This document shows positions 1-64,000 of a DNA stretch of 64,000 nucleotides, piece after piece. The notes beneath the pieces are model-generated. The model saw only the letters and a list, made by a program, of their open reading frames with translations, was not told the DNA's origin and did no database searches. The translations under genes were made by a program, and so were the position numbers. Numbering within the stretch: the first letter of the stretch is position 1; every line of letters begins with the position of its first letter. The DNA lies in assembly GCA_044347345.1 (NCBI GenBank), contig JBIKUX010000005.1:1-64000 (forward strand), written 5' to 3'. This DNA is from Bdellovibrionota bacterium. GTDB taxonomy: Bacteria > Bdellovibrionota_C > UBA2361 > JBIKUX01.

Positions 1-1807
1 CTGTGTAATCTAGCTCTTCACCTCTAATAATTCTATCAATTTCTGATCCATCAAGAGTTTCTTTATCGAGCAAATACTTCGCTAAACGATGCAAAGTATC
101 AATGTTTTCTTCTAAGATTTTCCGAGCTACTGCGTACTGGCGTAAAATAAATGCTTTAACTTCAGCATCTATTTCAGCTTGAGTTGAACCAGAAAATTGC
201 CTTGGAGTTCCTATCTCCTTACCTAAAAATATGTGTTCTTCCTTCACTTGAAATCTGATAGGACCCAAACGGTCACTCATCCCCCATTCGGAAACCATAC
301 TTCTGGCAATATCTGTGGCTCGCTGGATATCAGACGCAGCTCCGGTATTCATCTCACCAAATACCAGTTCCTCAGCAACCCTGCCCCCATATAAAACAGC
401 GAGAGTATCAAGAAAATATGATTTAGAATAAGTATGTTTGTCGTGTTCAGGCAATTGTTGCATTAAGCCAAGAGCAGTGCCTCTCGGAACTATCGTTAAC
501 TTATGCACAGGATCAGTGTGAGACAACATCTTAGCGACTAAAGCATGACCGCTTTCATGATATGCTGTGGTCTCTTTCTCTTTTTCGGTGAGCAAAAGAG
601 ACCTGCGCTCAGAGCCCATCATTACCTTGTCTTTAGCAAACTCAAAATCATCACGCTCAACAGAGTCACGATTCATTCTAGCGGCATTAAGAGCGGCTTC
701 ATTGACGAGAATCTCAAGGTCAGCTCCAGAAAATCCAGGAGTACCTCGTGCTACAATTGAAAGGTCAACATTATTAGAAAGTGGCACCTTCTTTGTGTGC
801 ACCTTGAGAATACCGAGACGTCCATTTATATCTGGTCTAGGTACTACAACTTGCCTATCGAACCTACCTGGACGAAGAAGCGCTGGATCTAACACATCTG
901 GCCGGTTCGTAGCCGCTATAAGGATAACTCCTTCATTGCTTTCAAACCCATCCATTTCTACAAGGAGCTGATTGAGAGTTTGCTCTCTCTCATCATGACC
1001 ACCACCCATACCAGCACCGCGGTGCCTACCGACTGCGTCGATTTCGTCAATAAAGATTATGCAAGGAGCATTTTTCTTACCCTGAACAAAAAGGTCTCTA
1101 ACTCGAGATGCTCCAACTCCAACAAACATCTCCACGAAATCAGACCCTGAGATACTAAAGAAAGGCACCCCCGCCTCACCAGCTATGGCCTTTGCCATTA
1201 AAGTCTTTCCGGTACCTGGAGAACCAACCAACAGTACTCCCTTTGGAATACGACCGCCTAAGCGAGTAAACTTCTTCGGATCTCTCAAAAATTCGATAAT
1301 TTCTGTCAGTTCCGAACGAGCTTCGTCAACTCCAGCAACATCTTCGAATGTCACCTTGTGCTGACTTTCCGTAAGCAGCTTAGCTCGCGACTTACCAAAG
1401 CTCATTCCTTTACCGGCGCCCATTTGCACCTGTCGCATCAAAAAGTACCACACACCTATAAGTAGTAACATCGGAAGTGCGTTAACTAACAGGATCAGGT
1501 ACCAGGGCTGATCAGAGGGCTCTTTTACCTCTATTTCAATTCCTTTACCGGTTAGCTTACCGATAAGATTGTCATCATCTGGAGCTATGGTTCGAAAGTT
1601 TTCCGCGTTCTTTACATACTCGCCATTAATTACACTCCCCTCAATTAGCACGGATTTAACGTTGTTCTCTTCAACAGCCTGTAAGAATTCTGAATAACTA
1701 ATCCTGCCAGTGTTCTCGGCATTCCGCCGAACCATTCCGTACAGGAGTAAGAAAACCAGTATAAATACTGACCAAATCACTAAGGGGTTACGGGTAAATT
1801 GACCCAA
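1..1807 (-). CDS. ftsH: ATP-dependent zinc metalloprotease FtsH (3' end runs off the window)
   Basis: Manual minus-strand translation: TTG start at 1807 after a GAGG RBS, two TM helices, Walker [25 protein letters not shown] and the zinc motif HESGH. Directly downstream of tilS. Not in the ORF track because it is truncated. Confidence 0.97.
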
Positions 1808-1902
1808 GTCGACCTCACATTCAATGCAGTTGTACAAACATATTATGACTAACTTATTCCTAGGCTACTACACCTTTTAAGTTGTCACCATAGCTAGGAT
1901 AC

Positions 1903-2937
1903 CTACCAATGCTTACTTTTACCATAATGTTCCTCACAAATTATGTCTCCTTGATATCTCCTAAGAGTAACTCTTGGAAGTTGAATCTCAGAACTATTTG
2001 ATAAAAAGAAAATTACTGCTCTTTGGCTGTGTTTTTCTCCTAATCTAAAATTAATTAAGGGAAGTAATGCCTCTTCCACTATTCGCCATCTAAGAAGCTC
2101 GGGAGCGGCAGCAATAGCTCGCTCGAGAGTATGTTTCCATTTCTGACTACCCACAATCAATACCTCATCGAATCCAGCTTTAAATAAGCGCTCTCTTGCC
2201 CATTCTCGAACGAGTTCAGTAGTTTCATGAATTTTAATGGCTTGTTTTTTAAGCTGCTCATCAACATTTTGGCCAAACTGCTCACGAAACTTAGGTAAAA
2301 TTTTATGCCTAATTTTATTTCTAGTACGTTCCATACTTTGGTTTGTAGGGTCTTCAGAAAAATTAATACCATACTGATCTGCAAATTGTATTATTTCTTG
2401 TCTAGACACCTCCCACAGCGGCCTAACTAAATTTCTGGCAGAATCCAAAGGATGAAGATACGTCATCTCTTTATTGGCTACTAGCTTAATTAGCAATCCC
2501 TCAATAACGTCATTACTGGTATGAGCTGTACACACGAAATTAGCTTTTACATCAATTCTTACTTGTTCTAAGAAGCTGTACCTCTGTCGACGAGCCCAAG
2601 CTTCAACATTGCCGTCGGTTTTCGCATTGTACGCATGTTTAGGCTGTCCCAATACGCAAGCTATCCCTAACTTTTCAGCTTGTTCTTTAACAAGCTCTGC
2701 ATCCTTAGAGCTATCCGGTCGCAATTTATGGTCAAAATGAGCAACAGTCCACTTGAAATGATAATCAACTGGCACAATATTTCCATTCCACGCAGCATGA
2801 AGCATCACCATGCTATCTATGCCACCTGATACGGCTAATATGCAATGTAGCAAATGCTTAGAACCAATAGTATTGGTTGAATTAAAGGAAGTCGGATTAG
2901 ACGAAACGCGCGAAAAATTAAGAAGTACTTTGTTCAC
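1903..2937 (-). CDS. tilS: tRNA(Ile)-lysidine synthetase
   Basis: PP-loop AVSGGIDSM, HFDHKLR, ARRQRY, TAHT, RPL, EDPTN...RNKIR; tilS-ftsH synteny. Confidence 0.95.
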   Translation of the reverse strand: MNKVLLNFSRVSSNPTSFNSTNTIGSKHLLHCILAVSGGIDSMVMLHAAWNGNIVPVDYHFKWTVAHFDHKLRPDSSKDAELVKEQAEKLGIACVLGQPKHAYNAKTDGNVEAWARRQRYSFLEQVRIDVKANFVCTAHTSNDVIEGLLIKLVANKEMTYLHPLDSARNLVRPLWEVSRQEIIQFADQYGINFSEDPTNQSMERTRNKIRHKILPKFREQFGQNVDEQLKKQAIKIHETTELVREWARERLFKAGFDEVLIVGSQKWKHTLERAIAAAPELLRWRIVEEALLPLINFRLGEKHSQRAVIFFLSNSSEIQLPRVTLRRYQGDIICEEHYGKSKHW

Positions 2938-2955
2938 CCGAGCTTAATTTGTCCT

Positions 2956-3366
2956 CTAACCAAGTTTGCGAAACCGGTCAACACTAACCGCACCAGCCCC
3001 ACTGTATAACAACGAAAGAGCCGCTCCCAACAAAATAACATCCTTGTTAAATAATCGACCGCTATTCGGAAAGAGACCAAGAGCTATTATAAAAGAACTA
3101 AGAAGAACAGATGCTGAAATAGCGGCAGCAGTAGTCCAATAACCGAGTAATAAAAGAGTGCCCACTGTTATTTCTGCATACGGTAGTAAATGCCCGTAAA
3201 CAATAGCAAGCTGATCAGGCAAAATCCCAAACGACCTAACTTCATTAACAAACGCAACTATACTATCAATTTTAACTAAACCCGCTAAAACAAAGTAAGC
3301 TCCTAAGCCAACTCTAATCAGGAAAGGAGCATAGAGTGGATTACCTATTGGTTCGTTAGGTTTCAT
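2956..3366 (-). CDS. DoxX/MauE-family membrane protein
   Basis: Four hydrophobic helices; LIRVGLG...AGLVK, E-x-x-x-G-x-LLLLG and GAG-x-x-SVD patterns. Confidence 0.8.
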   Translation of the reverse strand: MKPNEPIGNPLYAPFLIRVGLGAYFVLAGLVKIDSIVAFVNEVRSFGILPDQLAIVYGHLLPYAEITVGTLLLLGYWTTAAAISASVLLSSFIIALGLFPNSGRLFNKDVILLGAALSLLYSGAGAVSVDRFRKLG

Positions 3367-3557
3367 TACACACTCGCAGTATTAAGTAACACAAAAATTT
3401 TCACCATATTACATTATGATAACCGCCACTTAAAAGATCATAACTTAAAAAAAGCAACGACAGGGAACTCGTACCCTTACACCTCATACTAGAAGCATTA
3501 TAGCGAGCGGTGTATCACGAACATCCAGCTCTGATGGGGTTTCTATTCTTAGAGCTT

Positions 3558-4694
3558 CTACTTTGCAAGAACAAACTCGTCACCCGACAAGGTTATTTTT
3601 AAGGGCTCAATGACCACCTCTCTGACATTTGCCTTTTCAGTTCTCCCGGCCAAAATCGCCTTCAAACCCAAATCTTTAGCATGGCCTATTACTGCCAAAG
3701 CATCAGACTCGTTTTTTAGAAAAAAAGCGAAACCAGCACCACAATTAAATACCTTGTACAAATCAAGATCATTCATATTCAGAGCATTTTTGATAAATGG
3801 AAAAATCTCTTTTTCTGGGGGAAGTGTATGAATAGTATATCTGAGCGAAGATTTACTACGCATTAATTTTTGCCAACCATGACCAGTAATGTGTTCTAAA
3901 TTTGTCGGTCTAATTCCAGAGCTTAAAACTCGCTCAACAAGAGGAGAGTATAAAACCGAAGGAGCGTTAATTGCTTGCCAATACTCAAGTCCTGATGGAA
4001 GCCTAGTGCGGTATCCGTCAGTAAGGTTTAAGGCCAAATTACGAAGAGTAGTGAACCCATTTTCATGCGGTCCACTACTTTCAACAAGTACGATTGTGTT
4101 ATTAGGTTCTACTGATACACCCTTCATAGGCACTACACCCTTGGGAGGTACTGCCACTAACGCTCCAGCACAATCAATGACACCAGAAAATAATTTTGAT
4201 TTGAGCTGAGGTGTTTCTCCAGATAGGTAAACACACCCTAATTTTTTACAACCCTCTACGATTCCGGGTAAAAAACCACGAAGAAAACTCAAGGAAAATA
4301 CCGACTCCGGTGTACTGGAAGGCAAATATAGTCCCAAAAGTAGTGGTCTAAGCCCGCCTGAAGCTGCATCGTTTGTAAGACATGACAAAACCTTTTGGGA
4401 AATATTCCACCAAAAGACGGTAAGTTCCTCCTCAGATAAATCATCGGGTCTAGCATCATCCGCTGTTCCAAGACCCTCTGGAATCAGGGATATTACCAAA
4501 GAGTCTGCACCTTCACCGATTAATTCTTTAAGGTTGATTGAAAACAGATTGGCACTAGCGCCAAGTTCTGGCGTTAATACTACTCCGTAAGGTTCAGCAA
4601 AGGTAATCGTAGCCCTTGCCGCCTCAATAAAGGCCAGTTTGGCTGAGTCAAGGGTAGCATAATCAACGTGGTCAAAGGTGAGTGATGGCTTCAT
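3558..4694 (-). CDS. purM: AIR synthase (PurM-like), divergent
   Basis: NDAASGG, SGETP, SSGPHENGFT, HITGHG and FNCGAGF match PurM motifs. ATG at 4694 chosen to avoid overlap with nadA. Confidence 0.8.
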   Translation of the reverse strand: MKPSLTFDHVDYATLDSAKLAFIEAARATITFAEPYGVVLTPELGASANLFSINLKELIGEGADSLVISLIPEGLGTADDARPDDLSEEELTVFWWNISQKVLSCLTNDAASGGLRPLLLGLYLPSSTPESVFSLSFLRGFLPGIVEGCKKLGCVYLSGETPQLKSKLFSGVIDCAGALVAVPPKGVVPMKGVSVEPNNTIVLVESSGPHENGFTTLRNLALNLTDGYRTRLPSGLEYWQAINAPSVLYSPLVERVLSSGIRPTNLEHITGHGWQKLMRSKSSLRYTIHTLPPEKEIFPFIKNALNMNDLDLYKVFNCGAGFAFFLKNESDALAVIGHAKDLGLKAILAGRTEKANVREVVIEPLKITLSGDEFVLAK

Positions 4695-4774
4695 TGTGGA
4701 TTCTTTACACCACGGAAAAGGCGTCAGAGTCAACTGTAGTGATTAGTATTATCTGTTTGTGGTATTGTTTTGTC

Positions 4775-5971
4775 ATGAGCATAAATACACCTTCTCAATC
4801 AATCAATAAATTAACCTTTAAAGATAAAATTCCATCAGAGGATGATCTAATAGCTTGGATGAAAGCTAAACTTGGAGCTGTAGTGCCCGAGGTAGAGCTT
4901 GTTGCCAAGGCTCCTCTGGTGCGGCAGATTTTACAACTAAAAAGAGACAGTGACGTTATTATTCTCGGTCACAATTATATGGAGCCTGTATTATTCCATA
5001 CTGTAACTGATTTTGTGGGAGATTCCTTAGAACTCTCGCGAAAAGCCTCAGAAACTACCGCAGAAACTATCATTTTCTGCGGTGTTAGATTTATGGCAGA
5101 AACGGCAAAAATACTTAATCCTTCACGTAGAGTATTACTTCCAGCTCGTGTAGCTGGTTGTTCGCTAGCGGCGAGTATTACGGCTCAAGATGTGCGAGAA
5201 TTAAGGTTATTATATCCAGATACTCCAGTAGTTACTTACATAAATACTTATGCTGACGTAAAGGCTGAAACAGATATTTGTTGTACTTCAGGAAACGCCG
5301 CTAAGATAATAGCTTCTCTGCCTGGTGACCAAGTCATATTTCTTCCTGATGAATATCTTGCCAAAAACTTAGCTAAGGAAACCGGCAAACGCTTCATAGT
5401 CCCACGGTATCCCCCGTCAAAAATTAAAAATAATCCTAATATTGCCGAGATAACAGTCACGATAGATGGTCGAGACGACCTTATAAGTGGCTGTAAAGAT
5501 GCATTAGGAATAGAGTCTCCGGAAGGAGATGATCACCCTCAGCTAAAATCAGTCATAGGATGGCATGGAAAATGTGAAGTCCATGATCAGTTTACAAGCG
5601 CCGACGTTAAAAACGCCCGTCGTCAATTTCCTGATGCAATTATCTTGGCACATCCAGAATGTCATCCAGAGGTAACAGAGTTGGTAGATTTTACAGGAAG
5701 CACCTCTGCAATGATTGCCTTTATTCAAGGAGCACCCGCCAAAAAAAAATATATCTTACTTACTGAATGTAGTATGGGAGACAATATTGCGGCTGAGAAT
5801 CCAGAGAAAGAAATGATTCGCTTTTGTAGCGTGAGATGTCCGCACATGAATGAAATTACCCTAGAAGATACCCTTCATGCTATGCTTACGGGAGAACAAG
5901 AAATTAAACTTGACCCTGATATTATCCAGAGAGCTCGTTCATCACTCGACCGAATGCTTGAGTTGTCATAG
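4775..5971 (+). CDS. nadA: Quinolinate synthase
   Basis: GHNY, GDSLELS, FCGVRFMAETAKILNP, AGCSLA, CTSGNA, CEVH, AHPEC, CPHM (three Fe-S Cys). ATG at 4775 preferred. Confidence 0.96.
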   Translation: MSINTPSQSINKLTFKDKIPSEDDLIAWMKAKLGAVVPEVELVAKAPLVRQILQLKRDSDVIILGHNYMEPVLFHTVTDFVGDSLELSRKASETTAETIIFCGVRFMAETAKILNPSRRVLLPARVAGCSLAASITAQDVRELRLLYPDTPVVTYINTYADVKAETDICCTSGNAAKIIASLPGDQVIFLPDEYLAKNLAKETGKRFIVPRYPPSKIKNNPNIAEITVTIDGRDDLISGCKDALGIESPEGDDHPQLKSVIGWHGKCEVHDQFTSADVKNARRQFPDAIILAHPECHPEVTELVDFTGSTSAMIAFIQGAPAKKKYILLTECSMGDNIAAENPEKEMIRFCSVRCPHMNEITLEDTLHAMLTGEQEIKLDPDIIQRARSSLDRMLELS

Positions 5972-5991
5972 AGAGATACTAAGGTAAATTT

Positions 5992-6414
5992 ATGTCTCCA
6001 CGCGTTCGAGCAATAGTGGCAACAAGAGTAAACAATTTTGACAGTAAAAAAAATTTAATCCCTCTGGCAAAACAAATAGCCAGCCAAAATCGTGAGCATC
6101 AAATAGGTGGGTTAATTTGTTATGGTAACGGGTCTTTTTTACAACTTATTGAAGGAGAGAGACTAGAGATCAGCCGAGCTCTTATAAGAATTGGCCGTGT
6201 TGCACCAGATACAACAGAGTTTTTGGGTCTTAGAGAAGTCCGTGAGGATGACATTAAATTTGAAGAATGGCTCGAAGAACCTTTCATAATTGAAAATACT
6301 TTCGCCATATTTAGCAGAGAGAGTTTTGCCCCAAATACTTTTTCGTTTTTAGTAGCTGAAGCTCTAATTACATCACTTTTTAAAAATAATCATACAGATA
6401 AGAAATGTATTTAA
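5992..6414 (+). CDS. BLUF-domain protein (degenerate)
   Basis: QNREHQIGGLI...FLQLIEG...FEEW matches the BLUF core (N..ITGxL...FxQxLEG...FxxW). The conserved N-terminal Tyr is absent. Confidence 0.7.
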   Translation: MSPRVRAIVATRVNNFDSKKNLIPLAKQIASQNREHQIGGLICYGNGSFLQLIEGERLEISRALIRIGRVAPDTTEFLGLREVREDDIKFEEWLEEPFIIENTFAIFSRESFAPNTFSFLVAEALITSLFKNNHTDKKCI

Positions 6415-6424
6415 TTAGCTTAGT

Positions 6425-6919
6425 TTATTCAGAAAACCTTACCTTGATCAGCATCAAAACACCTTCTCTTCGAATGGTTATACTGCCCGATTTTTCATCT
6501 CGAAGTAGAGTTAGAAATTTTGGAAAATTTTGTGATTCAAAAATTACGTAATCATTTGCTGCAAGAATAATGTCAGCGTTTTGTAATCCTAAAAGCTGAT
6601 AAGCACTCCCATCTCTTACGCCGAACAACCTGTACTCTGGACTAGTTGAAGAGGCATACTGATTCTTTAAAATAGGAACCAACCGGATTGTGGCTAGTAA
6701 GTGCTCATTACCAACTGCCTGAAGGTACTCTGAACGAGAAACAACAACTTCAACGGTTTTGATTGGCTGATTAGATGGCTCAACTTCACTAAACTTTAAC
6801 GGTAAATTACCGCTTGGCGCCCTCAAACATCCGCATACTAGTAAACTAAAAAAAATATTACTGAGTAAGTAAAGCAAGAATTTACTACCAATGATTGCTT
6901 TAAAAATCGCCTTGTCCAT
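6425..6919 (-). CDS. Lipoprotein with GspC-type PDZ domain
   Basis: Hydrophobic N-terminus ending LLVCGC. YRLFGVRDGSAYQLLGLQNADIILAAN...ITIRREG resembles the PDZ domain of T2SS GspC. Confidence 0.65.
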   Translation of the reverse strand: MDKAIFKAIIGSKFLLYLLSNIFFSLLVCGCLRAPSGNLPLKFSEVEPSNQPIKTVEVVVSRSEYLQAVGNEHLLATIRLVPILKNQYASSTSPEYRLFGVRDGSAYQLLGLQNADIILAANDYVIFESQNFPKFLTLLRDEKSGSITIRREGVLMLIKVRFSE

Positions 6920-6920
6920 C

Positions 6921-7568
6921 TTATTTTTCCTTTGGACCTAAATTCTCTAAAAATGTCCGATCAATCCGCTTAGCACGCATTTTTTCCGATTTAACAATAT
7001 TTTTAATATTATCTACAGCAGTCTGAATATTGTCATTTATTACTAAATAATCAAATTGGTCACTAGCTTCAACCAAACAAGTATACTCGCGCTGAGCAGA
7101 GGCAAGCCTAACTTGTCGCTCATTTTTATCATCACCACGACTAATCAAGCGTTCATCTAAGACATCACTATTTGATGGAGACAAAAATATTAACACTGAA
7201 TTATTAGGATATTTTGTCTTAAAAGACAGTGCTCCTCTTACGTCTATAATTAGTAAAGGACTAAAGCCTGATTCAACTACTGCGTTAAGTGCATCATTTG
7301 TTGTGCCATAATAATTTCCGTGAGTTTCCTCCCATTCAAAAAAAGCGCCATGCTGTATTTTATTCTTAAATTCTTGAGAAGTTACAAAATAGTAACTCTG
7401 ACCTTGAACTTCATCCTGTCTAGGCAAACGTGACGTAGTAGTAACTACTCTCTTAATAAAAAGGGTTTCATCCTGCAATAAAGCATTAGCTACCGTCGTT
7501 TTTCCGCTTCCGGCTGCTCCTACTAAGCAAAAAAAAGGTGCTACGGTAAGTGGTAGTTGCTGGTTCAT
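6921..7568 (-). CDS. gmk: Guanylate kinase
   Basis: GAAGSGKTT, TTSRLPR..EVQG..YYF, HGNYYGT, FDYLVIND; follows yicC. Confidence 0.95.
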   Translation of the reverse strand: MNQQLPLTVAPFFCLVGAAGSGKTTVANALLQDETLFIKRVVTTTSRLPRQDEVQGQSYYFVTSQEFKNKIQHGAFFEWEETHGNYYGTTNDALNAVVESGFSPLLIIDVRGALSFKTKYPNNSVLIFLSPSNSDVLDERLISRGDDKNERQVRLASAQREYTCLVEASDQFDYLVINDNIQTAVDNIKNIVKSEKMRAKRIDRTFLENLGPKEK

Positions 7569-7581
7569 AAAGACATTCCAA

Positions 7582-8541
7582 TCATTCAATATTACACACC
7601 TGTTCTCGCAACCGTTCAACCTCTAATTTGCCTTGAACAACTAAGTCAGTTACCTGAGAGCGTCGTACTTTTGATCCAATAGTTGTTAGCTCTCTTTGTA
7701 ACTCCTGTAGATAAAATTCTAACTTCTTACCACAAGGAGAAGATTCTACAGCTTTATCTAAATTAACTAGATGACTTTTTATCCGAACTAATTCTTCTTC
7801 AACATCAGCCTTGTCGGCTATTAAGGCTACTTCCTGCCATAATCTATCAGAATCTTTTGCATCTAGTGATCGTACTTGACTAATTAATCGCCCCACTCTT
7901 TCTTGTAACTCCGTGAAGAGTTTTTCAATGTTCTGACTTGTCTCACTACACAAACGTTGATAAATTTGGCGGACTAATTCAATTCTGTTCGATATATCTT
8001 TACGGAGATTGCTTCCTTCATTGTAACGAGAAACTAATAACTCATTAATTGCCTGAGTTACGCTGTAGTCTAATGCTGTTTGCTGAGAATCACTTAAAAT
8101 TTCACTACTATCTTCACGATTCACATTCCAAACTTCGCTTCGTTTTAAAGAAGCTAAAATCAACTTTTGCTGCAAAGCATCAGTTACCGGTAGATGCTTT
8201 CTAGCAAAATCAATCATTTCTCGAAACAATAACTCAGCACTCTCATGATTAAGAGACTGTGCTTCTACTTTTGGTCTTGCGATATAAATTAAAACTTCAA
8301 TTTTTCCTCGAGAGAATGCAGCCGAAATTTTTTGCCTTAAACTAGACTCTATATGCCCCTGTAATCGTGCACCCTTCATGATGATATCAAGAAACCTACT
8401 ATTTACTGAGCGCATTTCAACTCTTACAAGCCCTCCATCAGCAATCTGACAAACAGATTGGCTAAATCCAGTCATACTTTGCAAGACGCCCTTTGAATCT
8501 TGGATTTTATCCTCAGCCACACACATAAAATTTGCGCTCAC
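7582..8541 (-). CDS. yicC: YicC/YloC family endoribonuclease
   Basis: SMTGF, EMRSVNSRFLD, RGKIE, DVEEELVRI, GKKLEFYLQE..RE..TIGSK, REQVCNIE. Confidence 0.93.
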   Translation of the reverse strand: MSANFMCVAEDKIQDSKGVLQSMTGFSQSVCQIADGGLVRVEMRSVNSRFLDIIMKGARLQGHIESSLRQKISAAFSRGKIEVLIYIARPKVEAQSLNHESAELLFREMIDFARKHLPVTDALQQKLILASLKRSEVWNVNREDSSEILSDSQQTALDYSVTQAINELLVSRYNEGSNLRKDISNRIELVRQIYQRLCSETSQNIEKLFTELQERVGRLISQVRSLDAKDSDRLWQEVALIADKADVEEELVRIKSHLVNLDKAVESSPCGKKLEFYLQELQRELTTIGSKVRRSQVTDLVVQGKLEVERLREQVCNIE

Positions 8542-8567
8542 ATGATCATTTCAACTTCGCTGAATTT

Positions 8568-9614
8568 TTACAGCAGATAAAAAGCTTCTACTTCTTGCAT
8601 GAGAAGATCGAGCCTAATTGGAACGGTACCTACCTCTGCTACTACCATACCCGCCGCAAGATTCGCTATGCATCCTGCCATTTCTGCTGATGCACCAGCT
8701 GCAAGGAGCGCTGTAAAGGTAGCAGTAACAGCATCACCGGCACCAGATACATCAAAAACGGATAACGCTTGAGCTGGCAATCTATGCACTTCTTCAGGCT
8801 TATTAGGCTCATTCTGCACAATAACTAGACCATCCTCTCCCAATGTTATAAGAGCCATTTGAAGCCGCCACAAACCAAGCAGCGTGCGAGCAGCACTTAT
8901 AAATTCTTCATTATTACTTAACTTAAGACCAGTAGCTTGCTCTGCTTCATGTCGATTGGGTTTTGCAACCGATATTCCACCATTAAAATATAGGTGAGTA
9001 TTACGAGGATGTGGATCAAGAACGACTGGCTTTTTAGATATACCAGTAATACCTTGTCGCGCTGCCTCTGCTAAGATAGCCATCATAGGATTCGAGACAA
9101 CTCCTTTACCATAATCAGATATAATTATGGCGTCACTTCGCTCCAATTCTCTTTCGAGCAGAGTTGCTAACTCCAGTTGTGAAACTTCAGAAAGTGGCGC
9201 TAAATTCTCTTTATCAATACGCACTATCTGCTGTGATTGAGCTACCACTCGTGTCTTTATTATTGTGGGATGTTGTTCTGATGCAATTACTCCCTGCGTA
9301 GCTACTCCATTCGCATCCAGGTAGGCTCTAATAATTTCACCTTCTGCATCCATTCCAACTACGCCTATCATAGTCACCTTAGCACCCAACTCGCAGAGAT
9401 TTCTCACAACAAGTCCGGCTCCACCAACGCGATCATCGGTATGGGTCATCTGAACGACAGGCACTGGAGCCTCTGGCGAAATACGATTACACCGCCCCCA
9501 AATATACCGATCTAGCATTAAGTCTCCCACTACTAAGATATGCAATTTTGGAATTGCAGCGATTAGCTGACGAGCAAGCTCGGCAGATCCCGCTGAGGGA
9601 ATCTGATTAGGCAT
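8568..9614 (-). CDS. hldA: D-glycero-D-manno-heptose-7-phosphate kinase (stand-alone HldA/RfaE1)
   Basis: VGDLMLDRY..G...RISPEAPVPVV, SDYGKG, KPNRHE, DVSGAGD. No adenylyltransferase domain. Confidence 0.93.
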   Translation of the reverse strand: MPNQIPSAGSAELARQLIAAIPKLHILVVGDLMLDRYIWGRCNRISPEAPVPVVQMTHTDDRVGGAGLVVRNLCELGAKVTMIGVVGMDAEGEIIRAYLDANGVATQGVIASEQHPTIIKTRVVAQSQQIVRIDKENLAPLSEVSQLELATLLERELERSDAIIISDYGKGVVSNPMMAILAEAARQGITGISKKPVVLDPHPRNTHLYFNGGISVAKPNRHEAEQATGLKLSNNEEFISAARTLLGLWRLQMALITLGEDGLVIVQNEPNKPEEVHRLPAQALSVFDVSGAGDAVTATFTALLAAGASAEMAGCIANLAAGMVVAEVGTVPIRLDLLMQEVEAFYLL

Positions 9615-10746
9615 AAAAACTATCTCCTGATGTATAACATGCTAATTTTTCGCTGACACTATCAGAATCATTAGTCATGAGAGCTGCCAAAATTTTATCT
9701 CTAACTTGTTCAGCAGAAATAAGCGACATACAAATGTTACCAAATCCAGGGCAAACACGTTTCATACATGGAGTACACTTTAATGAGACTCTTACCACTC
9801 GATTTTCTTGTCCAAAGGGAGCTACTCTTTCCTCTGTTGTAGGACCAAACAAACCAACATAAGGAACACCAAGAGCTGCTGAGATATGACCAGGGCCTGA
9901 ATCTGGCCCTGCGGCCACAGAGCATACCGATAAAATGGCCAAAAGCTCTTTAAGAGTTGTAGCTCCTGCTAAAGATAACAAATTATTTTTGCTAACATTG
10001 CCACGCGAGCTTATTAATTCAACAATTCTATTAGCGAGCACAGCTTGAGTCTTATCGCCAAGTAATATTATAGAGCAACCAAGTGAGGAGTCCTTGAGTA
10101 GAAGTTCGATTAATCTAACATAACCGTAAATAGTCCAATCTTTTGTCTCCCAAGTTGAGCCCATTATCATACCAATGATTGGTTGCGAATTTTTGGCAAT
10201 ATTTTGAACTGATAAGGGTGCATCGCTGATTGTTACAGCTTTTGATAAACCAAAAGAAACGTTTTTATTATTCTCAACTCCTAGCAGAGGAAGAAACTGT
10301 AAATAATGATAAACTTTCGAAATTTTAGGGTCACACTGAGGGATGTGATCAGTATTAAATAACCAATTATACTCTTTTGAATCAGCTCTATTAAAGCCGA
10401 TGCGTCTTTGAGCTGGAATAGATCTTGAGAGAATACCGCTTTTAAGATGGCGCTGAAGATCTAAAACAACATCAAAAAATTTTCCCTCAATATCTTTTTT
10501 AAAGGTCTGATAAGCAGACAGACTTTTGACAGCCTTTGCAACAATAGATCCGGAGTAGGGTCTTTTAAACTCTATCACCGTATCAACATACGGGTTAAGC
10601 CTGACAATGCCGGCACTTTTAGGCTCAACAATCCAAGTAATGTGACAATCACGAAATGCCTCTTTAAGAGGGGGTAAAATGGCAAATGCTCGTACCACAT
10701 CACCAAGTGCACCTAAAAGGACGATAGCAATCGAAGTCTGCTTCAT
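9607..10746 (-). CDS. GT9 LPS heptosyltransferase (WaaC/WaaF-like)
   Basis: LGALGDVV, DLQRHLKS, DSGPGHISAALG, LFGPT, C-x-PC..R-x-C. ATG at 10746 preferred. Confidence 0.9.
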   Translation of the reverse strand: MKQTSIAIVLLGALGDVVRAFAILPPLKEAFRDCHITWIVEPKSAGIVRLNPYVDTVIEFKRPYSGSIVAKAVKSLSAYQTFKKDIEGKFFDVVLDLQRHLKSGILSRSIPAQRRIGFNRADSKEYNWLFNTDHIPQCDPKISKVYHYLQFLPLLGVENNKNVSFGLSKAVTISDAPLSVQNIAKNSQPIIGMIMGSTWETKDWTIYGYVRLIELLLKDSSLGCSIILLGDKTQAVLANRIVELISSRGNVSKNNLLSLAGATTLKELLAILSVCSVAAGPDSGPGHISAALGVPYVGLFGPTTEERVAPFGQENRVVRVSLKCTPCMKRVCPGFGNICMSLISAEQVRDKILAALMTNDSDSVSEKLACYTSGDSFYA

Positions 10747-10763
10747 TAGGTCACCAAAACAAA

Positions 10764-11510
10764 TTAGACAACAGTGTGGCGGCGGAGACCGAGACACATA
10801 AGAGACGAAAGAAATTCTGGAAGTTTATGTTTTATTACAGCGCGTCGCCATCTTCTCAAATAACGATCCCGCAACATAAGTGTTCCCCATTTCACAACCT
10901 GAGCTTTATCAAAATCCAAAAGATAAACTGTATTGCTCTTATCAATAACTACATTGCCTGGATGAAGGTCAAGATGAAACACTCCATTAGCTATCAATAA
11001 ATCGATCTGATGAAGAAGTGGCTCGAATAAAATTCGTGCTCGCTCAGGTTCATTTTTTGCCATTTCAGCAAGAGTTTGATGATAAGGAATTTCGCGAGTT
11101 GCAAGCCATGCTCTGTAGCATGGTAAAATCTGTCCTACTGAATCAGTCGCCGAATGATAAGCTGCCCACAAAACAGGCTCTGGAGCCATTATTCCAAGTG
11201 ATCTAACAAATAATAACATTTGGAATTCAGATTCGCTTCTGTAGGGGCCACGCTTTACATATCTTGAACGAACAAGTCGTCCAAGCAAACCTCCTCTATG
11301 ATAGCTCTTTATCACTATTGAACCCGAATCATTATGATAAACCAGTTGAATAGATGCTCTACCCTCAAGAATTCTCGGTTCGTTTTTATTTATACCTGCT
11401 ACAAATAATTTATTTTGTTTAAAATTAAAAATCTCCTTAATTATGTATTCAATACTACTTCTACTTAAAGTAGGACAATATCCGACAACATACCCGTCCA
11501 CTATATCCAT
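10764..11510 (-). CDS. kdkA: Kdo kinase (KdkA/WaaP LPS kinase family)
   Basis: GRA, KSYHRGG, HLDLHPGNV, LLDFDKA, Y-L-x-RWRR. ATG at 11510 preferred because the longer ORF overlaps the upstream GT9 by 136 nt. Confidence 0.8.
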   Translation of the reverse strand: MDIVDGYVVGYCPTLSRSSIEYIIKEIFNFKQNKLFVAGINKNEPRILEGRASIQLVYHNDSGSIVIKSYHRGGLLGRLVRSRYVKRGPYRSESEFQMLLFVRSLGIMAPEPVLWAAYHSATDSVGQILPCYRAWLATREIPYHQTLAEMAKNEPERARILFEPLLHQIDLLIANGVFHLDLHPGNVVIDKSNTVYLLDFDKAQVVKWGTLMLRDRYLRRWRRAVIKHKLPEFLSSLMCLGLRRHTVV

Positions 11511-11581
11511 CTTTACTTCAGGAGAGGAGCGCAAATTTGGCTCACTTGTTGGAGTAGTTGACACTGCCTTTCTCTCGGAAA

Positions 11582-12649
11582 CTATGGAGACAAGTGATAT
11601 TGAGTCGAAGTGCCCTGACTTAGGAAAGGAGGAGTCTCCTCTAGAAGTCTCATCACTGCTGTCATAACGTCTTTGGGCGCTACTCCCTTCATACATAACT
11701 CTGTTCCTGTTGGGCATGCTATACTTCCATGGCGTTTACATGGCTTACAATCCAGAGCTTCATGTTGCACTACTAAAGCTTGATTTTGCCAGGGTCCAAA
11801 ACCAAACCAAGGCGAAGTAGCGCAAAATATGGTCACTGTAGGAATTTTAAGGGCCGATCCGATATGCAGAGCCATACTGTCATTACATACCACTAATCTG
11901 GCTCGACTTACCATCCAAACTGTTTCATCCATTGATGTTACACCAGTAAAATCTCTCACTGCATCATCGGGAAATCCTTCGGCTACAAAAGAATTGTTAT
12001 TGCGCTCGTTAGGCGCTCCCATAATGCATACCCGATAACCTTTTGTAATTAAATTACTAACAATGCTGCGAAAACCCTCTTTGTGCCATCTTTTGGTTGC
12101 CCAAACACTAGATGGAAAAATAGAAACATAAGGACTATTTCCTTGGCACCAAGATTTAACCTCAGCACTTACACTTGATTCCGGCGGAATTACTAGGGTG
12201 AGATTAGTTGTAAGGTTTTTTGTAACTGAGTTATCTCCTAAAATAGAGAGGTTACGAATAACATCATGCTCGCCTACTGGTCTTGTTTTAAGTTCAGTAT
12301 AAAGAAAAGCCCCTTTAGCTGACTTAAATCCAACTCTGTAAGGGATATCAGCAAGGGCTAAAACTAAGCTTGTTCGAAGAGAACGGTGCAAAGAATACGC
12401 AACATCAAATTTATACTTCTTAAGTTCTTGTGCGAGATTCCAAATTCCGCGCAAGCCTTTTTGTTTACCTCTTTTTGCAAAGGGAATAACCCTATCAACT
12501 GATGAATTATATTTAAAAAAGACGGTAGCACCCGGAGTTGTGAGCACAGAGACGATTGCCCCACTATGATGCTGCTTAATTGCATCTGGAAGATGCGTTG
12601 ATAAAATACAATCTCCTAAAAAGCCTAATTGGACTAGTAAAATATTCAC
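11582..12649 (-). CDS. GT9 LPS heptosyltransferase (WaaF/WaaQ-like)
   Basis: GFLGDCIL, SVWATKRW, CNDSMALHIG, CKPCKRHG..CP. GTG start at 12649 assumed. Confidence 0.9.
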   Translation of the reverse strand: MNILLVQLGFLGDCILSTHLPDAIKQHHSGAIVSVLTTPGATVFFKYNSSVDRVIPFAKRGKQKGLRGIWNLAQELKKYKFDVAYSLHRSLRTSLVLALADIPYRVGFKSAKGAFLYTELKTRPVGEHDVIRNLSILGDNSVTKNLTTNLTLVIPPESSVSAEVKSWCQGNSPYVSIFPSSVWATKRWHKEGFRSIVSNLITKGYRVCIMGAPNERNNNSFVAEGFPDDAVRDFTGVTSMDETVWMVSRARLVVCNDSMALHIGSALKIPTVTIFCATSPWFGFGPWQNQALVVQHEALDCKPCKRHGSIACPTGTELCMKGVAPKDVMTAVMRLLEETPPFLSQGTSTQYHLSP

Positions 12650-12672
12650 AATATTAACTATAACAGCGTTAT

Positions 12673-13638
12673 CTATAATTGTCGCCTGGAAGATTGCTGC
12701 CGCTCTTTTTTCATCCATTCAATCTGACGCCCAAGACCTTCTCTAATAGAAATCATTGGAGTGTAATCAAGCATTAGTTGTGCCTTTTTTATTAAAGCTG
12801 AAGTTCTCAGCTGATCTCCGTTTCTGGGTGGTTTATATTCAATACGGACATCTTGTCCGCACAGCTCTGACACAATACGAATCCCTTCATTTGTAGTTAT
12901 CTCTGAGTCTGACCCAATATTAAAGATTTCTCCCTTCCAACTCTCTGGGACTGCAATAATCCGGAGAAATCCCGAGATAATATCATCAATGTAGGTAAAA
13001 CTCCTCGAGTGGTGTTCACTGCCTTTGTGCAATGGAAAAGGAGTCTTATCGAGAGTAGCAGCTATTAGCCTCGGATATAGTTTGTCGGGACGTTCTCTTG
13101 GACCATAGACTGAAAACAGTCGAAGCGAACAAGCTGGCAGGCTTTTCTCTCGATTGGCGGCCAAAACCAACTGCTCTGCGGCTAGTTTTGTAACACCATA
13201 ATGCGAAGTTGGTTTTGCAGGTGAATCTTCAGAGTCTGTTGCATTTTTACCGTATACTGAGGATGTAGCGACATTAACAAAACATTTTAAATTTTGAGCC
13301 TGTACTAAGCACGCTTCTATCAACCGGTGGGTGGCAATGATGTTATTACGCACATATTGATCAAATGATGTAACCGCAGAAATACCAGGCTGAGCCGCAC
13401 AGTGATATATAAATTCCGCCTTTTTAACAAAAGGAATGAGATCTGTTAAGACCAAATCTCCTTCTATAATTTCGCCACCAGCTTGACGCACAACGTTGGC
13501 GTTAAGCTCTTTTAACTCTCGGGCATAGTATGAGTCAAATGAATCGATACCAACAACTGTGTGACCAAGCTTGAGAGCAGCTTCAGCGAAATGAGACCCT
13601 ATAAATCCGGCGATTCCAGTAATAAAAAGCGATGCCAT
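12673..13638 (-). CDS. NAD-dependent nucleotide-sugar epimerase/dehydratase
   Basis: GIAGFIG, AAQPG, TSSVYG, YGVTK (YxxxK), FSVYGPRERPD. Confidence 0.93.
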   Translation of the reverse strand: MASLFITGIAGFIGSHFAEAALKLGHTVVGIDSFDSYYARELKELNANVVRQAGGEIIEGDLVLTDLIPFVKKAEFIYHCAAQPGISAVTSFDQYVRNNIIATHRLIEACLVQAQNLKCFVNVATSSVYGKNATDSEDSPAKPTSHYGVTKLAAEQLVLAANREKSLPACSLRLFSVYGPRERPDKLYPRLIAATLDKTPFPLHKGSEHHSRSFTYIDDIISGFLRIIAVPESWKGEIFNIGSDSEITTNEGIRIVSELCGQDVRIEYKPPRNGDQLRTSALIKKAQLMLDYTPMISIREGLGRQIEWMKKERQQSSRRQL

Positions 13639-13806
13639 AGAAAATTTATAAAACTCTAGCCGTATTAAAAATACCGGTAGTCTAATCTCAGGCTGTTTTC
13701 TACCTTTCCCGTTAGTCTACTCTGGAAGCACCTAACTGATCAAAGATTCTCTCCCCCTCCCTGTCTTTTTCATTTCTTCTCTCAAATCAGTAACAAAAGA
13801 AGAACA

Positions 13807-16800
13807 ATGTTTCTATTTAGTACCCGTATACGTGCAAAAACAGAACAACCTTCTATTGCAATGTTTCAAATCAGCCCTAACCCGTCAGAAAATCTTACTT
13901 CTCAGAGCACCAATAGTAATAATTCTCACCTACCATTACCAGTCCCTAACAATTTAAATGGTTTAGACCCTGAACTTATAAAATACTATCTAAAAAATTT
14001 TTGGGACTTATTGGATACCTTTATAGTAGATGCCCAAAACAAACCTTTTTACACTTTGGCATTACAGGAAATTCAAACAAACTCATTAGCTCTTGATATT
14101 GTAATTGAATCAGCAGCCATATCAGAGCAGAATAACTATATAAACGAACTTAAAATTTATCTAACCAAGTGTTTTCTTACACAATATTGGCACCCATCCT
14201 TAGTAGAAACATTCTATAGCCTGCTAAATAAACACAACTTAGCAACTTTTTCACTAAGTGATACCTTCCAAGAGGCTCTCAGAGCTACTGCAGATTTTGC
14301 CGCCGTAAACTTTTACTCGTTAGATGATGACGAAATCCAAAAATCGTGTAGCGAAGCTTCTAGGGAACTATTCAGACTAATTGAAAGTTCCGACTCCTCC
14401 ACTCTTGATTTTCAAGGCTTAAAAACATCCATTCTAAATTTCTTAAAAGAATGGATCTCCTCTGGATGCTCTAAAGAAAATTTTTGGACATTAGTCAATG
14501 AACAAAAAATATCCCTCGTATCACCTCTACAGTGTCCTATCAAAACAGCAAGCACTGTCGAAACAGCAAGCACTGTCGTCCACCAAGAAAAACCAACTCA
14601 AGGGGAAATACAAATCCCCCCTAAGAATCTAAGACTAATACAAGGCCTAATTTTATCTTCAATCCTACGGTGGTTAAATAGAGAACAATGTGACCAAAAT
14701 GAAAATATTGGTGTTATCACTTTACCTCATGGAGCCGGCAAGACCGATTCTCTCTTAGTTCTTGGTAACCTATTACTCGCTCAAAACAAAAAAGTTGTAA
14801 TTATCGTAAGCCATGAGGGTCTTTACCCCAAATACCGAGAGCTTTGTCCAAATACAGAATTAACTACGTATAGCAAATTTGACCACCAAGAACTTGACTG
14901 CACAAACACCGTAATTCTAGCTGACGACCCCCCACCAAGATTTGCCGGTCTTGTGTCTGTTAACAGTTCAACTCATGTGGTAATTTTTACCAGTAAACTT
15001 CCTCCGCTCCAATCACCGCAAATCACTAACCTTTCCTCAGAAATAATCCCAGAGGATATTCTAAAAAAACAATTAGAATTAACATCCCCAATTTTTAACT
15101 CACCTAAAATAATTTCTACAGATAATCAATATGAAAACTTGTCTGAGCTAGCTGAAACTGCAGAAGGCAATATCGTCGTTTTTGTTAAAACTCGAAAAGA
15201 AGCTAAAGAATTGTATGAATATTTAAGGGATAAGTTTCATGTTGCCAAATATACCGGCGAAACGCCCCCAGAGCAACGTGCACTAATACTCGATAAGTTT
15301 AAGGATAGTACAAATACACCTCAGATTCTCATTGTCACTACCATCGGACAAACTCATCACCACCAATTTCCAGCTACGACTGTTATTTTTTTTGGGTCTC
15401 ACTGCTCGAACCCAGATATTCAGGAAAAACTATCCACCGTTGCAAATAGTTCGACACCGATAAATGTCATATTCTTAATTAATAAGGGAGAGCCCGAGCC
15501 ACCACTAAACCAAATTAACCGACCACCTACATTACTTAGTTTACCTGCGCAACATCTCTATCCTCACCGACCAAAGAATACCCTACAACTTACAATACCA
15601 AGTAATCGTGACACTACCTTAATCAATGAGAAAATTGGTACTAAATCGAACTCTAAAGTTCTTAATCTACCAGAAAACCTCCTCAAACTATATCGGCTCT
15701 ATTTAGGCAATTTTTTTGAAAAACTAAAATGGCTTGAATTGCTTGTTACTCTCAAAGCAGAAGAATATGTGCTTCCACAGTTTCAAATTAAGGCAAATAT
15801 CGCTGATTTTGTAATCCATAATGAGAATGGAGAACCAATCAAAGTAATAGAAACAAAATGGGGTGGAACGAATCATCAAGGAACACTCGATAATATAACG
15901 GCTCACCTCACTAAAATTATTGAAGGAATAATAGAAAAATTTGGTAACCAAACTTCTACTCCTAAATTTGAACTGCATACTTTTCAAAGTATTTCCGAAA
16001 AAAAAACAAGATTTTTTGGAGTGACTGTTAAATCTATGCATGAACAAAGTCATCCCTTAATAAAAGAACTTTTCATGCTAGTTGCCGCCGAGCTTCGTGA
16101 ATTTGCAAAAACTACTGATCTAGCAAGCCTTAAATTAATAGAAGAGCATATTGAAAAAATTATCTGTGAAATTGTTGGGATAGAATCTTTTAAAGATTTG
16201 ATAAATTTAACGGTAGATAAAAGCAAAAATAGAGATCTTACAGAATTGAGCGAAAAGTTTAACCGCCTAAAAAATTCATTGCAAAAAAATTCATCGGCCG
16301 ATTTTGATTTTACAAGTCCTATTACTCAAGAACCTGGAACAGTAACACAAGGATCTCGATTTGAAGTTCTTGAGAAATGTTTGCGAAATTCTTTACAACA
16401 TACTCTTAATCAATTGGTGTGGCCACCAAACAGTAATAGCCCTACAAAACGACAATTTAATGAGTCGCATGTAACCACAGAAATCCGTAGAAAAATACGC
16501 AGTAAGAGTTGGTTCCCCTCATCGAATACAGTGAATTATGTCACAATCAGCATTAACCAAGCTATCATATCAATCAATGCGTATTTATCTGATCCGAATA
16601 CATCGCAAACAAACCAAAAAAAATTATACTTAAAGATATCAGAGGCATTAAGCGAGCTCTCTATGATATTAAGCAAACCATTTCCGAGCCTAAGCAATGA
16701 GTTAACTAACGTTAAAACTCTAAGCGGTGCAATCAAAACTCTAAATGGCATCTCTCATAATCTCTATATATTAAAGTTTGTGATGATGACAGGTGAGACT

Positions 16801-17613
16801 TCTAATAAACGCGAAATGCATAAGAAGTTATTCTGGCTCAAGAATTGTTCAGATTTGACTGAATCTGTTGTTACGCTACTACAAGCAATAACTAAATTAA
16901 AAAATAATGAAAGGATTACTGACAATACTAGTAACCAAATGAAACAACCCCCCACTATTACTTGGAGCGATTTAACAGATTTTTTTGATAAAACTTCATT
17001 CCCAACTGAGGGGTTTCTTCAAAATGGTCAAAGCATCATGCAAGAGATGCTTGCTTCCCAAAAATTATTACTACGATTATCTGATGAAACGAAAGAAAAG
17101 CCTTGGTGGGCTAATTGGGGTAGTAGAATTAAAAACCAGATTGAATATTTATCTCCAGACCTACAAGAAGTTTTTCCCCAAATAACATTAGACAACTTAA
17201 ACAGTGCGGCTCATGTTTTAATAAGCAAAAAAGAGACCTTGGTTCTAATAAATAAGTTAGTCTCTCTACTGAGTAGTGAAAAATCTGAACCAGCAGACTT
17301 AAAAACCGAATTTGAGGAGCTCTATGCTTATGTTATTTCTTTGGACCCTGAGCAGACAGATCAGACAGAGCAGACACAAACTTCTGTGACCAAGGCTCAC
17401 ATCCTAAAGTTATTTAACTCCTTTAATAATAAACTAAACAAAACTTTTAATTTTACCAGAGGTCGAGACAATCTGGAGAATAATTTAAAACGTATGTGTT
17501 ACTATTATATAATTTATGAACTTGAAAAGTTCCAAACTGAAATTTCACCTATAACCGGCTCACCTCTTACACAACTACTTATTCAGTTACGATTGAATAA
17601 ATACGGAAGCTAA
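13807..17613 (+). CDS. Large orphan: degenerate SF2 helicase core plus PD-(D/E)xK-like nuclease motif and helical C-terminus
   Basis: Walker A LPHGAGKT (about 14720-14745); Walker B-like VILADD; helicase-C IVVFVKTRKEA...YTGETPPEQR...ILIVTT; GNFFE...IADFV...VIETK (about 15700-15860). May start at ATG 13861. Confidence 0.65.
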   Translation: MFLFSTRIRAKTEQPSIAMFQISPNPSENLTSQSTNSNNSHLPLPVPNNLNGLDPELIKYYLKNFWDLLDTFIVDAQNKPFYTLALQEIQTNSLALDIVIESAAISEQNNYINELKIYLTKCFLTQYWHPSLVETFYSLLNKHNLATFSLSDTFQEALRATADFAAVNFYSLDDDEIQKSCSEASRELFRLIESSDSSTLDFQGLKTSILNFLKEWISSGCSKENFWTLVNEQKISLVSPLQCPIKTASTVETASTVVHQEKPTQGEIQIPPKNLRLIQGLILSSILRWLNREQCDQNENIGVITLPHGAGKTDSLLVLGNLLLAQNKKVVIIVSHEGLYPKYRELCPNTELTTYSKFDHQELDCTNTVILADDPPPRFAGLVSVNSSTHVVIFTSKLPPLQSPQITNLSSEIIPEDILKKQLELTSPIFNSPKIISTDNQYENLSELAETAEGNIVVFVKTRKEAKELYEYLRDKFHVAKYTGETPPEQRALILDKFKDSTNTPQILIVTTIGQTHHHQFPATTVIFFGSHCSNPDIQEKLSTVANSSTPINVIFLINKGEPEPPLNQINRPPTLLSLPAQHLYPHRPKNTLQLTIPSNRDTTLINEKIGTKSNSKVLNLPENLLKLYRLYLGNFFEKLKWLELLVTLKAEEYVLPQFQIKANIADFVIHNENGEPIKVIETKWGGTNHQGTLDNITAHLTKIIEGIIEKFGNQTSTPKFELHTFQSISEKKTRFFGVTVKSMHEQSHPLIKELFMLVAAELREFAKTTDLASLKLIEEHIEKIICEIVGIESFKDLINLTVDKSKNRDLTELSEKFNRLKNSLQKNSSADFDFTSPITQEPGTVTQGSRFEVLEKCLRNSLQHTLNQLVWPPNSNSPTKRQFNESHVTTEIRRKIRSKSWFPSSNTVNYVTISINQAIISINAYLSDPNTSQTNQKKLYLKISEALSELSMILSKPFPSLSNELTNVKTLSGAIKTLNGISHNLYILKFVMMTGETSNKREMHKKLFWLKNCSDLTESVVTLLQAITKLKNNERITDNTSNQMKQPPTITWSDLTDFFDKTSFPTEGFLQNGQSIMQEMLASQKLLLRLSDETKEKPWWANWGSRIKNQIEYLSPDLQEVFPQITLDNLNSAAHVLISKKETLVLINKLVSLLSSEKSEPADLKTEFEELYAYVISLDPEQTDQTEQTQTSVTKAHILKLFNSFNNKLNKTFNFTRGRDNLENNLKRMCYYYIIYELEKFQTEISPITGSPLTQLLIQLRLNKYGS
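14543..14578. repeat. 18-bp in-frame tandem duplication (TASTVE/TASTVV)
   Basis: AAACAGCAAGCACTGTCG x2. Confidence 0.9.
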
Positions 17614-17876
17614 TTAACTTTATCTATCTCATTTAAAATATCAATGACTGCCTCATACAGAGTGATTGGGATATTACTTTCCACGTTCAAATTAGTAAGA
17701 GTAGGACGAAGTTCTGGGCGATAGACGATGGGTATATTATACTTTTTAGCAGTCGCAATAATAATAGAACCTATTTCATGACTTCCCTTAGCCGACACAA
17801 ACGGAGCGTCATCTACATCTTCATTAAAAGCAAGAGCTAATACTAACTTATCTGAAAGGCCTTCACCGTTTTTCAT
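17610..17876 (-). CDS. SctU/FlhB C-terminal (post-cleavage, FlhX-like) domain
   Basis: LALAF...APFVSAKG....IIATAKKYNIPIV...L...IP..LYEAV..IL is the FlhB/SctU CC subdomain. Confidence 0.88.
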   Translation of the reverse strand: MKNGEGLSDKLVLALAFNEDVDDAPFVSAKGSHEIGSIIIATAKKYNIPIVYRPELRPTLTNLNVESNIPITLYEAVIDILNEIDKVN

Positions 17877-17885
17877 TTCGAGAAA

Positions 17886-20800
17886 CTATCCTTTTACTAA
17901 AGCTTGGTCGCTTGGTTTATTTTTATTATCTAAGCCAAATTCATTAACTCTTAAGGCCATAACACGCCGAGTTACTGCATGAATCTTCCAAACATCAAAT
18001 GGCTTTCCTATGACCTCGAATCTCTCTCGATTAAGAGCTCTTATACTCTGCCAACGACCTGCCTCGTCAGAAACAAGACAAATATGCAGTGAAGGTGGAG
18101 TCCCAAGAAGATCATTAATATCAAAATGAGGATTATCAGCATAGGCGATGATAATCGCAGTAGAATTTAATGTAGCCGATACTTCAGAAATAGAACGGCC
18201 AAAAGCGACTACTACTCCCTGAGCTTCAAACCGAGTTGCTACCCTGTGCTCCTCCTCTTCTGGAAATCCTATAAGCACAACCTCAGCAACTATTCCTGAG
18301 GCAAGACGTTGAAGAGATTTTTCCTTTGAATTGATACTGCCTATTACAGCACGCGGAAGAAATACGCTAAACATTGAGCCTCGACCCGACTCGGTTGTAA
18401 CCGTTAAGTGACCTTGATGATGCCTAAGCACTGAATAAGCTGTAGACAATCCAAGACCTGCACCAGTTATGCCAATGCCGAGCCTAGAATCAACATTTTT
18501 AGTCGTAAAAAACGGCTCAAAACACCGAGATTCTTCCTCTGATGTCATTCCCTTTCCATTATCGGCTATATCTATTCGAATATAATCACCAGGAATGAGT
18601 AATCCATCAACATCACTTGGAGCTACAGCTACCTCCCCAACTGATATTACTATTCTTGGATTGTAGTGCTTATCATTTATTAAACGACCCTCAATAGCTT
18701 CCTTCGCGTTAATGAGTACGGTAGAGAAAACCTGTTGTAGGAGTTCATGATCACCGTATACTGGAAGCTCTTCATCAGGAACATTTATTTCAACTAACGT
18801 AGTAGCCCCAACAATTGTACGGTAGTAACTTGTTGATGTCTTTATTAACTCACCAATATTAACAATAGTTCTGACCTCCGGTTTGTGCGGGGAAAAGTGT
18901 AGAAGATGAGCAATTAAATTAGTGCCTCTCTCAGCAGCCGCCAGTATAGACGAGGATGCTTTGTGAATAGCACTATCTTTTGTTGCTTGCATTTCTATTA
19001 AAGACGCTTGTCCCATTACAGCCTGAAGGAGATTGTTAAAATTATGCGCTACCCCAGATGCTAAAACTCCAGCGGCTCGCATCTTCTCTGAAATAGCCAT
19101 CTTTTCCTCGAATCGTCTTGCAAGCATTACTGTTGCTAATTCTGTGGCCATACTGGAGAGCAATGGGAGTTTTTTTTGTGAAAAAAAAGCTCCTGCATGA
19201 ATTGGTTCTACTATCAATACTCCAATTGTTTGAGAAAGAGCTGTCAACGGAACAATTACCACTGCCCCTATTTCAAGAGTTCGAGCAACCCGAGATAAAG
19301 AGATACAATCTGAAGAGGAAGCTTTATCAATAATTGTGGGATTACCTGATTCCAGTACTTGTTGTAGCTGCCGCTCAGTGGAGCGCATCTCTATCCTCAG
19401 AGTCTCAAGCGATTTACGCATCCCCGGACCGACTCCAGCCTGTCCAACTAGATGGCTACCGGCTTCATTGATAACACCAAGCCACATTCTTTTACAGGCT
19501 AGTTCTTCTTGAATTATCGGAAAGGCTGCAAGTCCTATATCTCTCGGACTTAAGTGTTTTGAAACTTCATGGCTTAAACGGTAAAGCGCGGCATAAGAAT
19601 CGGCTTGTCGCTTTTGATTTAAATAAAACTCTGCACGACGTCCAGCAACACCTATTTGACTAGCGGCCGCCAACGCAAAATCAAAATCACCTTGAGTAAA
19701 TTTAAAGGCATCTGGACTATACACGGCTACTGCCCCGAGTGGCATATCTTCGTCTAATAAAGGAACAACAACAGCCGACCGAAGACCTTGCTCAGCTAGC
19801 AAAAAACCGGAATATCGCGGGTCTTTTGGCAGATCATCAATCAATACTCCTTTTCCACTCTCAATTATTGATCTGGTAAGAGACCCAGCTTGAAGGCGCG
19901 ACTCTAACATCTCGACTGTTTTAATTGGAAGACCGTGAGAAGCTATCACCTCAAGTTGTCCACTTGCTCGGTCGAAGAAAGTCACATATCCACACTGAGC
20001 TCCTGTTGCCTCAATCAAAGCATGCAATCCTCTCTCTGTTACTAACCGTGGCTCACTACCGAATTCAAGCGCTCGAGTCATCCGATATAAAGCATTAAGG
20101 CGCCTCTTATTTAACATTCGCTCGTGATCAATACGCTTGGTATCAGATACATCCGTAACTATAACTTCCCAACCTAAAAAAACCGTATCAGTCTCAGGAT
20201 TAAAATCGTCTTTTACTGACCCACTAATATGAGGAGCATCACCGTAGTGAGGGACTACCATTAAAGACAGCCACCTCATCCCACGCCCATTTGGAAGTTC
20301 TACTTGAATATCATCTTGCAATGGAATTCTAGCTAATAAATACCGCCGAAATTTGCGCATGATCTTAGCGCGATGAACACGAGGAATAAGTCGAGCAATA
20401 TCTTCATTACCTAAAAGTTTGGTTAAAATTAACGCATACGGTGGAATTCCTACAATCCGGCTCACATCTCCAGATACTGAGAGAATAGTGAGCTCAGAGT
20501 CGGTGCGTAATACAACAGCTCCAGCATAATCAATAAGCCTTTTGTACTGAACTTTTACCTCAAGTAATTTACTCTGAAAACTGCGGCGACCACTTGGTAA
20601 AATTACACAAGCAAACCGTTGACTACTTTGTTCACCCTCTCCTAGTCTAAAAATATGTACTGTATGATCACCTACGGCGGCTAACGGACCCTCTCCTCTC
20701 CAATCACATCGCTGATAGACGCTACCCTGATCTATCAAATGAGCCAAAGTTGTAAGTATGGCTTGAGCTTGAGTTCGAGATAAATATTCTTCACTAAGCT

Positions 20801-21635
20801 CCTTAAGAGAGCGTCCACAGACTGATTGAACAGGCCCAAAAAATCTTTCAAACTGCGCATTTCCCTCGAGTAAAATCCCATCTTTAGAAAGAAGAAAAGA
20901 CGGGAAAGGTACTTCGTCCAATATACGGTTCCCACTATTTGCCTCTGTTACCGGCCGTTGTATAACTTCATCAAGTTCTTTGGATACTTGACGACGCCGT
21001 AGCTTTCTTCCTCGTCCAACTACTTCTCTAAACCTTTCCTTTTGTGTGGAATCCCGTTTAGCACTATTTTTTAGCTTATGTACAAACTTACCTATCGCAG
21101 AAACACAGGTAAAAAGTTCACCTACGATATCTCCTCGCCAAACAAAGCTAGGGCTACGATTTATAAGCTGAACATACCCTAAAAGAGCACCATTATTCTC
21201 AATTGGTAGAATAGCCAAACTAGACAAACCACGCTCTACCATAGCAAGATGAAGGCTTGTAGGAGCTCCATCTATACTTGGTACAAGCAAAGGTAACGAT
21301 ATGATTGCTCCGGACAAAGCTACAACAGAATTATTACTGAAGTTCAGTGGTATTAAATCAGCGGTCAAATGAGCTCGATCATAAAGCTCATTCTCCTCTC
21401 CTAGACTGGCAAAAAAAGCGACGTGCCTGATTTCTGTTGAGGTATTTGCCGAACCAACCACTACCTCTACTGCATCTACTCCGATTCCACCAGAGATAGA
21501 TCTAGCAGCGCGAGATACCAAATCATTGAGGTCAGAGGACTGCTCAATCTCACTGAGTAAAGAGTATATAAGGTCAGTTTGTTCCTTGACCATCTGCTTA
21601 GCATTACCCCTCAGAAAAAAAAACAATGAAATCAA
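17886..21635 (-). CDS. Cytoplasmic hybrid sensor histidine kinase (GAF-PAS-PAS-GAF-GAF-HisKA-HATPase-pseudo-receiver)
   Basis: H-box GVAHNFNNLL, N-box VLINAKEA, DNGKGM, FEPFFTTK, GLGLS, C-terminal KPF; several GAF-like S-x-x-x-VPL...GAV segments; no clear TM helix. May start at ATG 21593. Confidence 0.9.
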   Translation of the reverse strand: MISLFFFLRGNAKQMVKEQTDLIYSLLSEIEQSSDLNDLVSRAARSISGGIGVDAVEVVVGSANTSTEIRHVAFFASLGEENELYDRAHLTADLIPLNFSNNSVVALSGAIISLPLLVPSIDGAPTSLHLAMVERGLSSLAILPIENNGALLGYVQLINRSPSFVWRGDIVGELFTCVSAIGKFVHKLKNSAKRDSTQKERFREVVGRGRKLRRRQVSKELDEVIQRPVTEANSGNRILDEVPFPSFLLSKDGILLEGNAQFERFFGPVQSVCGRSLKELSEEYLSRTQAQAILTTLAHLIDQGSVYQRCDWRGEGPLAAVGDHTVHIFRLGEGEQSSQRFACVILPSGRRSFQSKLLEVKVQYKRLIDYAGAVVLRTDSELTILSVSGDVSRIVGIPPYALILTKLLGNEDIARLIPRVHRAKIMRKFRRYLLARIPLQDDIQVELPNGRGMRWLSLMVVPHYGDAPHISGSVKDDFNPETDTVFLGWEVIVTDVSDTKRIDHERMLNKRRLNALYRMTRALEFGSEPRLVTERGLHALIEATGAQCGYVTFFDRASGQLEVIASHGLPIKTVEMLESRLQAGSLTRSIIESGKGVLIDDLPKDPRYSGFLLAEQGLRSAVVVPLLDEDMPLGAVAVYSPDAFKFTQGDFDFALAAASQIGVAGRRAEFYLNQKRQADSYAALYRLSHEVSKHLSPRDIGLAAFPIIQEELACKRMWLGVINEAGSHLVGQAGVGPGMRKSLETLRIEMRSTERQLQQVLESGNPTIIDKASSSDCISLSRVARTLEIGAVVIVPLTALSQTIGVLIVEPIHAGAFFSQKKLPLLSSMATELATVMLARRFEEKMAISEKMRAAGVLASGVAHNFNNLLQAVMGQASLIEMQATKDSAIHKASSSILAAAERGTNLIAHLLHFSPHKPEVRTIVNIGELIKTSTSYYRTIVGATTLVEINVPDEELPVYGDHELLQQVFSTVLINAKEAIEGRLINDKHYNPRIVISVGEVAVAPSDVDGLLIPGDYIRIDIADNGKGMTSEEESRCFEPFFTTKNVDSRLGIGITGAGLGLSTAYSVLRHHQGHLTVTTESGRGSMFSVFLPRAVIGSINSKEKSLQRLASGIVAEVVLIGFPEEEEHRVATRFEAQGVVVAFGRSISEVSATLNSTAIIIAYADNPHFDINDLLGTPPSLHICLVSDEAGRWQSIRALNRERFEVIGKPFDVWKIHAVTRRVMALRVNEFGLDNKNKPSDQALVKG

Positions 21636-22390
21636 CTAATAATGATTACTCTCGAATTTTTTACTCTCTCTTCGATAGTTTTTGACAAAAAGGCATGATA
21701 TTCAAGCTCACGCCGAGCCTTTAACGCTGGATCTCCATTATTGTCACGATACTCCTTTCGTAACTCCTCTGTTGTCATTCCGTATTTTCTTTGGAATAAA
21801 AAATTACTCACAAGAAGATCTGCCAGAGCTATTATAAGAAGAATAACAAAACACACTGTAGATCCTAACCAAACAACTACCCAAGGTTTGTAGAACCATC
21901 CGTTAGATACGTCCTTAACTTTACTCCATAACACCAAATAGAGCACAGTAGAAAAAACAATGACAAGAAAGAAATTTACAAGACCAGCAAAGACTTGCCG
22001 AAAAAATTGAGTGATCCAAGAAGAGGGATTCAATCTTTCAAGCTGAAAGGAAATAGTTTTGACCGTGATATGAATACCTGTTTGATATAAACTAAGTAGT
22101 ATTGCACTTATTCCTCCAAAAACAAGCGGAACTACCCCCAGCATAAACCAGATAACTAACAGTGGTTTAAGTGCCATTTTGATGCAAATGGACGTATTTT
22201 TCTCCATAGCAAGACACTGCAAACCTGGCTTGATGGATACCTTGGCACAATAAACCCAAATAATAAAAGTAACAGACACAACTACTATTCCGGCACATAA
22301 CGCACCGATTGCTCGAGGGCTGTTATTTACTATTCCTTTATTTCTCAACTGAGTGAGTTTATAAGTTGAAGGAGGAAAATTTTTATTCAC
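21632..22390 (-). CDS. sctU: SctU/FlhB N-terminal part (TM domain plus CN linker), ending at the autocleavage position
   Basis: PSTYKLTQLRNKG, four TM segments, LERLNP, MTTEELRKEYRDNNGDPALKARR; ends KNSRVIIIS-stop with no NPTH. Confidence 0.88.
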   Translation of the reverse strand: MNKNFPPSTYKLTQLRNKGIVNNSPRAIGALCAGIVVVSVTFIIWVYCAKVSIKPGLQCLAMEKNTSICIKMALKPLLVIWFMLGVVPLVFGGISAILLSLYQTGIHITVKTISFQLERLNPSSWITQFFRQVFAGLVNFFLVIVFSTVLYLVLWSKVKDVSNGWFYKPWVVVWLGSTVCFVILLIIALADLLVSNFLFQRKYGMTTEELRKEYRDNNGDPALKARRELEYHAFLSKTIEERVKNSRVIIIS

Positions 22391-22405
22391 TTCTTATCTT
22401 ACAAT

Positions 22406-23194
22406 TTATCTAGTAGGAAGAGATAACTTTGCATTCCCAAGCATGGTTAATAGATTGGTATCATAGGTAGCTGCTATTATTTTTTCAAAAGCTACTATTT
22501 TCTCAGAGAACAATCGTTGACAGATGCAAACTAGCAAAAGAGTGATTATGCTAGCCCGAAATATATTAAACTCTGCATTAGCCGATATTCCTGGAACTAG
22601 TTTAGAAATTATTATAGCAATACCGTCAGCCAAAAGACTCAGAAGGATTAATGGAATTAAAAAAAGAATTAGTTGAGAGATTGTTGAAGTAAGAAGAGAA
22701 ATGACTACTGAGCTTAACATCTCAAATGAGAAAACTGAACTGCCAACTCTAACAAATTTAAAACTAGTTATATAATTCTCTGCGAGTCTATGAATAGCTC
22801 CAGATAATACCAAACAAGCAAGAGTTAATTTTTCTGTATATATCGCCAGTGGAGAGCTCTCTTTATTTTGAGAGGAGAATGAATAGGGATTAAGAATAGC
22901 ACCTAAAGATGTACCGCGAAAACTATCGACTAATGCTCCGAGGACTCTACCACTTCTCAGAAAGAGAGCGATAGGACATCCAATAAGACATCCAAAAATA
23001 AATTCTTGCACATAAAGAAAAATCGACCAAATAGAGAATAATTCGCTTACTCTATTGGATGTAAAAGAATCTAAATTACCCATAGCCCAAACAGAAAAAA
23101 CCAATGCAACTGTTGCCTTTAGCGGTCCCTTAATAAAAGGGAATAAGACTAAAACCCCAAGGGCGCGCATGAACTCATACAGAGGAAATATCAT
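22406..23194 (-). CDS. sctT: T3SS export gate SctT (FliR family)
   Basis: Polytopic membrane protein; QEFIFGCLIG, GALVDSFRG, LLAD...SKLVP; lies between sctS and sctU. Confidence 0.85.
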   Translation of the reverse strand: MIFPLYEFMRALGVLVLFPFIKGPLKATVALVFSVWAMGNLDSFTSNRVSELFSIWSIFLYVQEFIFGCLIGCPIALFLRSGRVLGALVDSFRGTSLGAILNPYSFSSQNKESSPLAIYTEKLTLACLVLSGAIHRLAENYITSFKFVRVGSSVFSFEMLSSVVISLLTSTISQLILFLIPLILLSLLADGIAIIISKLVPGISANAEFNIFRASIITLLLVCICQRLFSEKIVAFEKIIAATYDTNLLTMLGNAKLSLPTR

Positions 23195-23218
23195 AACGAA
23201 GAAATTAAAGTATTTTAA

Positions 23219-23482
23219 TTATAATTCCGTTCTTCCAATAGAAGCTCCTAATTCTATTGCGTTAACTGTGAGTTGTTCAAATTTTCGCCATAACGTCGCA
23301 CTTCCAGCTAGCAACACGATAAACAGCACCACAAGTTTAATGACAAATTGAGAGGTTTGTTCTTGAACGTGAGTAGCAGCTTGAATGGCACTGACAAACA
23401 GTGACACTACACTCGTGATAATAAGAGGAACAACTCCAGCTAAAAAAAATAACCAAAGTCCATTAATTAAAAGTAGTCGCAT
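23219..23482 (-). CDS. sctS: T3SS export gate SctS (FliQ family)
   Basis: 87 aa, two TM helices, VSAIQAATHVQEQTSQFVIKL. Confidence 0.92.
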   Translation of the reverse strand: MRLLLINGLWLFFLAGVVPLIITSVVSLFVSAIQAATHVQEQTSQFVIKLVVLFIVLLAGSATLWRKFEQLTVNAIELGASIGRTEL

Positions 23483-23489
23483 AGTAGAA

Positions 23490-24146
23490 CTATTGATAAG
23501 ATAAAATCAGACTTTCAGAGAGAAGTATCCACCCGTTTGTTACTGCAAAAAGAAGTAACTTAAGAGGCAGTGCTACTAAAGTAGGGCTCACCATCATCAT
23601 TCCAAGCCCCGTCAAAAGTTGAGCTACGACTAAATCAATAATAACGAAGGGTGTAAGCAAAGCTACACCCATAAGTAACGCTTCTTTTAGTTCACTTAAA
23701 AGAAATGCAGGAATCACCTCAAACCATTTGAGAATAGATTCCTCTGGGATATCGGAATCAATGATATTCTTTTCGGAGGAATTATTTGCACGCATTCGAA
23801 TAATGAAATCTCTTTCAGACCTGCCGGTGTGACGATCCAAAAATGCAAGCCATGGAGCGAAAATATCCTTTATTTCTTGACTAGAGACCGATCCCACTCC
23901 CTTTCCAACCAGAGGTTTTATCTTAGGTAAGACCTCTTCAAAAATAGGACCCATTATAAAGCCAGTGAGAGCTAGTGCGAGTACAACTTCTGCTAGAATG
24001 CCAGGAGACTGCTGTAAACCTAAGGCATTTTTTAAGACCTGAAGCACTATAGATATTTTAAGGTAAGATGATGCTACACCAAAAATTATCGGAAACACTG
24101 ACAACAAAAACGCTGCAGAAAGTAAGGTTGTAGGCTGAAAATTCAC
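23490..24146 (-). CDS. sctR: T3SS export gate SctR (FliP family)
   Basis: SYLKISIVL..LKNALGLQQSP, PAFLLSELK, PFVIIDLVVA..L.GLGMMMVSP..VALPLKLLLF...GW. No FliP-type signal peptide. Confidence 0.95.
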   Translation of the reverse strand: MNFQPTTLLSAAFLLSVFPIIFGVASSYLKISIVLQVLKNALGLQQSPGILAEVVLALALTGFIMGPIFEEVLPKIKPLVGKGVGSVSSQEIKDIFAPWLAFLDRHTGRSERDFIIRMRANNSSEKNIIDSDIPEESILKWFEVIPAFLLSELKEALLMGVALLTPFVIIDLVVAQLLTGLGMMMVSPTLVALPLKLLLFAVTNGWILLSESLILSYQ

Positions 24147-25030
24147 TGATCCTCTACTACTTTAAATGAAACCATTTTTAATGAATGATGCCTACAAATT
24201 GCAGCAAACCTTTGCACTATTGTATCTGAACTGTTTTTAAGAGATTTGCTCGAAGAACGAAGTATCAATGAGACACCACCGGAAAATGGCATCCCTAAAG
24301 TTATAATTACTTCTTTGCCACTTGGTAAAGTGTAACGGAGAGATACTGTCTGTAACAGCTTGCTAGCTTTTTGAATCAATTCATTAAGCTTTTGAACGAT
24401 AAAAATCATATCCCTTGAGGTCGAGGGATTCTCTGATTTTAAGAAGGTATAAAAATTTAAATTATGAAAATTAGCCTGATTTTTCTCTTCGATAATTTCT
24501 CTTTTCTTGTATAACAACTGTTGTGATTGTTTAATGCTGCTTTGGAGATGCTCGCTTCTTTTACTGCTTAAAAGAATTTGATTCTGTTGAAGTTTTAATT
24601 CTTGGTTCAGTTCGTTTTCTTTATTATTTATGAAACCAACTTTATCCGCTAAGTTGTTAAGAATCGTCAGATTGCGAGAAATAAAGTTGGGTGATTTACG
24701 CGCTAAATCAATGACTAAATCTCTGTGTTCGAGATTTTGAGTGTGTTCGAGATTTTGAGTGTGTTTTTTTCCAATTAAGATCGGTTTGATAACATCATCG
24801 TAAATTTGTTGCTGCGAAAGCCTTATTTTCTCACGATCATAAGTCAGATTTTCAATTTTTTTTCTTAACCTAAACAAGTGTTGTTCTTGTTGTTTTTTAA
24901 TAACAGAGTTTTGACGAAATCGTAAAGAACGTATAAAAATTTTGCGGGCTATTGATTCTTGTGATGTAGTCATAGGTATATTTTCAGTAAAATTTGCAGT
25001 GTTAGCAGTAAATGTCGTCATTGCTAACAT
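24143..25030 (-). CDS. Probable SctO (FliJ-like coiled coil) fused to an SctP/FliK-like C-terminal T3S4 domain
   Basis: About 150 aa of Q/K/E/L-rich coiled coil, then a beta-beta-beta-alpha-beta-like tail (VSLRYTLPSGKEVIITL...VSLILRS...LKMVSFKV); occupies the sctO/sctP position upstream of sctR. Confidence 0.5.
   Translation of the reverse strand: MLAMTTFTANTANFTENIPMTTSQESIARKIFIRSLRFRQNSVIKKQQEQHLFRLRKKIENLTYDREKIRLSQQQIYDDVIKPILIGKKHTQNLEHTQNLEHRDLVIDLARKSPNFISRNLTILNNLADKVGFINNKENELNQELKLQQNQILLSSKRSEHLQSSIKQSQQLLYKKREIIEEKNQANFHNLNFYTFLKSENPSTSRDMIFIVQKLNELIQKASKLLQTVSLRYTLPSGKEVIITLGMPFSGGVSLILRSSSKSLKNSSDTIVQRFAAICRHHSLKMVSFKVVEDQ
24724..24765. repeat. 18-bp in-frame tandem duplication (HTQNLE x2)
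   Basis: TGTGTTCGAGATTTTGAG x2 plus a partial copy. Confidence 0.9.
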
Positions 25031-25359
25031 CCTTGATGTAATCTACGAACCAGCCCGGAAACTGAATCAGATATTTTTGAAAATAATTCAACTTGCACCT
25101 GCATTTCTCCTACTCGCATTTGCAGTGAGAGTAGTTCTTGAGGGGAGAAGTTTTTTCCTCGTTTTACTTGCTCTCCCAACTTTGATAATTGGGCTTGGTT
25201 TTTTAACATAGTCTTAAATATCGAGTTTAAGTCTTGCTTAAATGTTTTTAAATTGGATGATGGTGTGGCTCTGGGTACTGTCGAAACCGATGGAAGGCTC
25301 GATAGTTGAAACGATTTTTCTGCTACCGAATTAAGTGATTGCAAAGGGATTACAGACAT
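25024..25359 (-). CDS. sctI: T3SS inner-rod protein (SctI; EscI/YscI/HrpB family)
   Basis: C-terminal FSPQELLSLQMRVGEMQVQVELFSKISDSVSGLVRRL; S/P/T-rich N-terminus; GAGG RBS. Confidence 0.75.
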   Translation of the reverse strand: MSVIPLQSLNSVAEKSFQLSSLPSVSTVPRATPSSNLKTFKQDLNSIFKTMLKNQAQLSKLGEQVKRGKNFSPQELLSLQMRVGEMQVQVELFSKISDSVSGLVRRLHQGC

Positions 25360-25434
25360 TAATATTTCCTCATACTAAATTTATAAGGAAATAATCGAAA
25401 TCAATCGTCAGACGTTGCTTAAAAATCTTATAAG

Positions 25435-25875
25435 TTATTTATCTGGGGAGTTTAATCGCAGTTTGGCTAATTGGGATAATACTACCTGCTCGTTCCAATC
25501 TCTCTGTTGCGAGAATGTTGGACGGAGCAATGCCGCAAGTATAGGTAATATCAATCTTTTGATAAAAACGATAAGTGGCCCAACGAATCTTCTATGGGAT
25601 GATACGAGCGGAGATAATAATTCTGGTTCCCAATTTTTTGCCAAAGCCCTAAGATTTTCAAAAGCATAGGTGTCATTACCATCTAGTTTCCATGCTAGCT
25701 CTTTTAACCGTCTGTTTGAAATATTAACTATATCCCGCTCAGTAAATTGGCCATGTAATAACCGTTGACTCACTGAAGATTTCAAAGATTCCGATATATT
25801 ACTATTTTGGCACCCGTTTATTACTAGCCACACGGTAGCTTTAGAAGTGGAGAGCGTATCAGAAGATAAGTCCAT
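25435..25875 (-). CDS. Hypothetical protein
   Basis: 146-aa ORF. SSHRRFVGPLIVFIKRL...QQRDWN resembles segments seen on surface-polysaccharide methyl/glycosyltransferases. Confidence 0.55.
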   Translation of the reverse strand: MDLSSDTLSTSKATVWLVINGCQNSNISESLKSSVSQRLLHGQFTERDIVNISNRRLKELAWKLDGNDTYAFENLRALAKNWEPELLSPLVSSHRRFVGPLIVFIKRLILPILAALLRPTFSQQRDWNEQVVLSQLAKLRLNSPDK

Positions 25876-26008
25876 AATGGGGGAGGTTATCAGCTTCTTA
25901 ACGAGGCTACAAGGAGGTTCAGTATTTCGTTGTTTTTGAAGCGAAAGAGATTAGATTGTCGTCCCAATAGAGAATGAAAGAAAGCTCGGTATTTCTCGTG
26001 GATATTGT

Positions 26009-26971
26009 ATGGTTGAAAGGTTTTGGTTTTCATGTCAGCCACTAAACCGTTTGACTCCTACGAGATTATTTTTACTTTATGGAACTTTATTTTTTATCAG
26101 TTTAGGTTGTGCTCCAAAGAGTAAATTCGAAAGCTTAATTGACCAGGGACCCCTTATACTAAGCTCCGATAACCCTTATATTGCTCAGAATCTTTTTTTA
26201 GCGAAAGAAGCTGAAATCAGTGATTATTTAAATAAGTTTCTTAATCATAGAGGCGCCCCTGACGCAATTGGTATCTCAGACAGGGGTGAAACTATTGAAC
26301 TTTTCTACCCCAAAGCCAAAGAAAGATATGTGGGAGTTCGCACTTTAGCCGAATCTGAAAGCGGATTCCCCCAATACGAGTGGATTATCCGTGGTCCAGA
26401 TTTAATTCCTCGTAGTGCATTCAGATCATTAGGTAGACCAACCGGTAGGCAAACCAAAAAAATATCAGAACCACCCGTCTTTTTTGTGCATGGTCAAATA
26501 ACTCGATTTACAGGCCCACTAAGGCAGCTCCAAGCAGTTCGCCCCTCACCCACCCCCAGCCCCACAGCGTCTCTGAGACCTTTTTTAGCACCGAAGAGAA
26601 AAATGGTTAGAGGCTCTTCAGAGTCCAAGCAAAAAAAACATGTCGCTATGACACCAAAACCACTAGCTGATTTACCTACAAAAAATTTACCGAACGGCTC
26701 TTTAAACTCTGATGCTCAGGCACTTTTGATTTCTCAGGGCTATGCTCCTAGATCGCCGAATGGGGACTTGCTCCACACTATAAACTTTGAAACTGAAACT
26801 TTAGCTAAAATTGCCGTATGGTATACTGGAAGCGAATCAACGCTTCCCAAAATAGCTCAAGCAAATGAGTCATTAAAAGCTTCTACATCATCACCTCTAA
26901 CCAAGGGTCTTGTTATAACTATTCCTAAAGATTTAGTAAAAAACTGGAAGCAGATGAAGAACGGAGCTTAG
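26009..26971 (+). CDS. Lipoprotein with C-terminal LysM-like domain
   Basis: Lipobox ISLGC, Pro-rich linker, HTINFETETLAKIAVWYTG...IAQAN...LTKGLVITIP. Confidence 0.75.
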   Translation: MVERFWFSCQPLNRLTPTRLFLLYGTLFFISLGCAPKSKFESLIDQGPLILSSDNPYIAQNLFLAKEAEISDYLNKFLNHRGAPDAIGISDRGETIELFYPKAKERYVGVRTLAESESGFPQYEWIIRGPDLIPRSAFRSLGRPTGRQTKKISEPPVFFVHGQITRFTGPLRQLQAVRPSPTPSPTASLRPFLAPKRKMVRGSSESKQKKHVAMTPKPLADLPTKNLPNGSLNSDAQALLISQGYAPRSPNGDLLHTINFETETLAKIAVWYTGSESTLPKIAQANESLKASTSSPLTKGLVITIPKDLVKNWKQMKNGA

Positions 26972-26985
26972 TTCTCTTTAACGAG

Positions 26986-28830
26986 CTACTCTACTGTAAC
27001 ACTTTTAGCCAAATTTCTAGGAAGATCGACGTCAGCACCATTTAAAACAGCGATATTATAGGCTAATAACTGAAGCGGTACTGTCATTGCTAACGGAGAA
27101 AGTAACTCAGACAAATGCGGAGTTTCGACTATATAATCCGCTAAATTAGCTAATTCAGGATGTCCTTCGGTGTCTGTAACAGCTATAATAAGTGCTCCGC
27201 GTGATTCTACCTCGCGAAGATTAGAAAATGTTTTTTCAAACAATTCAGAAGGAGTACGGGGTAATAAAACAACTACTGGAACATTATCATCGACTAAGGC
27301 AATAGGCCCATGCTTTATTTCACCAGCAGGATAACCTTCAGCATGAATATAAGATATTTCTTTAAGTTTTAACGCTCCCTCTAACGCAATTGGGTAACAA
27401 AAGCCTCTACCTAAAAACAGATAATCACGAGCCTTGTAGGTAGCTTGGGCAATCTGCTCAATCCTTGCCTTATTACGCAAGATATCATCAATAGCCGCAG
27501 GAACATGTAAAATTGCATTTATTGCTTGAGCTATAGAATCTGCCTTAATAGAATTACGTTCTTGAGCAATATAGAGTGCTAAAAGATAACCTGCTATTAA
27601 TTGAGTGATAAATGCCTTAGTTGATGCCACACTAATTTCAGGTCCAGCATTTGTATAAATAGTATTTTCAACCTTTCTGGTAAGTGAAGAACCCACTACA
27701 TTGCAAATAGCTAGAGTCATCGCATGCGGTCTTGCCCTGTCGACCGCAGCTAATGTATCAGCAGTTTCTCCTGATTGAGAAATCGCCAATACAAGCGTCG
27801 ATGGAGATAGAATAATATCTCGGTAACGAAATTCAGATGAGTAATCAACCTCTACGGGAATTCCAGCAAATCTCTCAATGTAAAATTTTACCATTAAACC
27901 AGCATAATAAGCTGTACCACATCCTACTATAATAATTCTATTTATCGCTAATAAGTCATTTTTTCTCTCGTTGAGCTCAGAAAGGTTAACTCTTGAATAT
28001 GAACTATCAAGTTTTCCAATTAAAGTATCGCTTACTACACTACCTTGTTCATAGATTTCTTTTGACATAAAGTGCGGAAAGCCACCTTTCTGAGCGGTAA
28101 CTGGATCCCACGTTATCTGCTGAATAGTCCTATCTATTATTAATCCAGAGTTTTCTATAATAACCGAAGAAGACGTAACTGTGGCCAAATCTCCATCTTC
28201 TAGAATAACAACTTTCTTGGTATGGGATAACACTGCCGGAATATCGCTAGCAATAAAATTTTCATCCTCGCCAAGGCCTATGACAAGAGGAGTACCAGTT
28301 TTTGCGACAAAAATACGATCAGGAGCATTGAGATCAAGAACAAGAATTGCATAACTGCCTCTCAAGCGACTACATGCATCACGAACGGCACAAATAGTGG
28401 TTTTACCCAATCTAATCTCTCTACTAATTAAGTGAGCAGCTACCTCAGTATCGGTCTCAGATAAAAAAATTGCTCCTTCTCTCTGCAATTCTTCCCGCAG
28501 CTCAGAATAATTTTCAATTATACCATTATGAATTATGCTGACTGAGTCAGCAGAGTGAGGATGAGCATTTTCTTGAGATGGCTTTCCATGAGTAGCCCAC
28601 CTAGTGTGCCCGAGACCTATTCTGGCTGATCCAGAAATTTTTTTTTGGAGTTTTTCTATCTCTTGCTTCAGTACGTTTAACTTACCTTTAGCTCTTACTA
28701 CCTGAAGGACACCATTATCAACAATTGCTACTCCAGCTGAGTCGTATCCCCGATATTCAAGTTTCTCCAGACCACTTAGAATCACTGTTAGCGCATCTCC
28801 TGACCCAACGTAGCCCATGATTCCGCACAT
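26986..28830 (-). CDS. glmS: Glutamine-fructose-6-phosphate aminotransferase
   Basis: MCGIMG N-terminus, LEYRGYDSAG, GHTRWATHG, SQSGETADT, PRNLAKSVTVE. Confidence 0.98.
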   Translation of the reverse strand: MCGIMGYVGSGDALTVILSGLEKLEYRGYDSAGVAIVDNGVLQVVRAKGKLNVLKQEIEKLQKKISGSARIGLGHTRWATHGKPSQENAHPHSADSVSIIHNGIIENYSELREELQREGAIFLSETDTEVAAHLISREIRLGKTTICAVRDACSRLRGSYAILVLDLNAPDRIFVAKTGTPLVIGLGEDENFIASDIPAVLSHTKKVVILEDGDLATVTSSSVIIENSGLIIDRTIQQITWDPVTAQKGGFPHFMSKEIYEQGSVVSDTLIGKLDSSYSRVNLSELNERKNDLLAINRIIIVGCGTAYYAGLMVKFYIERFAGIPVEVDYSSEFRYRDIILSPSTLVLAISQSGETADTLAAVDRARPHAMTLAICNVVGSSLTRKVENTIYTNAGPEISVASTKAFITQLIAGYLLALYIAQERNSIKADSIAQAINAILHVPAAIDDILRNKARIEQIAQATYKARDYLFLGRGFCYPIALEGALKLKEISYIHAEGYPAGEIKHGPIALVDDNVPVVVLLPRTPSELFEKTFSNLREVESRGALIIAVTDTEGHPELANLADYIVETPHLSELLSPLAMTVPLQLLAYNIAVLNGADVDLPRNLAKSVTVE

Positions 28831-28967
28831 ATTTCGCCTCAATAAAAATAGGACTTAACCAAAGATTAGTTGGCTTATATTGTTAATTATTTACCGATAA
28901 TGCAAACAAACCTAAAAATCGTGTCCCCTCTTTCATTATTTATCTCACAAGTGTATTACTTAAGTAT

Positions 28968-29041
28968 GCGGTCTTAGCTCAGCTGGATAGAGCAACTGGC
29001 TTCGAACCAGTAGGTCGGGGGTTCGAATCCCTCAGACCGCG
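28968..29041 (+). tRNA. tRNA-Arg (anticodon TCG); CCA not encoded
   Basis: Acceptor stem GCGGTCT/AGACCGC, D-arm GCTC..GAGC, anticodon arm ACTGG-CTTCGAA-CCAGT, T-loop GGTTCGAATCC. Confidence 0.95.
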
Positions 29042-29095
29042 GATTACACGAGTAAAGTGAATTAAAGAAAATTTCCTAATTAAACGATTTGCCAG

Positions 29096-30031
29096 TTAAA
29101 CAACGCACCAGATTAAAGGTGGTCTATACGTACCCGTCGGAAAAAAAACATTCTCTTTCCCATCCTTTATACTTAGATACGCAAATGTAAACTGCTCTCT
29201 TATAGTTCTGTACTGCCACTTGAATTCTTTTTTTGTTTTCGCACAACTAGTAAGTATTAAAGGTTGCCTCTCGTACTTTTTGTTAGTTTTTGTAGACTTT
29301 GGCTTGTCTCCCGATTTTATGGAAAGTAATGCTTTGATTCCAGCGAATCCTTTTCCTTCTAAATAACGAGTTTTAATTATCTGCTGTCGTCTTTCCTCGA
29401 GTTTTTTTATGAGGATGTTGACATACTCTGCTTGACTTAAACTCTCGTAGCCAGGAAGTCTTGTATATTCTAAAGTATAAGTTTTTTCAAAATCCTTTGG
29501 CCTAAGATGTTTGTTAAAACGCTTTTTATCGCGATAAGAACGCCAATCAATTAGCTTATACTTTCGCGCAAAGGCTGACATAGCGTCAAAGAAAAAATTA
29601 TATCCAAAATTTTTATAGTCAGATATTCTTTCGACTAAACCACTTGAAACCGGATTGAGTGCTGCATAAAAAAAATAATTTTCGCGATCCTCATCCCTCA
29701 CAATTGCCTGACAGCGATATCTAGTCTGCCATAGGGAGCCAGCGGGAACACCTCTTACGTGGAATCGGGTTAATTTTGAGATGATTGAATTAAAATCTCT
29801 CATGAATGCCGCTCTATTTCTCCTGGGAAAATCGGCACCCAAATGATAGTGGTTCCCAAGAAACACAAAAAAATAAATTTTAACTCCATACTTTTTTTGA
29901 TATTTAGCTAAAAAAGCAAGGACTAGTTTCTTGATCTTATTATTTTTGTGAAACCATAAGCGAGAATCTACCGTTCTGGTTGTTATAAACGACGTATGCT
30001 CAGTAAATTCAATCCGAAGTGCTTGAGCCAT
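29096..30031 (-). mobile_element. RAYT-like (Y1/IS200-family) HUH tyrosine transposase
   Basis: FITTRT, FVFLGNHYHL (HUH), LWQTRY, YAALNPVSSGLV (catalytic Tyr), long basic C-terminus ending FPTGTY. Confidence 0.82.
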
Positions 30032-30147
30032 TTATATTGCCCCCATTATTTAGAGTTTGTAACCAGAAGTTCGATAGGATGAATGAAATGTTTCCTGAGG
30101 CCACAGCATCTCTGAGAAGATTTTTGAAGGGAAAGAGTTGATGTTAA

Positions 30148-30162
30148 CGCAAACTTATTGCA
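30148..30162. promoter_or_regulatory. Putative Fur/Zur-family operator
   Basis: cGCAA-ACTTA-TTGCa dyad about 35 bp upstream of a COG0523 metallochaperone. Confidence 0.35.
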
Positions 30163-30197
30163 ATATGAAAGGGCAGTGATAAACATCAAAGTTATTT

Positions 30198-31379
30198 ATG
30201 ACAACAGAACCAGAGATTTTCACCCCCAAACCTTCAATCACTAATTCCGGTAAGCGTACTCCGCTTCCTGTCACAGTCATTTCTGGCTTTTTAGGTGCCG
30301 GCAAAACCACTCTTCTTAACAACATACTTAACAATGCCCAGGGCCGTCGAGTTGCCGTGATAGTCAACGATATGAGTGAGGTAAACATCGATGCCTCACT
30401 AGTTCGAACCAGCGAGAGACTCGTTGAAATGAGTAACGGCTGTATCTGCTGCACGCTTCGCGAAGACCTTCTGATTGAGGTTTCTAAACTCGCCGAAGCA
30501 GGTCAATTTGACTATCTTGTAATCGAATCAAGCGGAATTTCAGAGCCCCTTCCAATTGCTGAAACATTTACTTTCATAACTGATGAAAATACCTCTTTAA
30601 ACGATATTGCCCGATTAGATACCCTCGTTACCGTTGTAGATGCCTTAAACTTCCTCGATGAATACCAACAAGCAGATGGACTCGATGAACGAGGGCTTGG
30701 CGCTAGCCCAGACGACGTAAGAACAATCGGACACCTCCTTACCGAACAAGTGGAATTTGCAGACGTAATTATTCTAAATAAATGCGACTTAGTGGATATC
30801 AACGAACTGGAACTTATTGAAGAAATAATTAAAACATTAAATCCACGCGCCAAAATTATTCGAGCTGAATTCAGCTCTGTTCCTTTATCTATGATACTTG
30901 GAACCAATCAATTCTCGATGGAGGAAGCTCAGTCATCACCTGGATGGTTAAAAATTCTCCGCGGAGAAGAGCTCCCCGAAACAGAAGAGTATGGTATTAG
31001 ATCATTCGTATATCAGTCACACATTCCATTTCATCCTGAAAGATTATGGCAATTTCTCCATAACGGGCTAACTAAAGTGCTAAGATCCAAAGGTTTTTTT
31101 TGGCTCGCAAACCGCCCGCAATTTGCTGGATTATGGTCACAAGCCGGTCAAAGTTTCTCGCTAGGAGTTTATGGATTTTGGGAAAATCAGGATTTAAATC
31201 CGACTACATCAGGAACTTACGGAAGTCGAGAACAAAAATTAGTTTTTATCGGAAAAGACTTAGATAAAGAGAAACTGATTTCTTCTCTTGATGAAGCACT
31301 GCTGACTACACCTGAATTACATCAATTTAATAATGGAGTCTTCCAAACGACAATAGATCCTTTTCCTGTCTGGGAATAG
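30198..31379 (+). CDS. COG0523/CobW-family GTPase, probable zinc metallochaperone (ZigA/YciC-like)
   Basis: SGFLGAGKTT, VNDMSEVNID, GCICCTLREDL, IESSGISEP, NKCD, PETEEYGI, LRSKGFFW. Confidence 0.93.
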   Translation: MTTEPEIFTPKPSITNSGKRTPLPVTVISGFLGAGKTTLLNNILNNAQGRRVAVIVNDMSEVNIDASLVRTSERLVEMSNGCICCTLREDLLIEVSKLAEAGQFDYLVIESSGISEPLPIAETFTFITDENTSLNDIARLDTLVTVVDALNFLDEYQQADGLDERGLGASPDDVRTIGHLLTEQVEFADVIILNKCDLVDINELELIEEIIKTLNPRAKIIRAEFSSVPLSMILGTNQFSMEEAQSSPGWLKILRGEELPETEEYGIRSFVYQSHIPFHPERLWQFLHNGLTKVLRSKGFFWLANRPQFAGLWSQAGQSFSLGVYGFWENQDLNPTTSGTYGSREQKLVFIGKDLDKEKLISSLDEALLTTPELHQFNNGVFQTTIDPFPVWE

Positions 31380-31562
31380 TCGCTAACTAACAGTCACTCA
31401 AGTTAAAATATAACTAATTAAAATTTTTCAAACTATCATAATCTTAAAGCTTCTCCTTATTCTAAAACTTCTCAAAGACGCTGTGTATGGGGTTAAGGTT
31501 TGATGTGGTTGTGACGAAGGAGGTATGTAGGAGAGATGTGCTAAACTAAGGTTGATGGCTAC

Positions 31563-32705
31563 ATGTTAGAAAATGTCGTAAGTAGCCGGACGACTGTCTC
31601 TACTAATATTGCTACGTCCCCTACCAATAGCCCTTCTCGCCCACCTCTACAGGATATTGATGTTGATGCTGCTAGGAAAAGTTTTAATCATCGCCAAACT
31701 ATAGGCCGTCAGAAAACAGAACGTTGTCTTGATGCTCTGTATGGGGTGATGGCAGATGCTTATAAGTGGCTAAAGTGTGTACAAAACGAGTTACCTGATG
31801 AAACAGCACACTTATCACTATCTGAAGTTTTAAAAAATTATAAACCAAACCCATCATATTTCTCACAAACTCACATAGAGGAAGATTGGGCAATCACTCC
31901 ACAATTAGTAAAAGACTTTTTAAAGGCTTTTAAACAAGATCCAGCAGTATTTTGCGGATATACAGCCAGTCAACTTACAAATATTTGCTATGCAGAGCAG
32001 TTAGCAAGTCGCCTAATAGATATAGGTAATGAACTCACTATCAATAAAAATAACTTTGACACACTTTTAAATGAACGCACAAACGAACCATTACCCCGAA
32101 GGATTACACAGTGGTTAAATCCAGACTACGATAGACCAATTTTGTTTGAAACAAACCCGCAGACCGGTTTTATTATTCATGTTAATGGATCTAAAGATAA
32201 TTTACCTGCAATTTTCAACCCTATATCCAAAAACGACACCGATACCAGAGCTAGTATATGCTACAATAACCTACCCAATCCTTATCCTACTCCTCAACAA
32301 CAAGAACCCTCGGCCAATTTAAATAATGAAAATTTGTCATTAGATTATATCTTTTCGGTTTTGACCGGATATACAAATACTAATAGGTTGTACATTGATT
32401 ATAACCTATATGATGATAACAACAGACCCGGACCCGATGAAATCTTAGTTCAGGTAAAAACACAAAATACTGGCTCCACATTTGACTACACTCCAGTTGC
32501 CAGAATTTACCGAGATAACACTGGAAAAATACAGTTCGAAAGTTTGCTGTGTTTAAATGTTGATATTAATTACTGGGTAACTAAAATTGAAAACATATTA
32601 TCGGTCTCAGGATTATACATAACCCGAAACGATGTTGGTAGTGGCTTCCGTTCGGGGCAAATCACTAACAAACCTTCGCCCCCGCCCTCTCCTTCTGCTC
32701 CATAA
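31563..32705 (+). CDS. Hypothetical protein (orphan)
   Basis: 380-aa ORF with S/T/P-rich N-terminus and Pro-rich C-terminus; no recognisable motif. Confidence 0.6.
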   Translation: MLENVVSSRTTVSTNIATSPTNSPSRPPLQDIDVDAARKSFNHRQTIGRQKTERCLDALYGVMADAYKWLKCVQNELPDETAHLSLSEVLKNYKPNPSYFSQTHIEEDWAITPQLVKDFLKAFKQDPAVFCGYTASQLTNICYAEQLASRLIDIGNELTINKNNFDTLLNERTNEPLPRRITQWLNPDYDRPILFETNPQTGFIIHVNGSKDNLPAIFNPISKNDTDTRASICYNNLPNPYPTPQQQEPSANLNNENLSLDYIFSVLTGYTNTNRLYIDYNLYDDNNRPGPDEILVQVKTQNTGSTFDYTPVARIYRDNTGKIQFESLLCLNVDINYWVTKIENILSVSGLYITRNDVGSGFRSGQITNKPSPPPSPSAP

Positions 32706-32709
32706 ATAC

Positions 32710-33591
32710 TTAAGAGCTTACCGGAAACCTTGTAGACTGACCAATAAAAAAATTTTTTATCCCTGTAAACAAGCCTGTAAACAAGCCTTGAATGTCACTT
32801 TTTAGACGCTCTAAAAAACTGGGAGATGCACGATAATTCAATATCATTTTAGGCCGTTCACTATTTATATCAGGCTTCACAGGCCTTACCGAAGACCAAG
32901 AATATGACCTATTCGTCGCCAAGCCTCCTCTAACACTCTCATTAGAGTTAGACTCAGCTAGTTGTAAACCTAACTTTGCTAGTTTTTGCTTTTCTTGTCT
33001 TAAACCTTGAATAAATTTGTGCCCTAGTAAAAACTGAAAGCCAAAATTTTCGCCACAAGCGCTATCGTTACTACCAGGAGATGGCATCGAATTAAAAGCC
33101 TCGATAAATTGCCTTGCTGCATGAAAAGCTAAGGTAAATTTAATGTAGGATTGGCTATTGTTATTATTATTACTATTATTGTTGTTATGGCCAGATAGAC
33201 TTGTCAGGGCACTATTTACAAAATTCTCGACATGTTGTTTTAAATTGTATCTTCCTGAACTATCTTTTTTTTCATTATAAAATGTTAACTGCTTAAATAG
33301 TGTGTTACTCTTTCGGAACAGGTTACCGAAAACAACCATTTGGTTCTTATTTAATTTCGGTAAGGAGGGATATTTTGAGATTGTGTCCCAATATTGGGGA
33401 TTAAACTCCAACCCACACAAAGTTAGTATCTTGCGGAAGACAAGCTCTTCTGGAGTTATCTCTTCTGGCCTGATTACAGGCAGGGCCGGCAGTTCGGGGA
33501 AGCTAAAATTGATAGACAAATCAGATTGTGGTTTATCTACAGCACTGTCAACCGAAGCGGTACCTGTAGATACTGGAGCACAAGCAACCAT
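32710..33591 (-). CDS. Hypothetical protein (orphan, poly-Asn tract)
   Basis: 293-aa ORF convergent with the previous gene; low-complexity segments. Confidence 0.6.
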   Translation of the reverse strand: MVACAPVSTGTASVDSAVDKPQSDLSINFSFPELPALPVIRPEEITPEELVFRKILTLCGLEFNPQYWDTISKYPSLPKLNKNQMVVFGNLFRKSNTLFKQLTFYNEKKDSSGRYNLKQHVENFVNSALTSLSGHNNNNSNNNNNSQSYIKFTLAFHAARQFIEAFNSMPSPGSNDSACGENFGFQFLLGHKFIQGLRQEKQKLAKLGLQLAESNSNESVRGGLATNRSYSWSSVRPVKPDINSERPKMILNYRASPSFLERLKSDIQGLFTGLFTGIKNFFIGQSTRFPVSS

Positions 33592-33713
33592 AAGAAGGAA
33601 TTAATCAAAGGATAGATTTTCTTTCTTTGATTTTAACTGTGAACTAAACGAAGAGAAAAAATTTGCTCCAATATGTGAATTTTACCCACTTGGGAAAATT
33701 ATGAATTCTCAAA

Positions 33714-36700
33714 TCATAAATCTTCCCCTTCATCATTTACAGTTAATTCACTTTCACCAAGCGATTTAGGGAACTTTTTAACAGACCGCCTAGGGATAAA
33801 GTCGAAAGGACTAGTTTTTAAATGAATATCTTGTTGAGGGAAAGATATTTCAATTCCCTCTGAGCGAAAGGCATGAAGGATTGCTACCCGTAAATCACGC
33901 TGAACAATTAGATTATCGCTTACATCCGCAACGAAAACGATTAACTCAAAGTCAAGAGAACTTGGTCCAAAATTGGTCAACAAAACCATCGGTGCTGGAT
34001 CAGCCGTTATACGTACCTCTCTAGAAGCCACACCCTCCAAAACAGCTATAACTTTTTCTGGATTACTCTCATAAGAAACACCAACAAGAATCCGCGCTCG
34101 CAAAATTCTATGCGATAAAGTCCAATTGACTATATTACCAGTCACCAAAGACTTATTTGGGATTATTAATTCCTTACGATCCCAATCTGTAATAGTGGTT
34201 GCTCTTATCCTGATCCTTGAAACGGTTCCAGAAACATTTCCAATTGTGACAATATCTCCCACCCTAACTGGTTGCTCAAACAGAACAATTATACCAGAAA
34301 TGAAATTAGCAAATACTTCTTGCAAACCAAATCCGAGCCCAAATGTAAGGGCTGCTACAAGCCAGTGTACGTTTGACCAAGAGATACCTAAGAGCCTAGA
34401 AGCCAACAGTATTCCGAAAATGATAACTATATACCGCATAAGCGTAGAAGCAGCGTAGTGAGCTCCAGAGCTAAGAGCAATACGACTTAAAATAGCGATA
34501 TCGAGAAGAGCAGGAAGTGTTCTTGTTGCTACAAGAACTACAAAGCATAGCACTCCACCTATCATAAAATCATATAGAGTAAAGGGATTAGAGTCTGGAA
34601 CAACTGATACATTTTCTGTCATCTTATTCGACAAAACCGAATCATTTACGAATGATTTTGCCGCGTCTGAATTTTTTGGAACACTCTTGGAAATATCTTG
34701 GGTAATAGATGCTGATGCTACATCACGGTCTCTTTGACCTATTTTACTGAGAAAAGGTTGGGTCTCTTCGGCTAAAGACGCCACCCTAAAATTCGGGTAA
34801 ATTTGTACTCGCTCCAAAGTAGGAAGAAGAGGAAGAACATTAGACCAAATAAACAGTAATCCAAGAATAAATATTACTGACAAATTACTCCTAAAAAGCG
34901 TAGTAGATTTTTCATCAAGCACATTTCGAGCTATCTCGGAGTCATTATCCTTTTCGAAATCCGGCTCTACTTGTACTTCATTATTTTTACCACTCGCCGA
35001 CATTACTTCGGTAAATGGTCGGTTCTTCGCAGTAAGTAGAGCTCTTACAAATAGCGCGTGTCCAATAGTCAACGCGACCAATAACAATTCAGTCCGCTTA
35101 TAGGCTCCAACAAACCCATGAGCTAAATTTTCATATCCGATTAGTGCTAAAATAGCACATACTACCGGTGATGCTATGAGAACAGTGCTCCAAAAGGAAT
35201 GTAAGCGAACTGCAAGCGGAGTTAAATCACCAGTATTCCGCTTCCAGAGATGAGCAAGCACTCCATTTTTACCAAGAAGACTTGCGACAAAAATTGAATA
35301 TAAACCCAAAAATATTGCAAATAGCAATCGAATAAAAAAATAGATTCCAGGTAGATCACTGTTATCAGCAAAAAAATCGAGTAAAAATCCAGAAACTGAT
35401 AACGGAATAATAAACTTTCTTATTAAACTTCTTACTCTGCGACAAATATCTTTATTCCAAAGAAAATAGATCTCTGCTACACCATTTTCTCTCAATAAAA
35501 GAAGGAACCACATCGGTAGATACAACATAGTAGCAAGTGCAGTAACTGAGCCCCCGATAGACTGCCCAAGATGAGTCTCAACAGAAAGAAGAAACCGCCC
35601 TAAAAACCAAATTCCAAGTGGAATTATCGCTGCCTCAACTGTTAAAATAAAAAGAGCCGCTAAAATCAGTAAGAGTGAGCTTCGACCATAATTTTGAGCC
35701 AATTCTTTTATTCGGTCATAAACCAAAGCTATTTTGCCTCGCATGAAAATAACCACAGCAAAAGCTAACGCCGATGCCACAACACCTACCCACTCCACTG
35801 CAGGTAAACTACTCAAACCCAAAAACAGAGCTCGCCATCTTTTAATCGCAAAAACCTCTGTAATACCAGCTTTAATATCTCTAAGTGGTGGGAAGACTTC
35901 CCGATGAAGAGACCGTAACCACATCACTCTAGGTGCTAAAAAGCTTCTAGCATCCTCGGTCAGATTATTAATTTTAGTTAGACTCTCTACACTTTCACTG
36001 AGAACCGATATTAGAGAACGGTACTCTCCCAATACCTCGGTAATTAATGTTTCACGCTGTGCAACAAGATCGGTAATTGCATGTCGTTGGCGCCAACTAT
36101 TACCATTTTTAATTCCGATAGCCCCCTCTAATAATCGCTTTGTCTCATCAACAGGAGGTAATATTCTATTCCTGCGTTCCTCGATACTAAAAAGGGTAAG
36201 TTGAGCATCCTGAAGCTCGCGCTCTACGGAAAGAATACGCGCGCGCAATTCCGCACTACTAGATAGCTTCCCCTCAAATGATATAAGCAATGGACCAATG
36301 CCGCTACTTCCACCAACAATTCGATATCTCTCCCATAAAGCCGAGAGACCACTTGAAAGCTCCATTTTTTCTTTTCGCGCCAAATCACGTTGAGTAGTAG
36401 CATACGCTAATTGTGCTCTGAGCCCCGTATGACCAGCTCCTTGAATTCGGCGCAAAACAGAGATATCTTCAACAACTTCATAGGCGACTGGACCTGCAAC
36501 CTCTTGCAGTTCTCTTACCTGCGCCAACTCTTTGGTAAATTGCTCCTCCTGCAAGATTGTTAAACTCTTTCTGGCCGATTCGAGCTGGTCATCTAATGTA
36601 AACAAAGCTCTTCTCAGAATAGCGACCTTATTGGGTCTAAGAGCTTGACGTGCAATAATAAGCTCTCGTTCAGCTGTTAGCGCCCGAAGTTTTGTCTCAT

Positions 36701-37388
36701 CACGCTTTCTAACTTGGCTTATGTTATCATCAAAACTTTCCTGACGACTGATAGACGAAGCTGAAGGTGTTACTTGAATTGCTAAGCTTTGCTCCAGCTT
36801 GGATGAAACTTCATTTATCTCCTTCAGTAAAACCGTGCTACGAGTCGAATCTTCCTCACCCCCTGAAATAGCGGCCTGATACTCCTCTTCAGCTTTGCTT
36901 CGTTTCTGCTCTAATTGCTCAATAATAATTTGAAGCCTATCGACAGTTTTAACAGACTCAAACGAAGTCTGAGTTGTTGGATACGGCTCAGATAATTCCT
37001 TAATTAGTTGACTCTCTTCTTCGCGAAGAGCCAACATGGCTTTTTCAAATGCTCTTATGCTTACCTCAAACCCTTGAGTTTCAGCATTTAAGGAATCTTC
37101 GGGCGCTAACTGCTGTCTGACCTCGCTCCTATTGTCACTGTCATTTTTGCTTAACTCTGATGCTATGCGCCGCCTTTCCTCTTGACCCTGAGCAATTTTT
37201 TCTTCTTTGGGAACTAGCTGAGTTTTAGACGATGACGATGACGATGATGTAGCTTGAATAGGCTGTGGCACTTGACTATATGCAGAGTAGCTACCTAAGC
37301 TATAGGCTAAAATTATAAGAAAAACCGAAAGTCTTGTGAAACGATACCAAAAAACCTCAAACTCTAAAAAACGCATTTTTACTTCCAA
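33714..37388 (-). CDS. mscK: Large MscS-family mechanosensitive channel (MscK/KefA-like)
   Basis: Signal peptide, long periplasmic coiled coil, many TM helices, GLGFGLQEVFANFISG..LFEQPVRVGD, IRIRATTI.DWDRKELIIPNK. Confidence 0.9.
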   Translation of the reverse strand: MEVKMRFLEFEVFWYRFTRLSVFLIILAYSLGSYSAYSQVPQPIQATSSSSSSSKTQLVPKEEKIAQGQEERRRIASELSKNDSDNRSEVRQQLAPEDSLNAETQGFEVSIRAFEKAMLALREEESQLIKELSEPYPTTQTSFESVKTVDRLQIIIEQLEQKRSKAEEEYQAAISGGEEDSTRSTVLLKEINEVSSKLEQSLAIQVTPSASSISRQESFDDNISQVRKRDETKLRALTAERELIIARQALRPNKVAILRRALFTLDDQLESARKSLTILQEEQFTKELAQVRELQEVAGPVAYEVVEDISVLRRIQGAGHTGLRAQLAYATTQRDLARKEKMELSSGLSALWERYRIVGGSSGIGPLLISFEGKLSSSAELRARILSVERELQDAQLTLFSIEERRNRILPPVDETKRLLEGAIGIKNGNSWRQRHAITDLVAQRETLITEVLGEYRSLISVLSESVESLTKINNLTEDARSFLAPRVMWLRSLHREVFPPLRDIKAGITEVFAIKRWRALFLGLSSLPAVEWVGVVASALAFAVVIFMRGKIALVYDRIKELAQNYGRSSLLLILAALFILTVEAAIIPLGIWFLGRFLLSVETHLGQSIGGSVTALATMLYLPMWFLLLLRENGVAEIYFLWNKDICRRVRSLIRKFIIPLSVSGFLLDFFADNSDLPGIYFFIRLLFAIFLGLYSIFVASLLGKNGVLAHLWKRNTGDLTPLAVRLHSFWSTVLIASPVVCAILALIGYENLAHGFVGAYKRTELLLVALTIGHALFVRALLTAKNRPFTEVMSASGKNNEVQVEPDFEKDNDSEIARNVLDEKSTTLFRSNLSVIFILGLLFIWSNVLPLLPTLERVQIYPNFRVASLAEETQPFLSKIGQRDRDVASASITQDISKSVPKNSDAAKSFVNDSVLSNKMTENVSVVPDSNPFTLYDFMIGGVLCFVVLVATRTLPALLDIAILSRIALSSGAHYAASTLMRYIVIIFGILLASRLLGISWSNVHWLVAALTFGLGFGLQEVFANFISGIIVLFEQPVRVGDIVTIGNVSGTVSRIRIRATTITDWDRKELIIPNKSLVTGNIVNWTLSHRILRARILVGVSYESNPEKVIAVLEGVASREVRITADPAPMVLLTNFGPSSLDFELIVFVADVSDNLIVQRDLRVAILHAFRSEGIEISFPQQDIHLKTSPFDFIPRRSVKKFPKSLGESELTVNDEGEDL

Positions 37389-37755
37389 AAAATAAAATCC
37401 TCTGTCTTTATTATATTTGACAGCCTAACTCAGACGATCACCATGCGCCACACGGTGACTTATTCTTCAGATTAATTGATTGCTTAAATATTTTGGTTTT
37501 ATTTAGTGAGGCTATATCGGCAGTAAATTTCAATAATTTCCTCAGCTCGGTATATTTTCTGTTATATCTTCTACTAAAATTTTCTCCGCCTAATTAAATT
37601 TAAAACCATGCGTGATTTGATGGGCGTACGGCTTAAACAAAATCGCATCCGCATATTTTAGGAAGTGATACAGTAACAATATTTTTTCGATACTTATTTA
37701 TATACCAAGCACCTTAGGGACTTTAAAAGCAATAGAAATTAATAAATCAGCTCTT

Positions 37756-38289
37756 ATGTACAAGCGAATCATAATTACCGGCGCTCCTGGTGTAGGCAAA
37801 TCAACCTTAATAAATGCTCTAGCTACTCAAGGATTTCAAACCGTTAAGGAACCAGCAAGAGATATTATTGCTGAGCAACGCTTAATAGGGGGAGATTGTT
37901 TATGGGGGAAAAATACCAAAAATTTTCTTTCCTTACTTCTATCTCGCTCCATTGAACGCTATCAAACCGTAAGGAGCAACCTGACTATCTTTGACAGAGG
38001 AATTCCAGATTGTATCGCCTATTCAGAGGTTGCAGGTTTCATCATGCCAACCGCACACCAAGCAACGGCCATCTACCGTTATCACCCTCAAGTATTTGTG
38101 GCTCCACCTTGGGCTGAGATATACACCACTGATAACGAACGAACCATGACTTTTGCTGCTACCCTCGACTTTCACCACAAACTTATCTCAGCATACTCCA
38201 AACATGGCTATGAATTGGTGGAACTACCGTTTACTTCAGTAGCCGAGAGGGTAAATTTTTTATTTAAGAAGCTCAAAGAGTCAGAATGA
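37756..38289 (+). CDS. AAA_28/COG3911-type P-loop ATPase
   Basis: ITGAPGVGKST, EPAR, FDRGIPD, PPW.EIY..DNER. Confidence 0.85.
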   Translation: MYKRIIITGAPGVGKSTLINALATQGFQTVKEPARDIIAEQRLIGGDCLWGKNTKNFLSLLLSRSIERYQTVRSNLTIFDRGIPDCIAYSEVAGFIMPTAHQATAIYRYHPQVFVAPPWAEIYTTDNERTMTFAATLDFHHKLISAYSKHGYELVELPFTSVAERVNFLFKKLKESE

Positions 38290-38513
38290 CATAAAGTTTT
38301 ATAGAAAGAATACCTTATGAATGACAGTGGCTGACTTTAGTACAGAGCTATCTACATTTTTATAAAATAAAATATCTTGGTAAAAAGCAGCTCACAGTGT
38401 AATCAGTGAAAAAGAGACTTTATAAAATAAATCAAAGCTAATTTAAAACATAGAAAAGTTTTAAACTTTTAAAAAGTATGCCTAATTAGGTCTTTTTTAA
38501 GTAAAAAAGGCGT

Positions 38514-39764
38514 ATGAAAAAAATTTTACATTACTTCCATAATCCTCAAGTTATAGCGGTAATTGTGGCTGCCTTAGGATATTTTGTTGATGTTTACGAT
38601 CTCGTTCTTTTTAGTGTTGTTCGAATAAGCAGTCTTAGCGACCTAGGATTATCTTCGGAAGAACAATTTTCTGTTGGGATTCAACTTCTAAATATTCAAA
38701 TGATAGGTATGCTTAGTGGAGGGATCTTATTTGGTGTGCTCGGGGATAAATACGGTCGTCTTCAAGTGCTTCTAGCGTCGATATTACTCTACTCTCTCGC
38801 TAATATCGGTAATGCCTTTATTTCTTCCGTACCACAATACTTCATTTTAAGATTTCTAGCCGGAGTTGGATTAGCTGGCGAGCTTGGAATAGGAATTACC
38901 TTAGTGGCTGAGCTATTACCCACTGAAAAACGGGGCATAGGCACTACGATTGTTGCTACAGTAGGAGTATGCGGTGCAGTAGTAGCCGCTACTTTAGGAC
39001 AGTTCTATTCTTGGCGACTCACTTACCTAATAGGTGGCTTGATGGGTCTTAGTCTTCTTTTTTTGAGAGTTCGTATTCAAGAATCCATTCTTTTTAGCGA
39101 AGTTATAAAGTCAAACCACCCAAGAGGTGATCTATGGTTACTGTTTTCTTCTCCAAAAAGATGCTTTAAATACATGCTATGCGTCCTAGCGGGAGTGCCT
39201 ATTTGGTTTAGTATTGGAGTGTTAGTCACCTTTTGTCCCGAAATAGCCAAAGCCGCGGGTTATACAGTATTACCAAGTGCCGCAGAAGCCATTAAGTTTA
39301 CTTATATTGGTCTAGTAGTAGGAGATCTAAGTAGTGGACTAATTAGCCAAAAGCTCCGTAGTCGCAAAAAATCAATGATTGCTTTCATCCTATTTAACGG
39401 CCTAGCTATAGCTGTATTTATGTCGCCTCTCATTACCACTGCTACCTTTCTTGTTTGGTGGTGTATCCCGCTAGGCTTTTCTGTAGGATACTGGGCGGTA
39501 CTTGTTACTACTTCTGCTGAACAATTTGGCACTAATCTACGAGCTACAGTGGCTACATCGGTGCCAAATTTTGTTCGAGGTTCAGTTCCCATATTATCTT
39601 TTCTTATTGAATACCTTAGAGGCTTTATGAGTACTACTAAATCTATTTCTATAGTTGGCAGTGGTATAATAGGAATAGCGTTAGTTGCTACTCTACTGCT
39701 GAAAGAATCGTTCAATAACGATTTAGATTGGATAGAAGAATCACCAGATCGATACAAGAAATAG
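38514..39764 (+). CDS. MFS transporter
   Basis: About 12 TM helices; motif A GVLGDKYGR; RFLAGVGLAGE; EQFGTNLRAT. Confidence 0.92.
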   Translation: MKKILHYFHNPQVIAVIVAALGYFVDVYDLVLFSVVRISSLSDLGLSSEEQFSVGIQLLNIQMIGMLSGGILFGVLGDKYGRLQVLLASILLYSLANIGNAFISSVPQYFILRFLAGVGLAGELGIGITLVAELLPTEKRGIGTTIVATVGVCGAVVAATLGQFYSWRLTYLIGGLMGLSLLFLRVRIQESILFSEVIKSNHPRGDLWLLFSSPKRCFKYMLCVLAGVPIWFSIGVLVTFCPEIAKAAGYTVLPSAAEAIKFTYIGLVVGDLSSGLISQKLRSRKKSMIAFILFNGLAIAVFMSPLITTATFLVWWCIPLGFSVGYWAVLVTTSAEQFGTNLRATVATSVPNFVRGSVPILSFLIEYLRGFMSTTKSISIVGSGIIGIALVATLLLKESFNNDLDWIEESPDRYKK

Positions 39765-39841
39765 AGAAATGTCTACGATAGTCATCATAGAGAGATAGCA
39801 CAGCTCTCTTTGCTGGTAATTTTTTGAGATAAACAATCTAC

Positions 39842-40996
39842 TTAAATGGACAACTTAATCAGACCTTTTTTAAGTTTTAGCCATCGAATCATAACTACTA
39901 CTCGCCATAAAATTTCTCCGTAATCTGCTCCATTTCCACTTAAATGCCTTCGCCATAAAGACATAAGCTCTCGACGACAGAAAAATTCTTCACTTTGAAC
40001 GAGAGTAGAATGAACATAATCACGAAGAACAGTACTCATAAGTTGCCCGAGTGATACTACCGGATATTTAAATAAAAATTCGCTGATATTTGAGCGACTA
40101 GAGCTTCGTATACCAAGACGCTTAATTAGATTAAGCTTACCGCCATGATAAATAACTCCGTCTTCAATTATATCCAACACCTCTTTAGCTAAGAAAGGAG
40201 TTATTACCTTAATCGGAATGCCAGCCTCTTGCACTACTAAACGAATTTCCTCTGCCCTACCATTAAGAAGCATATCCCGAGTAGCTCGCCATGCGGCAAG
40301 CGGAGAGAAATTTCTACAATGCAGATTAGTGATATCGGCTAACCTTTGATAGGATGAGAATATAGCCCCAGTGCCAAGCAGATTTGGATTTAATAACTTC
40401 ATTTTTTGCGTGCCAGATACAAACGGTCCCCGAACAAACTGAAGCGCTCCTGAGGTTACATCTCCCCTCCATATATCATTAAAATTAAGATTACTTGCAG
40501 AATTTCGTAGACAAGACCGCAGCCATTTACAACTTAAAATCCAGCGCCACCCATTAATAACAACTGGACTCTCAACGATATCTCTGCCTGTATGAATAAA
40601 TAATATCCCACTATTTTCATTCTTTAAGTGATAATCATATAAACTAACCACCAAGCTAGGGTCAGCAAGTGGCATAGTCATAGAATGTATTAATCGATCA
40701 ATTAAATGTACAAACGGGGTGTTTTGAATATGTATACTTTGCTGCGACCAATCATAATTAAGATACTTTTCAAAAATATCCTCAAGTCGGTCAAGAAGAG
40801 CCCCAACAGAATAATCTGACTTAATAAAACTATCTGATTTGAGAGTTTCGTTGGTATCTTCTTTAGTGGTAATTACTTTAGTAATCGGGGTAGAGACTGA
40901 TACGGTATCTAATTTACAATCTACTTTATACAGACACTTACCAAGAGATAAATAATCAGACATTTCCTGAAAAAATGCTTTATCGATTACTAACAT
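39842..40996 (-). CDS. Degenerate asparagine-synthetase (AsnB) C-terminal-like protein
   Basis: PLADPS, KVITPFL and HLSG..DYGEILW resemble the AsnB synthetase domain. No glutaminase domain and no SGGLDS motif. Confidence 0.5.
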   Translation of the reverse strand: MLVIDKAFFQEMSDYLSLGKCLYKVDCKLDTVSVSTPITKVITTKEDTNETLKSDSFIKSDYSVGALLDRLEDIFEKYLNYDWSQQSIHIQNTPFVHLIDRLIHSMTMPLADPSLVVSLYDYHLKNENSGILFIHTGRDIVESPVVINGWRWILSCKWLRSCLRNSASNLNFNDIWRGDVTSGALQFVRGPFVSGTQKMKLLNPNLLGTGAIFSSYQRLADITNLHCRNFSPLAAWRATRDMLLNGRAEEIRLVVQEAGIPIKVITPFLAKEVLDIIEDGVIYHGGKLNLIKRLGIRSSSRSNISEFLFKYPVVSLGQLMSTVLRDYVHSTLVQSEEFFCRRELMSLWRRHLSGNGADYGEILWRVVVMIRWLKLKKGLIKLSI

Positions 40997-41041
40997 AACA
41001 TTTAATACTACAACTAAAAATTTTAATTAAAGGAGTATATC

Positions 41042-41158
41042 ATGAATCGACACTTACTGCGTTTATTCACTAATTTTGGCTTCGTTTATACGACAGCAAT
41101 AATCGCCATAATCGCTTTTTGCGTCCTTGTGGCTCTATTATTATCATTACTGATATAA
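41042..41158 (+). CDS. Small single-TM protein (38 aa)
   Basis: AAGGAG RBS 6 nt before the ATG; MNRHLLRLFTNFGFVYTTAIIAIIAFCVLVALLLSLLI*. Below the ORF-track cutoff. Confidence 0.6.
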   Translation: MNRHLLRLFTNFGFVYTTAIIAIIAFCVLVALLLSLLI

Positions 41159-41159
41159 C

Positions 41160-42551
41160 CTAATCACCTTTCTGGGATATAACTTCAACAAAAAGCCTTG
41201 GAGCCCACAAAGTAGAGCCCCAATGAAAAAATCCAAACGTAGATAGATGGCGCCCGTTCACCGCATAACCTTCATAAAAACTTGGACTGCCATTTTTCAT
41301 TTTACATTCTAACATTACCGCACAGGCTGGGTCGACCTTATAGTGCCATTCTTTGCTGTGAATCCCTAACAGTTCACAACCAACATCTCCAAGTAAGTGG
41401 GGATATATAGCAGATGCTACACAAACACTAGGCTCAACTTGTGCCGAATCAAGAACCGCATCACCGTCAAGAATACCCACACCTTCATATGTTATTCCAT
41501 CTACGGTAAAAGTTTTCGACAGATAAGCTGTACCAGCGCCTTCTGAATATAAGATACCACCTTCATCTATAAAGGACTTAATACTAGATTTACCCAACAC
41601 ATTATTTGCAAGGTTAGATCCATAATCTTTCATCCGCCCTCCACATATATACACACCCTTTGTACGGGACGGCAATGAACGGTCAGCTAATGGTGAAAAT
41701 GGTACTATTTCTGCACCAAAATACCGTAATAAATCCAAATTATCGTGATACTGCATAAAAAAACATGAGTCAGCACTAACAGCAATACGGTATCGACGAC
41801 TCTTAGGGACAAAGGATGGCATAGATACAGCTACATTGGGTGCACCTTTTGCGTAGGTAATTAATTGATCAAGATCAACAGCCGATCTAAAAATAGAGGC
41901 AAGATTAGCTAAACTTTGTCGAGCAAGATGAGAACGACTACCAACTTCTGATACCACACTACTTGGAAAAGCTGCGTAGTCTTCAATATTAGGAACAGCT
42001 CCTAATGGTGCCACCAAGCCAAACCTCTCTGCAGCAGCGGCATAAAATAAATAATCACGCTTTGCCGTAGTTCTATTCATTATTGCACTAACAGGAATGT
42101 CTTTCATACCTATAGTAAATCCACCAATGAGAGCAGCGGCGCTTGTACCAAATTTAGTAGCATCAACTACTATAATTATTGGAGTAAGTGTGTTTTTGGC
42201 TATCTCACAATCAGATCCTTTTACAGAGCCAGCTAGTTCTGCATCGAATAAGCCTCCATGTCCGTCAATCAAAACAATATCTGCTCCAATAGAAGCACGG
42301 TAAAGAGTTGTTAAAATTGCTTCTTTGGATAACATAGAAGTATCAAGGGTATGGCACGCTCTATTCGTTAAATTTGTTAATAGCGCTGCTACTCCAAACG
42401 ATGTAGACGTAGTACAACAAGAAACGCTTACACCTTGAGTTCTTAAGGCTGCAGTTAGGCCAGCTACGACGAGACTTTTACCAACTCCATCACTTGTACC
42501 AGATATAAGTATACGGGGAACGGATATATTAAAATTTTGAGTCACGCTCAT
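41160..42551 (-). CDS. Cobyrinate a,c-diamide synthase (CobB/CbiA) homologue, catalytically degenerate
   Basis: PRILISGTSDGVGKS, DGHGGLFD, RIAVS.D.CFF.QY.DNLDLL..FGAEIV.FSPLAD. Glutaminase Cys is missing (SEGAG instead of AECGG). Confidence 0.8.
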   Translation of the reverse strand: MSVTQNFNISVPRILISGTSDGVGKSLVVAGLTAALRTQGVSVSCCTTSTSFGVAALLTNLTNRACHTLDTSMLSKEAILTTLYRASIGADIVLIDGHGGLFDAELAGSVKGSDCEIAKNTLTPIIIVVDATKFGTSAAALIGGFTIGMKDIPVSAIMNRTTAKRDYLFYAAAAERFGLVAPLGAVPNIEDYAAFPSSVVSEVGSRSHLARQSLANLASIFRSAVDLDQLITYAKGAPNVAVSMPSFVPKSRRYRIAVSADSCFFMQYHDNLDLLRYFGAEIVPFSPLADRSLPSRTKGVYICGGRMKDYGSNLANNVLGKSSIKSFIDEGGILYSEGAGTAYLSKTFTVDGITYEGVGILDGDAVLDSAQVEPSVCVASAIYPHLLGDVGCELLGIHSKEWHYKVDPACAVMLECKMKNGSPSFYEGYAVNGRHLSTFGFFHWGSTLWAPRLFVEVISQKGD

Positions 42552-44186
42552 TCACTTTTTTTCAAGCATAAACTTAGCAGCAGCCCGCACTTGCGGATGA
42601 GAATCACTAACTGAAATAACTTCAAGAACAGACCTCACAGACATCTCATCACTTTCACCCAGAACTACTACCACTTCACGCCTGACTCTATACTCTTGGT
42701 CTTTAGTAAGAGGAGTAAGCTTCTCAGCTTTTTGTTGAGCATTAGCATGCGAAAAACCACGCACAGCGGCTATTCTCACCTCAGGATCACCATGAACAAG
42801 TAAAGGAGCCACTAAATCTGGAAGTTGAGGAATATCCCGTTGTCTGGCCTCATTAATAATAGCTACTAACAGGCTAGCATCTTTTGGTAAAGTACTGAAT
42901 AAAGCAACTAAATTATCGGTAGTTACATCAGAATATAGGCCTTTAGGATGAGGTTGAAGAGAACGACCCTCACTTAAAATTATATCGTCTATTCTGGGCA
43001 GTATAGTTTTAACTTCGTTAGGTTCATTCCAAAATTGTTCAAATAAAAAAAATACGAAACATACGCAGGTCAAAAAAATCATCGCATATAACAAGCTTTT
43101 AAATTCAAAATACCTTAAAGATATCGAATCTAAGGCACCAGAGTATATATTCTCTTTTGTCTTGATTATACTTGTCTGAGCATCTTCTTTTTCTTGAACA
43201 TCCTCAGCATAGGTAATTAGCCCAATACTCTTTCTCGCAACACTAGTTTGACTATTAGTTGAAAAACGAACCGAATGAAGCCCCTTGCTGGTGAGTGCTC
43301 CCAAAACCTCAGAAGCTATTGGACTAGATAAATGGCCACCAACATCACTTACTCTGGCCTTAGCTTTCATTAAGAGTGGGGATAATTCTGAAATTAACTC
43401 TTTTCCAGAGCCAAACCGAAACTTTCTCTCCCGCGCAAATGCTCGAGCAAAAAACTCTTCAAATTCCTTTGTAGCATAAACGGGTTGAGCAACTTTGTGT
43501 TGATAAACTGATACCCAATTACCGGCCAAAATACGAGAGATAATTTCTCGAGAAGAATCGCCACTAAAAGGCTTGGTACAATACAGAATCTCATATAGCA
43601 CCACGCTTAAAGCAAAAAGGTCGGTCTTACCATCCAAAGATTCGCCCTTTATCTGCTCTGGCGCCATATAACCTGGTGAACCGATACTTTTATTACCCTC
43701 AGACTTACGCCAACGTATCTGAGAAATTCCAAAATCTAATACTCTCAACCCCCCGTCTTGTGTCAGAAAAATGTTCGATGGCTTTATATCACAATGAACT
43801 ACTCCTCGGCTGTGAGCATAATCAAGACTGCTTGCTATTAACGCCAGAATCTCGAGAGTACGATCTGGAGTTATATTATTAGCCTTATTGATAAAGGATC
43901 TAAGAGTCTCACCTTGAAGATACTCAAGAACTAAATAAGGAGAGAAAGAAGAGTCATCTTGAATACAATCATAGATAACCATGATGTTTGGGTGACTTAG
44001 CTGAGCTGCTAAACGAGCCTCTTCAATAAAATTTGCATTTTCTCGGCTGGAGTTAGTAACCACACACTTAATGGCCACATACCTACTAAGGGCAGCATCA
44101 AAGCCTAGGTAAACCACCCCCATTGCTCCTTTACCGACGAGCCCTGTGATGCGATACTTGCCTATGACTGATGGAACATCGCTCAT
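42552..44186 (-). CDS. Hanks-type Ser/Thr kinase with TM helix and C-terminal HEAT repeats
   Basis: GKGAMGVVY, VAIK, HCDIKPSN, DFG, GSPGYMAPE; TM helix near aa 365-385; DPEVRIAAV, EYRVRREVV and HPQVRAAA repeats. Confidence 0.92.
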   Translation of the reverse strand: MSDVPSVIGKYRITGLVGKGAMGVVYLGFDAALSRYVAIKCVVTNSSRENANFIEEARLAAQLSHPNIMVIYDCIQDDSSFSPYLVLEYLQGETLRSFINKANNITPDRTLEILALIASSLDYAHSRGVVHCDIKPSNIFLTQDGGLRVLDFGISQIRWRKSEGNKSIGSPGYMAPEQIKGESLDGKTDLFALSVVLYEILYCTKPFSGDSSREIISRILAGNWVSVYQHKVAQPVYATKEFEEFFARAFARERKFRFGSGKELISELSPLLMKAKARVSDVGGHLSSPIASEVLGALTSKGLHSVRFSTNSQTSVARKSIGLITYAEDVQEKEDAQTSIIKTKENIYSGALDSISLRYFEFKSLLYAMIFLTCVCFVFFLFEQFWNEPNEVKTILPRIDDIILSEGRSLQPHPKGLYSDVTTDNLVALFSTLPKDASLLVAIINEARQRDIPQLPDLVAPLLVHGDPEVRIAAVRGFSHANAQQKAEKLTPLTKDQEYRVRREVVVVLGESDEMSVRSVLEVISVSDSHPQVRAAAKFMLEKK

Positions 44187-44206
44187 ATTTTGATGGGTTA
44201 GCAGTA

Positions 44207-44237
44207 TGATATTATTATACTTAGTATAATAATATCA
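44207..44237. promoter_or_regulatory. 31-bp perfect palindrome containing TATAAT on both strands
   Basis: TGATATTATTATACT-T-AGTATAATAATATCA, 20 bp upstream of the kinase ATG. Confidence 0.7.
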
Positions 44238-44272
44238 CTTTTTGCTAGCTTTTTTAAAAGCTGTGCCTACAG

Positions 44273-44325
44273 AGAGTGTGCGCCAAAGAGTGTGCGCCAA
44301 AGAGTGTGCGCCAAAGAGTGTGCGC
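44273..44325. repeat. 14-bp tandem repeat, about 3.8 copies
   Basis: (AGAGTGTGCGCCAA)x3 plus AGAGTGTGCGC. Confidence 0.95.
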
Positions 44326-44358
44326 TAGTCAGTCTTAGCAGATCCTATTCTGCAGACC

Positions 44359-44643
44359 CTATTCTTCTGATAAGCCTGTCTCATCAGGAGAAGAACTACC
44401 TTTTTGCTGCATCGCTCGCCAAGCCGCTTCAGTAAAGCGCTTTATGATACGGCCTTTAGAGAGATCATAAGGAGAGATTTCTACTATTACATGATCCCCA
44501 GGAAGTACCCGAATATAAAATCGCCTCATCTTACCTGCTAAATAGGCAAGTAACTCATGCCCATTATCACACTCAACTTTAAATGTTGTGTTAGGGAAGC
44601 ACTCTTTTACTACCCCGTGCATTTCAATACCGTCTTTTGCCAT
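44359..44643 (-). CDS. infA: Translation initiation factor IF-1
   Basis: [19 protein letters not shown]...A...GKMR...IR.LPGD.V.VE.SPYDL.KGRI; about 22-aa C-terminal extension. Confidence 0.95.
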
Positions 44644-44735
44644 TACCGTGCATCCATCTTACTTATTGGGCACCTCTACGATTACCGTTACAACTTTAGC
44701 TTTACTACTTACCTTCTAAATCAGATAAAATAATT

Positions 44736-45716
44736 TCATCCTACTACCGGCCCTAAGGCACGATATTTACTGTACCTTAGCTCACGAAGTTCTTCCACAA
44801 CCAATCCACGCAAAGTCTCCATGTGCCTCACAAGAGCAACCTTTAGATTTTCTGCGCTCTCTTTATGATTACGATGAGCACCGCCAACCGGTTCAGGTAT
44901 TATTTCATCAATAATTCCATGCTTATAGAGAGAACCAGCCGTAAGCTGAAGAGCCTCTGCCATTTGCGCTGAACGAGTAGCTTGAACCTCTTGCGTGCTG
45001 TCTCGCCACAAAATTGTAGCACAAGACTCTGGGGTAATTACTGAATAACAGGCATGTTCTAGCATTAATATCCTATCGGCAACCCCTAAGGCTAAAGCAC
45101 CTCCGCTACCTCCTTCACCGATTACCACACTTATAATCGGTACGGTAAGTTCAGCCAATTCTAAGATATTTGTTGCGATAGCCTCAGCTTGACCCCGTTC
45201 TTCAGCTTCAACTCCTGGATAAGCGCCCTGAGTATCGATAAATGTTATCAGAGGAAGCTCAAATTTTTCACTCAATCGAAACAGACGCAAAGCTTTGCGG
45301 TATCCTTCAGGGTTAGGCATTCCAAAGTTACGCTTTAACCTATCAGCGGTAGTTTTACCACGCTGATGACCAACAATCATGACTGGTTGAGAACCTAACT
45401 TAGCTGTTCCACCCACAATAGCAGGATCATCGCGAAACTGCCTGTCACCATGTAATTCAATAAAGTCAGTAAAAATGTGCTTTATATAATCGAGGGTAAA
45501 TGGTCTATCAAAATGCCTAGATAGCTGCACTCGCTGATAAGCAGTGAGCTTACCATAAATCTCTTCGCGCAAACGAGCTACCTTGGTTTCAAGCCGCTTA
45601 TATTCGCTACGTCGCGATAAGTCGCCACCAGCTATATCGTCCTTAAGTTGCTCTAGTTCTGCCTCTAATTGGATGAGAGGTCCCTCAAAATCGAGAGGAT
45701 TAGAAGGTATTGTCAT
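44736..45716 (-). CDS. accA: Acetyl-CoA carboxylase carboxyltransferase alpha subunit
   Basis: LDFE.P, ELHGDR..DD.AIVGG, RNFGMP.PEGYRKA, GEGGSGGAL. Confidence 0.97.
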   Translation of the reverse strand: MTIPSNPLDFEGPLIQLEAELEQLKDDIAGGDLSRRSEYKRLETKVARLREEIYGKLTAYQRVQLSRHFDRPFTLDYIKHIFTDFIELHGDRQFRDDPAIVGGTAKLGSQPVMIVGHQRGKTTADRLKRNFGMPNPEGYRKALRLFRLSEKFELPLITFIDTQGAYPGVEAEERGQAEAIATNILELAELTVPIISVVIGEGGSGGALALGVADRILMLEHACYSVITPESCATILWRDSTQEVQATRSAQMAEALQLTAGSLYKHGIIDEIIPEPVGGAHRNHKESAENLKVALVRHMETLRGLVVEELRELRYSKYRALGPVVG

Positions 45717-45753
45717 ATCCTTTTACTTTTCATATTTCAAACGCTCAGTTTGA

Positions 45754-46818
45754 TTAAAAAATAACTTGTCGGAGATACCACACTTGATGCGAAGTAGCTA
45801 CACCCCCGTTTTTTTCTATTAGACAGTGATACTGAGAAACAAGTGTATTGGCAACAAGATCAAAAGGAACTTCCTCAAAATAAATCTCTTCTATAGGCTG
45901 TCCACCACGAATTTGAGAATAATTCTGATTCTCTGATAAATAAAAACGAGCCCAATCTCTTTTACGAGGTTCTTGCCGCCAAAAAGTTATCTGCCTCTTT
46001 GCATAAGCAGCAGTATCTCGACATAACAATCTGTAAAGCTCCCCTTTGTCGTATTCTCCTCGAAGATATCCTAATGTATGCGAAACTCCTATTGCCTTAC
46101 AAAGGGGAACGGAAGTTAAATCATTGAACAATTCACTATATTTTATCGTTAATGCTTCAACCTCATCAATGAGTCCATGAGAAAGCATCTCCCTACTACG
46201 CTCGGCAATCCTGGATCGTAAACCAATTCTCTCTGGCATTACAGCCAATATGATTGCAGTTATTGGTGAGGGCGTATGCTTTACACCAAAGAGCTCACTC
46301 TGTGGCCTAGAAGTAATACGACTAACTTCAAGGGCTCGCTCAATACGTTGGCGGTCATTAGGGTGAAGCATTGCAGCACGATTAGGATCAACATTAACGA
46401 GTTCAGAGTAAAGCGAACTCGTGGTTCTAGAGGCAAATATCAAGCGAATCTCTTTACTAGCAGTTGGCTGAGGTGACAATCCAGTCAGAAGAGCGCTCAA
46501 GTACATACCAGAACTGCCAACTAAAATAGGTATTCGTCCATTTTTACTAACTTCACTTACCTTCTGAGTTACTAACCTCATCATTTTACCAGCATCTAAC
46601 GAATTTACTGGCGATATAAACCCATATAAATGATAAGGAATTTCCTGCTGAAACTCTAAAGGAGGGCAACACGAAGCAACTGGTACATCAGTATAACATT
46701 GCACAGTGTCGACATTAATAATTTCTCCCCCAATCTTTAAGGCTAATTTATGTGCTAGATCTGTTTTACCACTTGCTGTGGGTCCTGAAATAATGAGAAC
46801 GGGAATTGGAGTCATCAA
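45754..46818 (-). CDS. miaA: tRNA dimethylallyltransferase
   Basis: GPTASGKT, PILVGSSGMY, HPNDRQRIERALEV, YAKRQITF; follows mutL. Confidence 0.93.
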   Translation of the reverse strand: MMTPIPVLIISGPTASGKTDLAHKLALKIGGEIINVDTVQCYTDVPVASCCPPLEFQQEIPYHLYGFISPVNSLDAGKMMRLVTQKVSEVSKNGRIPILVGSSGMYLSALLTGLSPQPTASKEIRLIFASRTTSSLYSELVNVDPNRAAMLHPNDRQRIERALEVSRITSRPQSELFGVKHTPSPITAIILAVMPERIGLRSRIAERSREMLSHGLIDEVEALTIKYSELFNDLTSVPLCKAIGVSHTLGYLRGEYDKGELYRLLCRDTAAYAKRQITFWRQEPRKRDWARFYLSENQNYSQIRGGQPIEEIYFEEVPFDLVANTLVSQYHCLIEKNGGVATSHQVWYLRQVIF

Positions 46819-46836
46819 AATAAAACTCCTTAACTT

Positions 46837-48732
46837 TTATACTGTTCGAGCAAACCAGTCGGAAAAATTCTTTACCGACAAAGCAACACTTATAGGACGG
46901 CCATGTGGGCAGGCACTAGAGTATTTTATTTCATCAAGAGATTTAGCCAAGGCGTTAATCTCAAGTGTTGATAGTTTATCGCCTCGACGAACACTGGCAT
47001 GACAGGCGAGACGAGATAAAAGCATATCTCGCGCTCTGATTGGCGTATCACTTGCAGAATCTTCAGTAAGTTCTTGGATTGTAGCAGTTACTACAGATGC
47101 TACCGAATCAATAGTCATACCACTGGTAAAAAAAATAGGCGCAATTCCAATTATATTTACAGAGCCGCTAGTAACCTCTATTTCAATACCTACTCTAGCT
47201 AACATACCAGCCATTTCTTGGAGAAGTTTCTCTTCAAAAAGGTCTGGAACTGGTAAAGCAAGCGGTAAAAGCAACCGTTGAGTTGAAGGCTCTTTACCAG
47301 TGTCACGATTTGAATTGAACCTAACCAAAAGTCGGTCAAAATTGACTCTCTCATGAGCGGCATGCGCGTCTAAAATAATACATTGATTATTCCATTCACC
47401 AACAAAGTAGACACCAAGCACTTGCCCAATAAATCTTATATCTTGATATCTAAAAGTCTCACAAAAAGGCATTGGACTGCTATTACTATCAATCTCTAAT
47501 TCTGGTATGCTGGTAACTTGGTTTTCTTGTGGATACTTAAATAATCTCGGCATAGAAGAGGGAAAGCTACCAACAATAGAGCTATCAACAACAGAAATCT
47601 CTGCCCTATAATAATTACTTTTGCCTAGCTCATCTTGAGAGATAAATCCAACAGAACTATCTCTAAAATTTTCGACTCGCCCTGAATCAACATCTCTCCT
47701 CACGATACTAATTGGAGCGCGAAAAGCAGCAAAACCTTCGACCACGGCATCGCGCACAAGAGAGTAAATATCACCGCTGTTAGCAAATCTCACTTCTGCT
47801 TTCTGAGGATGAACATTAATATCAAGTAGAGATGCAGGAAGAGTAATACTTAACATTCCAACCGGTAATTCTCGCTCGCGAAGCGCAGTGCCAAACCCCT
47901 CTCGCGTTGCTCGCACAATACCAGCATCACGAATGAGACGGTTGTTTACCAGAATATACAAAGGAGACGCGATGCTTCGTGCATTTGCAGGGTGACCAAG
48001 AAGTCCAGTGACAGACAAACAATCCCGACTAAGAGAGATGGGCACTAAGGTACCGTGTAAAATATGCCTAGCTCTATCAATAATACTTGAGGCAGGAAAC
48101 ACAGAAAATATCTCCTTACCATCATTTGATAAACAAAACCTCACCGATGGTGCCGTAAGTGAGGTTCCAGTCACCCAATTAAGTATTGCAGAAAGCTCGG
48201 TTCGCTCACTTTTTAAAAATTTACGTCGCACGGGGGTATTAAAGAAGAGATGATGCACAGCCACCGAGCTACCAACTTTAGCGGCAGGAACAGAATCTAC
48301 GGAAATTACCTTTCCACCGTGAATACGTACGACTGTCCCTTCTTTAGTAACAACGGACTTTACTTCTGGCTCTTTCGTCAGCAAATCGCGAGGAGCAGTA
48401 ATAAGCTCTACCCTACTTACCGATGCAATTGCCGCCAAAGCCTCTCCTCTAAAGCCTCGGGTAGATAATAGGAGCAGATCATCAAATTCAGCTATCTTCG
48501 ATGTAGCATGACGCTCAAATGCAAGAACTGCATCATTACGATCCATGCCTATTCCGTCATCTATCACGCGAACTAAGCGAGTGCCTCCCCCTTCTAATGA
48601 GATTAAGACTGTGCTACTGGATGCATCTAAGGAATTATCAACTAATTCTCGAACAATCGAGACCGGGCGTTCTACAACTTCACCTGCTGCAATCTGAGAA
48701 GCTACAATATCGGAGAGAACACGCACTGGCAT
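46837..48732 (-). CDS. mutL: DNA mismatch repair protein MutL
   Basis: QIAAGEVVERP, ELVDNSLDA, RHATSKI, GFRGEAL, NVHPQK.EVRF, DAHAAHER, CPHGRP. Confidence 0.97.
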   Translation of the reverse strand: MPVRVLSDIVASQIAAGEVVERPVSIVRELVDNSLDASSSTVLISLEGGGTRLVRVIDDGIGMDRNDAVLAFERHATSKIAEFDDLLLLSTRGFRGEALAAIASVSRVELITAPRDLLTKEPEVKSVVTKEGTVVRIHGGKVISVDSVPAAKVGSSVAVHHLFFNTPVRRKFLKSERTELSAILNWVTGTSLTAPSVRFCLSNDGKEIFSVFPASSIIDRARHILHGTLVPISLSRDCLSVTGLLGHPANARSIASPLYILVNNRLIRDAGIVRATREGFGTALRERELPVGMLSITLPASLLDINVHPQKAEVRFANSGDIYSLVRDAVVEGFAAFRAPISIVRRDVDSGRVENFRDSSVGFISQDELGKSNYYRAEISVVDSSIVGSFPSSMPRLFKYPQENQVTSIPELEIDSNSSPMPFCETFRYQDIRFIGQVLGVYFVGEWNNQCIILDAHAAHERVNFDRLLVRFNSNRDTGKEPSTQRLLLPLALPVPDLFEEKLLQEMAGMLARVGIEIEVTSGSVNIIGIAPIFFTSGMTIDSVASVVTATIQELTEDSASDTPIRARDMLLSRLACHASVRRGDKLSTLEINALAKSLDEIKYSSACPHGRPISVALSVKNFSDWFARTV

Positions 48733-48762
48733 TGATTGATTCCCTGACTAAGAAAGAGGTGA

Positions 48763-49917
48763 CTACTCAAATTTAGGCATAACCCGCACTTCTCGAGTAG
48801 AACCCCGCTGACCACCACGCTTTAAAGTAAGAGAAATAGACTCACCTCGTGGTGTTTTTAGCACCTGTTCCTCAATCTCCTCTTTGGTTCTAACTATCAC
48901 TCCATTCACTGCGACAACAAGATCGGCATTCTTAAAATCATGCACTACTCCGCGCATAAAAGCCCCACCCACTCGTCTCTCAATAGCACTAATTCCATTA
49001 GTGTCAGCCGGCCCACCCTCTAAAACTCGAAGCACCATTGGACCTTGATTTGTATCAACAAGCACCCAACCAAGGTCTGCTACTCGCACTTTACCAAATT
49101 GGATTAGTTCAGGAAGAATGCGCTTGATTTCATTAATCGGTATCGCAAATCCTATTCCCGCGGAATCACCTGATTGGCTCAAAATAGCCGTGTTTATCCC
49201 AATTAGCGTGCCAGTGATATCAAGGAGAGGGCCACCAGAGTTACCCGGATTGATGGCTGCATCGGTCTGAATTAAGCCCCTAAGAAGAGCTCCCGTCGGA
49301 CTGCGAACAGAGCGTTCCAGACTAGAAACAATACCGGTAGTTAGTGTGTGATGCAGACCAAATGGATTACCGATTGCAAGCACTCTCTGTCCAACTACTA
49401 AACTATTGGAATCACCAAGAGCCACTCCCACCAAATCCTTTGGGATATTAATTAAACGAAGCACTGCAATATCACCGGACCGGTCGTACCCTACAATCTC
49501 GGCTGGATAGTTTTTACCATTGGCGAGAGTCACTTCTATTCGCTGAGCTTCACCGACAACATGAAGGTTTGTCAGAATAATACCGCGACGCGGATCAACA
49601 ATTACTCCCGAACCCGTACCTTGCCTTGGGCGAACATCGAGAAAAATATCGAAGGGATCAATGGCAAGACTTATAGTGGTTATAAATACTACCGATTCTT
49701 TTACCTTGCGATATACTCCAATGGTTCTTATTTCTTCCTCACTTCGATAAGGACCCTCAACCTCTCTAGCGACAGCCGGTCTAATAGAAGAAGACGACAA
49801 GAAAATGCCGAAGCATGTACCCACTAAAACAGAAATAAGTACTAACAGGATTCTAGCTCTAACTGGCCTGTATTCTGAACTAAAGATACTTATATTTTTT
49901 CTTAAGAGTGTCTTCAC
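48763..49917 (-). CDS. HtrA/DegP-family serine protease with PDZ domain
   Basis: GSGVI, TNLHVV, DIAVL, IGNPFGL, QTDAAINPGNSGGP. Confidence 0.93.
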   Translation of the reverse strand: MKTLLRKNISIFSSEYRPVRARILLVLISVLVGTCFGIFLSSSSIRPAVAREVEGPYRSEEEIRTIGVYRKVKESVVFITTISLAIDPFDIFLDVRPRQGTGSGVIVDPRRGIILTNLHVVGEAQRIEVTLANGKNYPAEIVGYDRSGDIAVLRLINIPKDLVGVALGDSNSLVVGQRVLAIGNPFGLHHTLTTGIVSSLERSVRSPTGALLRGLIQTDAAINPGNSGGPLLDITGTLIGINTAILSQSGDSAGIGFAIPINEIKRILPELIQFGKVRVADLGWVLVDTNQGPMVLRVLEGGPADTNGISAIERRVGGAFMRGVVHDFKNADLVVAVNGVIVRTKEEIEEQVLKTPRGESISLTLKRGGQRGSTREVRVMPKFE

Positions 49918-49975
49918 GTTATAACCACTAAGAAATTTTCATAACTACTGGGAAATTGTCCAATAAAATTACCAA

Positions 49976-52276
49976 CTATTCGCGATCAAGATTAAGTGTA
50001 CTCATAAAATGAGTGACTCTTTCAACTTTAGTAACTCCAGATACTTGCTCTATAGCTCGCCGCACTCGCGATAGTTGCCCAGCATCCTTAATATGCAACT
50101 CAAAAGTCACTGTAGCTTTACCTATATTTGACGTCTTACAAGAACAACCAGATATATTCGCGCCTTGGGATGTTATGGCACTACTTAGGCCAGCCAAGAG
50201 CCCAAGCATATCTTGAGCATGTACGGTGAGCCTAACCTTTCTAAGCGCATCAACTTCTTGCTCCCATGTCACCTCAACAAGTCGTAAAGGATCTGACTGA
50301 TGCACCTGCATACAATCAGCATTATGCACGGTTACTCCCCTCCCCCGTGTTATAAAGCCTACAATTCTATCTCCTGGAAGAGGCTCACAACATCGAGCAA
50401 ATCTTACAATAACATCTTCAACACCACTGACTCTGACTCCAACTCGTTTTCGACTAGTGCGCGCCGCTCGTTGAAAAATTCGCTCAAGAGGTGAAACATC
50501 CGACACAAGAGGCGCCGTGATGGGCGAGCCATCCGGCAAAAATCGAGCCAGAACTTTTGATGGAGTAAGCTTGCCGTAACCAAGCTCTGCATACAAATCA
50601 TCTTCAGATTTTAATCCTAGCTCTTTTGCTACCTCTAAAACCTTACCACTCTTTTCAAGTTTTCTAAGGCTGAGCTTAAGCTTACGCATATCTTTAGTTA
50701 AAAGCTCTAAACCCAAAGCTAAAGAACTCGTTCTTTCTTGATGTTTTAAAAAAGCTCGGATCCGTTGCTTAGCTTTTGAGGACTGAACAAATCTTAACCA
50801 ATCTTTACTTGGTATATGCTGCTTAGATGTTAAGATTTCTACCGTATCACCATTTTGAAGTTGATAATCAAGTGGAACGATCTGACCATTTGCTTTAGCA
50901 CCAATGGTTCTATGCCCTACATCAGTGTGTACAGCATAAGCAAAATCAATCGGAGTTGCGTTGTAAGGTAAACGAAAAAGGTCTCCCTTTGGTGTAAAAA
51001 CAAAAACTTCCTCAGGGAATAATTCACTCTTTACCGATTGGATAAATTCATCTGGATTTTTAAGATAAGCTTGACTTTCTACGAGGTCTTTAACCCATCT
51101 TAAATCAAACTCACCCTCAGTTATAGATTCTCCACGCTCTTTATATCGCCAATGTGCGGCTATACCATCTTCTGCAACCCTATGCATTTCAGGTGTGCGA
51201 ATTTGTATCTCAACCCTATGACCTTCAGGCCCTATTACGGTAGTATGTAGCGACTGATACATATTTGGCTTAGGCATTGCGATGTAATCTTTGAATCTAC
51301 CGGGAACAGGGCGCCAAGAAGCATGAATTATCCCCAGCGTTTCGTAACAAGCTCGCACTGTCGGCACAATGATACGGAAACCAAGAAGATCATGAATTTC
51401 ATTAAAGGCGAGGTTTTGCCTCTCCATTTTTTGCCAAACAGAGTATGCATGCTTGACACGCCCCGTTACAGAAGCTGTAATTCCGCTGTTTTCTAGAAAA
51501 CTTGAGATCTTTTCTCCAGTTTGCTTGATGTATTGCTCACGCTCTGGAGCAGTTCGGTCAAACTCAGCGTTAATTGAGCTAAATAATTCAGGGCGAATAT
51601 GAAGAAAACAAAGGTCCTCAAGCTCAGACTTTAACCAGTGAATACCTAGTCTGTTCGCTATCGGAGCGTAAATATCTTTAGTTTCATTTGCTATGCGTAA
51701 TCTTTTTTCGGGAGCGAGCTCTCCTAAAGTTCGCATATTATGTAAACGATCGCATAATTTTACCAGCACAACGCGAATGTCTTTCGCCATTGCTATGAGC
51801 ATTTTTCGGAAACTTTCAGCTTGCTTTACTTCACGCGAAGAGAATTCAATTCTGGTGAGTTTAGTAACACCATCAACTATATGAGCAACATCCTCACCAA
51901 ACCTTGATGCAATATCCTCTCGAGTAACACCCGTATCCTCTATAGTATCATGAAGCAATGCAGCTATAACTGAAGCTGCATCTAATTTTAAGCTACAAAC
52001 TAGCAGCGTTGTCTCCTCAACATGATTAAAAAAAGGCTCACCAGAAACTCGGCGTTGCGGCGAGTGAGCAGCCTTTGCAAAACCATAAGCCTCAATTACA
52101 TGAGGAAGGTCTGGATCTGGATAATATTTTTTTAAAGCCTCACAAATCTGCCCCAACTTTCCGCAATCTGCAGAAGAAACTTCAGAAATAACCGTCTCAA
52201 CGGAACCTAGCTTTTGAAGCTTATAGGCTCGATTGGCTGGACTAATAAAGCTACGGCTACCCTTATCTTTACTCAC
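49976..52276 (-). CDS. spoT: Bifunctional (p)ppGpp synthetase/hydrolase (Rel/SpoT)
   Basis: Hydrolase HD motif LLHDTIED, DRLHNMRT, FKDYIAMPK.NMYQSLHT, TGS and ACT domains; follows rpoZ. Confidence 0.95.
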   Translation of the reverse strand: MSKDKGSRSFISPANRAYKLQKLGSVETVISEVSSADCGKLGQICEALKKYYPDPDLPHVIEAYGFAKAAHSPQRRVSGEPFFNHVEETTLLVCSLKLDAASVIAALLHDTIEDTGVTREDIASRFGEDVAHIVDGVTKLTRIEFSSREVKQAESFRKMLIAMAKDIRVVLVKLCDRLHNMRTLGELAPEKRLRIANETKDIYAPIANRLGIHWLKSELEDLCFLHIRPELFSSINAEFDRTAPEREQYIKQTGEKISSFLENSGITASVTGRVKHAYSVWQKMERQNLAFNEIHDLLGFRIIVPTVRACYETLGIIHASWRPVPGRFKDYIAMPKPNMYQSLHTTVIGPEGHRVEIQIRTPEMHRVAEDGIAAHWRYKERGESITEGEFDLRWVKDLVESQAYLKNPDEFIQSVKSELFPEEVFVFTPKGDLFRLPYNATPIDFAYAVHTDVGHRTIGAKANGQIVPLDYQLQNGDTVEILTSKQHIPSKDWLRFVQSSKAKQRIRAFLKHQERTSSLALGLELLTKDMRKLKLSLRKLEKSGKVLEVAKELGLKSEDDLYAELGYGKLTPSKVLARFLPDGSPITAPLVSDVSPLERIFQRAARTSRKRVGVRVSGVEDVIVRFARCCEPLPGDRIVGFITRGRGVTVHNADCMQVHQSDPLRLVEVTWEQEVDALRKVRLTVHAQDMLGLLAGLSSAITSQGANISGCSCKTSNIGKATVTFELHIKDAGQLSRVRRAIEQVSGVTKVERVTHFMSTLNLDRE

Positions 52277-52331
52277 CTGAATCTACTCATGGCCAAGTTA
52301 ATGGCTCGGTTACTCCTCGAAAAAACTTTTT

Positions 52332-52754
52332 TTAAGCAGCGTTTGGACTAAGTGGCTCAGATAACTCATCTTGAGCTAAGTTATCTCGGGCAACAGAGCT
52401 AGACTGCTCTGTAGTGCTCAGTGTTTTCCCATCAGTCGTTTTCCCGTCAGCGCGAGGATCTACTGAACCTCCACTAACACTCCCTAGTAAAGCATTTGCT
52501 CGGTCTGCTAGAGCTTCTTTTTGTTTTAACGCAGCATCTTCGCTCCTCTTGCGAAGCTCTTCATGAGACATGAGATACACCAAACCATCTGCAATTTCTC
52601 TTAGAGACACAACAACAGCTTTGTTCCCTCTCGCATCAGGGATAAGCACCTTTCCGCCGTGGAGCAACTGTTTGGTACGCTTTGCTGCTAATTGTACAAG
52701 AGCAAAACGATTTCTCTCATGAGCTAGACAATCTTCAACGGTAATTCGCGCCAT
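52332..52754 (-). CDS. rpoZ: RNA polymerase omega subunit
   Basis: [10 protein letters not shown]...NRFALV.LAAKR.KQL...[10 protein letters not shown]; long low-complexity tail. Confidence 0.95.
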
Positions 52755-52921
52755 ATCTATCCAACAAAGTAATAATAGAAGTCATACCAGATTAGCAAGT
52801 ATCTAACATTTTCGAAAGCCTTTAGTACCTTAAAAGATTGAGAGGGTTTTTCCACCATTTATTTTTGGCAATTATATTAAACAGAAGCTCTAGGGAAACT
52901 AATTAAAAACGATAGCTAATT

Positions 52922-54856
52922 TTAATCGCGCGTAGCGTCTTGGCGCTTGATAAAGCCCGGACGGCCATTCTTTGAGGCAAGCTTTAGCCACTCCCCGTTA
53001 AGTCTCTCTACTCTCACTTTATCCCCGCGCCTCAAAATAGCCACAGGTGCTCCAAACGGTGAGGGCTTAGACATAACTTCAGTCGAGGTGAGGATGCGAT
53101 AAAATCCAGCAGTAGTACCGGTTTTTATCTCTGCTCTGTCAACAGTATCACTGTCACTGGTGTCATTAGACTCATTTCTAGCTAAAGGAAGGCGAATTTC
53201 CGGCGATTGATGCTCTGAACGAGCCACTAACCGAGAAGTATTCTCTCGCCGGTTTATATAAGCGGTTGGAAAACTGCGAGGAGTTACTTTTTTAGTAGCT
53301 TTAAGCCCATCCGGTTCAATTGGTCCGTCAGTTCTAACCTTTTCCTTAATTTTACTTGCCTGCTGAGACTGCTGTAATGGGGTGCTGGTGCTCACCGTAG
53401 CTTCTGGAGGAGCAGAACCAGTCGGTATCGCTTGAGCAACCAATGTTGAATTTACAGGGGCAAGATTAGAGTTACTTACAGTATTTTCTCCGCTGGTGTC
53501 AGAACTGCTTACAGGATTAACCTCAGAGTCGTTTGATGCTAAATTTTCTTGAGGTTTATTCCTATCCTCAGCTACCTCGTAGTAGACCAAATCAAGTGCC
53601 GTATCAAATGAGGCTCTCTTTACGTTAGGAAGAGCTAATTTAGGATTATCTGGCACAAAAACAGTTGCGATAGAAGGAGAAGCCTCAGTTGTGACCGTAA
53701 GCCTCTGCAACCACCACCAAATTCCAATAAAACCGAGAAGCGTTGGTATAGCAAAAAATAGAAGCTTGCCTAATCCTCCTCCCTCAACGCTTCGTCCTCC
53801 TACGCCCCTTTCCGTCACTTCACTTCTTCTAGTTGAGCCGTATTGAATAGCTGGTGTCAATGGACGCCAACTGGCAGCAAGTCTCGCTTGTGTATCATCT
53901 TCATGTGCATCCTCAACAGTCGGAGGTAAAATATTTGTGCTTGGCTCTGCAACCAGTTGAGCTGCGACCGGTTGAGCTGCGACCGGTTGAAACTGGACAT
54001 CATCGCCAATAATTTTGAGTTTTTGAAGTACATCAAACAAATAACTTGGTATTTCATTTTGTGACACAAAACCGCTCAATTTTGCGCTAAGAGCAACAAG
54101 ATTAGAGGGATTTGGCTCTGGTGCTCTGCTTTGATCTTTGGTTAAAAGATCGGCAACCTCCTTGAGAGAGGCAATAACAATTCGTAATACTAGTTCTTCT
54201 CGAGGAGTAGGACTTATCTCCCCTTTTTTAAGGTAAAAATCCTCCGAAGAGAGAGTTTCAGTATCGGGAGCTATAGATGGATCTAAAAGAGCGTTATTAT
54301 GAAGATGGTCTGTTTCAAAATTATCACATAAGGATTTTATTAAATCCTCAGATAGTGACTCCAGTGGCCCTGCTAAGATTGAAATTGGGACACCATTGGT
54401 TAGAAGCTGCGCCCTAATCCACCAACAGCGAGCCTCTTGATTCAGACTAAGAATCTTAAGTCCGGTATTACCGTCAGGTAGCTCTTCACTTAAAGTTACA
54501 CTCTGAGCTTCAATTTGACTTGAAGTTTGTGCGTCATCTTTTAATTCTGGTAAGCTGGTGGGTCTTGGCTCCGGGGCACTACTAAGACTACTTGGCACTT
54601 CTTTAATTGCCATCTCACACCAAGTGATTAGGGAAGACCAATCCTTTCTTATGGCAAATTCAGCTGGTGAGCCAAGGATAATATTGCTAAGTGTATTATT
54701 ATTAAATGCCTTAGCTGGATTTGATTCGTTAGCTTGGGGATGGTTATCAATATCAGAACCATTTGGGATAGAACCAACCCTAATAAGTTCCTCCAAACCT
54801 AAGTCAACCCTACCTCTGTCCTCGTCCCTACCTCTGTCCTCATCGCCATCTATCAT
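52922..54856 (-). CDS. Bitopic membrane protein with C-terminal SH3b-like domain
   Basis: One TM helix (LLFFAIPTLLGFIGIWWWL), disordered linkers, tail V..KPS....VA.L..GDKV.V....GEWLKL....G..GFI. Confidence 0.65.
   Translation of the reverse strand: MIDGDEDRGRDEDRGRVDLGLEELIRVGSIPNGSDIDNHPQANESNPAKAFNNNTLSNIILGSPAEFAIRKDWSSLITWCEMAIKEVPSSLSSAPEPRPTSLPELKDDAQTSSQIEAQSVTLSEELPDGNTGLKILSLNQEARCWWIRAQLLTNGVPISILAGPLESLSEDLIKSLCDNFETDHLHNNALLDPSIAPDTETLSSEDFYLKKGEISPTPREELVLRIVIASLKEVADLLTKDQSRAPEPNPSNLVALSAKLSGFVSQNEIPSYLFDVLQKLKIIGDDVQFQPVAAQPVAAQLVAEPSTNILPPTVEDAHEDDTQARLAASWRPLTPAIQYGSTRRSEVTERGVGGRSVEGGGLGKLLFFAIPTLLGFIGIWWWLQRLTVTTEASPSIATVFVPDNPKLALPNVKRASFDTALDLVYYEVAEDRNKPQENLASNDSEVNPVSSSDTSGENTVSNSNLAPVNSTLVAQAIPTGSAPPEATVSTSTPLQQSQQASKIKEKVRTDGPIEPDGLKATKKVTPRSFPTAYINRRENTSRLVARSEHQSPEIRLPLARNESNDTSDSDTVDRAEIKTGTTAGFYRILTSTEVMSKPSPFGAPVAILRRGDKVRVERLNGEWLKLASKNGRPGFIKRQDATRD
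53956..53990. repeat. 15-bp in-frame tandem duplication (QPVAA x2)
   Basis: GTTGAGCTGCGACCG x2 plus a partial copy. Confidence 0.9.
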
Positions 54857-54898
54857 GACTCCATTACCTCTTCAGTCTTTATTACCTCTACAGTCTTT
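54808..54898. repeat. Two adjacent 18-bp duplications (DEDRGR x2, and a duplicated upstream RBS-containing unit)
   Basis: CCCTACCTCTGTCCTC(G/A)T x2 at 54808-54843; ATTACCTCT(T/A)CAGTCTTT x2 at 54863-54898. Confidence 0.88.
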
Positions 54899-55103
54899 TC
54901 CTCAATCCCTCTGGTAAGTTTTTTTCACAGACTCCCCTTATTTTTTATTTTTATTCTTAAGAGGCGAGTGCTTTCTATAAAAATGGAGGCAATCCCAACA
55001 AATTCAAAACGCTTTAAAGAGATTTTTTACCTTTTGATGTCACCCCAGTTCATCAGCTATACTTTTTTATTTCAAGCAGAATTCATAATAAGTTTATAAT
55101 ATT

Positions 55104-55610
55104 GTGCTTAATAAATATTTTTTCATTTTAATCATCTGCGCTTTAATCATCTGCGCTACATTCCCAAGCTGTACAACGACTGAGGTCATAAGCAGATTGC
55201 CAAACACCAAATCAGATAAATTCGGTACCAATAAGTGGCTCACTGCTTATTCATCAAATAAATTTTCTCGGTCTGTTGGGTTTCAATACCTTTTTGGAAT
55301 AATACCGTTTGGCAAAGTGAATCTCAAAGACCCTTTAGAAGATATTACAATATCAGTACAAGGATTGGGAGCGTTGCCGGACCCATTAAACACCGAGATA
55401 ACACTAAATGCTTTTGATCTATTTTTTACCCGCTCTCTAAGTTGCAAAATTTCAACCGTTCTAATTTGGAAAAATATTCCAAGGCTCGTGCAAGTAAACA
55501 CCTCTCACCAAGAATGGAGTGCCTTTGGATTTTCTCTTGACCTAAGTCGCGCTTGGACCAGATGCTTATGGAATTTGCAAAAAAAAGCTGCTCAAGCCAT
55601 CAAAAGGTGA
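55104..55610 (+). CDS. Putative lipoprotein
   Basis: Hydrophobic signal ending FPSC; VGFQYLFGIIPFG segment. Confidence 0.6.
   Translation: MLNKYFFILIICALIICATFPSCTTTEVISRLPNTKSDKFGTNKWLTAYSSNKFSRSVGFQYLFGIIPFGKVNLKDPLEDITISVQGLGALPDPLNTEITLNAFDLFFTRSLSCKISTVLIWKNIPRLVQVNTSHQEWSAFGFSLDLSRAWTRCLWNLQKKAAQAIKR
55127..55156. repeat. 15-bp in-frame tandem duplication in a signal peptide (LIICA x2)
   Basis: TTTAATCATCTGCGC x2. Confidence 0.9.
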
Positions 55611-55767
55611 ATTTTTCGCTTTGGCTGCCCTAACGAAATACGACCTCTGATTTCGTAGAATTGCACTCTCTTAGAATTGCGCTTTCTAGGGAGCTTCTTA
55701 TATCATTGCAAAAGAAACACCAGCTTTTACATTTGGTTTTCTAACTTTCATTTTTGGGGAATTTCTA

Positions 55768-57795
55768 GTGTCACCATCTTTTAAACTTAATCTTCACATT
55801 TGCCACAAATTAAGGCTTGCCCGGCTTTCTCTCGTGACTACATTCTTCCTCTCGCTAACCATGTCAGTTTTAGCGATTGGAATTTTTAGCTCATGTAAAA
55901 AAGCAGATAAAAGCTCCTCAAAAGATGCCTCAGTTAGTGATCTTAGCTCAAAAAATACATCTACCAATAATGATATAGTCGAAATGTCGGCTTCTAATTT
56001 ACCGGTGGGCGCGATAGCTATTTTAATTACTGATTATACCTCACTTGGTAGCCAAAAATTCTTAAGCAGTCCAAACTACGCCTCGCAAACTAAAGCTTTA
56101 TCACTAGCTCTAGCTGCAGAATCCTCTTCAAAAAAAGCTGAAGAGAGTGACAAGGGTAACGAATCTGATAAATCCAAAAACTCCGCTCTCTCGGACGCTA
56201 TTTTAAAAACTGGTATTTTAGAGTCCCCTTTTGTGATCGGTCGATCTGATAAGTTTCCAACGATTAAACGTAAAGTCTGGTATGCAATAGCCAAGGAAAA
56301 AGGTTCAAAAGATTCATCAACTACTCCTAACTCCGCTGCATCAAATCTTCCAGAAAAGGATAAGTATCCGGATATCGGAGTGGTAGTATATGGTTTAAGC
56401 GAAGACAAAAATAATGGTATAAATTTTATCCAAAATCTTATTACCCAATTCAAAGCACGAGAATTGGCAGACAACGGCGTTACGGTAACATCACTTTCAG
56501 ATGGTTTACCAGATAAGGTAGTTGGAGCTACAATAAGTCTACCTGCAGAAATACTACTTAAAAACTTACCAACAACTACTGAATGGCAATCACAAGATTC
56601 AGAATCTGAGCAAAGTAGTGCTAAAAAATCGGAAAAAACCAAGGAGTCCAAAGAAAAGTATATACCAATCACTTTTCTCAGTAACGGAAGTGTACTTGTA
56701 GCTGGTACGTCTCTTAAAGCCTCTCTCCTTCCCTTTTCGTCAAAAACTGTAGTTACAGATGGTAGCAACTTTCCCCTAATAGCCAACAATCAGGCCTATA
56801 CTGACCTTAAATCGTTGGAAGACGCTCAAACTAGCTCGACTTATGGTGTGGTATTGATTGAGCCTCTAATCTCGTCAGCGACTCAATTTAAAACTACAAC
56901 GGACTCTAAAAATACAAAATTTTCGGTTGCGACTTCTCCAGCTGATACAACCCAAGCTCTTTCTCATCTTACTTTTGTCAGAAGTTACGCCGATAGCTTA
57001 ACTGACCAAGTTGAGCTTAAATTTAGCAAATCTCAACCTTTACTTGCCATAGATACACAAGACCGACCGAGCGAGAAGCTCCTAGAAGGTGGTATTATTG
57101 GTGTAAGTTTTGGCAAAACTATAGTCAGCAAGATAGCACCGCTTCTAAGTATAGCCGTACTTACAGGTCAGATTCCGCTCAATAATGAATTAGTAGCTTT
57201 AGCTAAAGAGTTAGAATCTTTAACGCTTTCACTTCACACTGCAAAACAAGATCAGGCAGGATTAATCCCGTCCGTCATAATCTCAGCCAATGTGGCTAAG
57301 CCCGCAGAAGCTCATAAGCTTTTAGAGAAGGGAATAGTCGCATCTTTGAAGCAAGGCGGTTTACCTCTAGCTGCTTCACCCTTTGAAGATATTAAAGTTG
57401 GCGACATCTCAGCGCGGTCGCTACAGACCCCTTTTGGACTTACCGTTTTATCAGCCAATAATGACAAAGCTATCGTGTTAAGCACTTCCGCTGAGAGCTT
57501 AGCATTAGGCTTTTCTAACCAACGCGATACTTCACAGACTAAATCGGAGAAAGAATCTTTACCTGCTCATTTAGCTTATAAAATTAACTTCCCAGAGCTT
57601 TTATCTACCTTAGAGTCGCTTCAGGGAGGGCTATCCATGCTAACGGGCGGAGAGGAAGAAGGGATTTTTTCCAAAGACCGTCTAAATCAACTTAAATCAT
57701 TAAAAAGTATCGGTTCTCTTGAGGGATTCATATCAAGCAGCGATTCAAGTATTCGTGTTACGCAATTATATTCTACATCAACAACTACACCTTAA
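55768..57795 (+). CDS. Putative large lipoprotein
   Basis: Signal ending IFSSC followed by an S/K-rich tether; 675-aa ORF with no recognised domain. Confidence 0.65.
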   Translation: MSPSFKLNLHICHKLRLARLSLVTTFFLSLTMSVLAIGIFSSCKKADKSSSKDASVSDLSSKNTSTNNDIVEMSASNLPVGAIAILITDYTSLGSQKFLSSPNYASQTKALSLALAAESSSKKAEESDKGNESDKSKNSALSDAILKTGILESPFVIGRSDKFPTIKRKVWYAIAKEKGSKDSSTTPNSAASNLPEKDKYPDIGVVVYGLSEDKNNGINFIQNLITQFKARELADNGVTVTSLSDGLPDKVVGATISLPAEILLKNLPTTTEWQSQDSESEQSSAKKSEKTKESKEKYIPITFLSNGSVLVAGTSLKASLLPFSSKTVVTDGSNFPLIANNQAYTDLKSLEDAQTSSTYGVVLIEPLISSATQFKTTTDSKNTKFSVATSPADTTQALSHLTFVRSYADSLTDQVELKFSKSQPLLAIDTQDRPSEKLLEGGIIGVSFGKTIVSKIAPLLSIAVLTGQIPLNNELVALAKELESLTLSLHTAKQDQAGLIPSVIISANVAKPAEAHKLLEKGIVASLKQGGLPLAASPFEDIKVGDISARSLQTPFGLTVLSANNDKAIVLSTSAESLALGFSNQRDTSQTKSEKESLPAHLAYKINFPELLSTLESLQGGLSMLTGGEEEGIFSKDRLNQLKSLKSIGSLEGFISSSDSSIRVTQLYSTSTTTP

Positions 57796-57948
57796 CTGGT
57801 GGCTATGGTTACGGTAGTTAGGTTTGTGGCTAACTCACTGACATAACTCAGTGACGATGAAACGAATCTGAGATACAGCTCAGTACATCCTTACAGGTAC
57901 CTCGTAATTTTGCTCACTACAATTTTAAAATTGATTGCGGAGGAGAAG

Positions 57949-58158
57949 GTGGAAACTGTGCAAAAACTACAAGAGCTATCTAATAGAATAGAGCATCTGC
58001 AATCTTTAGCTGATTGGGTAACTCGAGAAACAACTCATAGCGATAATGCAGTATCACAAACAGCTACCCTAATCACGGTTTTAGCTGAGGATATAAGAGA
58101 GAGAGTATATGAAGTAGTACGCGAATGTGAGGAATATACGGCTCTTCACGTTCAGTAG
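57949..58158 (+). CDS. Small coiled-coil hypothetical protein
   Basis: GTG start preceded by GGAGG; 69-aa helical sequence. Confidence 0.65.
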   Translation: METVQKLQELSNRIEHLQSLADWVTRETTHSDNAVSQTATLITVLAEDIRERVYEVVRECEEYTALHVQ

Positions 58159-58166
58159 TAAGCCAG

Positions 58167-58928
58167 TTACATGATGGAACGTAGAATTTGAAGCCCTGAG
58201 TCGCCGCCTATCCATCCTACTAGAGGCTCAGCGGCTCGCTCCGGGTGTGGCATCAATCCGACTACATTTCTTTGAACATTACAAATACCAGCAATACTTT
58301 CAGTTGAACCATTTGGATTACTAGTTCGACTATTTTCACAAACTTCGCCGTCACTACCAACGTATCTAAAAACTATCTGACTATTTAATTTGAGACTGGC
58401 TAGAGTGTCTGGCGGAGCAAAGTAGTTGCCTTGAAAGTGTGCTACCGGACATTTAATTACTGTGCCTTCACGAACAATTCGGGTAAACGGGGTAGATGAC
58501 TGCTCAATTCTTATATTTACAAACCGACTGATGAACCGAGTCGTGACATTTTCCAAAAGCGCTCCGGGCAAGAGCCCTGCTTCGCACAAAATTTGAAATC
58601 CATTACATATACCCAAAACAGGGCCACCACCTTCAGCAAATTCTTTTACTCGCTGCATAACCGGCGACATTCTAGCTATAGCTCCTGATCTCAGATAATC
58701 CCCGTAAGAGAACCCGCCGGGAATCACTATTACATTTGAGTCTTTAAGTGAAGTATCTTGATGCCATAGTGAAATCACTTCACATCCAAGAATATCGCGA
58801 TAAACGTGTATTACATCTCGGTCACAATTAGTACCCGGAAAAACCAATACACCTACCCTTAAAGGGAAATTGGGTTTAGTGTAATCGGTAGAGAGTGTAT
58901 TAGAAGTGCTGGAACAAGAGTCTGTCAT
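58167..58928 (-). CDS. purQ: FGAM synthase subunit PurQ
   Basis: VFPGTNCDRD, PGGFSYGDYLR.GAIA, GICNGFQIL, MPHPER. ATG at 58928 preferred over the upstream TTG. Confidence 0.96.
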   Translation of the reverse strand: MTDSCSSTSNTLSTDYTKPNFPLRVGVLVFPGTNCDRDVIHVYRDILGCEVISLWHQDTSLKDSNVIVIPGGFSYGDYLRSGAIARMSPVMQRVKEFAEGGGPVLGICNGFQILCEAGLLPGALLENVTTRFISRFVNIRIEQSSTPFTRIVREGTVIKCPVAHFQGNYFAPPDTLASLKLNSQIVFRYVGSDGEVCENSRTSNPNGSTESIAGICNVQRNVVGLMPHPERAAEPLVGWIGGDSGLQILRSIM

Positions 58929-58950
58929 AAAAATAAGTCCTAACAGCAAT

Positions 58951-59202
58951 CTAAACTTTTTTTATCTCATAAGTTTCAATTACTGGATTGCTAAGAAGCG
59001 ATTCACATAATACCCCAGCCTTATCTAAAGCATCCTGCTCACTATCAGCTGTCACCGTAAGTTCTATTAGTTTACCAACTCGAATATCGCTTCCTAAAGG
59101 TAAATAAGGCGAGTCTCGAAGGCTTTGTTCAATGGTCTTACCTTGAACATCTAAAACTCCTTCACGGAGCCGCACCAATACTTGTAAACGAAACTCTACC
59201 AT
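58951..59202 (-). CDS. purS: FGAM synthase subunit PurS
   Basis: V.LREGVLDVQG, IRVGKLIEL, CESLLSNPVIE.Y. Confidence 0.95.
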   Translation of the reverse strand: MVEFRLQVLVRLREGVLDVQGKTIEQSLRDSPYLPLGSDIRVGKLIELTVTADSEQDALDKAGVLCESLLSNPVIETYEIKKV

Positions 59203-59255
59203 ATACTCTTTGTTGAATATTTAGTTATTAGCCAATTTGAAAGTTATACAATCTC

Positions 59256-60578
59256 TTATTGAGGTTCAAATGTTCGCGCAAAAATCTCCTCAACGTGTAG
59301 AAAATGTCGTTCTAATGAAAATACTTTACGCAACTCTTCTGGTGTGAGCAAAGAAGATATTGTAGCATCTTTCTCAATTAACTCTTGAAAACTCGCTACA
59401 TTACCGGCATCCTGAACCGAACCGGCATCCCGAGCAGTCAGAGCGTATTTTTGCACTAAAGCATATGCGTCTTCTCTTGACATACCTTTATCAGCGAGAC
59501 TTATCAACAGAGACCCTGAAAATATGAGCCCCCCTGTAAGATCGATGTTAGACCTCATCTTGTCATCATGAACAACTAGAGTCTCAATCAAATAAGCTAC
59601 TCTGGCAAGCGCAAAATCAAGAAGCACGCATGCATCAGGAGCAATTATGCGTTCAACAGAGCTATGACTGATATCCCGCTCATGCCATAGAGCGACATTT
59701 TCAAGAGCACTGACAGCATAGCCCCTTATTAGTCGAGCAAGCCCTGAGACGTTCTCTGAAAGTATCGGATTTTTCTTGTGTGGCATGGCAGAAGAGCCTT
59801 TCTGTGCTTTACCAAAGCCCTCCTCTACCTCAGCTACTTCAGTTCGCTGCAAATGGCGAATCTCTGTTACCATGCGCTCCAAAGAGCTAGCTATCAAAGC
59901 AAGTGACGTAAAATAAGCCGCATGACGGTCTCTATGAACAATCTGAGATGGAACAAGCTCTGGCGTTAGACCAAACTGTCTTAAGACTTTTGCTTCAACG
60001 CTTGGTGACACTGATTGATAAGTGCCAACTGCCCCAGCAATTTTCCCCGTAGCTACTTCTTGAGTGGCTTGATTAAAGTGATGTCTTCTCCGAAGTAATT
60101 CTGCATAAAACGACGCTAACTTAAGACCAAAGGTAGTAGGCTCAGCGTGGATTCCATGACTCCTTCCAATCGTCGGTAAATACTTGTATTCAATGGCTCG
60201 GCGATGCAATACGGATAAGAGCTTTTCAAGCCCTTTATCAAGGAGTGTAGATGCTCGCGTAAGTTGAATTGCAAAAGAAGTATCTAGAAGATCGCTTGAG
60301 GTCATTCCTCGATGAAGAAATCTTGCTGGCTGACCAGCCTGCTCAGCTATAGCGGTAAGAAAGGCGATAACATCGTGCTTAACCTCGGCCTCAATCTCAA
60401 CAATGCGCTCAATATCAATTTTAGCTTTGCCTCTAATCTGAGAAGCTGCCCCCTGTGGAGCAACTCCCTCTTCTTCCATGGCCTGAAGCGCCGCAAGCTC
60501 CACATCAAGCCAAATCTGATACTTGGTTTCTTCTGACCAAATAGCCACCATTTCAGGGCGAGAATACCGCTTAATCAT
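59256..60578 (-). CDS. purB: Adenylosuccinate lyase
   Basis: MIKRYSR, KHDVIAF, GRSHGIHAEPTTFG, GSSAMPHKKNP, LWHERDISHSS.ER. Confidence 0.97.
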   Translation of the reverse strand: MIKRYSRPEMVAIWSEETKYQIWLDVELAALQAMEEEGVAPQGAASQIRGKAKIDIERIVEIEAEVKHDVIAFLTAIAEQAGQPARFLHRGMTSSDLLDTSFAIQLTRASTLLDKGLEKLLSVLHRRAIEYKYLPTIGRSHGIHAEPTTFGLKLASFYAELLRRRHHFNQATQEVATGKIAGAVGTYQSVSPSVEAKVLRQFGLTPELVPSQIVHRDRHAAYFTSLALIASSLERMVTEIRHLQRTEVAEVEEGFGKAQKGSSAMPHKKNPILSENVSGLARLIRGYAVSALENVALWHERDISHSSVERIIAPDACVLLDFALARVAYLIETLVVHDDKMRSNIDLTGGLIFSGSLLISLADKGMSREDAYALVQKYALTARDAGSVQDAGNVASFQELIEKDATISSLLTPEELRKVFSLERHFLHVEEIFARTFEPQ

Positions 60579-60770
60579 TGATTCGTAGACCTACAGTTTT
60601 GTAACAACTTCCAGAAAAATCCTAGAGCCACCAAAAAAACTCTAAGCCTCGCTGGAAAGTAACACATTCATTAGAGGGTAACACTGTTTTTTGAAATTAA
60701 ACCCGTCTTTTGAAATATAAACTATGGCCGTACAAAAAACCAATCCCTGAGCATATAATCTTAGAGTTTT

Positions 60771-60971
60771 TCAGGATCTACTATCTAATAAAAAGTAGAG
60801 CAAAAATATCTCACTAATCATAACTGTAATTCCAGTCATTGATAGAAAAAACGCATCCCCATACACCGAAACGTTTAGAATTGAGTAAAGAGCTCCAAAA
60901 GCAAGAACTGCTTCAGCTAATCGCGCTCTGATACCAACAAAAAATACCTTAAATTTACTTTCTGTTTTCAC
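60771..60971 (-). CDS. Small membrane protein
   Basis: 66-aa ORF with two hydrophobic helices; purine-rich sequence upstream of the GTG. Confidence 0.45.
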   Translation of the reverse strand: MKTESKFKVFFVGIRARLAEAVLAFGALYSILNVSVYGDAFFLSMTGITVMISEIFLLYFLLDSRS

Positions 60972-61431
60972 GTCACTAACTAAGCCCCCTTTTTTCGCTT
61001 AGAGGTTATCATGAACCGCTAATAGCTCATGCTTAGCACAACCTGCTAAACAACCGTTAAACAAAAATAAAAGAGGCTATATTTAACTTAAAATGAAACA
61101 ATTATTAGAATATTTAGGTATTATTTATTGGGGAATATTATTTTTAGTCATCCATTCTTGGAGGTTTGCTTGAGTAAACGTCCAGCCCCGCGGCGGTGGC
61201 GTGCCCGCACGGTTTCTATAAGAACTATAGGCATCATAAAGCGCTCTAGCGTCATTTTGAGTGATACTCAACGCGGCATTTGCACTATGACTAAGATCAT
61301 CCATCCCCGTCGGCCAATTAAGGGAAAACATAGTTCTTATGAAATTGTAGTGCTCCAGTAATTTAGTTACTAGCTCAGTAACTAGTCGCGGTTAATTAAA
61401 GTTTAATTCCAAAAAAACTAGATAATTTATT

Positions 61432-62841
61432 TTAATAAGCGTTTTTTCCTTTAAGGCCTTGGAATAATGTTAAAAATAAAATTTTTATATCTAATAACAG
61501 TGACCAATTCTGAATATAAAATAAGTCACATTCTATTCTTTGGTCGATAGAAGTGTCCCCTCTCCAGCCATTTACTTGTGCCCAGCCAGTAATGCCAGCT
61601 GGGACTTTGTGTCTTAACATATACTTAGGTATTCGCTTTCGAAATTCTCTAATAAATACCGGCCTTTCAGGACGAGGACCTACAAAAGACATGTCACCCT
61701 GCAAAACATTTATAATTTGTGGAATTTCATCGAGGCTGTAGCGCCTTAAAAATCTGCCAAGAGGCATAATCCGGTTATCTCCCTCTTTTGTCCATCCTGG
61801 TCCATTTATCTCCGCATCAAGCGCCATGGTACGAAATTTTAGGATTGAAAAAGGGGTACCATCAAGACTCACTCTTTCTTGAGCGTAAAATATTGGGCCT
61901 TTAGAAGTCAGCTTTATGAGAAGAGCAATAAAACTACATATGGGGATACTAACCAGACCAACAATCAATGCTAGAGTAATATCAAAGATTCTTTTAATTA
62001 CTCTCCCCTTTCCATCTAAGGGCGTAGTCTGGACATTTAAAACAGGGATTCCCTCAAATTCCTCTATTGCACCTGCAAGAGAAATAAACTGATAGTGATC
62101 AGGTACTATCTTTACCTCAGCCATCGTTTGTCTGGTGCTCTCCATAACAGCCGGCAGATAGCTATGATCCTCTAATGGAAGTGCCACGATAACTTGGTCA
62201 ACCTGGATTGAGGAAAGATACCTCATCAAGTCACCGTCACCGTAACCGCCAATAATTGGGATACCGCACGGACCGTCTGCTAAAGTTGCTTGCCGTGCAA
62301 AACATCCAACTATTTGTAGACCAAGCTCTGTATGATTCTGACATCTAACGATTATATCCTGCGCAGCTCTACCGGTGCCAATAACCACGACGTAGCGTAA
62401 ATTATAACCTTTTCTCCTTATTTCGCGCAGTACAGCTCTAAATAAAGACCTCTCAACGATGGTAAATATGGTGGCTAATACCCAAAAATAGGCAAATACC
62501 AGACGAGAAAATGGCACTGTTTTTTCACGAAAAAGGTAAACTACCGCTAAAAAAAGGAGGATTGCTAAGCTATTTCCTTGTAAAAGAAGCCACCTTTCTT
62601 TTCCGCGCCTAGCTCCCCTCATAGGTTGATAAAGCCCGAGACGTCCAAAAACTATAGGCCAAATAAATAATATAAAAACGGTAAGTGAAAGATAGTTAGC
62701 AATTGGCGGGACGCCTTTCTCAACTGGAAATATCTCTAAATCAAACCTTAACCAGTAAGCACAAATCCAAGCGATTGAAACCACCAATAAATCGGCCAAA
62801 CCGAGGAGTACTTCAAAAAATTGTCTTTGCTCTCGAAGCAT
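61432..62841 (-). CDS. wcaJ: Undecaprenyl-phosphate glucose phosphotransferase (WcaJ family)
   Basis: 4+1 TM helices, KRIFD, KFRTM, RRYSLDEIPQ..NVL.GDMS.VGPRPERP, GITGWAQVNG.RG. Confidence 0.92.
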   Translation of the reverse strand: MLREQRQFFEVLLGLADLLVVSIAWICAYWLRFDLEIFPVEKGVPPIANYLSLTVFILFIWPIVFGRLGLYQPMRGARRGKERWLLLQGNSLAILLFLAVVYLFREKTVPFSRLVFAYFWVLATIFTIVERSLFRAVLREIRRKGYNLRYVVVIGTGRAAQDIIVRCQNHTELGLQIVGCFARQATLADGPCGIPIIGGYGDGDLMRYLSSIQVDQVIVALPLEDHSYLPAVMESTRQTMAEVKIVPDHYQFISLAGAIEEFEGIPVLNVQTTPLDGKGRVIKRIFDITLALIVGLVSIPICSFIALLIKLTSKGPIFYAQERVSLDGTPFSILKFRTMALDAEINGPGWTKEGDNRIMPLGRFLRRYSLDEIPQIINVLQGDMSFVGPRPERPVFIREFRKRIPKYMLRHKVPAGITGWAQVNGWRGDTSIDQRIECDLFYIQNWSLLLDIKILFLTLFQGLKGKNAY

Positions 62842-62866
62842 AGATTTTACTTAATAAGTGAATTTT

Positions 62867-64000
62867 CTAGTTAAATTCTTTTAATAACATTCTATGCCAT
62901 TCGTGAAAAAACCGCTCAGGAGAAAACTGCCGAGAACGCTCTATGCAAGCAGAAGTAGATATATGCCCTTCTGCTTGCTCGATAAAATAACGTATCGCTA
63001 CAATAAGGTGTTCAACACAAACTCTGCCCACTTTTGCATTAAGTGACGCTCTAGGCATCAGTACTCCGGTAGTTAAAGGATTAAACGGGGGAGATGTACC
63101 AGGAGCTACACCAATTACGCTCTCAGCTACTCCACCTCTATTGACACCAATTACCGGGCGACCAGCCGCCATCACCTCTACTGGTATCATGCCAAAATCT
63201 TCAATTGCCGGAAAAACCAAGGCACGTGAAAGACCGTAAACTTCAGCTAGCTCATTATCGCTAATACGACCAAAAAATGTGATGTTTTTCTTTGCTACTG
63301 ACCTTAAAACCTTGGCATCTGGCCCATCACCTACCACCCAAAGTGGCAAACCTAAAGTGTTAAATGCCTCAATAACTACCTGAGCTCCCTTATAAGGAAC
63401 TAATGCCCCTGCAAAGAGAAAAGCTTCACCTTGTTTCGGTTTGGTAGTACTCGGCTCTAGATTTACAGCCTCTAAATTTACCGGGGATTTGATCCAAGAT
63501 GTATCCACAGGCGGATAAATTACTGAAGAATTCCTGCGATAAAAGCACCTGGCTCTGGCAGAAACAAATCTGCTTATAGACACAAGCTCATCTACTTTGG
63601 TACTACCGTTAAAATCCCACCTGCGAAGTGGTGCCAAAATTGGCCACAAAATATGCGAAGCGCACCGACCAAAATAAGCTTGTACTTGATCCCAGATGTA
63701 CCTCATTGGTGTGAAAAGATACACTATGTGGCGGGTTCCATGAGGTACTTTAACATTTTTTGCGGCCGCATGACTTAAAGATATCACTACATCATATTTG
63801 CCCGGCTCGATATTTATCGAGCGAACAGCTAGGGGAAATAATGGCAATAAACATCGGTAATATCTTTCAATTCTTGGAAGTTGTTGCAACCATGAAGTAC
63901 CCCGCACATGCTCGTCTATCAATGAGCTCGTAGCACCTGGAAGATGAAAAAGCGAGTAAACGTGAGCGTCTGGAAATAGCGTCAAAAACTGCTCTAGGCA
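62867..64000 (-). CDS. GT4 glycosyltransferase (5' end outside the window)
   Basis: TPMRYIWD, VIYPPVD, LVPYKG, EDFGMIPVEVMAAGRPVI; the frame stays open to the window edge. Confidence 0.9.
   Translation of the reverse strand, partial: CLEQFLTLFPDAHVYSLFHLPGATSSLIDEHVRGTSWLQQLPRIERYYRCLLPLFPLAVRSINIEPGKYDVVISLSHAAAKNVKVPHGTRHIVYLFTPMRYIWDQVQAYFGRCASHILWPILAPLRRWDFNGSTKVDELVSISRFVSARARCFYRRNSSVIYPPVDTSWIKSPVNLEAVNLEPSTTKPKQGEAFLFAGALVPYKGAQVVIEAFNTLGLPLWVVGDGPDAKVLRSVAKKNITFFGRISDNELAEVYGLSRALVFPAIEDFGMIPVEVMAAGRPVIGVNRGGVAESVIGVAPGTSPPFNPLTTGVLMPRASLNAKVGRVCVEHLIVAIRYFIEQAEGHISTSACIERSRQFSPERFFHEWHRMLLKEFN

Follow-up and report, generated by a model that had tools for sequence, protein, structure and literature searches.

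What kind of protein is encoded by the large gene that abuts a T3SS operon in this stretch of DNA, and does it belong to that system? The gene, called P0001 here, had been predicted to encode an inactive helicase that gates a complete-looking nuclease, acting either as a secreted effector or in defence. This prediction was half borne out, as the helicase part was supported whereas the nuclease part is putative. Throughout, the window refers to the whole 64,000 nucleotides that were analysed.

The gene and its setting

The P0001 ORF starts with ATG and encodes 1268 amino acids. The probability of 1268 stop-free codons is ~2e-39 when computed with the gene's own base composition, and a stop-free frame of such length identifies P0001 as a real gene. 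The features of the locus are as follows.

13639..13806, no strand: divergent intergenic region of 168 bp between the epimerase gene (LPS-core operon, minus strand) and P0001, from ORF coordinates and sequence
13807..17613, plus strand: whole P0001 ORF, 1268 aa, with an alternative start at Met19 (13861)
13807..13971, plus strand: S/T/N/Q/P-rich low-complexity N-terminus, residues 1-55, from composition
13972..14613, plus strand: N-terminal domain, residues ~56-269, with no match in Pfam, PHROGs or PADLOC
14694..15006, plus strand: unusually short RecA1-like half, residues ~297-400, from ResIII below its cut-off, the eIF4A alignment and residue reading
15121..15486, plus strand: RecA2-like half (Helicase_C), residues ~439-560, from Pfam, phrog_16 and the DDX25 alignment
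15487..15678, plus strand: proline-rich linker, residues ~561-624, from sequence reading
15679..16086, plus strand: alpha/beta segment with a PD-(D/E)xK-like motif, putative nuclease, residues ~625-760, from the motif
16087..17610, plus strand: tail, residues 761-1268, containing stretches rich in S/N/T and a single basic cluster, RRKIRSK (894-900)

As originally described, P0001 is alone on its strand: no other long plus-strand ORF lies between 6425 and 25875, where the remaining ORFs of at least 100 aa are all on the minus strand. The reported stop codon overlap was also found, as P0001 lies tail to tail with the C-terminal piece of sctU (88 aa; 17610..17876, minus strand) and shares 4 nt with it. 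The low G content noted earlier is real; P0001 has a GC content of 0.355 versus 0.400 for the window, with a coding-strand GC skew of −0.19 to −0.23 over 13500-15999. We attribute the low GC content to amino-acid composition because GC1 (0.435) and GC2 (0.342) are low whereas GC3 (0.288) is within the range of the other 48 ORFs (0.234 to 0.377). The synonymous log-likelihood (−1.068) likewise lies among those of the other 48 ORFs (−0.99 to −1.19). Synonymous codon usage is thus native, from which we conclude that P0001 has long been part of this genome. P0001 showed no repeats within itself and has no paralogue elsewhere in the window, and a hydropathy scan of the protein detected no membrane segment.

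The N-terminus has the S/N/P/T-rich character claimed for it, but the sequence quoted as the start of the ORF, MFQISPNPSENL, begins at Met19 (13861) rather than at 13807. Met19 is a second possible start. Neither Met1 nor Met19 is preceded by a clear Shine-Dalgarno site; a purine run, aaaagaagaaca, is directly upstream of Met1, and Met19 has none. S, T, N, Q and P together make up 0.56 of the first 50 residues, which ranks first among 48 window ORFs. Over the first 30 residues the fraction is 0.43 from Met1 (tied ninth among the 48 ORFs) and 0.70 from Met19, and 30-aa windows rich in these residues begin at residues 5-31. Proteins of the T3SS cluster encoded at 25024..25359 (SctI-like), 24143..25030 and 25435..25875 are likewise near the top for this measure.

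P0001 occupies a slot with the T3SS export-gate operon on one side and the LPS-core operon on the other. Its immediate neighbours encode a NAD-dependent epimerase/dehydratase family protein and the C-terminal piece of SctU, in agreement with the earlier statement that no methylase or immunity gene is adjacent. No methyltransferase domain was found among the 17 neighbouring ORFs (7582..28842), and there is no chaperone-like small ORF beside P0001, the upstream gap being just 168 bp. A consensus scan of 13639..13806 identified no plus-strand sigma-70 site; P0001 presumably has its own promoter within this region. As P0001 is convergent with the T3SS operon, on the opposite strand, and has its own upstream region, we place it outside that operon. 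The sctU gene is itself genetically split at the autocleavage site, with a sensor-kinase gene between the two halves.

A degenerate helicase-like core

The original prediction of an SF2 core with an intact P-loop, a worn motif II and a motif VI without arginines held up, with a Helicase_C profile match above its cut-off. This Pfam profile matched residues 443-530 of the whole protein (E 4.8e-9, 36.9 bits) and scored 39.2 bits on the helicase piece alone (gathering cut-off 23.5 in both cases); membership in SF2 is indicated by this RecA2 profile passing its gathering score. The ResIII profile of the RecA1 half scored below its cut-off of 22.5 bits both with the whole protein (17.0) and with the piece (20.6, E 4.6e-4), and its match spans profile positions 16-78 of 164. 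DNA-helicase families of PHROGs also matched, phrog_16 at 3.8e-8 and another at 3.1e-5. In the ESM-Atlas the ten best family-bearing matches were all ResIII/DEAD/Helicase_C clusters, the top one scoring 0.92 with 180 of 256 features in common.

All of the motifs quoted in the original prediction are found in the P0001 sequence. Motif I is G309-A-G-K-T313, and the motif Ia strand is VVIIVS (330-335). Alignments with DEAD-box and reverse-gyrase proteins of the PDB fix motifs III to V. In the eIF4A alignment, which begins at T389, VVIFTS falls on the motif III strand, with F394-T-S396 at the motif III position. This alignment identifies VILADD as the motif II position, where the protein reads VILADDPP from about V370 (A372-D-D-P-P376) and Asp374 replaces the catalytic Glu. 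The DDX25 alignment puts ILIVTTIG on motif V and anchors motifs IV and V, so that IQEKLSTV (I538 to V545), which contains no Arg, can be assigned to the motif VI position. Motif V itself reads TTIGQTHHHQF and has neither the Gly nor the Asp of this motif, indicating that it is eroded alongside motifs II and VI. In SF2 proteins motif II is DExx with a catalytic Glu and motif VI is QxxGRxxR. Both are marks of an active ATPase, and in P0001 the first reads DD and the second is devoid of Arg.

From these profile matches and alignments P0001 contains a degenerate SF2 helicase-like core, which is the sole recognisable part of the protein. Nucleotide binding by the core is plausible because the P-loop is kept, and slow ATP hydrolysis with Asp at the position of the catalytic Glu might occur. 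Such a core would be unable to act as an ATP-driven translocase; it would more likely be a static nucleic acid- or nucleotide-binding module that positions the surrounding domains.

The putative nuclease segment

One of these surrounding domains, residues 625-760, may be restriction-endonuclease-like. The PD-(D/E)xK motif consists of D...(D/E)xK on hydrophobic strands with an acidic helix residue before them, and P0001 has this arrangement in E652/E653, A666-D667-F-V-I and V680-I-E682-T-K684 (DNA 15760-15858). The residues of the predicted nuclease signature, E...AD...ETK, are therefore present, but no nuclease profile of Pfam, PHROGs or PADLOC accompanies them. The strict D667...E682-x-K684 pattern also arises in 6.85% of 2000 shuffles, so the motif alone is weak evidence.

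Searches with residues 601-780 yielded no nuclease family in Pfam (E<=10), PHROGs (E<=1) or PADLOC (E<=1), and ERCC4, the XPF/Hef nuclease domain, was absent from the Pfam matches to this piece at E<=10. Scans of the whole protein with Pfam, PADLOC and NCBIfam gave no nuclease family either. Residues 611-765 had no sequence match in the PDB at E<=10, and none of 25 word-sharing candidates scored for the segment reached this limit. Single-sequence AF2 models had a mean pLDDT of 34.7 (residues 270-760) or 37.5 (residues 611-775), too low to judge the fold. The DSSP order of helix, strands, helix and strands is compatible at this low confidence with an alpha-beta-beta-beta-alpha-beta core, and the linker (residues ~561-624) was given nearly no secondary structure, also at low confidence. 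Foldseek comparison with the PDB gave no match at E<=0.001, and the matches listed did not include a nuclease. A part search of the ESM-Atlas returned PDDEXK_3 (0.86) and AHJR-like (0.85) leads, both under the lead threshold of 0.9. The nuclease reading of residues 625-760 is thus favoured solely by the motif and these two sub-threshold leads. The tail (residues 761-1268) matched no family in Pfam, PHROGs or PADLOC.

Nucleases with a catalytically dead helicase-like domain are known in the XPF/Hef-type proteins and in AddB, an SF1 protein that retains its Walker A motif. P0001 would resemble both in having a helicase-like module without motor function as a binding or recognition module beside a nuclease, putative in its case, and it resembles AddB in retaining Walker A. 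Unlike these proteins, P0001 matches no nuclease profile of the ERCC4 or RecB families, and its core is SF2 rather than the SF1 of AddB. XPF/Hef and AddB also function in repair, are conserved and have many relatives, whereas P0001 is without relatives and has no adjacent gene for a partner subunit. For the dead-helicase nucleases, compare the excerpts of PMC5510004 and PMC4824097.

Relatives and possible roles

An exhaustive HMMER search with residues 69-1268 against 1,835,955,588 representatives gave one match, the protein's own 316-aa fragment, which is 100% identical. A search for shorter relatives returned the same fragment only, and the 90% cluster of P0001 has 2 members. None of 7999 near-length candidates scored against P0001 matched, none of 125 pattern matches in genome contigs was confirmed as a relative, and phages and plasmids gave no match at E<=0.1. 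Judged from sequence, P0001 is a lineage-restricted orphan and is predicted to be soluble. The lack of relatives sets a limit on its further description by computation.

Co-occurrence with the T3SS cluster had been proposed as a check, and its outcome was negative. A tblastn search of all 80 SctR-anchored loci with P0001 produced one noise match (E 1.3). These loci include a single near relative (L001; 46% SctR identity), which makes for a thin comparison; L001 is also the sole relative retaining the neighbourhood. It retains sctR-S-T-U(N)-kinase-U(C) and epimerase-heptosyltransferase-Kdo kinase; in its corresponding slot, bounded by sctU(C) and the LPS epimerase gene, are two genes without similarity to P0001, one FHA/YscD-like and the other receiver-like. 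Because the only relative that retains the neighbourhood is without the gene, we find no co-occurrence of P0001 and the T3SS, and the T3SS-adjacent slot is variable between relatives.

Our preferred reading, which we put forward tentatively and with more doubt than confidence, is that P0001 is a lineage-specific, non-motor helicase-like protein, possibly a cargo of the T3SS. We favour a T3SS-linked role over a housekeeping or defence enzyme because of the position of the gene, the S/T/N/P-rich disordered N-terminus and the lack of relatives. P0001 would most likely be a secreted substrate or effector acting on nucleic acid in a target cell; this is the weakest step of our reading. Like T3SS effectors, P0001 is lineage-specific, adjoins T3SS genes, and is large and modular with many low-complexity linkers and a disordered N-terminus of this type. 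Unlike them, it has no chaperone gene and is on the strand opposite to the T3SS operon. The absence of co-occurrence, the convergent orientation and the absence of an adjacent chaperone gene count against cargo, and N-terminal composition is a weak, non-specific criterion for secretion. A bolder version has the T3SS inject a pseudo-helicase that clamps nucleic acid in a prey or eukaryotic host cell and delivers or gates a restriction-endonuclease-like domain; we regard this as a long shot. The same version places P0001 in a poorly known Bdellovibrionales-like lineage, in which the SctU of the T3SS would also be cleaved in advance at the gene level and connected to a sensor kinase.

The rival that survives best is a cytoplasmic, non-secreted, lineage-specific nucleic acid-binding or regulatory protein, with the degenerate core as a scaffold for binding in regulation or in the DNA or RNA metabolism of the cell itself, and the T3SS adjacency being coincidental. 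We consider this possible but somewhat unlikely. The convergent orientation and separate upstream region of P0001, its native codon usage, the lack of an adjoining chaperone gene and the T3SS of L001 without P0001 beside it are all as this rival would have it. In addition, Pfam gave no match at the limits used for 12 of the 49 window ORFs that were scanned, so orphans are common here and adjacency to the T3SS is possibly a coincidence. However, a protein of 1268 aa with a housekeeping or regulatory function should have family-level relatives, none of which were found in 1.84 billion representatives, and such an S/T/N/P-rich N-terminus is unusual in a cytoplasmic enzyme.

The defence reading in the original prediction was weakened by the data. 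Under this reading P0001, acting alone, would be a helicase-nuclease against phages or plasmids that works like Type III Res or other helicase-nuclease fusions, the core sensing or holding foreign DNA and gating a PD-(D/E)xK nuclease; we judge it improbable. The Res subunit of Type III restriction-modification enzymes carries its PD-(D/E)xK endonuclease behind an SF2 helicase-like ATPase, and the order of parts in P0001 (ResIII-like half, Helicase_C, downstream D...ExK motif) is that of Res. Also in favour are the Atlas match at rank 12, a 'Restriction endonuclease subunit R' cluster (ResIII, Helicase_C, Mrr_cat; 0.89, under the 0.9 lead threshold), the two leads from the part search, and the variability of the slot. 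However, P0001 differs from Res in having no Mod partner or nearby methylase, a ResIII match below cut-off, ~270 extra residues before and ~500 after these parts without a known family, and no sequence relative. Known ATP-dependent restriction and defence motors require motifs II, V and VI, all of which are degenerate in P0001. Defence genes are usually widespread and move horizontally, whereas P0001 has no relatives in our searches. It also has native codon usage and no partner gene, integrase, tRNA, flanking repeat or mobile-element context in its surroundings. For the Res architecture, compare an excerpt of PMC11142916.

Comparison with PADLOC-DB 2.0.0 gave generic helicase-core matches and nothing system-specific beyond that core. 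The matches were confined to the helicase piece (residues 270-600), almost all of them to its RecA2 half, with none in the nuclease piece or the tail; the best were Cas3c (7e-6, helicase piece) and typeIV_DinG (1.2e-4, whole protein), with ZorD at E 0.0073. A Snf2 helicase with a fused nuclease domain is described as a single-gene defence protein in an excerpt of PMC11232893. P0001 resembles such Snf2-nuclease proteins and ZorD-like SWI2/SNF2-Mrr proteins in combining an SF2 core and a putative nuclease in one large polypeptide. It differs from them in that its PADLOC matches are weak and do not extend beyond the helicase core, its ATPase motifs are degenerate and it has no defence island around it.

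The weakest rival, a decaying remnant of a formerly active helicase(-nuclease) gene whose frame is still open with no selection for function, fits the eroded catalytic motifs, the low-complexity stretches, an 18-nt tandem duplication (14537-14572, encoding the repeated stretch TASTVETASTV) and the missing relatives, but is very unlikely given that a stop-free 3.8-kb frame at 35.5% GC is unexpected without selection (~2e-39) and that synonymous codon usage matching the genome suggests long residence as a translated gene.

If P0001 is T3SS cargo, as we prefer, it would be a helicase-derived effector and a clue to the use of the T3SS in a little-studied Bdellovibrionales-like lineage. We know of no described T3SS effector with a helicase-like core, and none was among the best literature matches. 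If P0001 is a cytoplasmic pseudo-helicase, it would add to the cases in which an enzyme fold has been reused for binding, a finding of modest interest.

The target gene and its composition

The target gene starts with ATG and encodes a protein of 1268 aa (P0001) at 13807..17613 (+), exactly as given in the original prediction. The chance of a stop-free run of 1268 codons at the gene's own base composition is ~2e-39, so we conclude that this ORF is a gene and not a chance ORF. As had been stated, it is the sole long plus-strand ORF from 6425 to 25875, and it overlaps the C-terminal piece of sctU (88 aa, 17610..17876, −) tail to tail by 4 nt. The motifs that had been quoted were all found: G309AGKT313, A372DDPP376, I538QEKLSTV545, E652/E653, D667 and E682-T-K684. 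The quoted N-terminus (MFQISPNPS...) is also present, but it starts at Met19, 18 codons inside the ORF, rather than at the ORF start. No clear ribosome-binding site was found at Met1 or Met19; a purine run lies immediately 5' of Met1, whereas Met19 is without one. The context CAATGTTTC is common to both candidate start codons, which are 54 nt apart (13805..13874, repeat D9).

The N-terminus of P0001 is rich in S/T/N/Q/P, and the fraction over its first 50 residues is the highest of the 48 window ORFs. High fractions are also seen in T3SS-cluster proteins. P0001 has no internal repeats and no paralogues within the window. A single 19-residue window exceeded a Kyte-Doolittle value of 1.6 and it lay inside the helicase core, which rules out a membrane protein; P0001 is soluble, without a membrane segment.

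The GC content of the gene is 0.355 compared to 0.400 for the window. This deficit resides in GC1 (0.435) and GC2 (0.342) and reflects an amino acid composition that is S/T/N/K/I/L-rich and G/A/R-poor. For the other 48 ORFs, GC3 ranges from 0.234 to 0.377 and the log-likelihood per codon of synonymous usage from −0.99 to −1.19; the gene lies inside both ranges (0.288 and −1.068), so the low GC is not a signature of foreign DNA; the codon usage is native. The flanks contain no repeat of note and no Rfam element, and the closest tRNA is at 28967. Recent horizontal transfer was thus ruled out as the cause of the low GC, and we conclude that the gene is a long-term resident of the genome.

Two minor features lie within the gene. 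An 18-nt tandem duplication (14537..14572, repeat D8) codes for the repeated stretch TASTVETASTV, and an antisense ORF of 109 aa (15724..16053, −) that runs across the putative nuclease segment is most likely spurious.

A degenerate SF2-like core and a putative nuclease segment

The helicase core is the sole recognisable part of P0001. Pfam Helicase_C matched residues 443-530 (E 4.8e-9, 36.9 bits, cut-off 23.5), and ResIII matched residues 290-357 weakly in a scan of pieces (20.6 bits, below its cut-off of 22.5). Two PHROGs DNA-helicase families matched the RecA2 region, the second half of the SF2 core (3.8e-8 and 3.1e-5), and RhlB was the only NCBIfam match (17 bits against a cut-off of 564). 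In the ESM Atlas, the ten best family-bearing matches were all ResIII/DEAD/Helicase_C clusters, the best of them scoring 0.92 with 180 of 256 features shared. PADLOC, a suggested check on a defensive role, gave generic helicase-core matches, chiefly in RecA2 and to Cas3, DinG, DpdF and ZorD models, but no system-specific match.

The definitions of the SF2 motifs are textbook knowledge, and the residues of P0001 were read from its own sequence in a register set by PDB alignments to eIF4A and DDX25. The eIF4A alignment begins at T389 and places VVIFTS on the motif III strand; the DDX25 alignment places ILIVTTIG on the motif V strand. In this register, motif II reads VILA-D373-D374 with Asp in place of the catalytic Glu, motif V is without its Gly and Asp, and motif VI (IQEKLSTV) is without arginine. 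Only ~32 residues separate the strands of motifs Ia and II, which makes for a short RecA1 half. The residues read at these motifs support the proposal that the P-loop was kept while catalysis was eroded. P0001 carries a degenerate SF2-like core.

The original prediction had also placed a PD-(D/E)xK nuclease downstream of this core; the motif residues are there, but no nuclease profile or PDB sequence matched. A strict motif (hydrophobic-D-hydrophobic, 6-24 residues, then two hydrophobic residues, D/E, any residue and K) occurs once in P0001, at 666-684; when the protein was shuffled 2000 times, 6.85% of the shuffled sequences contained it one or more times. A looser motif was not enriched (3 observed versus 6.4 expected). 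Searches of Pfam (E ≤ 10), PHROGs (E ≤ 1) and PADLOC (E ≤ 1) with residues 601-780 turned up no nuclease family, and residues 611-765 matched no PDB chain by sequence at E ≤ 10. A word-index search with a 155-aa piece scored 25 candidates, none of them at E ≤ 10.

As no homologues were available, structure models were left single-sequence, without an alignment. The mean pLDDT of the AlphaFold2 models was 34.7 for residues 270-760 and 37.5 for residues 611-775, both too low to judge the fold. A Foldseek search of the PDB with the low-confidence 611-775 model gave no match at E ≤ 0.001 and an unrelated mix of small folds. The order of DSSP elements in this low-confidence model (helix, strands, long helix, strands) is compatible with a restriction-endonuclease fold. 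Among 30 Atlas matches to residues 611-765, the only family-bearing sets were PDDEXK_3 (0.86) and AHJR-like (0.85), both of them restriction-endonuclease-like families and both below our lead level of 0.9.

Relatives, neighbourhood and readings of function

Exhaustive HMMER searching of 1,835,955,588 representatives with residues 69-1268 recovered one protein, P0002, a 316-aa fragment 100% identical to P0001. The same fragment was the only result of a word-index search of shorter proteins, and none of 7999 scored candidates of near length reached E ≤ 0.001. The 90% cluster has two members, and the full-length sequence is on 7 contigs. In a scan of genome contigs, 0 of 125 pattern matches were confirmed; tblastn found no match in phages and plasmids at E ≤ 0.1 and no relative in the 80 loci fetched with an SctR probe.

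Several known systems resemble P0001 in part, by what is generally known of their architectures; abstracts among the literature matches listed agree with these architectures. The order of parts resembles that of the Type III restriction Res subunit, whereas the defining Mod partner is missing. The idea of a dead helicase next to a nuclease recalls XPF/Hef and AddB, but P0001 has no match to the defining ERCC4 or RecB profile. Intact motor motifs, a defining family feature, are lacking as well. P0001 lacks one or more defining features of every one of these families. It is SF2-helicase-like, has flanking regions without precedent and stands without a family of its own.

To the right of the gene lies a T3SS export-gate operon encoding an SctI-like protein, two proteins of unknown family, SctR, SctS, SctT and SctU. 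To the left is an LPS-core operon (epimerase, two heptosyltransferases, Kdo/WaaP-like kinase and PfkB kinase). The best of the 80 SctR loci, L001 from an uncultured Bdellovibrionales MAG, was 46% identical in SctR, and all others were 42% or less. Both flanks are preserved in L001, and so is their gene order: sctR-S-T-U(N)-kinase-U(C) followed by epimerase-heptosyltransferase-Kdo kinase. The slot between them (15974..18151) holds a 352-aa FHA/Yop-YscD_cpl (SctD-like) gene and a 325-aa receiver-domain-like gene on the opposite strand. Neither is similar to P0001, and the window ORFs of 70 aa or more include no counterpart of either (E ≤ 1e-5). As L001 keeps both flanks with unrelated genes between them, we conclude that the target gene fills a variable slot beside the T3SS. 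The suggested co-occurrence with the T3SS in relatives was therefore not borne out in L001, the one relative that keeps the neighbourhood.

We tentatively favour, at well under even confidence, the reading that P0001 is a non-motor, T3SS-linked protein. The helicase-like core would be a static nucleotide- or nucleic-acid-binding module instead of a motor; that P0001 might be T3SS-linked cargo is the weakest step. Among the literature matches listed, there was no helicase-like type III effector and nothing relevant, by title or abstract, on type III secretion in Bdellovibrionota. Only slightly less likely is that P0001 is a cytoplasmic protein unrelated to the T3SS. A defence helicase-nuclease, the other role originally proposed, is unlikely: this reading is weakened by the lack of a system-specific PADLOC match, of a partner gene or defence island around the gene and of horizontal spread, as well as by the eroded ATPase motifs and native codon usage. 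That a gene with this open frame is decaying appears quite improbable.

The split sctU and other genes of the window

In the window, sctU consists of two genes within 17610..22390 (−), a span that includes a kinase gene between them:

sctU N-terminal piece: 252 aa, Pfam Bac_export_2 positions 2-256 of 335
17610..17876 (−): sctU C-terminal piece, 88 aa, Bac_export_2 positions 263-333

The intervening gene encodes a 1249-aa PAS/GAF/HisKA/HATPase_c sensor kinase and overlaps the first piece by 4 nt. The split point coincides with the position of normal SctU/FlhB self-cleavage (the NPTH autocleavage site). NPTH is absent from both window pieces, and the L001 C-terminal piece has NPKY in its place. 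This layout was found by tblastn in 2 of the 80 SctR-anchored loci, L001 (11663..15871) and L070 (6848..9660, as far as the contig end). None of the literature matches listed concerned a split sctU, which may be of greater interest than the target gene.

Of 49 window ORFs scanned, 12 had no Pfam match (3 of 18 at E ≤ 0.01 and 9 of 31 at E ≤ 1e-4), including the large ORFs 52922..54856 (644 aa) and 55768..57795 (675 aa). Lineage-specific proteins seem to be plentiful in this genome. Another ORF without a Pfam match, 31563..32705 (+, 380 aa), has an N-terminal S/T/N/P fraction of 0.63 over its first 30 residues, a value exceeded only by that of the target when Met19 is taken as its start, and could be another candidate secretion substrate. 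Elsewhere in the window, 42552..44186 (−) encodes a Ser/Thr protein kinase of eukaryotic type (Pkinase E 6.5e-50) joined to HEAT repeats, and 5992..6414 (+) encodes a small blue-light sensor of the BLUF type.

Follow-up and report, generated by a model that had tools for sequence, protein, structure and literature searches.

SctU is encoded as two genes on either side of a histidine kinase in a non-flagellar type III export-gate operon of an uncultured bacterial lineage

Injectisomes of the Ysc/Psc and Mxi-Spa types carry their export genes in the order P-(Q)-R-S-T-U and make SctU as a single protein with an NPTH autocleavage motif. In chlamydiae the type III secretion genes are spread across a number of loci, and a gene for sigma-28 adjoins a paralogue of FlhA. 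Chlamydial CdsU is likewise listed as a single protein (Table 1, PMC3574062), and in the R. etli-type family split secretin genes are discussed and an SctU split is not (PMC3574062). The T3SS* of Myxococcus xanthus is described, in the available portions of the sources, as having no secretin, needle or translocon (PMC12075869, PMC10849154) and as one large cluster, mxan_2434-2464 (PMC12075869); it works with the Kil (Tad-like) pilus. Separate C-domains equivalent to the CC product of SctU cleavage are represented by Xanthomonas HrcU_C, the Helicobacter pylori "spare part" HP1575 and stand-alone TIGR00789 FlhB-like proteins. According to the accessible part of one report, the HrcU C-domain supplied in trans brought back pathogenicity, the result of cleavage and not the event being what matters, and the same is cited there for HP1575 (PMC3040844).

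Here we describe an operon in which two separate genes supply SctU in the halves that NPTH autocleavage normally produces, the motif itself being gone; a literature search found no published description of such a split. The window, the 64,000-nt stretch of DNA analyzed here, is part of contig C4 of a 2.5 Mb genome from lake water (95.8% complete), and the operon occupies 17610-25359 on the minus strand. The original prediction of a tightly packed, co-directional type III-like operon is confirmed, all eight ORFs lying at the stated coordinates. In order they encode a putative SctI-like inner-rod protein (111 aa, 25024-25359), an SctP-like ruler/substrate-switch protein (295 aa, 24143-25030), the export-gate subunits SctR (218 aa, 23490-24146), SctS (87 aa, 23219-23482) and SctT (262 aa, 22406-23194), the N-part of SctU (UN, 252 aa, 21632-22390), a cytoplasmic sensor histidine kinase (1249 aa from the first TTG, 17886-21635) and the C-part of SctU (UC, 88 aa, 17610-17876). 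Overlaps are 7 nt for SctI/SctP, 4 nt for SctP/SctR and, with the first TTG as kinase start, 4 nt for UN/kinase (the Atlas record begins 14 codons later), while gaps are 7 nt for SctR-SctS, 24 nt for SctS-SctT, 15 nt for SctT-UN and 9 nt for kinase-UC. Families and gene order are those of an injectisome; in contrast to it, the window operon has no sctQ, N, O, V, J, D, C or F and SctU is divided around a kinase.

Assignment of the first two proteins relies on weaker matches. The SctI-like protein matches Pfam T3SS_basalb_I below the cut-off (E 2e-4, 22 bits against 32) and NCBIfam SctI models at E 0.006-0.009; the C-terminal helix is conserved, and among 21 family members from relatives PF17001 is the sole recurring family and is matched, again below the cut-off, by 11 (best E 1.2e-5). 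The SctP-like protein matches no Pfam family at E<=0.01, and six of 15 relatives match FliK PF02120 weakly (sub-threshold, best E 0.0036). Its AF2 model (pLDDT 73), with a helical hairpin and a C-terminal T3S4-type domain, has as its top Foldseek PDB match the substrate-switch domain of the injectisome protein PscP (5cuk, E 1.8e-4, TM 0.75 on target), followed by the FliK C-terminal domain (2rrl, E 1.2e-2). Fold and sub-threshold sequence matches thus predict an SctP-like protein with a C-terminal T3S4 domain, which favors the P half of the earlier "sctO/P" label.

The break in SctU lies exactly at the autocleavage site. UN, comprising the membrane domain, the linker and the strand preceding the NPTH site, covers positions 2-256 of the 335 in the Pfam Bac_export_2 profile (E 2e-29), and UC covers positions 263-333 (E 9.1e-12) with TIGR00789 FlhB-like as its best NCBIfam match (E 9.5e-15). 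The window UN ends in SRVIIIS, which aligns immediately ahead of NPTH in the FlhB of the same genome, and the N-parts at the window-type loci, the window's and those of 19 relatives, end in SKVIIV(E/D) directly ahead of the NPTH of that FlhB (row 21 of the UN alignment, L062, belongs to the second set and is shorter). At the same loci the C-parts start a few residues ahead of the next strand, and the NPTH motif is absent from the SctU halves of the window and of all 19 aligned window-type relatives' loci. The UC family profile matches FlhB chain B (3b1s_B, E 1e-20), EscU chain B, YscU and SpaS, its alignment beginning at residue 3 of the solved post-cleavage chains. Moreover, the best 150 of 1.84 billion library representatives matching UN are all 193-290 aa long with the same profile end; counted as clusters at 50% identity, no fewer than 150 distinct N-parts terminate at this point. 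Bac_export_2 matches in the host genome comprise FlhB and the two window pieces only. Organisms with HrcU_C, HP1575 or TIGR00789 proteins still have a full-length self-cleaving FlhB/SctU, whereas the non-flagellar system here has none, and unlike those trans-acting C-domains the split here is the native, conserved state. The annotated SctU of Rhizobium sp. N324 plasmid pRspN324c (R. etli-type, Rhc subgroup III-like; 265 aa) likewise has no C-domain; it differs in stopping ahead of the strand preceding NPTH, with no C-part within 3.5 kb and no kinase after it. We read the split SctU as a functional, permanently "pre-cleaved" switch co-expressed with the kinase; that a divided switch can work is supported by the HrcU C-domain, which functions in trans (PMC3040844).

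The gate itself is non-flagellar. NCBIfam Sct models score above Fli models for SctR, SctS, SctT and UN: SctR, with a Pfam FliP match of E 6.7e-46, reaches 172 bits with EscR/YscR/HrcR against 133 with FliP; SctS (Pfam Bac_export_3, E 2.7e-12) reaches 45.8 bits with SctS against 35.9 with FliQ; and SctT (Pfam Bac_export_1, E 9.8e-14) matches the SctT model at E 1.4e-16, the FliR model not being among the matches listed. The original prediction had called SctR injectisome-like from its NALGLQQ motif and missing signal peptide; the motif alone is not diagnostic, since an Azospirillum FliP has SALGLQQ, and SctR shares a short N-terminus with injectisomes, with 39 residues ahead of the motif against 38-41 in five injectisome SctR references and 74-108 in FliP. 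In the SctR tree the FliP proteins of the lineage form a clade with three reference FliP (SH-aLRT 99), and all 40 window-type rows lie outside it, so that nesting within FliPQR, named beforehand as evidence against the prediction, was not found. UN-kinase-UC is also kept in two genomes (G020, G032) without flagellar-type FliP and FlhA. A new subfamily is plausible for the window SctRST, which the SctR tree does not order relative to the reference SctR proteins.

To follow the arrangement across the phylum-level lineage (124 genomes), we compared 40 relatives' loci. UN-kinase-UC is contiguous in 34; in the other six, UC lies 2.7 kb away (one), was not seen (two, one of them at a contig end), adjoins UN without a kinase (two), or the locus is otherwise different (one). 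The arrangement is thus conserved across the whole lineage, a spread that the original prediction, which had noted the kinase between two sctU parts and proposed examining synteny, had missed together with the exact position of the break. The kinase contains PAS, two GAF, HisKA and HATPase_c domains (Pfam) and a variable C-terminal tail. H864, N976, D1025/G1027/G1029 and G1060/G1062 (the H, N, G1 and G2 boxes) are invariant in 32 sequences, and the enzyme is predicted to be catalytically intact; no cognate response regulator was identified for it.

The remaining parts of a type III machine occur at other loci, and the machine is dispersed, not minimal. Contig C4, in whole-genome searches, gave no FHIPEP, FliI/YscN, YscJ_FliF, secretin or FliMN_C match, and none of the 20 order-level loci (19 window-type loci and L062, a second-set locus) has SctV, J, N, Q or D in the 8-10 kb around the operon. 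Elsewhere in the genome we found non-flagellar SctV (two), SctJ (two), SctN (one) and SctQ-like genes, in addition to a separate full flagellar export gate. Contig C7 carries SctJ, an SctQ-position protein and SctV beside a FliA-like sigma factor, and contig C3 carries an SctL-like/SctN pair with the sole non-flagellar SctN. This layout, dispersed and with the sigma factor adjoining the SctV paralogue, recalls the chlamydial one, although by one public label, Bdellovibrionota in the record of a relative, the lineage is not chlamydial. The C7-type SctQ-position ORF matches FliMN_C in two relatives (29.8 bits in G013, E 4.8e-4 in G014), the 205-aa ORF of C7 itself having no match. Small ORFs also lie next to a TPR chaperone on C7. 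A second non-flagellar set is linked to a Tad pilus: contig C55 holds a separate D, J, Q (a 340-aa protein matching FliMN_C, E 4.9e-6), R, S, T' and a truncated U with no C-part of its own, and on C45 a type-2 SctV closes a Tad operon (PP2C-FHA-STK-TadZ-Flp-x-TadA-TadB-TadC-SctV), as it does in all 14 relatives looked at. The genome yielded no type III secretin, its two secretins belonging to T2SS (GspC/D/E/F/G) and type IVa pilus (PilMNO-PilQ) loci, and the SctF needle family, whose proteins are short and divergent, gave no match (PF09392, best E 0.61); no SctD, SctC, SctF, SctO, gatekeeper or translocator was assignable to the window set. Of the "reduced or dispersed" machine first proposed, dispersal is borne out across the genome, and reduction only in part. 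Like M. xanthus T3SS*, as described in the available portions of its sources, the system is non-flagellar, and no dedicated secretin, needle or translocon was found for it; the lineage also has a Tad operon to which an SctV is physically joined. The system differs in its scattered parts and in that the Tad-linked set is C55/C45, not the window operon.

The most likely partners of the window gate would be the C7 SctJ, SctQ-position protein and SctV and the C3 SctL-like/SctN. The C55 set has its own parts and in G001 lies directly after the Tad-linked SctV. The window gate is then left with the C7 J/Q/V. In G040, a single contig, window-type SctR, window-type UN and C7-type SctV are all missing together, and the Tad-SctV and C55 set are retained. 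Against this pairing, C55-type R-S-T'-U' stands head to head with a C7-type J/Q/V locus in G039. C7-type SctV is also retained in four draft genomes in which window-type UN was not detected; for one of the four, a piece of UN at the end of a contig indicates a gap in the assembly.

We regard as reasonably probable an explanation that joins an export-gate/switch operon, a pre-cleaved SctU, the C7/C3 partners, SctP addressing and a kinase link. The locus would provide the sctI-sctP-sctR-sctS-sctT-sctU operon for one of two type III-type machines, both non-flagellar, that accompany the flagellum in this lineage. The last strand of UN would dock into UC and rebuild the usual SctU cytoplasmic domain, permanently "cleaved" and switching-competent and addressed by the T3S4 domain of the SctP-like protein, whose gene lies upstream of the SctU halves, with the remaining parts supplied from C7 and C3. 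As SctI and SctP are present without a dedicated secretin, the machine may build a short, length-controlled axial structure. The kinase, made with both SctU halves, would pass a cytoplasmic signal on to the switch, or turn the state of the switch into phosphorylation; we infer this physical or signalling link, and it is the least supported step of the explanation. A stronger form, which we hold tentatively and with some doubt, is that the kinase is a docked export-gate subunit, its docking on the switch domain being suggested by its synthesis between the two halves of pre-cleaved SctU. It might convert the state of the switch (SctP engagement, substrate class) into phosphorylation, which would make the type III machine a sensor of contact or secretion; or it might instead gate switching on a GAF-bound cytoplasmic ligand. 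If true, this would define a regulatory class new to type III secretion and kept throughout an entire uncultured and probably predatory lineage.

It is possible, if short of likely, that the kinase gene is an unrelated passenger which landed long ago in sctU, signals about something else and has no functional tie to secretion: a break there would be harmless because the protein cuts itself at that place, and the kinase would be retained because its removal risks uncoupling UC from the operon. SctU C-domains do function in trans (accessible part of PMC3040844), and neither a response regulator nor a contact was found. Two families (G022, G012) have UN followed directly by UC, which makes the kinase dispensable there; in two other families it is much shorter (551-579 aa), with the catalytic core alone in common, and across the lineage the core (485-1096) is conserved while the N- and C-terminal regions vary widely. 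Nevertheless, the position has been kept in most loci across a phylum-level divergence that leaves UN proteins no more than about 20-30% identical, and the junctions are tight, 14 of 35 kinase-UC junctions overlapping by 4 or 8 nt. Gene order seldom lasts over such divergence without selection.

That the window gate and the Tad pilus form one composite contact-dependent killing apparatus, as Myxococcus Kil with T3SS*, using the C45 SctV or C55 parts in place of the C7 SctJ/Q/V locus, seems unlikely. The physical joining of SctV to the Tad operon, the single non-flagellar SctN and a truncated C55 SctU that could borrow UC would fit it, and the G039 adjacency indicates that pairings are not fixed by position; set against these are the C55 set's own R, S, T', U', J and Q, its place after the Tad-linked SctV in G001, and the persistence of both Tad-SctV and C55 set in G040 without the window-type gate and C7-type SctV. 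Decay of an injectisome or second flagellar gate, with sctU disrupted by insertion, is very improbable. The lack of an assignable secretin, needle or SctD, the scattered genes and the high divergence of several proteins are what a relic might look like, but the window and most of the 40 relatives have every one of the eight reading frames intact, the kinase catalytic residues are invariant, the many UN clusters share one end point, the split precisely preserves both structural halves of SctU, and the operon is kept in non-flagellate members. The second outcome named beforehand as evidence against the prediction, a genome with no sctV or sctN plus decay in relatives, was not found either: both genes exist, and the relatives show conservation.

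Short contigs assembled from two lake metatranscriptome libraries, which may carry DNA, are 99+% identical to the window and span the kinase/UC (17740-17925) and UN/kinase (21597-21891) junctions, a hint of expression of UN-kinase-UC. Beside the operon, a conserved 146-aa neighbor (25435-25875, minus strand) has no Pfam or NCBIfam family and returns only unnamed Atlas clusters; of the 19 window-type order-level loci (L043-L061), 10 have a homologue of it close to the operon, encoded on the opposite strand in at least the L054 locus, and its membership of the operon is uncertain. A 618-aa ORF lies further beyond the operon at 26986-28842.

Eight closely packed ORFs occupy positions 17610-25359 of the minus strand, with coordinates that bear out the spacing given in the original prediction. 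SctR, SctS and SctT are recognized by Pfam and NCBIfam models, the N-terminal piece of SctU (UN, 252 aa) aligns with positions 2-256 of the 335-position Bac_export_2 profile, the C-terminal piece (UC, 88 aa) aligns with positions 263-333, and between the two lies the gene for a 1249-aa kinase with GAF, PAS, HisKA and HATPase_c domains. The first ORF of the operon is SctI-like; the window protein's own match is only sub-threshold, but that family is hit by 11 of 21 orthologues and is the only one to recur among them. The 295-aa ORF, previously left as 'O/P', is SctP-like according to FliK-family matches of its orthologues (weak, in 6 of 15) and fold matches, the two best PDB matches to its AlphaFold model (pLDDT 73) being the PscP substrate-switch domain and the FliK C-domain. 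A profile of this family found nothing meaningful among PDB sequences, and hhalign aligned it only weakly with FliK from this genome (E 0.0063, probability 6%). Reference sequences confirm that SctR has a short N-terminus; its NALGLQQ motif, proposed as an injectisome-like mark, has a near-identical counterpart, SALGLQQ, in one FliP reference and so is not specific. The component families are all already known. Two further ORFs border the operon. A 146-aa ORF of no known family (25435-25875, minus strand) has homologues near it in 10 of 19 window-type loci at the level of the order (in at least one, L054, on the other strand), and retrieved only unnamed clusters from the Atlas. A 1268-aa low-complexity ORF on the plus strand (13807-17613) runs towards the operon and shares its last 4 nt with the 3' end of the UC gene; its only match, a helicase-like one, is faint (E 0.0018).

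We aligned both SctU pieces to the 371-aa flagellar FlhB of this genome. The window UN ends with the strand immediately before the NPTH autocleavage motif of FlhB and UC starts a few residues ahead of the next strand, and the same points delimit UN from 19 relatives' window-type loci and UC from 19; NPTH occurs in none of the pieces aligned from the window and the 19 window-type loci. A profile built from 29 UC sequences matches the post-cleavage chain B of solved FlhB, EscU, YscU and SpaS from residue 3. The break between the genes therefore falls where SctU would cleave itself, and each gene corresponds to one of the two cleavage products. In an exhaustive search of 1.84 billion representatives with a UN profile, the best 150 matches were all 193-290 aa long and shared a common profile end. 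A homologue search with the single UN sequence returned only itself and one 75% relative, and a search with the UN alignment returned 8 truncated proteins followed by flagellar FlhB of 358-377 aa. Bac_export_2 matches in this genome are confined to FlhB, UN and UC, with a UN-only homologue in a second export gene set on contig C55 missed by Pfam (hhalign 99.2%, E 1.7e-19).

Literature searches, covering the main text of open-access papers, found no description of a natural split of sctU or flhB at NPTH or of a kinase inside sctU. Among natural arrangements, the window split comes closest to laboratory split FlhB and HrcU constructs and to stand-alone FlhB-like C-domains, and it differs from these cases in that no full-length non-flagellar copy is left. 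Plasmid pRspN324c of Rhizobium sp. N324 carries an annotated truncated T3SS SctU of 265 aa (L128, 5266-6063), but this protein stops earlier than UN, before reaching the strand in front of NPTH, and within 3.5 kb of it no C-part was found. Autocleavage of SctU/FlhB, one of the steps that define type III secretion, is much debated: what matters may be the cleavage event itself or its product alone. Here the reaction is gone while its product persists as a stable state across at least 150 sequence clusters, and these pre-split proteins offer an evolutionary answer in favor of the 'product' as well as a ready-made system for testing the question. The SctU halves may reassemble non-covalently into a permanently cleaved switch, which the trans-complementation described for HrcU (PMC3040844) makes plausible, and the SctP-like and SctI-like proteins would imply a length-controlled axial structure.

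A kinase with a conserved active site is encoded between the SctU halves, with the SctP-like and SctI-like genes upstream. Our genome (2.53 Mb, 68 contigs, 95.8% complete), the DNA of which recurs in lake-water metagenomes, belongs to a phylum-level group of 124 genomes and one class in the collection searched, and we compared 40 loci from relatives, 20 within its order and 20 outside it. UN, kinase and UC are contiguous in 34 of these; elsewhere UC is 2.7 kb away (one locus), follows UN directly (two) or was not seen (two, one of them at a contig end), and in one locus an unrelated 502-aa ORF follows UN. The kinase begins at most 60 nt from UN in 28 of 37 loci, and its gene overlaps UC by 4 or 8 nt at 14 of 35 junctions. 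The core common to the lineage is GAF-GAF-DHp-CA (window kinase residues 485-1096), in which H864, N976 and the G1 and G2 boxes are invariant across 32 sequences. Searches with the kinase retrieved two unrelated kinases and no named relative from genome contigs, and only generic kinases from the Atlas. The kinase would be made together with the SctU halves and may be functionally coupled to them, the weakest step of the proposed mechanism; a complex prediction with kinase core 485-1100, UN residues 200-252 and UC scored 0.00 and, having no control, is informative neither way. A sensor kinase fixed at this position points to an unexplored coupling between signalling and the switch. Short RNA-library contigs span the UN/kinase and kinase/UC junctions, a weak sign of expression, with metatranscriptome stretches lacking cover left uninterpreted; scans for promoters (27 found versus 22.6 expected) and terminators (6 versus 6.8) were at chance level.

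The flagellar gate is encoded separately from the window, with FliP, FlhB and FlhA on contig C63 and FliF and FliI on C54. In a quickly computed SctR/FliP tree of 66 rows including five injectisome references, ten FliP sequences, seven from the lineage and three references, group together with SH-aLRT 99, and none of the 40 window-type or 11 C55-type rows falls among them; this tree, with many long branches and 33 of 63 inner branches open, does not fix the placement of the window type relative to the injectisome references. NCBIfam scores for the window proteins lean to Sct models. Moreover, three members of the order (G018, G020 and G032) have no flagellar-type FliP or FlhA and keep both non-flagellar sets, G020 and G032 retaining the window-type operon itself. 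Among 41 genomes of the order we found three FHIPEP types, and 33 of the 41 have at least three FliP-family matches.

Further export components are scattered over other contigs. One locus on C7 encodes a FliA/WhiG-like sigma factor, SctJ, a 205-aa ORF (at whose position relatives have a FliN-type domain), a 119-aa ORF, a 632-aa SctV, a TPR protein and a 104-aa ORF. On C3, MurJ, a weakly FliH-like protein of roughly 200 aa and the genome's only non-flagellar SctN form a unit that recurs in relatives. The C55 set (L019, 3292-10467) comprises FHA/SctD-like, SctJ, SctQ-like, SctR, SctS, a probable SctT, a truncated SctU and a TPR protein; in this type of set, also seen in relatives (L098-L104, L082, L062 and L155), the SctU N-part homologue is 173-240 aa long and there is no SctU C-part of its own. 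The ORF following the truncated SctU, roughly 85-97 aa, is unrelated to UC, and the 97-aa ORF on C55 was ruled out as a UC homologue (hhalign E 0.21). On C45 (1090-12003; L021), genes for PP2C, FHA, a Ser/Thr kinase, TadZ-like, Flp, an unassigned protein, TadA, TadB and TadC are followed by a 740-aa non-flagellar SctV, the final gene of the Tad operon, which overlaps tadC by 11 nt; the Tad-SctV order is found in 14 of 14 relatives (L072-L085).

The complementarity of these sets suggests, with moderate confidence, that the window operon and the C7 locus form one system and the C55 set and the Tad-linked SctV the other. This pairing is favored by G001, in which the C55-type set comes directly after the Tad-linked SctV, and by the single-contig genome G040, which jointly lacks window-type SctR, window-type UN and C7-type SctV; against it, a C55-type gate lies head to head with a C7-type locus in G039. 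Four drafts with no detected window-type UN retain the C7-type SctV; in one of these a piece of UN at the end of a contig points to an assembly gap, and co-absence is therefore uninformative about the SctV partner.

The lineage has two non-flagellar type III sets for which neither a secretin nor a needle was found, and one of the two is fused to a Tad operon; in our genome both secretins are accounted for, one by a T2SS and one by a type IVa pilus, and no protein matches the needle family. The Myxococcus T3SS* is described as having neither secretin nor needle and forms one single cluster, whereas the parts are dispersed here. Pairing of Tad/Kil with T3SS* is said in current reviews to be restricted to one myxobacterial suborder, Cystobacterineae (PMC10849154, PMC12428579). 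Public records label one of our relatives Bdellovibrionota and others 'Proteobacteria' or 'bacterium', and if that one label is right, the Cystobacterineae-only statement needs widening. In several relatives (L098, L100, L101, L104, L155 and L062) the C55-type set is closely followed by paired genes for FliA-like sigma factors, and one such gene precedes SctJ at the C7-type locus, a hint that both non-flagellar sets may be under sigma-28-style control. Contig C3 also encodes (L022, 14736-16646, minus strand) a 636-aa flagellin in which six FG-GAP-like repeats separate the N-terminal from the C-terminal flagellin domain.

Follow-up and report, generated by a model that had tools for sequence, protein, structure and literature searches.

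A naturally split sctU with a histidine kinase gene between its halves: probable ancient gene fission at the autocleavage site of a putative non-flagellar type III secretion protein

Autocleavage of the SctU/FlhB proteins found in type III secretion systems (T3SS) and flagella has been studied for two decades. In canonical members, the chain cleaves itself at the N-P bond of an NPTH motif, and debate persists on whether substrate switching depends on the cleavage event itself, on the flexibility that it brings or on the PTH loop. The locus analysed here, in a window of 64,000 nucleotides (the whole stretch of DNA under study) from an uncultured organism known from metagenome bins alone, raises the question of how an SctU is to be understood whose gene stops at this very position and whose C-terminal subdomain is encoded kilobases downstream. 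Here, we report that the split characterises an entire phylum-rank lineage of uncultured, Bdellovibrionota-labelled freshwater bacteria, with both halves maintained by selection and a histidine kinase gene placed between them.

Two genes for one SctU

The minus strand of the window encodes sctR-sctS-sctT, followed by the sctU N-part, a histidine kinase ORF and the sctU C-part (Table 1). ORF coordinates, strands and the end of the N-part (...RVKNSRVIIIS, then TGA) proved exactly as the earlier note on this DNA had given them. R-S-T-U(N) are contiguous in the window and in most relatives' loci, the gene position after sctR-S-T that is shared with canonical SctU and fliPQR-type clusters. The cluster's first ORF scores 22.2 bits with PF17001, under the cut-off of 32.4, and has homologous ORFs in 19 loci; in a separate cluster of small ORFs (14 loci), one member matches PF17001 (E 8e-5). 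For the ORF adjacent to sctR, Pfam searches gave no match at E <= 0.01, and relaxing the threshold to E <= 5 added nothing of significance. An FHA/YscD-like gene lies 3' of the C-part in 24 loci.

Table 1. Features of the split sctU locus, in window coordinates
Feature	Position	Strand	Evidence
Weakly SctI-like (T3SS inner-rod) 111-aa ORF, head of the cluster	25024..25359	-	PF17001, E 2e-4
295-aa ORF, function unassigned, immediately 5' of sctR	24143..25030	-	overlaps sctR start
sctR, FliP family export-gate subunit	23490..24146	-	PF00813, 157.1 bits
sctS	23219..23482	-	PF01313, 46.9 bits
sctT	22406..23194	-	PF01311, 51.9 bits
sctU N-part, 252 aa, transmembrane domain and linker (CN)	21632..22390	-	PF01312, 103.3 bits
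TGA stop closing the sctU N-part at the autocleavage position	21632..21634	-	sequence; bridging contigs
Multi-sensor GAF/PAS histidine kinase, 1249-aa ORF, between the sctU halves	17886..21635	-	Pfam
sctU C-part (CC subdomain), separate 88-aa gene	17610..17876	-	PF01312, 45.3 bits

Both pieces belong to the Pfam family of canonical SctU/FlhB proteins (PF01312, FlhB/HrpN/YscU/SpaS, Bac_export_2; cut-off 24.4 bits). The N-part covers positions 2-256 of the 335 in the profile and the C-part positions 263-333, so that the two genes jointly span the family except for six positions, which hold NPTH. Alignments and profile comparisons with solved structures place the break within about 2 residues of the autocleavage site. 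In alignment A1, the N-part end ...SRVIIIS lies opposite ...AHVIITN of the same genome's FlhB; all 21 aligned N-parts stop 1-16 residues past the strand '..SKVIVV', whose aligned counterpart in that FlhB is 'AHVIIT' ahead of NPTH, and C-parts start a few residues ahead of the strand that follows NPTH. A profile of the 21 N-parts aligned, over its positions 1-256, with residues 1-257 of the SpaS structure, whose last matched residue is the one before PTH, and its end agrees within 2 residues with the N-terminal fragments of cleaved EscU/FlhB. The C-part profile matched the C-terminal chains that cleavage leaves in FlhB, EscU and YscU, from their residue 3 onwards (best E 9.2e-23). The window's two products are thus delimited as the two chains of cleaved SctU/FlhB are in solved structures, and the claims that sctU is broken at the autocleavage position and that the 88-aa gene on the same strand is the missing CC subdomain are borne out. 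V248 and V251 in the terminal strand of the N-part are nearly invariant at the protein's extreme end, which is consistent with a buried, paired strand.

Unlike canonical SctU/FlhB, which is one gene with an autocleaving NPTH, the window holds two genes without the motif. PTH occurs at or after the N-part end in none of 54 non-redundant N-part genes of relatives, an Asn follows the last strand in five of these (judged by eye), and the C-part alignment contains no conserved PTH. Reading through the window TGA would give I-I-S-stop-F-H-C-F-F-F-stop, the next in-frame stop lying 7 codons further on. The earlier note had quoted this readthrough correctly and had considered its 'S-stop-F-H' a possible vestige of NPTH or a coincidence; with PTH in 0 of 54 relatives, it is a coincidence. 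The N-part stop codon is TAA in 25, TGA in 15 and TAG in 14 of the 54 genes.

Two Logan contigs from metagenome runs of other studies bridge the TGA with 0 differing letters (run X7, record 26, spanning 21111-22353; run X12, record 16, spanning 21087-21905), whereas the contigs of run X10 do not span this position. The stop is therefore no assembly or sequencing artefact, which settles the doubt that the earlier note had raised. Evidence of expression comes from one metatranscriptome library, which may contain DNA; its short contigs cover the C-part, some stretches of the kinase gene and, of the N-part, the 3' end.

Conservation of the split and of the intervening kinase

Of 41 genomes in the same order, 39 match the N-part profile and 40 the C-part profile; in the phylum-rank group, 121 of 124 genomes have an N-part match. 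Among the 150 N-part matches listed, the high-scoring ones are mostly located in ORFs some 250-300 aa long, which end at position 254-258 of the 259 in the profile. The sctU(N)-kinase-sctU(C) order that the earlier note suggested looking for in related genomes is real and conserved: the genes run colinearly as R-S-T-U(N)-kinase-U(C) in 17 of the 20 loci examined from the same order, and as U(N)-kinase-U(C) in 15 of 20 loci from other orders of the class. N-part and C-part share strand and contig in 46 of the 57 non-redundant loci, and in three loci the C-part extends 4-13 nt across the stop of the N-part. Spacing between genes of the module is mostly -41 to +118 nt; in two loci, the C-part sits 2.5-3.4 kb past the kinase. 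Values of dN/dS amount to 0.15-0.27 in the N-part, 0.07-0.19 in the C-part and 0.03-0.04 in the kinase, with dS close to or past saturation in several of the pairs. Being well below 1, they indicate purifying selection on all three genes and not the relaxed selection that would have marked the pieces as decaying. We found no publication in the literature that describes such a naturally split sctU.

The longest kinase ORF opens at a TTG that overlaps the N-part stop, but the start is more likely the ATG at 21593, which is preceded by GAGGGG. Pfam matches comprise GAF_2 (88.7 bits), GAF (77.9 bits) and HATPase_c (58.6 bits, cut-off 26.4), with HisKA (21.8 bits, cut-off 26.9) and PAS (about 20 bits) under their cut-offs. 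The H-box 'AHNFNN', including H864, is invariant across 16 orthologues. With an ATPase domain, a His box and several GAF/PAS sensor domains, the product has the predicted make-up of a GAF/PAS histidine kinase; a predicted membrane part is absent. Its C-terminal ~150 aa carry a receiver-like 'LDxD ... KPxGVW' pattern in alignment A5, in which only G51 and P123 are invariant, and a Pfam search with the last 150 aa returned no match.

Of the 57 non-redundant loci, 41 have a kinase orthologue between the two parts of sctU. Searching 185,579 species genomes with a kinase profile yielded 80 loci, namely 25 strong matches, 54 weak matches and one fragment (L137). Among the strong loci, the N-part lies upstream of the kinase in 24 cases and the C-part lies downstream of it in 21, two of the four without a C-part ending at a contig edge; the fragment comprises a piece of the kinase and the C-part, and the 54 weak loci have neither half. 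Three loci from two families lack the kinase and have adjacent, intact halves, and two loci contain a short kinase of 551-579 aa. In the gene tree, the kinase-less loci fall at two separate positions beside kinase-bearing lineages (supports 0.988 and 0.836), and their placement indicates that the kinase is ancestral and was lost twice.

Gene fission and competing explanations

We consider it probable that these observations reflect an ancient gene fission at the autocleavage site of a putative non-flagellar-type SctU, which yields the mature two-chain protein directly. One gene would supply the membrane part and cytoplasmic linker, whose last element is the hydrophobic beta-strand located ahead of NPTH in canonical proteins, and the other the CC subdomain of about 85 aa. 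From the sequences, we infer that the two parts reassemble after translation by beta-sheet complementation, like the two chains of an autocleaved SctU, and we assume that the split form is functionally equivalent to the cleaved one. As NPTH/PTH is absent throughout (0/54), split SctU does not undergo autoproteolysis; the motif would have become dispensable, and hence been lost, because the mature form was obtained without it. The earlier note proposed that the switch would be constitutive or set by how much free CC is available, and either may hold; if canonical cleavage occurs immediately upon folding, the split gene most simply corresponds to the normal mature two-chain protein and not to a permanently switched one. 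A SctU without the NPTH/PTH loop may not 'switch' at all, as in canonical systems, which are likewise cleaved, the loop itself is bound by switch partners according to PMC3040844. The kinase gene, with a putatively soluble product, already stood between the halves in the lineage's common ancestor; it would be co-expressed with them from one tightly packed operon, and its product is most likely a dedicated regulator of the secretion system.

A precedent for a separately supplied CC comes from Xanthomonas, where, as reported in PMC3040844, the HrcU C-terminal domain (residues 265-357) provided in trans restored function in a strain lacking codons 265-357, although secretion recovered only in part. 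The T3SS thus works there with a separate CC and the same cut site; however, that split is a laboratory construct that keeps PTH, the loop binding HpaC and HrpB2, whereas the one described here is natural, ancient and devoid of the motif. Naturally split T3SS genes are described in PMC3574062, namely the secretin pair rhcC1/rhcC2 and hrcQA/hrcQB. These are likewise lineage-conserved fissions of core components, and rhcC1/rhcC2 even have an unrelated gene between them, as the kinase is here and as canonical SctU/FlhB has not; they concern other proteins, however, and are not split at a self-processing site.

Stand-alone FlhB-CC proteins, such as HP1575/FlhX of Helicobacter pylori, usually occur beside a complete FlhB with a CC of its own. 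The C-part resembles them in its small size (about 85-95 aa) and in consisting of the CC fold only (Wand et al. 2006, as cited in PMC3040844, for such proteins), and its best NCBIfam match is TIGR00789 'FlhB-like' (54.6 bits). One might therefore regard it as an FlhX/YlqH-type protein that serves the flagellar gate, with the SctU N-part working or failing without CC. The second full-length flhB that the earlier note thought worth searching for does exist, intact with NPTH in a fliPQR-flhB-flhA operon on contig C63 of the same genome, and about 10 of 40 relatives have an extra stand-alone CC-like ORF elsewhere, so such genes occur in the lineage. We nevertheless hold a flagellar role to be very unlikely: the flagellar FlhB already has its own CC, the TIGR00789 score is far under the cut-off of 117.35, and the C-part travels with the N-part, overlapping stops included, and not with flagellar flhB. 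Every N-part lacks CC and hence is the protein in need of one. That the pieces are debris, be it of a decaying T3SS, an assembly chimera or a sequencing error, could be argued from the scores of R, S, T and U, which fall under the NCBIfam cut-offs, the scatter of the system across several contigs and the missing needle protein, but this is contradicted by the bridging contigs, the near-universal N-part, dN/dS far below 1 and the use of three kinds of stop codon, which leaves no recoded stop, and we give it hardly any credence. The mixed stops also speak against translational readthrough or frameshifting that would fuse the pieces into one polypeptide and make the split merely apparent, as do the second in-frame stop beyond the window TGA and the frame and spacing of the N-part/kinase junction, variable between -41 and +117 nt in most loci. 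Stop/start overlaps of 1-4 nt at several junctions could hint at recoding, yet short overlaps of this kind are typical of translational coupling, and recoding is highly improbable.

A further proposal extends fission rather than excluding it. The kinase may sense a signal or the secretion state and control, or be controlled by, the free CC, whose docking onto the gate would be the regulated step; substrate switching or gate activation would then depend on a signal and not on a length ruler. sctU(N)-kinase-sctU(C) would thus form a three-part, signal-gated switch, with CC docking coupled to kinase sensing, that replaces the classical ruler/PTH-loop mechanism, the ancestral kinase gene having landed at the one place where sctU tolerates a break. 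Such a gate may also cooperate with a Tad/Kil-like pilus, because, throughout the order, sctV forms part of a tad operon. Of the module's genes, the kinase is under the strongest constraint, its strong matches are confined to the position between the halves and keep it across orders, it combines several sensor domains with no predicted membrane part, and the docking site of canonical switch partners, the PTH loop, is gone. On the other hand, the halves remain adjacent and intact in the three kinase-less loci, only the short kinase is left in two others, and secretion operons often contain regulators that bind no structural part, so that we regard a kinase-gated switch as a tentative and rather unlikely possibility, doubtful in its full three-part form as well.

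With fission as the favoured explanation, the lineage amounts to a natural experiment of great age, in which two chains come from separate genes, NPTH was dropped and both pieces stayed under selection. To judge from its genes, it shows that the SctU family can dispense with synthesis as one covalent chain and subsequent self-cleavage, and it provides natural two-piece variants for studies of structure and mechanism. The position of the highly conserved multi-sensor kinase, which is exclusive and ancestral, points to an undescribed regulatory link with the T3SS gate.

The wider secretion system

The remaining components hint at a divergent, putatively non-flagellar T3SS, all NCBIfam scores being under the models' own cut-offs. 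SctR models score 172 and 157.5 bits with sctR (FliP 133.1), TIGR01403 SctS 45.8 bits with sctS (FliQ 35.9), and TIGR01401 SctT, the sole NCBIfam match of sctT, 60.8 bits; both SctV copies score higher with hrcV than with FlhA. TIGR01404 SctU gives 92.4 bits for the N-part (flagellar model 87.8) and 42.4 bits for the C-part against a cut-off of 358, as expected of partial, divergent sequences. A search for needle families gave no match. This divergent, apparently needle-less T3SS is universal in the uncultured freshwater lineage.

In gene content, the system is reminiscent of the 'needleless' T3SS* of Myxococcus, which operates with the Tad-like Kil pilus (PMC12075869, PMC12428579). Of 151 sampled Myxococcota genomes, 81 have PF01312 matches; among the 92 matches listed, all but four span the full model, two of the four being contig-end fragments, and there is no stand-alone C-part or N/C pair, in contrast to the split SctU here. 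The pairing of Tad/Kil with T3SS* is described in PMC12428579 as restricted to one myxobacterial suborder. The position of one sctV gene directly 3' of tadB-tadC, shared by 28 of 29 loci from relatives and by the genome that the window comes from, bears on this view.

Two chains with the boundaries of cleaved SctU

The two sctU products have the chain boundaries of the cleaved protein and are conserved, constrained and co-located in one operon, which occupies the minus strand from 17610 to 25359 and is tightly packed from an sctI-like ORF through the gene for the CC subdomain (C-part, U(C)). As ORF starts were set at the first ATG, GTG or TTG after a stop, the overlaps between genes are upper bounds. 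The six PF01312 positions covered by neither the N-terminal gene (N-part, U(N)) nor the C-part are exactly those that hold NPTH, the canonical autocleavage motif.

Genes of the operon (first eight rows) and further features mentioned in the text; coordinates without a locus or genome prefix are those of the window
Feature	Location	Strand	Match or content
SctI-like ORF, 111 aa	within 17610-25359	-	weak inner-rod SctI match, E 2e-4, below cut-off
ORF, 295 aa	within 17610-25359	-	no family
sctR	within 17610-25359	-	PF00813, 157 bits
sctS	within 17610-25359	-	PF01313, 47 bits
sctT	within 17610-25359	-	PF01311, 52 bits
FlhB/SctU N-part, U(N), 252 aa	21632-22390	-	PF01312 profile 2-256
Histidine kinase, 1249 aa	17886-21635	-	GAF, PAS, HisKA, HATPase_c domains
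FlhB/SctU C-part, U(C), 88 aa	17610-17876	-	PF01312 profile 263-333
Low-complexity protein, 1268 aa	13807-17613	+	Helicase_C sole domain, plus weak ResIII match
Small BLUF-domain protein	5992-6414	+	blue-light sensor, E 1.2e-8
ORF with IS200-like transposase match	29096-30031	-	sub-threshold, E 1.7e-4
Second N-part-like ORF, 234 aa, in a locus of another order	L176:8015-8719		E 4.8e-12
Tad and sctV genes, contig C45 of the window's genome	L161:1090-8529	-	tadB-tadC, CpaF-like ATPase, Flp pilin, TadZ-like gene; non-flagellar-type sctV, 740 aa
Divergent gate cluster, contig C55 of the window's genome	L163:3747-10467	-	FHA/YscD-like, YscJ/FliF-family, FliMN_C, 189-aa FliP-like, 83-aa FliQ-like proteins
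Extra FlhB-CC-like ORF in a relative	G005:C51:3280-3507
Extra FlhB-CC-like ORF in a relative	G002:C140:3434-3655
Extra FlhB-CC-like ORF in a relative	G036:C5:47932-48141

The proposal of the earlier note that sctU is split at its autocleavage position is borne out by these profile ranges and by alignments to FlhB and to solved structures. The N-part of the window ends with ...RVKNSRVIIIS followed by TGA. When N-parts were aligned with the full-length FlhB of the window's own genome, the strand '..SKVIVV', which falls on 'AHVIIT' directly before NPTH, ended 1-16 residues before the stop in 21 of 21 cases. C-parts start a few residues ahead of the strand that follows NPTH ('Y..AVGLxY' versus 'HYAVALKY'), and their alignment contains no conserved PTH. 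Among solved structures, N-part profile positions 1-256 correspond to SpaS 1-257, with the last aligned pair on the residue before PTH, and for cleaved EscU and FlhB the profile reaches to within two residues of the ends of the N-terminal fragments (52-54-aa chains). The C-part profile aligns to the C-terminal fragments (83-87-aa chains) starting at residue 3 of these, with a best E of 9.2e-23. The profile ends thus lie within about two residues of the ends of cleaved chains, so that the gene boundary coincides with the autocleavage boundary, and the predicted 88-aa product is as long as a natural CC chain. Few positions of the N-part are as well conserved as its terminal strand, in which V248 and V251 are nearly invariant; such conservation would be hard to explain unless a partner buries the strand.

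A sequencing error at the TGA, raised as an objection in the earlier note, is countered by two sequencing runs, X7 and X12, which come from other studies and have contigs that bridge the N-part stop with 0 differences; a third run, X10, has no contig across it. The stretch is present in 23 lake or freshwater runs. Contigs of the metatranscriptome X22 cover only a small share of it, which documents presence in an RNA library and is not proof of transcription. The same note saw a possible vestige of NPTH in the 'S*FH' read through the stop. This sequence does sit beyond the stop of the window, but none of 54 non-redundant N-part genes has PTH at or past its end, and these genes terminate in TAA (25), TGA (15) or TAG (14). 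The stop is therefore not a recoded one, and 'S*FH' is a chance occurrence, so the idea of a vestige is rejected. As read by eye, 5 of the 54 N-parts have Asn directly after the last strand, and one terminates exactly with ...VVVN; this may be a slight remnant of the ancestral motif.

The window also contains a BLUF-domain gene and an ORF with a sub-threshold transposase match (see table). Convergent to the C-part lies the gene for a 1268-aa protein with Asn/Ser/Gln-rich stretches; in 24 relatives' loci this place belongs to an SctD-like FHA gene, which runs in the direction of the operon.

Distribution, constraint and novelty

All genomes compared are metagenome bins, and the public records of the relatives bear titles of Bdellovibrionota, uncultured Bdellovibrionales, Oligoflexia or Deltaproteobacteria MAGs. 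The phylum-rank group comprises 124 genomes, each of the same order or the same class as the window's genome, which is alone in its family. N-part profile matches were found in 121 of the 124; among the 150 matches listed, the high-scoring ones are mostly ORFs of ~250-300 aa ending at profile position 254-258 of 259, and the lower-scoring class consists of flagellar FlhB ORFs of ~360-450 aa. Within the order, 39 of 41 genomes have the N-part and 40 of 41 the C-part. The order U(N)-kinase-U(C), pointed to in the earlier note, recurs in related genomes. It is colinear, together with sctR, sctS and sctT (R-S-T) upstream, in 17/20 fetched loci of the order; the other three, from two families, lack the kinase, and their halves adjoin directly with an overlap of 4-13 nt. 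In the other orders of the class, 15 of the 20 loci compared are likewise colinear for the three genes; three are cut by contig ends or have no detectable C-part, one has the N-part only, and one shows only a full-length FlhB (genome of 1.2 Mb, 80% complete). All three genes are in order in 41 of 57 non-redundant loci. The second N-part-like ORF of locus L176 lies downstream of the kinase at the expected place of the C-part, and no C-part was found at this locus.

Relaxed selection (dN/dS near 1), held out in the earlier note as an objection to its reading, is not what we observed. Metagenome contig scans with the window's kinase and N-part found no relative; as they gave no closely related DNA to set against the window's genes, dN/dS was computed (Nei-Gojobori) on closer pairs of other family members. 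It was 0.15-0.27 for the N-part, 0.07-0.19 for the C-part and 0.03-0.04 for the kinase, at dS of 0.6-2.3, with some pairs saturated and giving no estimate.

A protein search with the N-part recovered a single close relative (75% identity, same 252-aa length), and a profile search yielded few members of the family, which the source databases leave without a name or label 'hypothetical protein'. Of 151 Myxococcota genomes sampled, 81 had PF01312 matches. The whole model was spanned in all but four of the 92 matches listed, the exceptions being two contig-end fragments and single ORFs matching 3-241 and 3-103; no stand-alone C-part was among them. By sequence the two pieces belong to the same family as canonical FlhB/SctU but do not share its defining feature, a single chain with NPTH. 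Stand-alone FlhB-CC proteins (TIGR00789) are similar to the C-part, which scores below the cut-off of that family; unlike these, it pairs with a partner that lacks CC. Natural splits of type III secretion system (T3SS) genes are described, in passages of PMC3574062, for the secretin (rhcC1/rhcC2, with an intervening gene) and HrcQ. In contrast, we found no description of a naturally split SctU in literature on FlhB/SctU/YscU splitting, FlhX/HP1575, Bdellovibrionota or Myxococcus T3SS.

The kinase between the halves

The kinase has several GAF/PAS sensor domains, no membrane segment (Pfam), an invariant H-box 'AHNFNN' and, in its C-terminal region, a receiver-like motif pattern with no family match. 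A profile of 16 orthologues, run against one genome per species (185,579 species), yielded 80 loci. Among the 25 strong matches (at least 479 bits on re-scoring), the N-part lies just upstream in 24, the 25th being cut at the kinase, and 21 have the C-part downstream; of the four that lack it, two are truncated by contig ends. Two of these 21 loci (L088 and L089, from closely related genomes) differ in that the C-part does not abut the kinase but follows 2.5-3.4 kb further downstream, with something inserted there. A fragment, L137, carries a piece of the kinase and the C-part. The 54 weak matches, confined to the kinase core, have neither sctU half beside them. This kinase family therefore exists only between the two halves. 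Genomes with adjacent halves encode no full orthologue elsewhere; their best matches score 113-215 bits and are confined to the kinase core.

A tree was built from the concatenated R, U(N), U(C) and T proteins; it is a gene tree and not a species tree and has some weak inner nodes. Loci without the kinase occupy two positions in it, one as sister to a clade that bears the kinase (support 0.988), the other in a group with the window and one more kinase-bearing locus (0.836). The 12 loci of other orders make up a single clade (1.0), and the kinase is present in every one of them. The simplest history would be that U(N)-kinase-U(C) is ancestral and arose once, and that the kinase was later lost twice, leaving the halves still separate. 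An FHA/YscD-like (SctD-type) gene follows the C-part in 24 relatives' loci, and hence the kinase sits inside a structural operon. From linkage and constraint alone we infer that it is a dedicated regulator; a physical coupling to free CC is possible.

Gate genes and the proposed working of a two-chain SctU

Non-flagellar Sct models outscore flagellar models for R, S, T, U and V, with all scores below the NCBI cut-offs. The additional full-length flhB that the earlier note had in mind exists and is flagellar; it belongs to a separate, well-scoring set fliP-fliQ-fliR-flhB-flhA with intact 'VIITNPTHYAVAL'. Further components are dispersed over other contigs of the genome: one sctV following Tad pilus genes (C45), sctJ and a second sctV with a TPR protein (C7), a sctD-sctJ-FliMN_C-fliP'-fliQ' set (C55) and one non-flagellar-type ATPase (C3). 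Two secretins are present, and no needle-protein family was detected in the genome.

We propose that the N-part and C-part associate after translation by sheet complementation, as in the cleaved protein, which would make a functional gate subunit with no need for autoproteolysis. Autocleavage is reported to serve rapid maturation and not to be the regulated event (Ferris et al. 2005; Monjaras Feria et al. 2015). On this view the split would yield the normal mature form rather than a 'constitutively switched' one. According to passages of one study of Xanthomonas (PMC3040844), the HrcU C-domain works in trans and partly restores secretion, late substrates need HrcU cleavage, and both the switch protein HpaC and the early substrate HrpB2 are bound by the NPTH motif. 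Loss of PTH suggests that no ruler-type contact is made, as would suit a system that has no needle to measure.

A further stand-alone FlhB-CC-like ORF of 89-133 aa, additional to the operon C-part and the flagellar FlhB, occurs on another contig in ~10 of 40 relatives (examples in the table), and none was found in the window's genome. The C55 cluster is a second, very divergent gate cluster without detectable SctT or SctU. Three small ORFs without family follow its FliP/FliQ pair, with a flagellin gene close by; these were considered as a hidden second SctU and rejected, as they resemble neither half (hhalign probability <1% against both profiles). On C45, the sctV gene comes right after the Tad genes, and a Ser/Thr kinase, an FHA protein and a PP2C phosphatase adjoin them. 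Among 29 relatives' loci (L196-L224), 28 show tadB-tadC-sctV in colinear order, the 29th stopping at a contig end. This arrangement recalls the Myxococcus pair of Kil (Tad-like) and needleless T3SS*, which, according to a 2025 review (PMC12428579), co-occurs only in Cystobacterineae.
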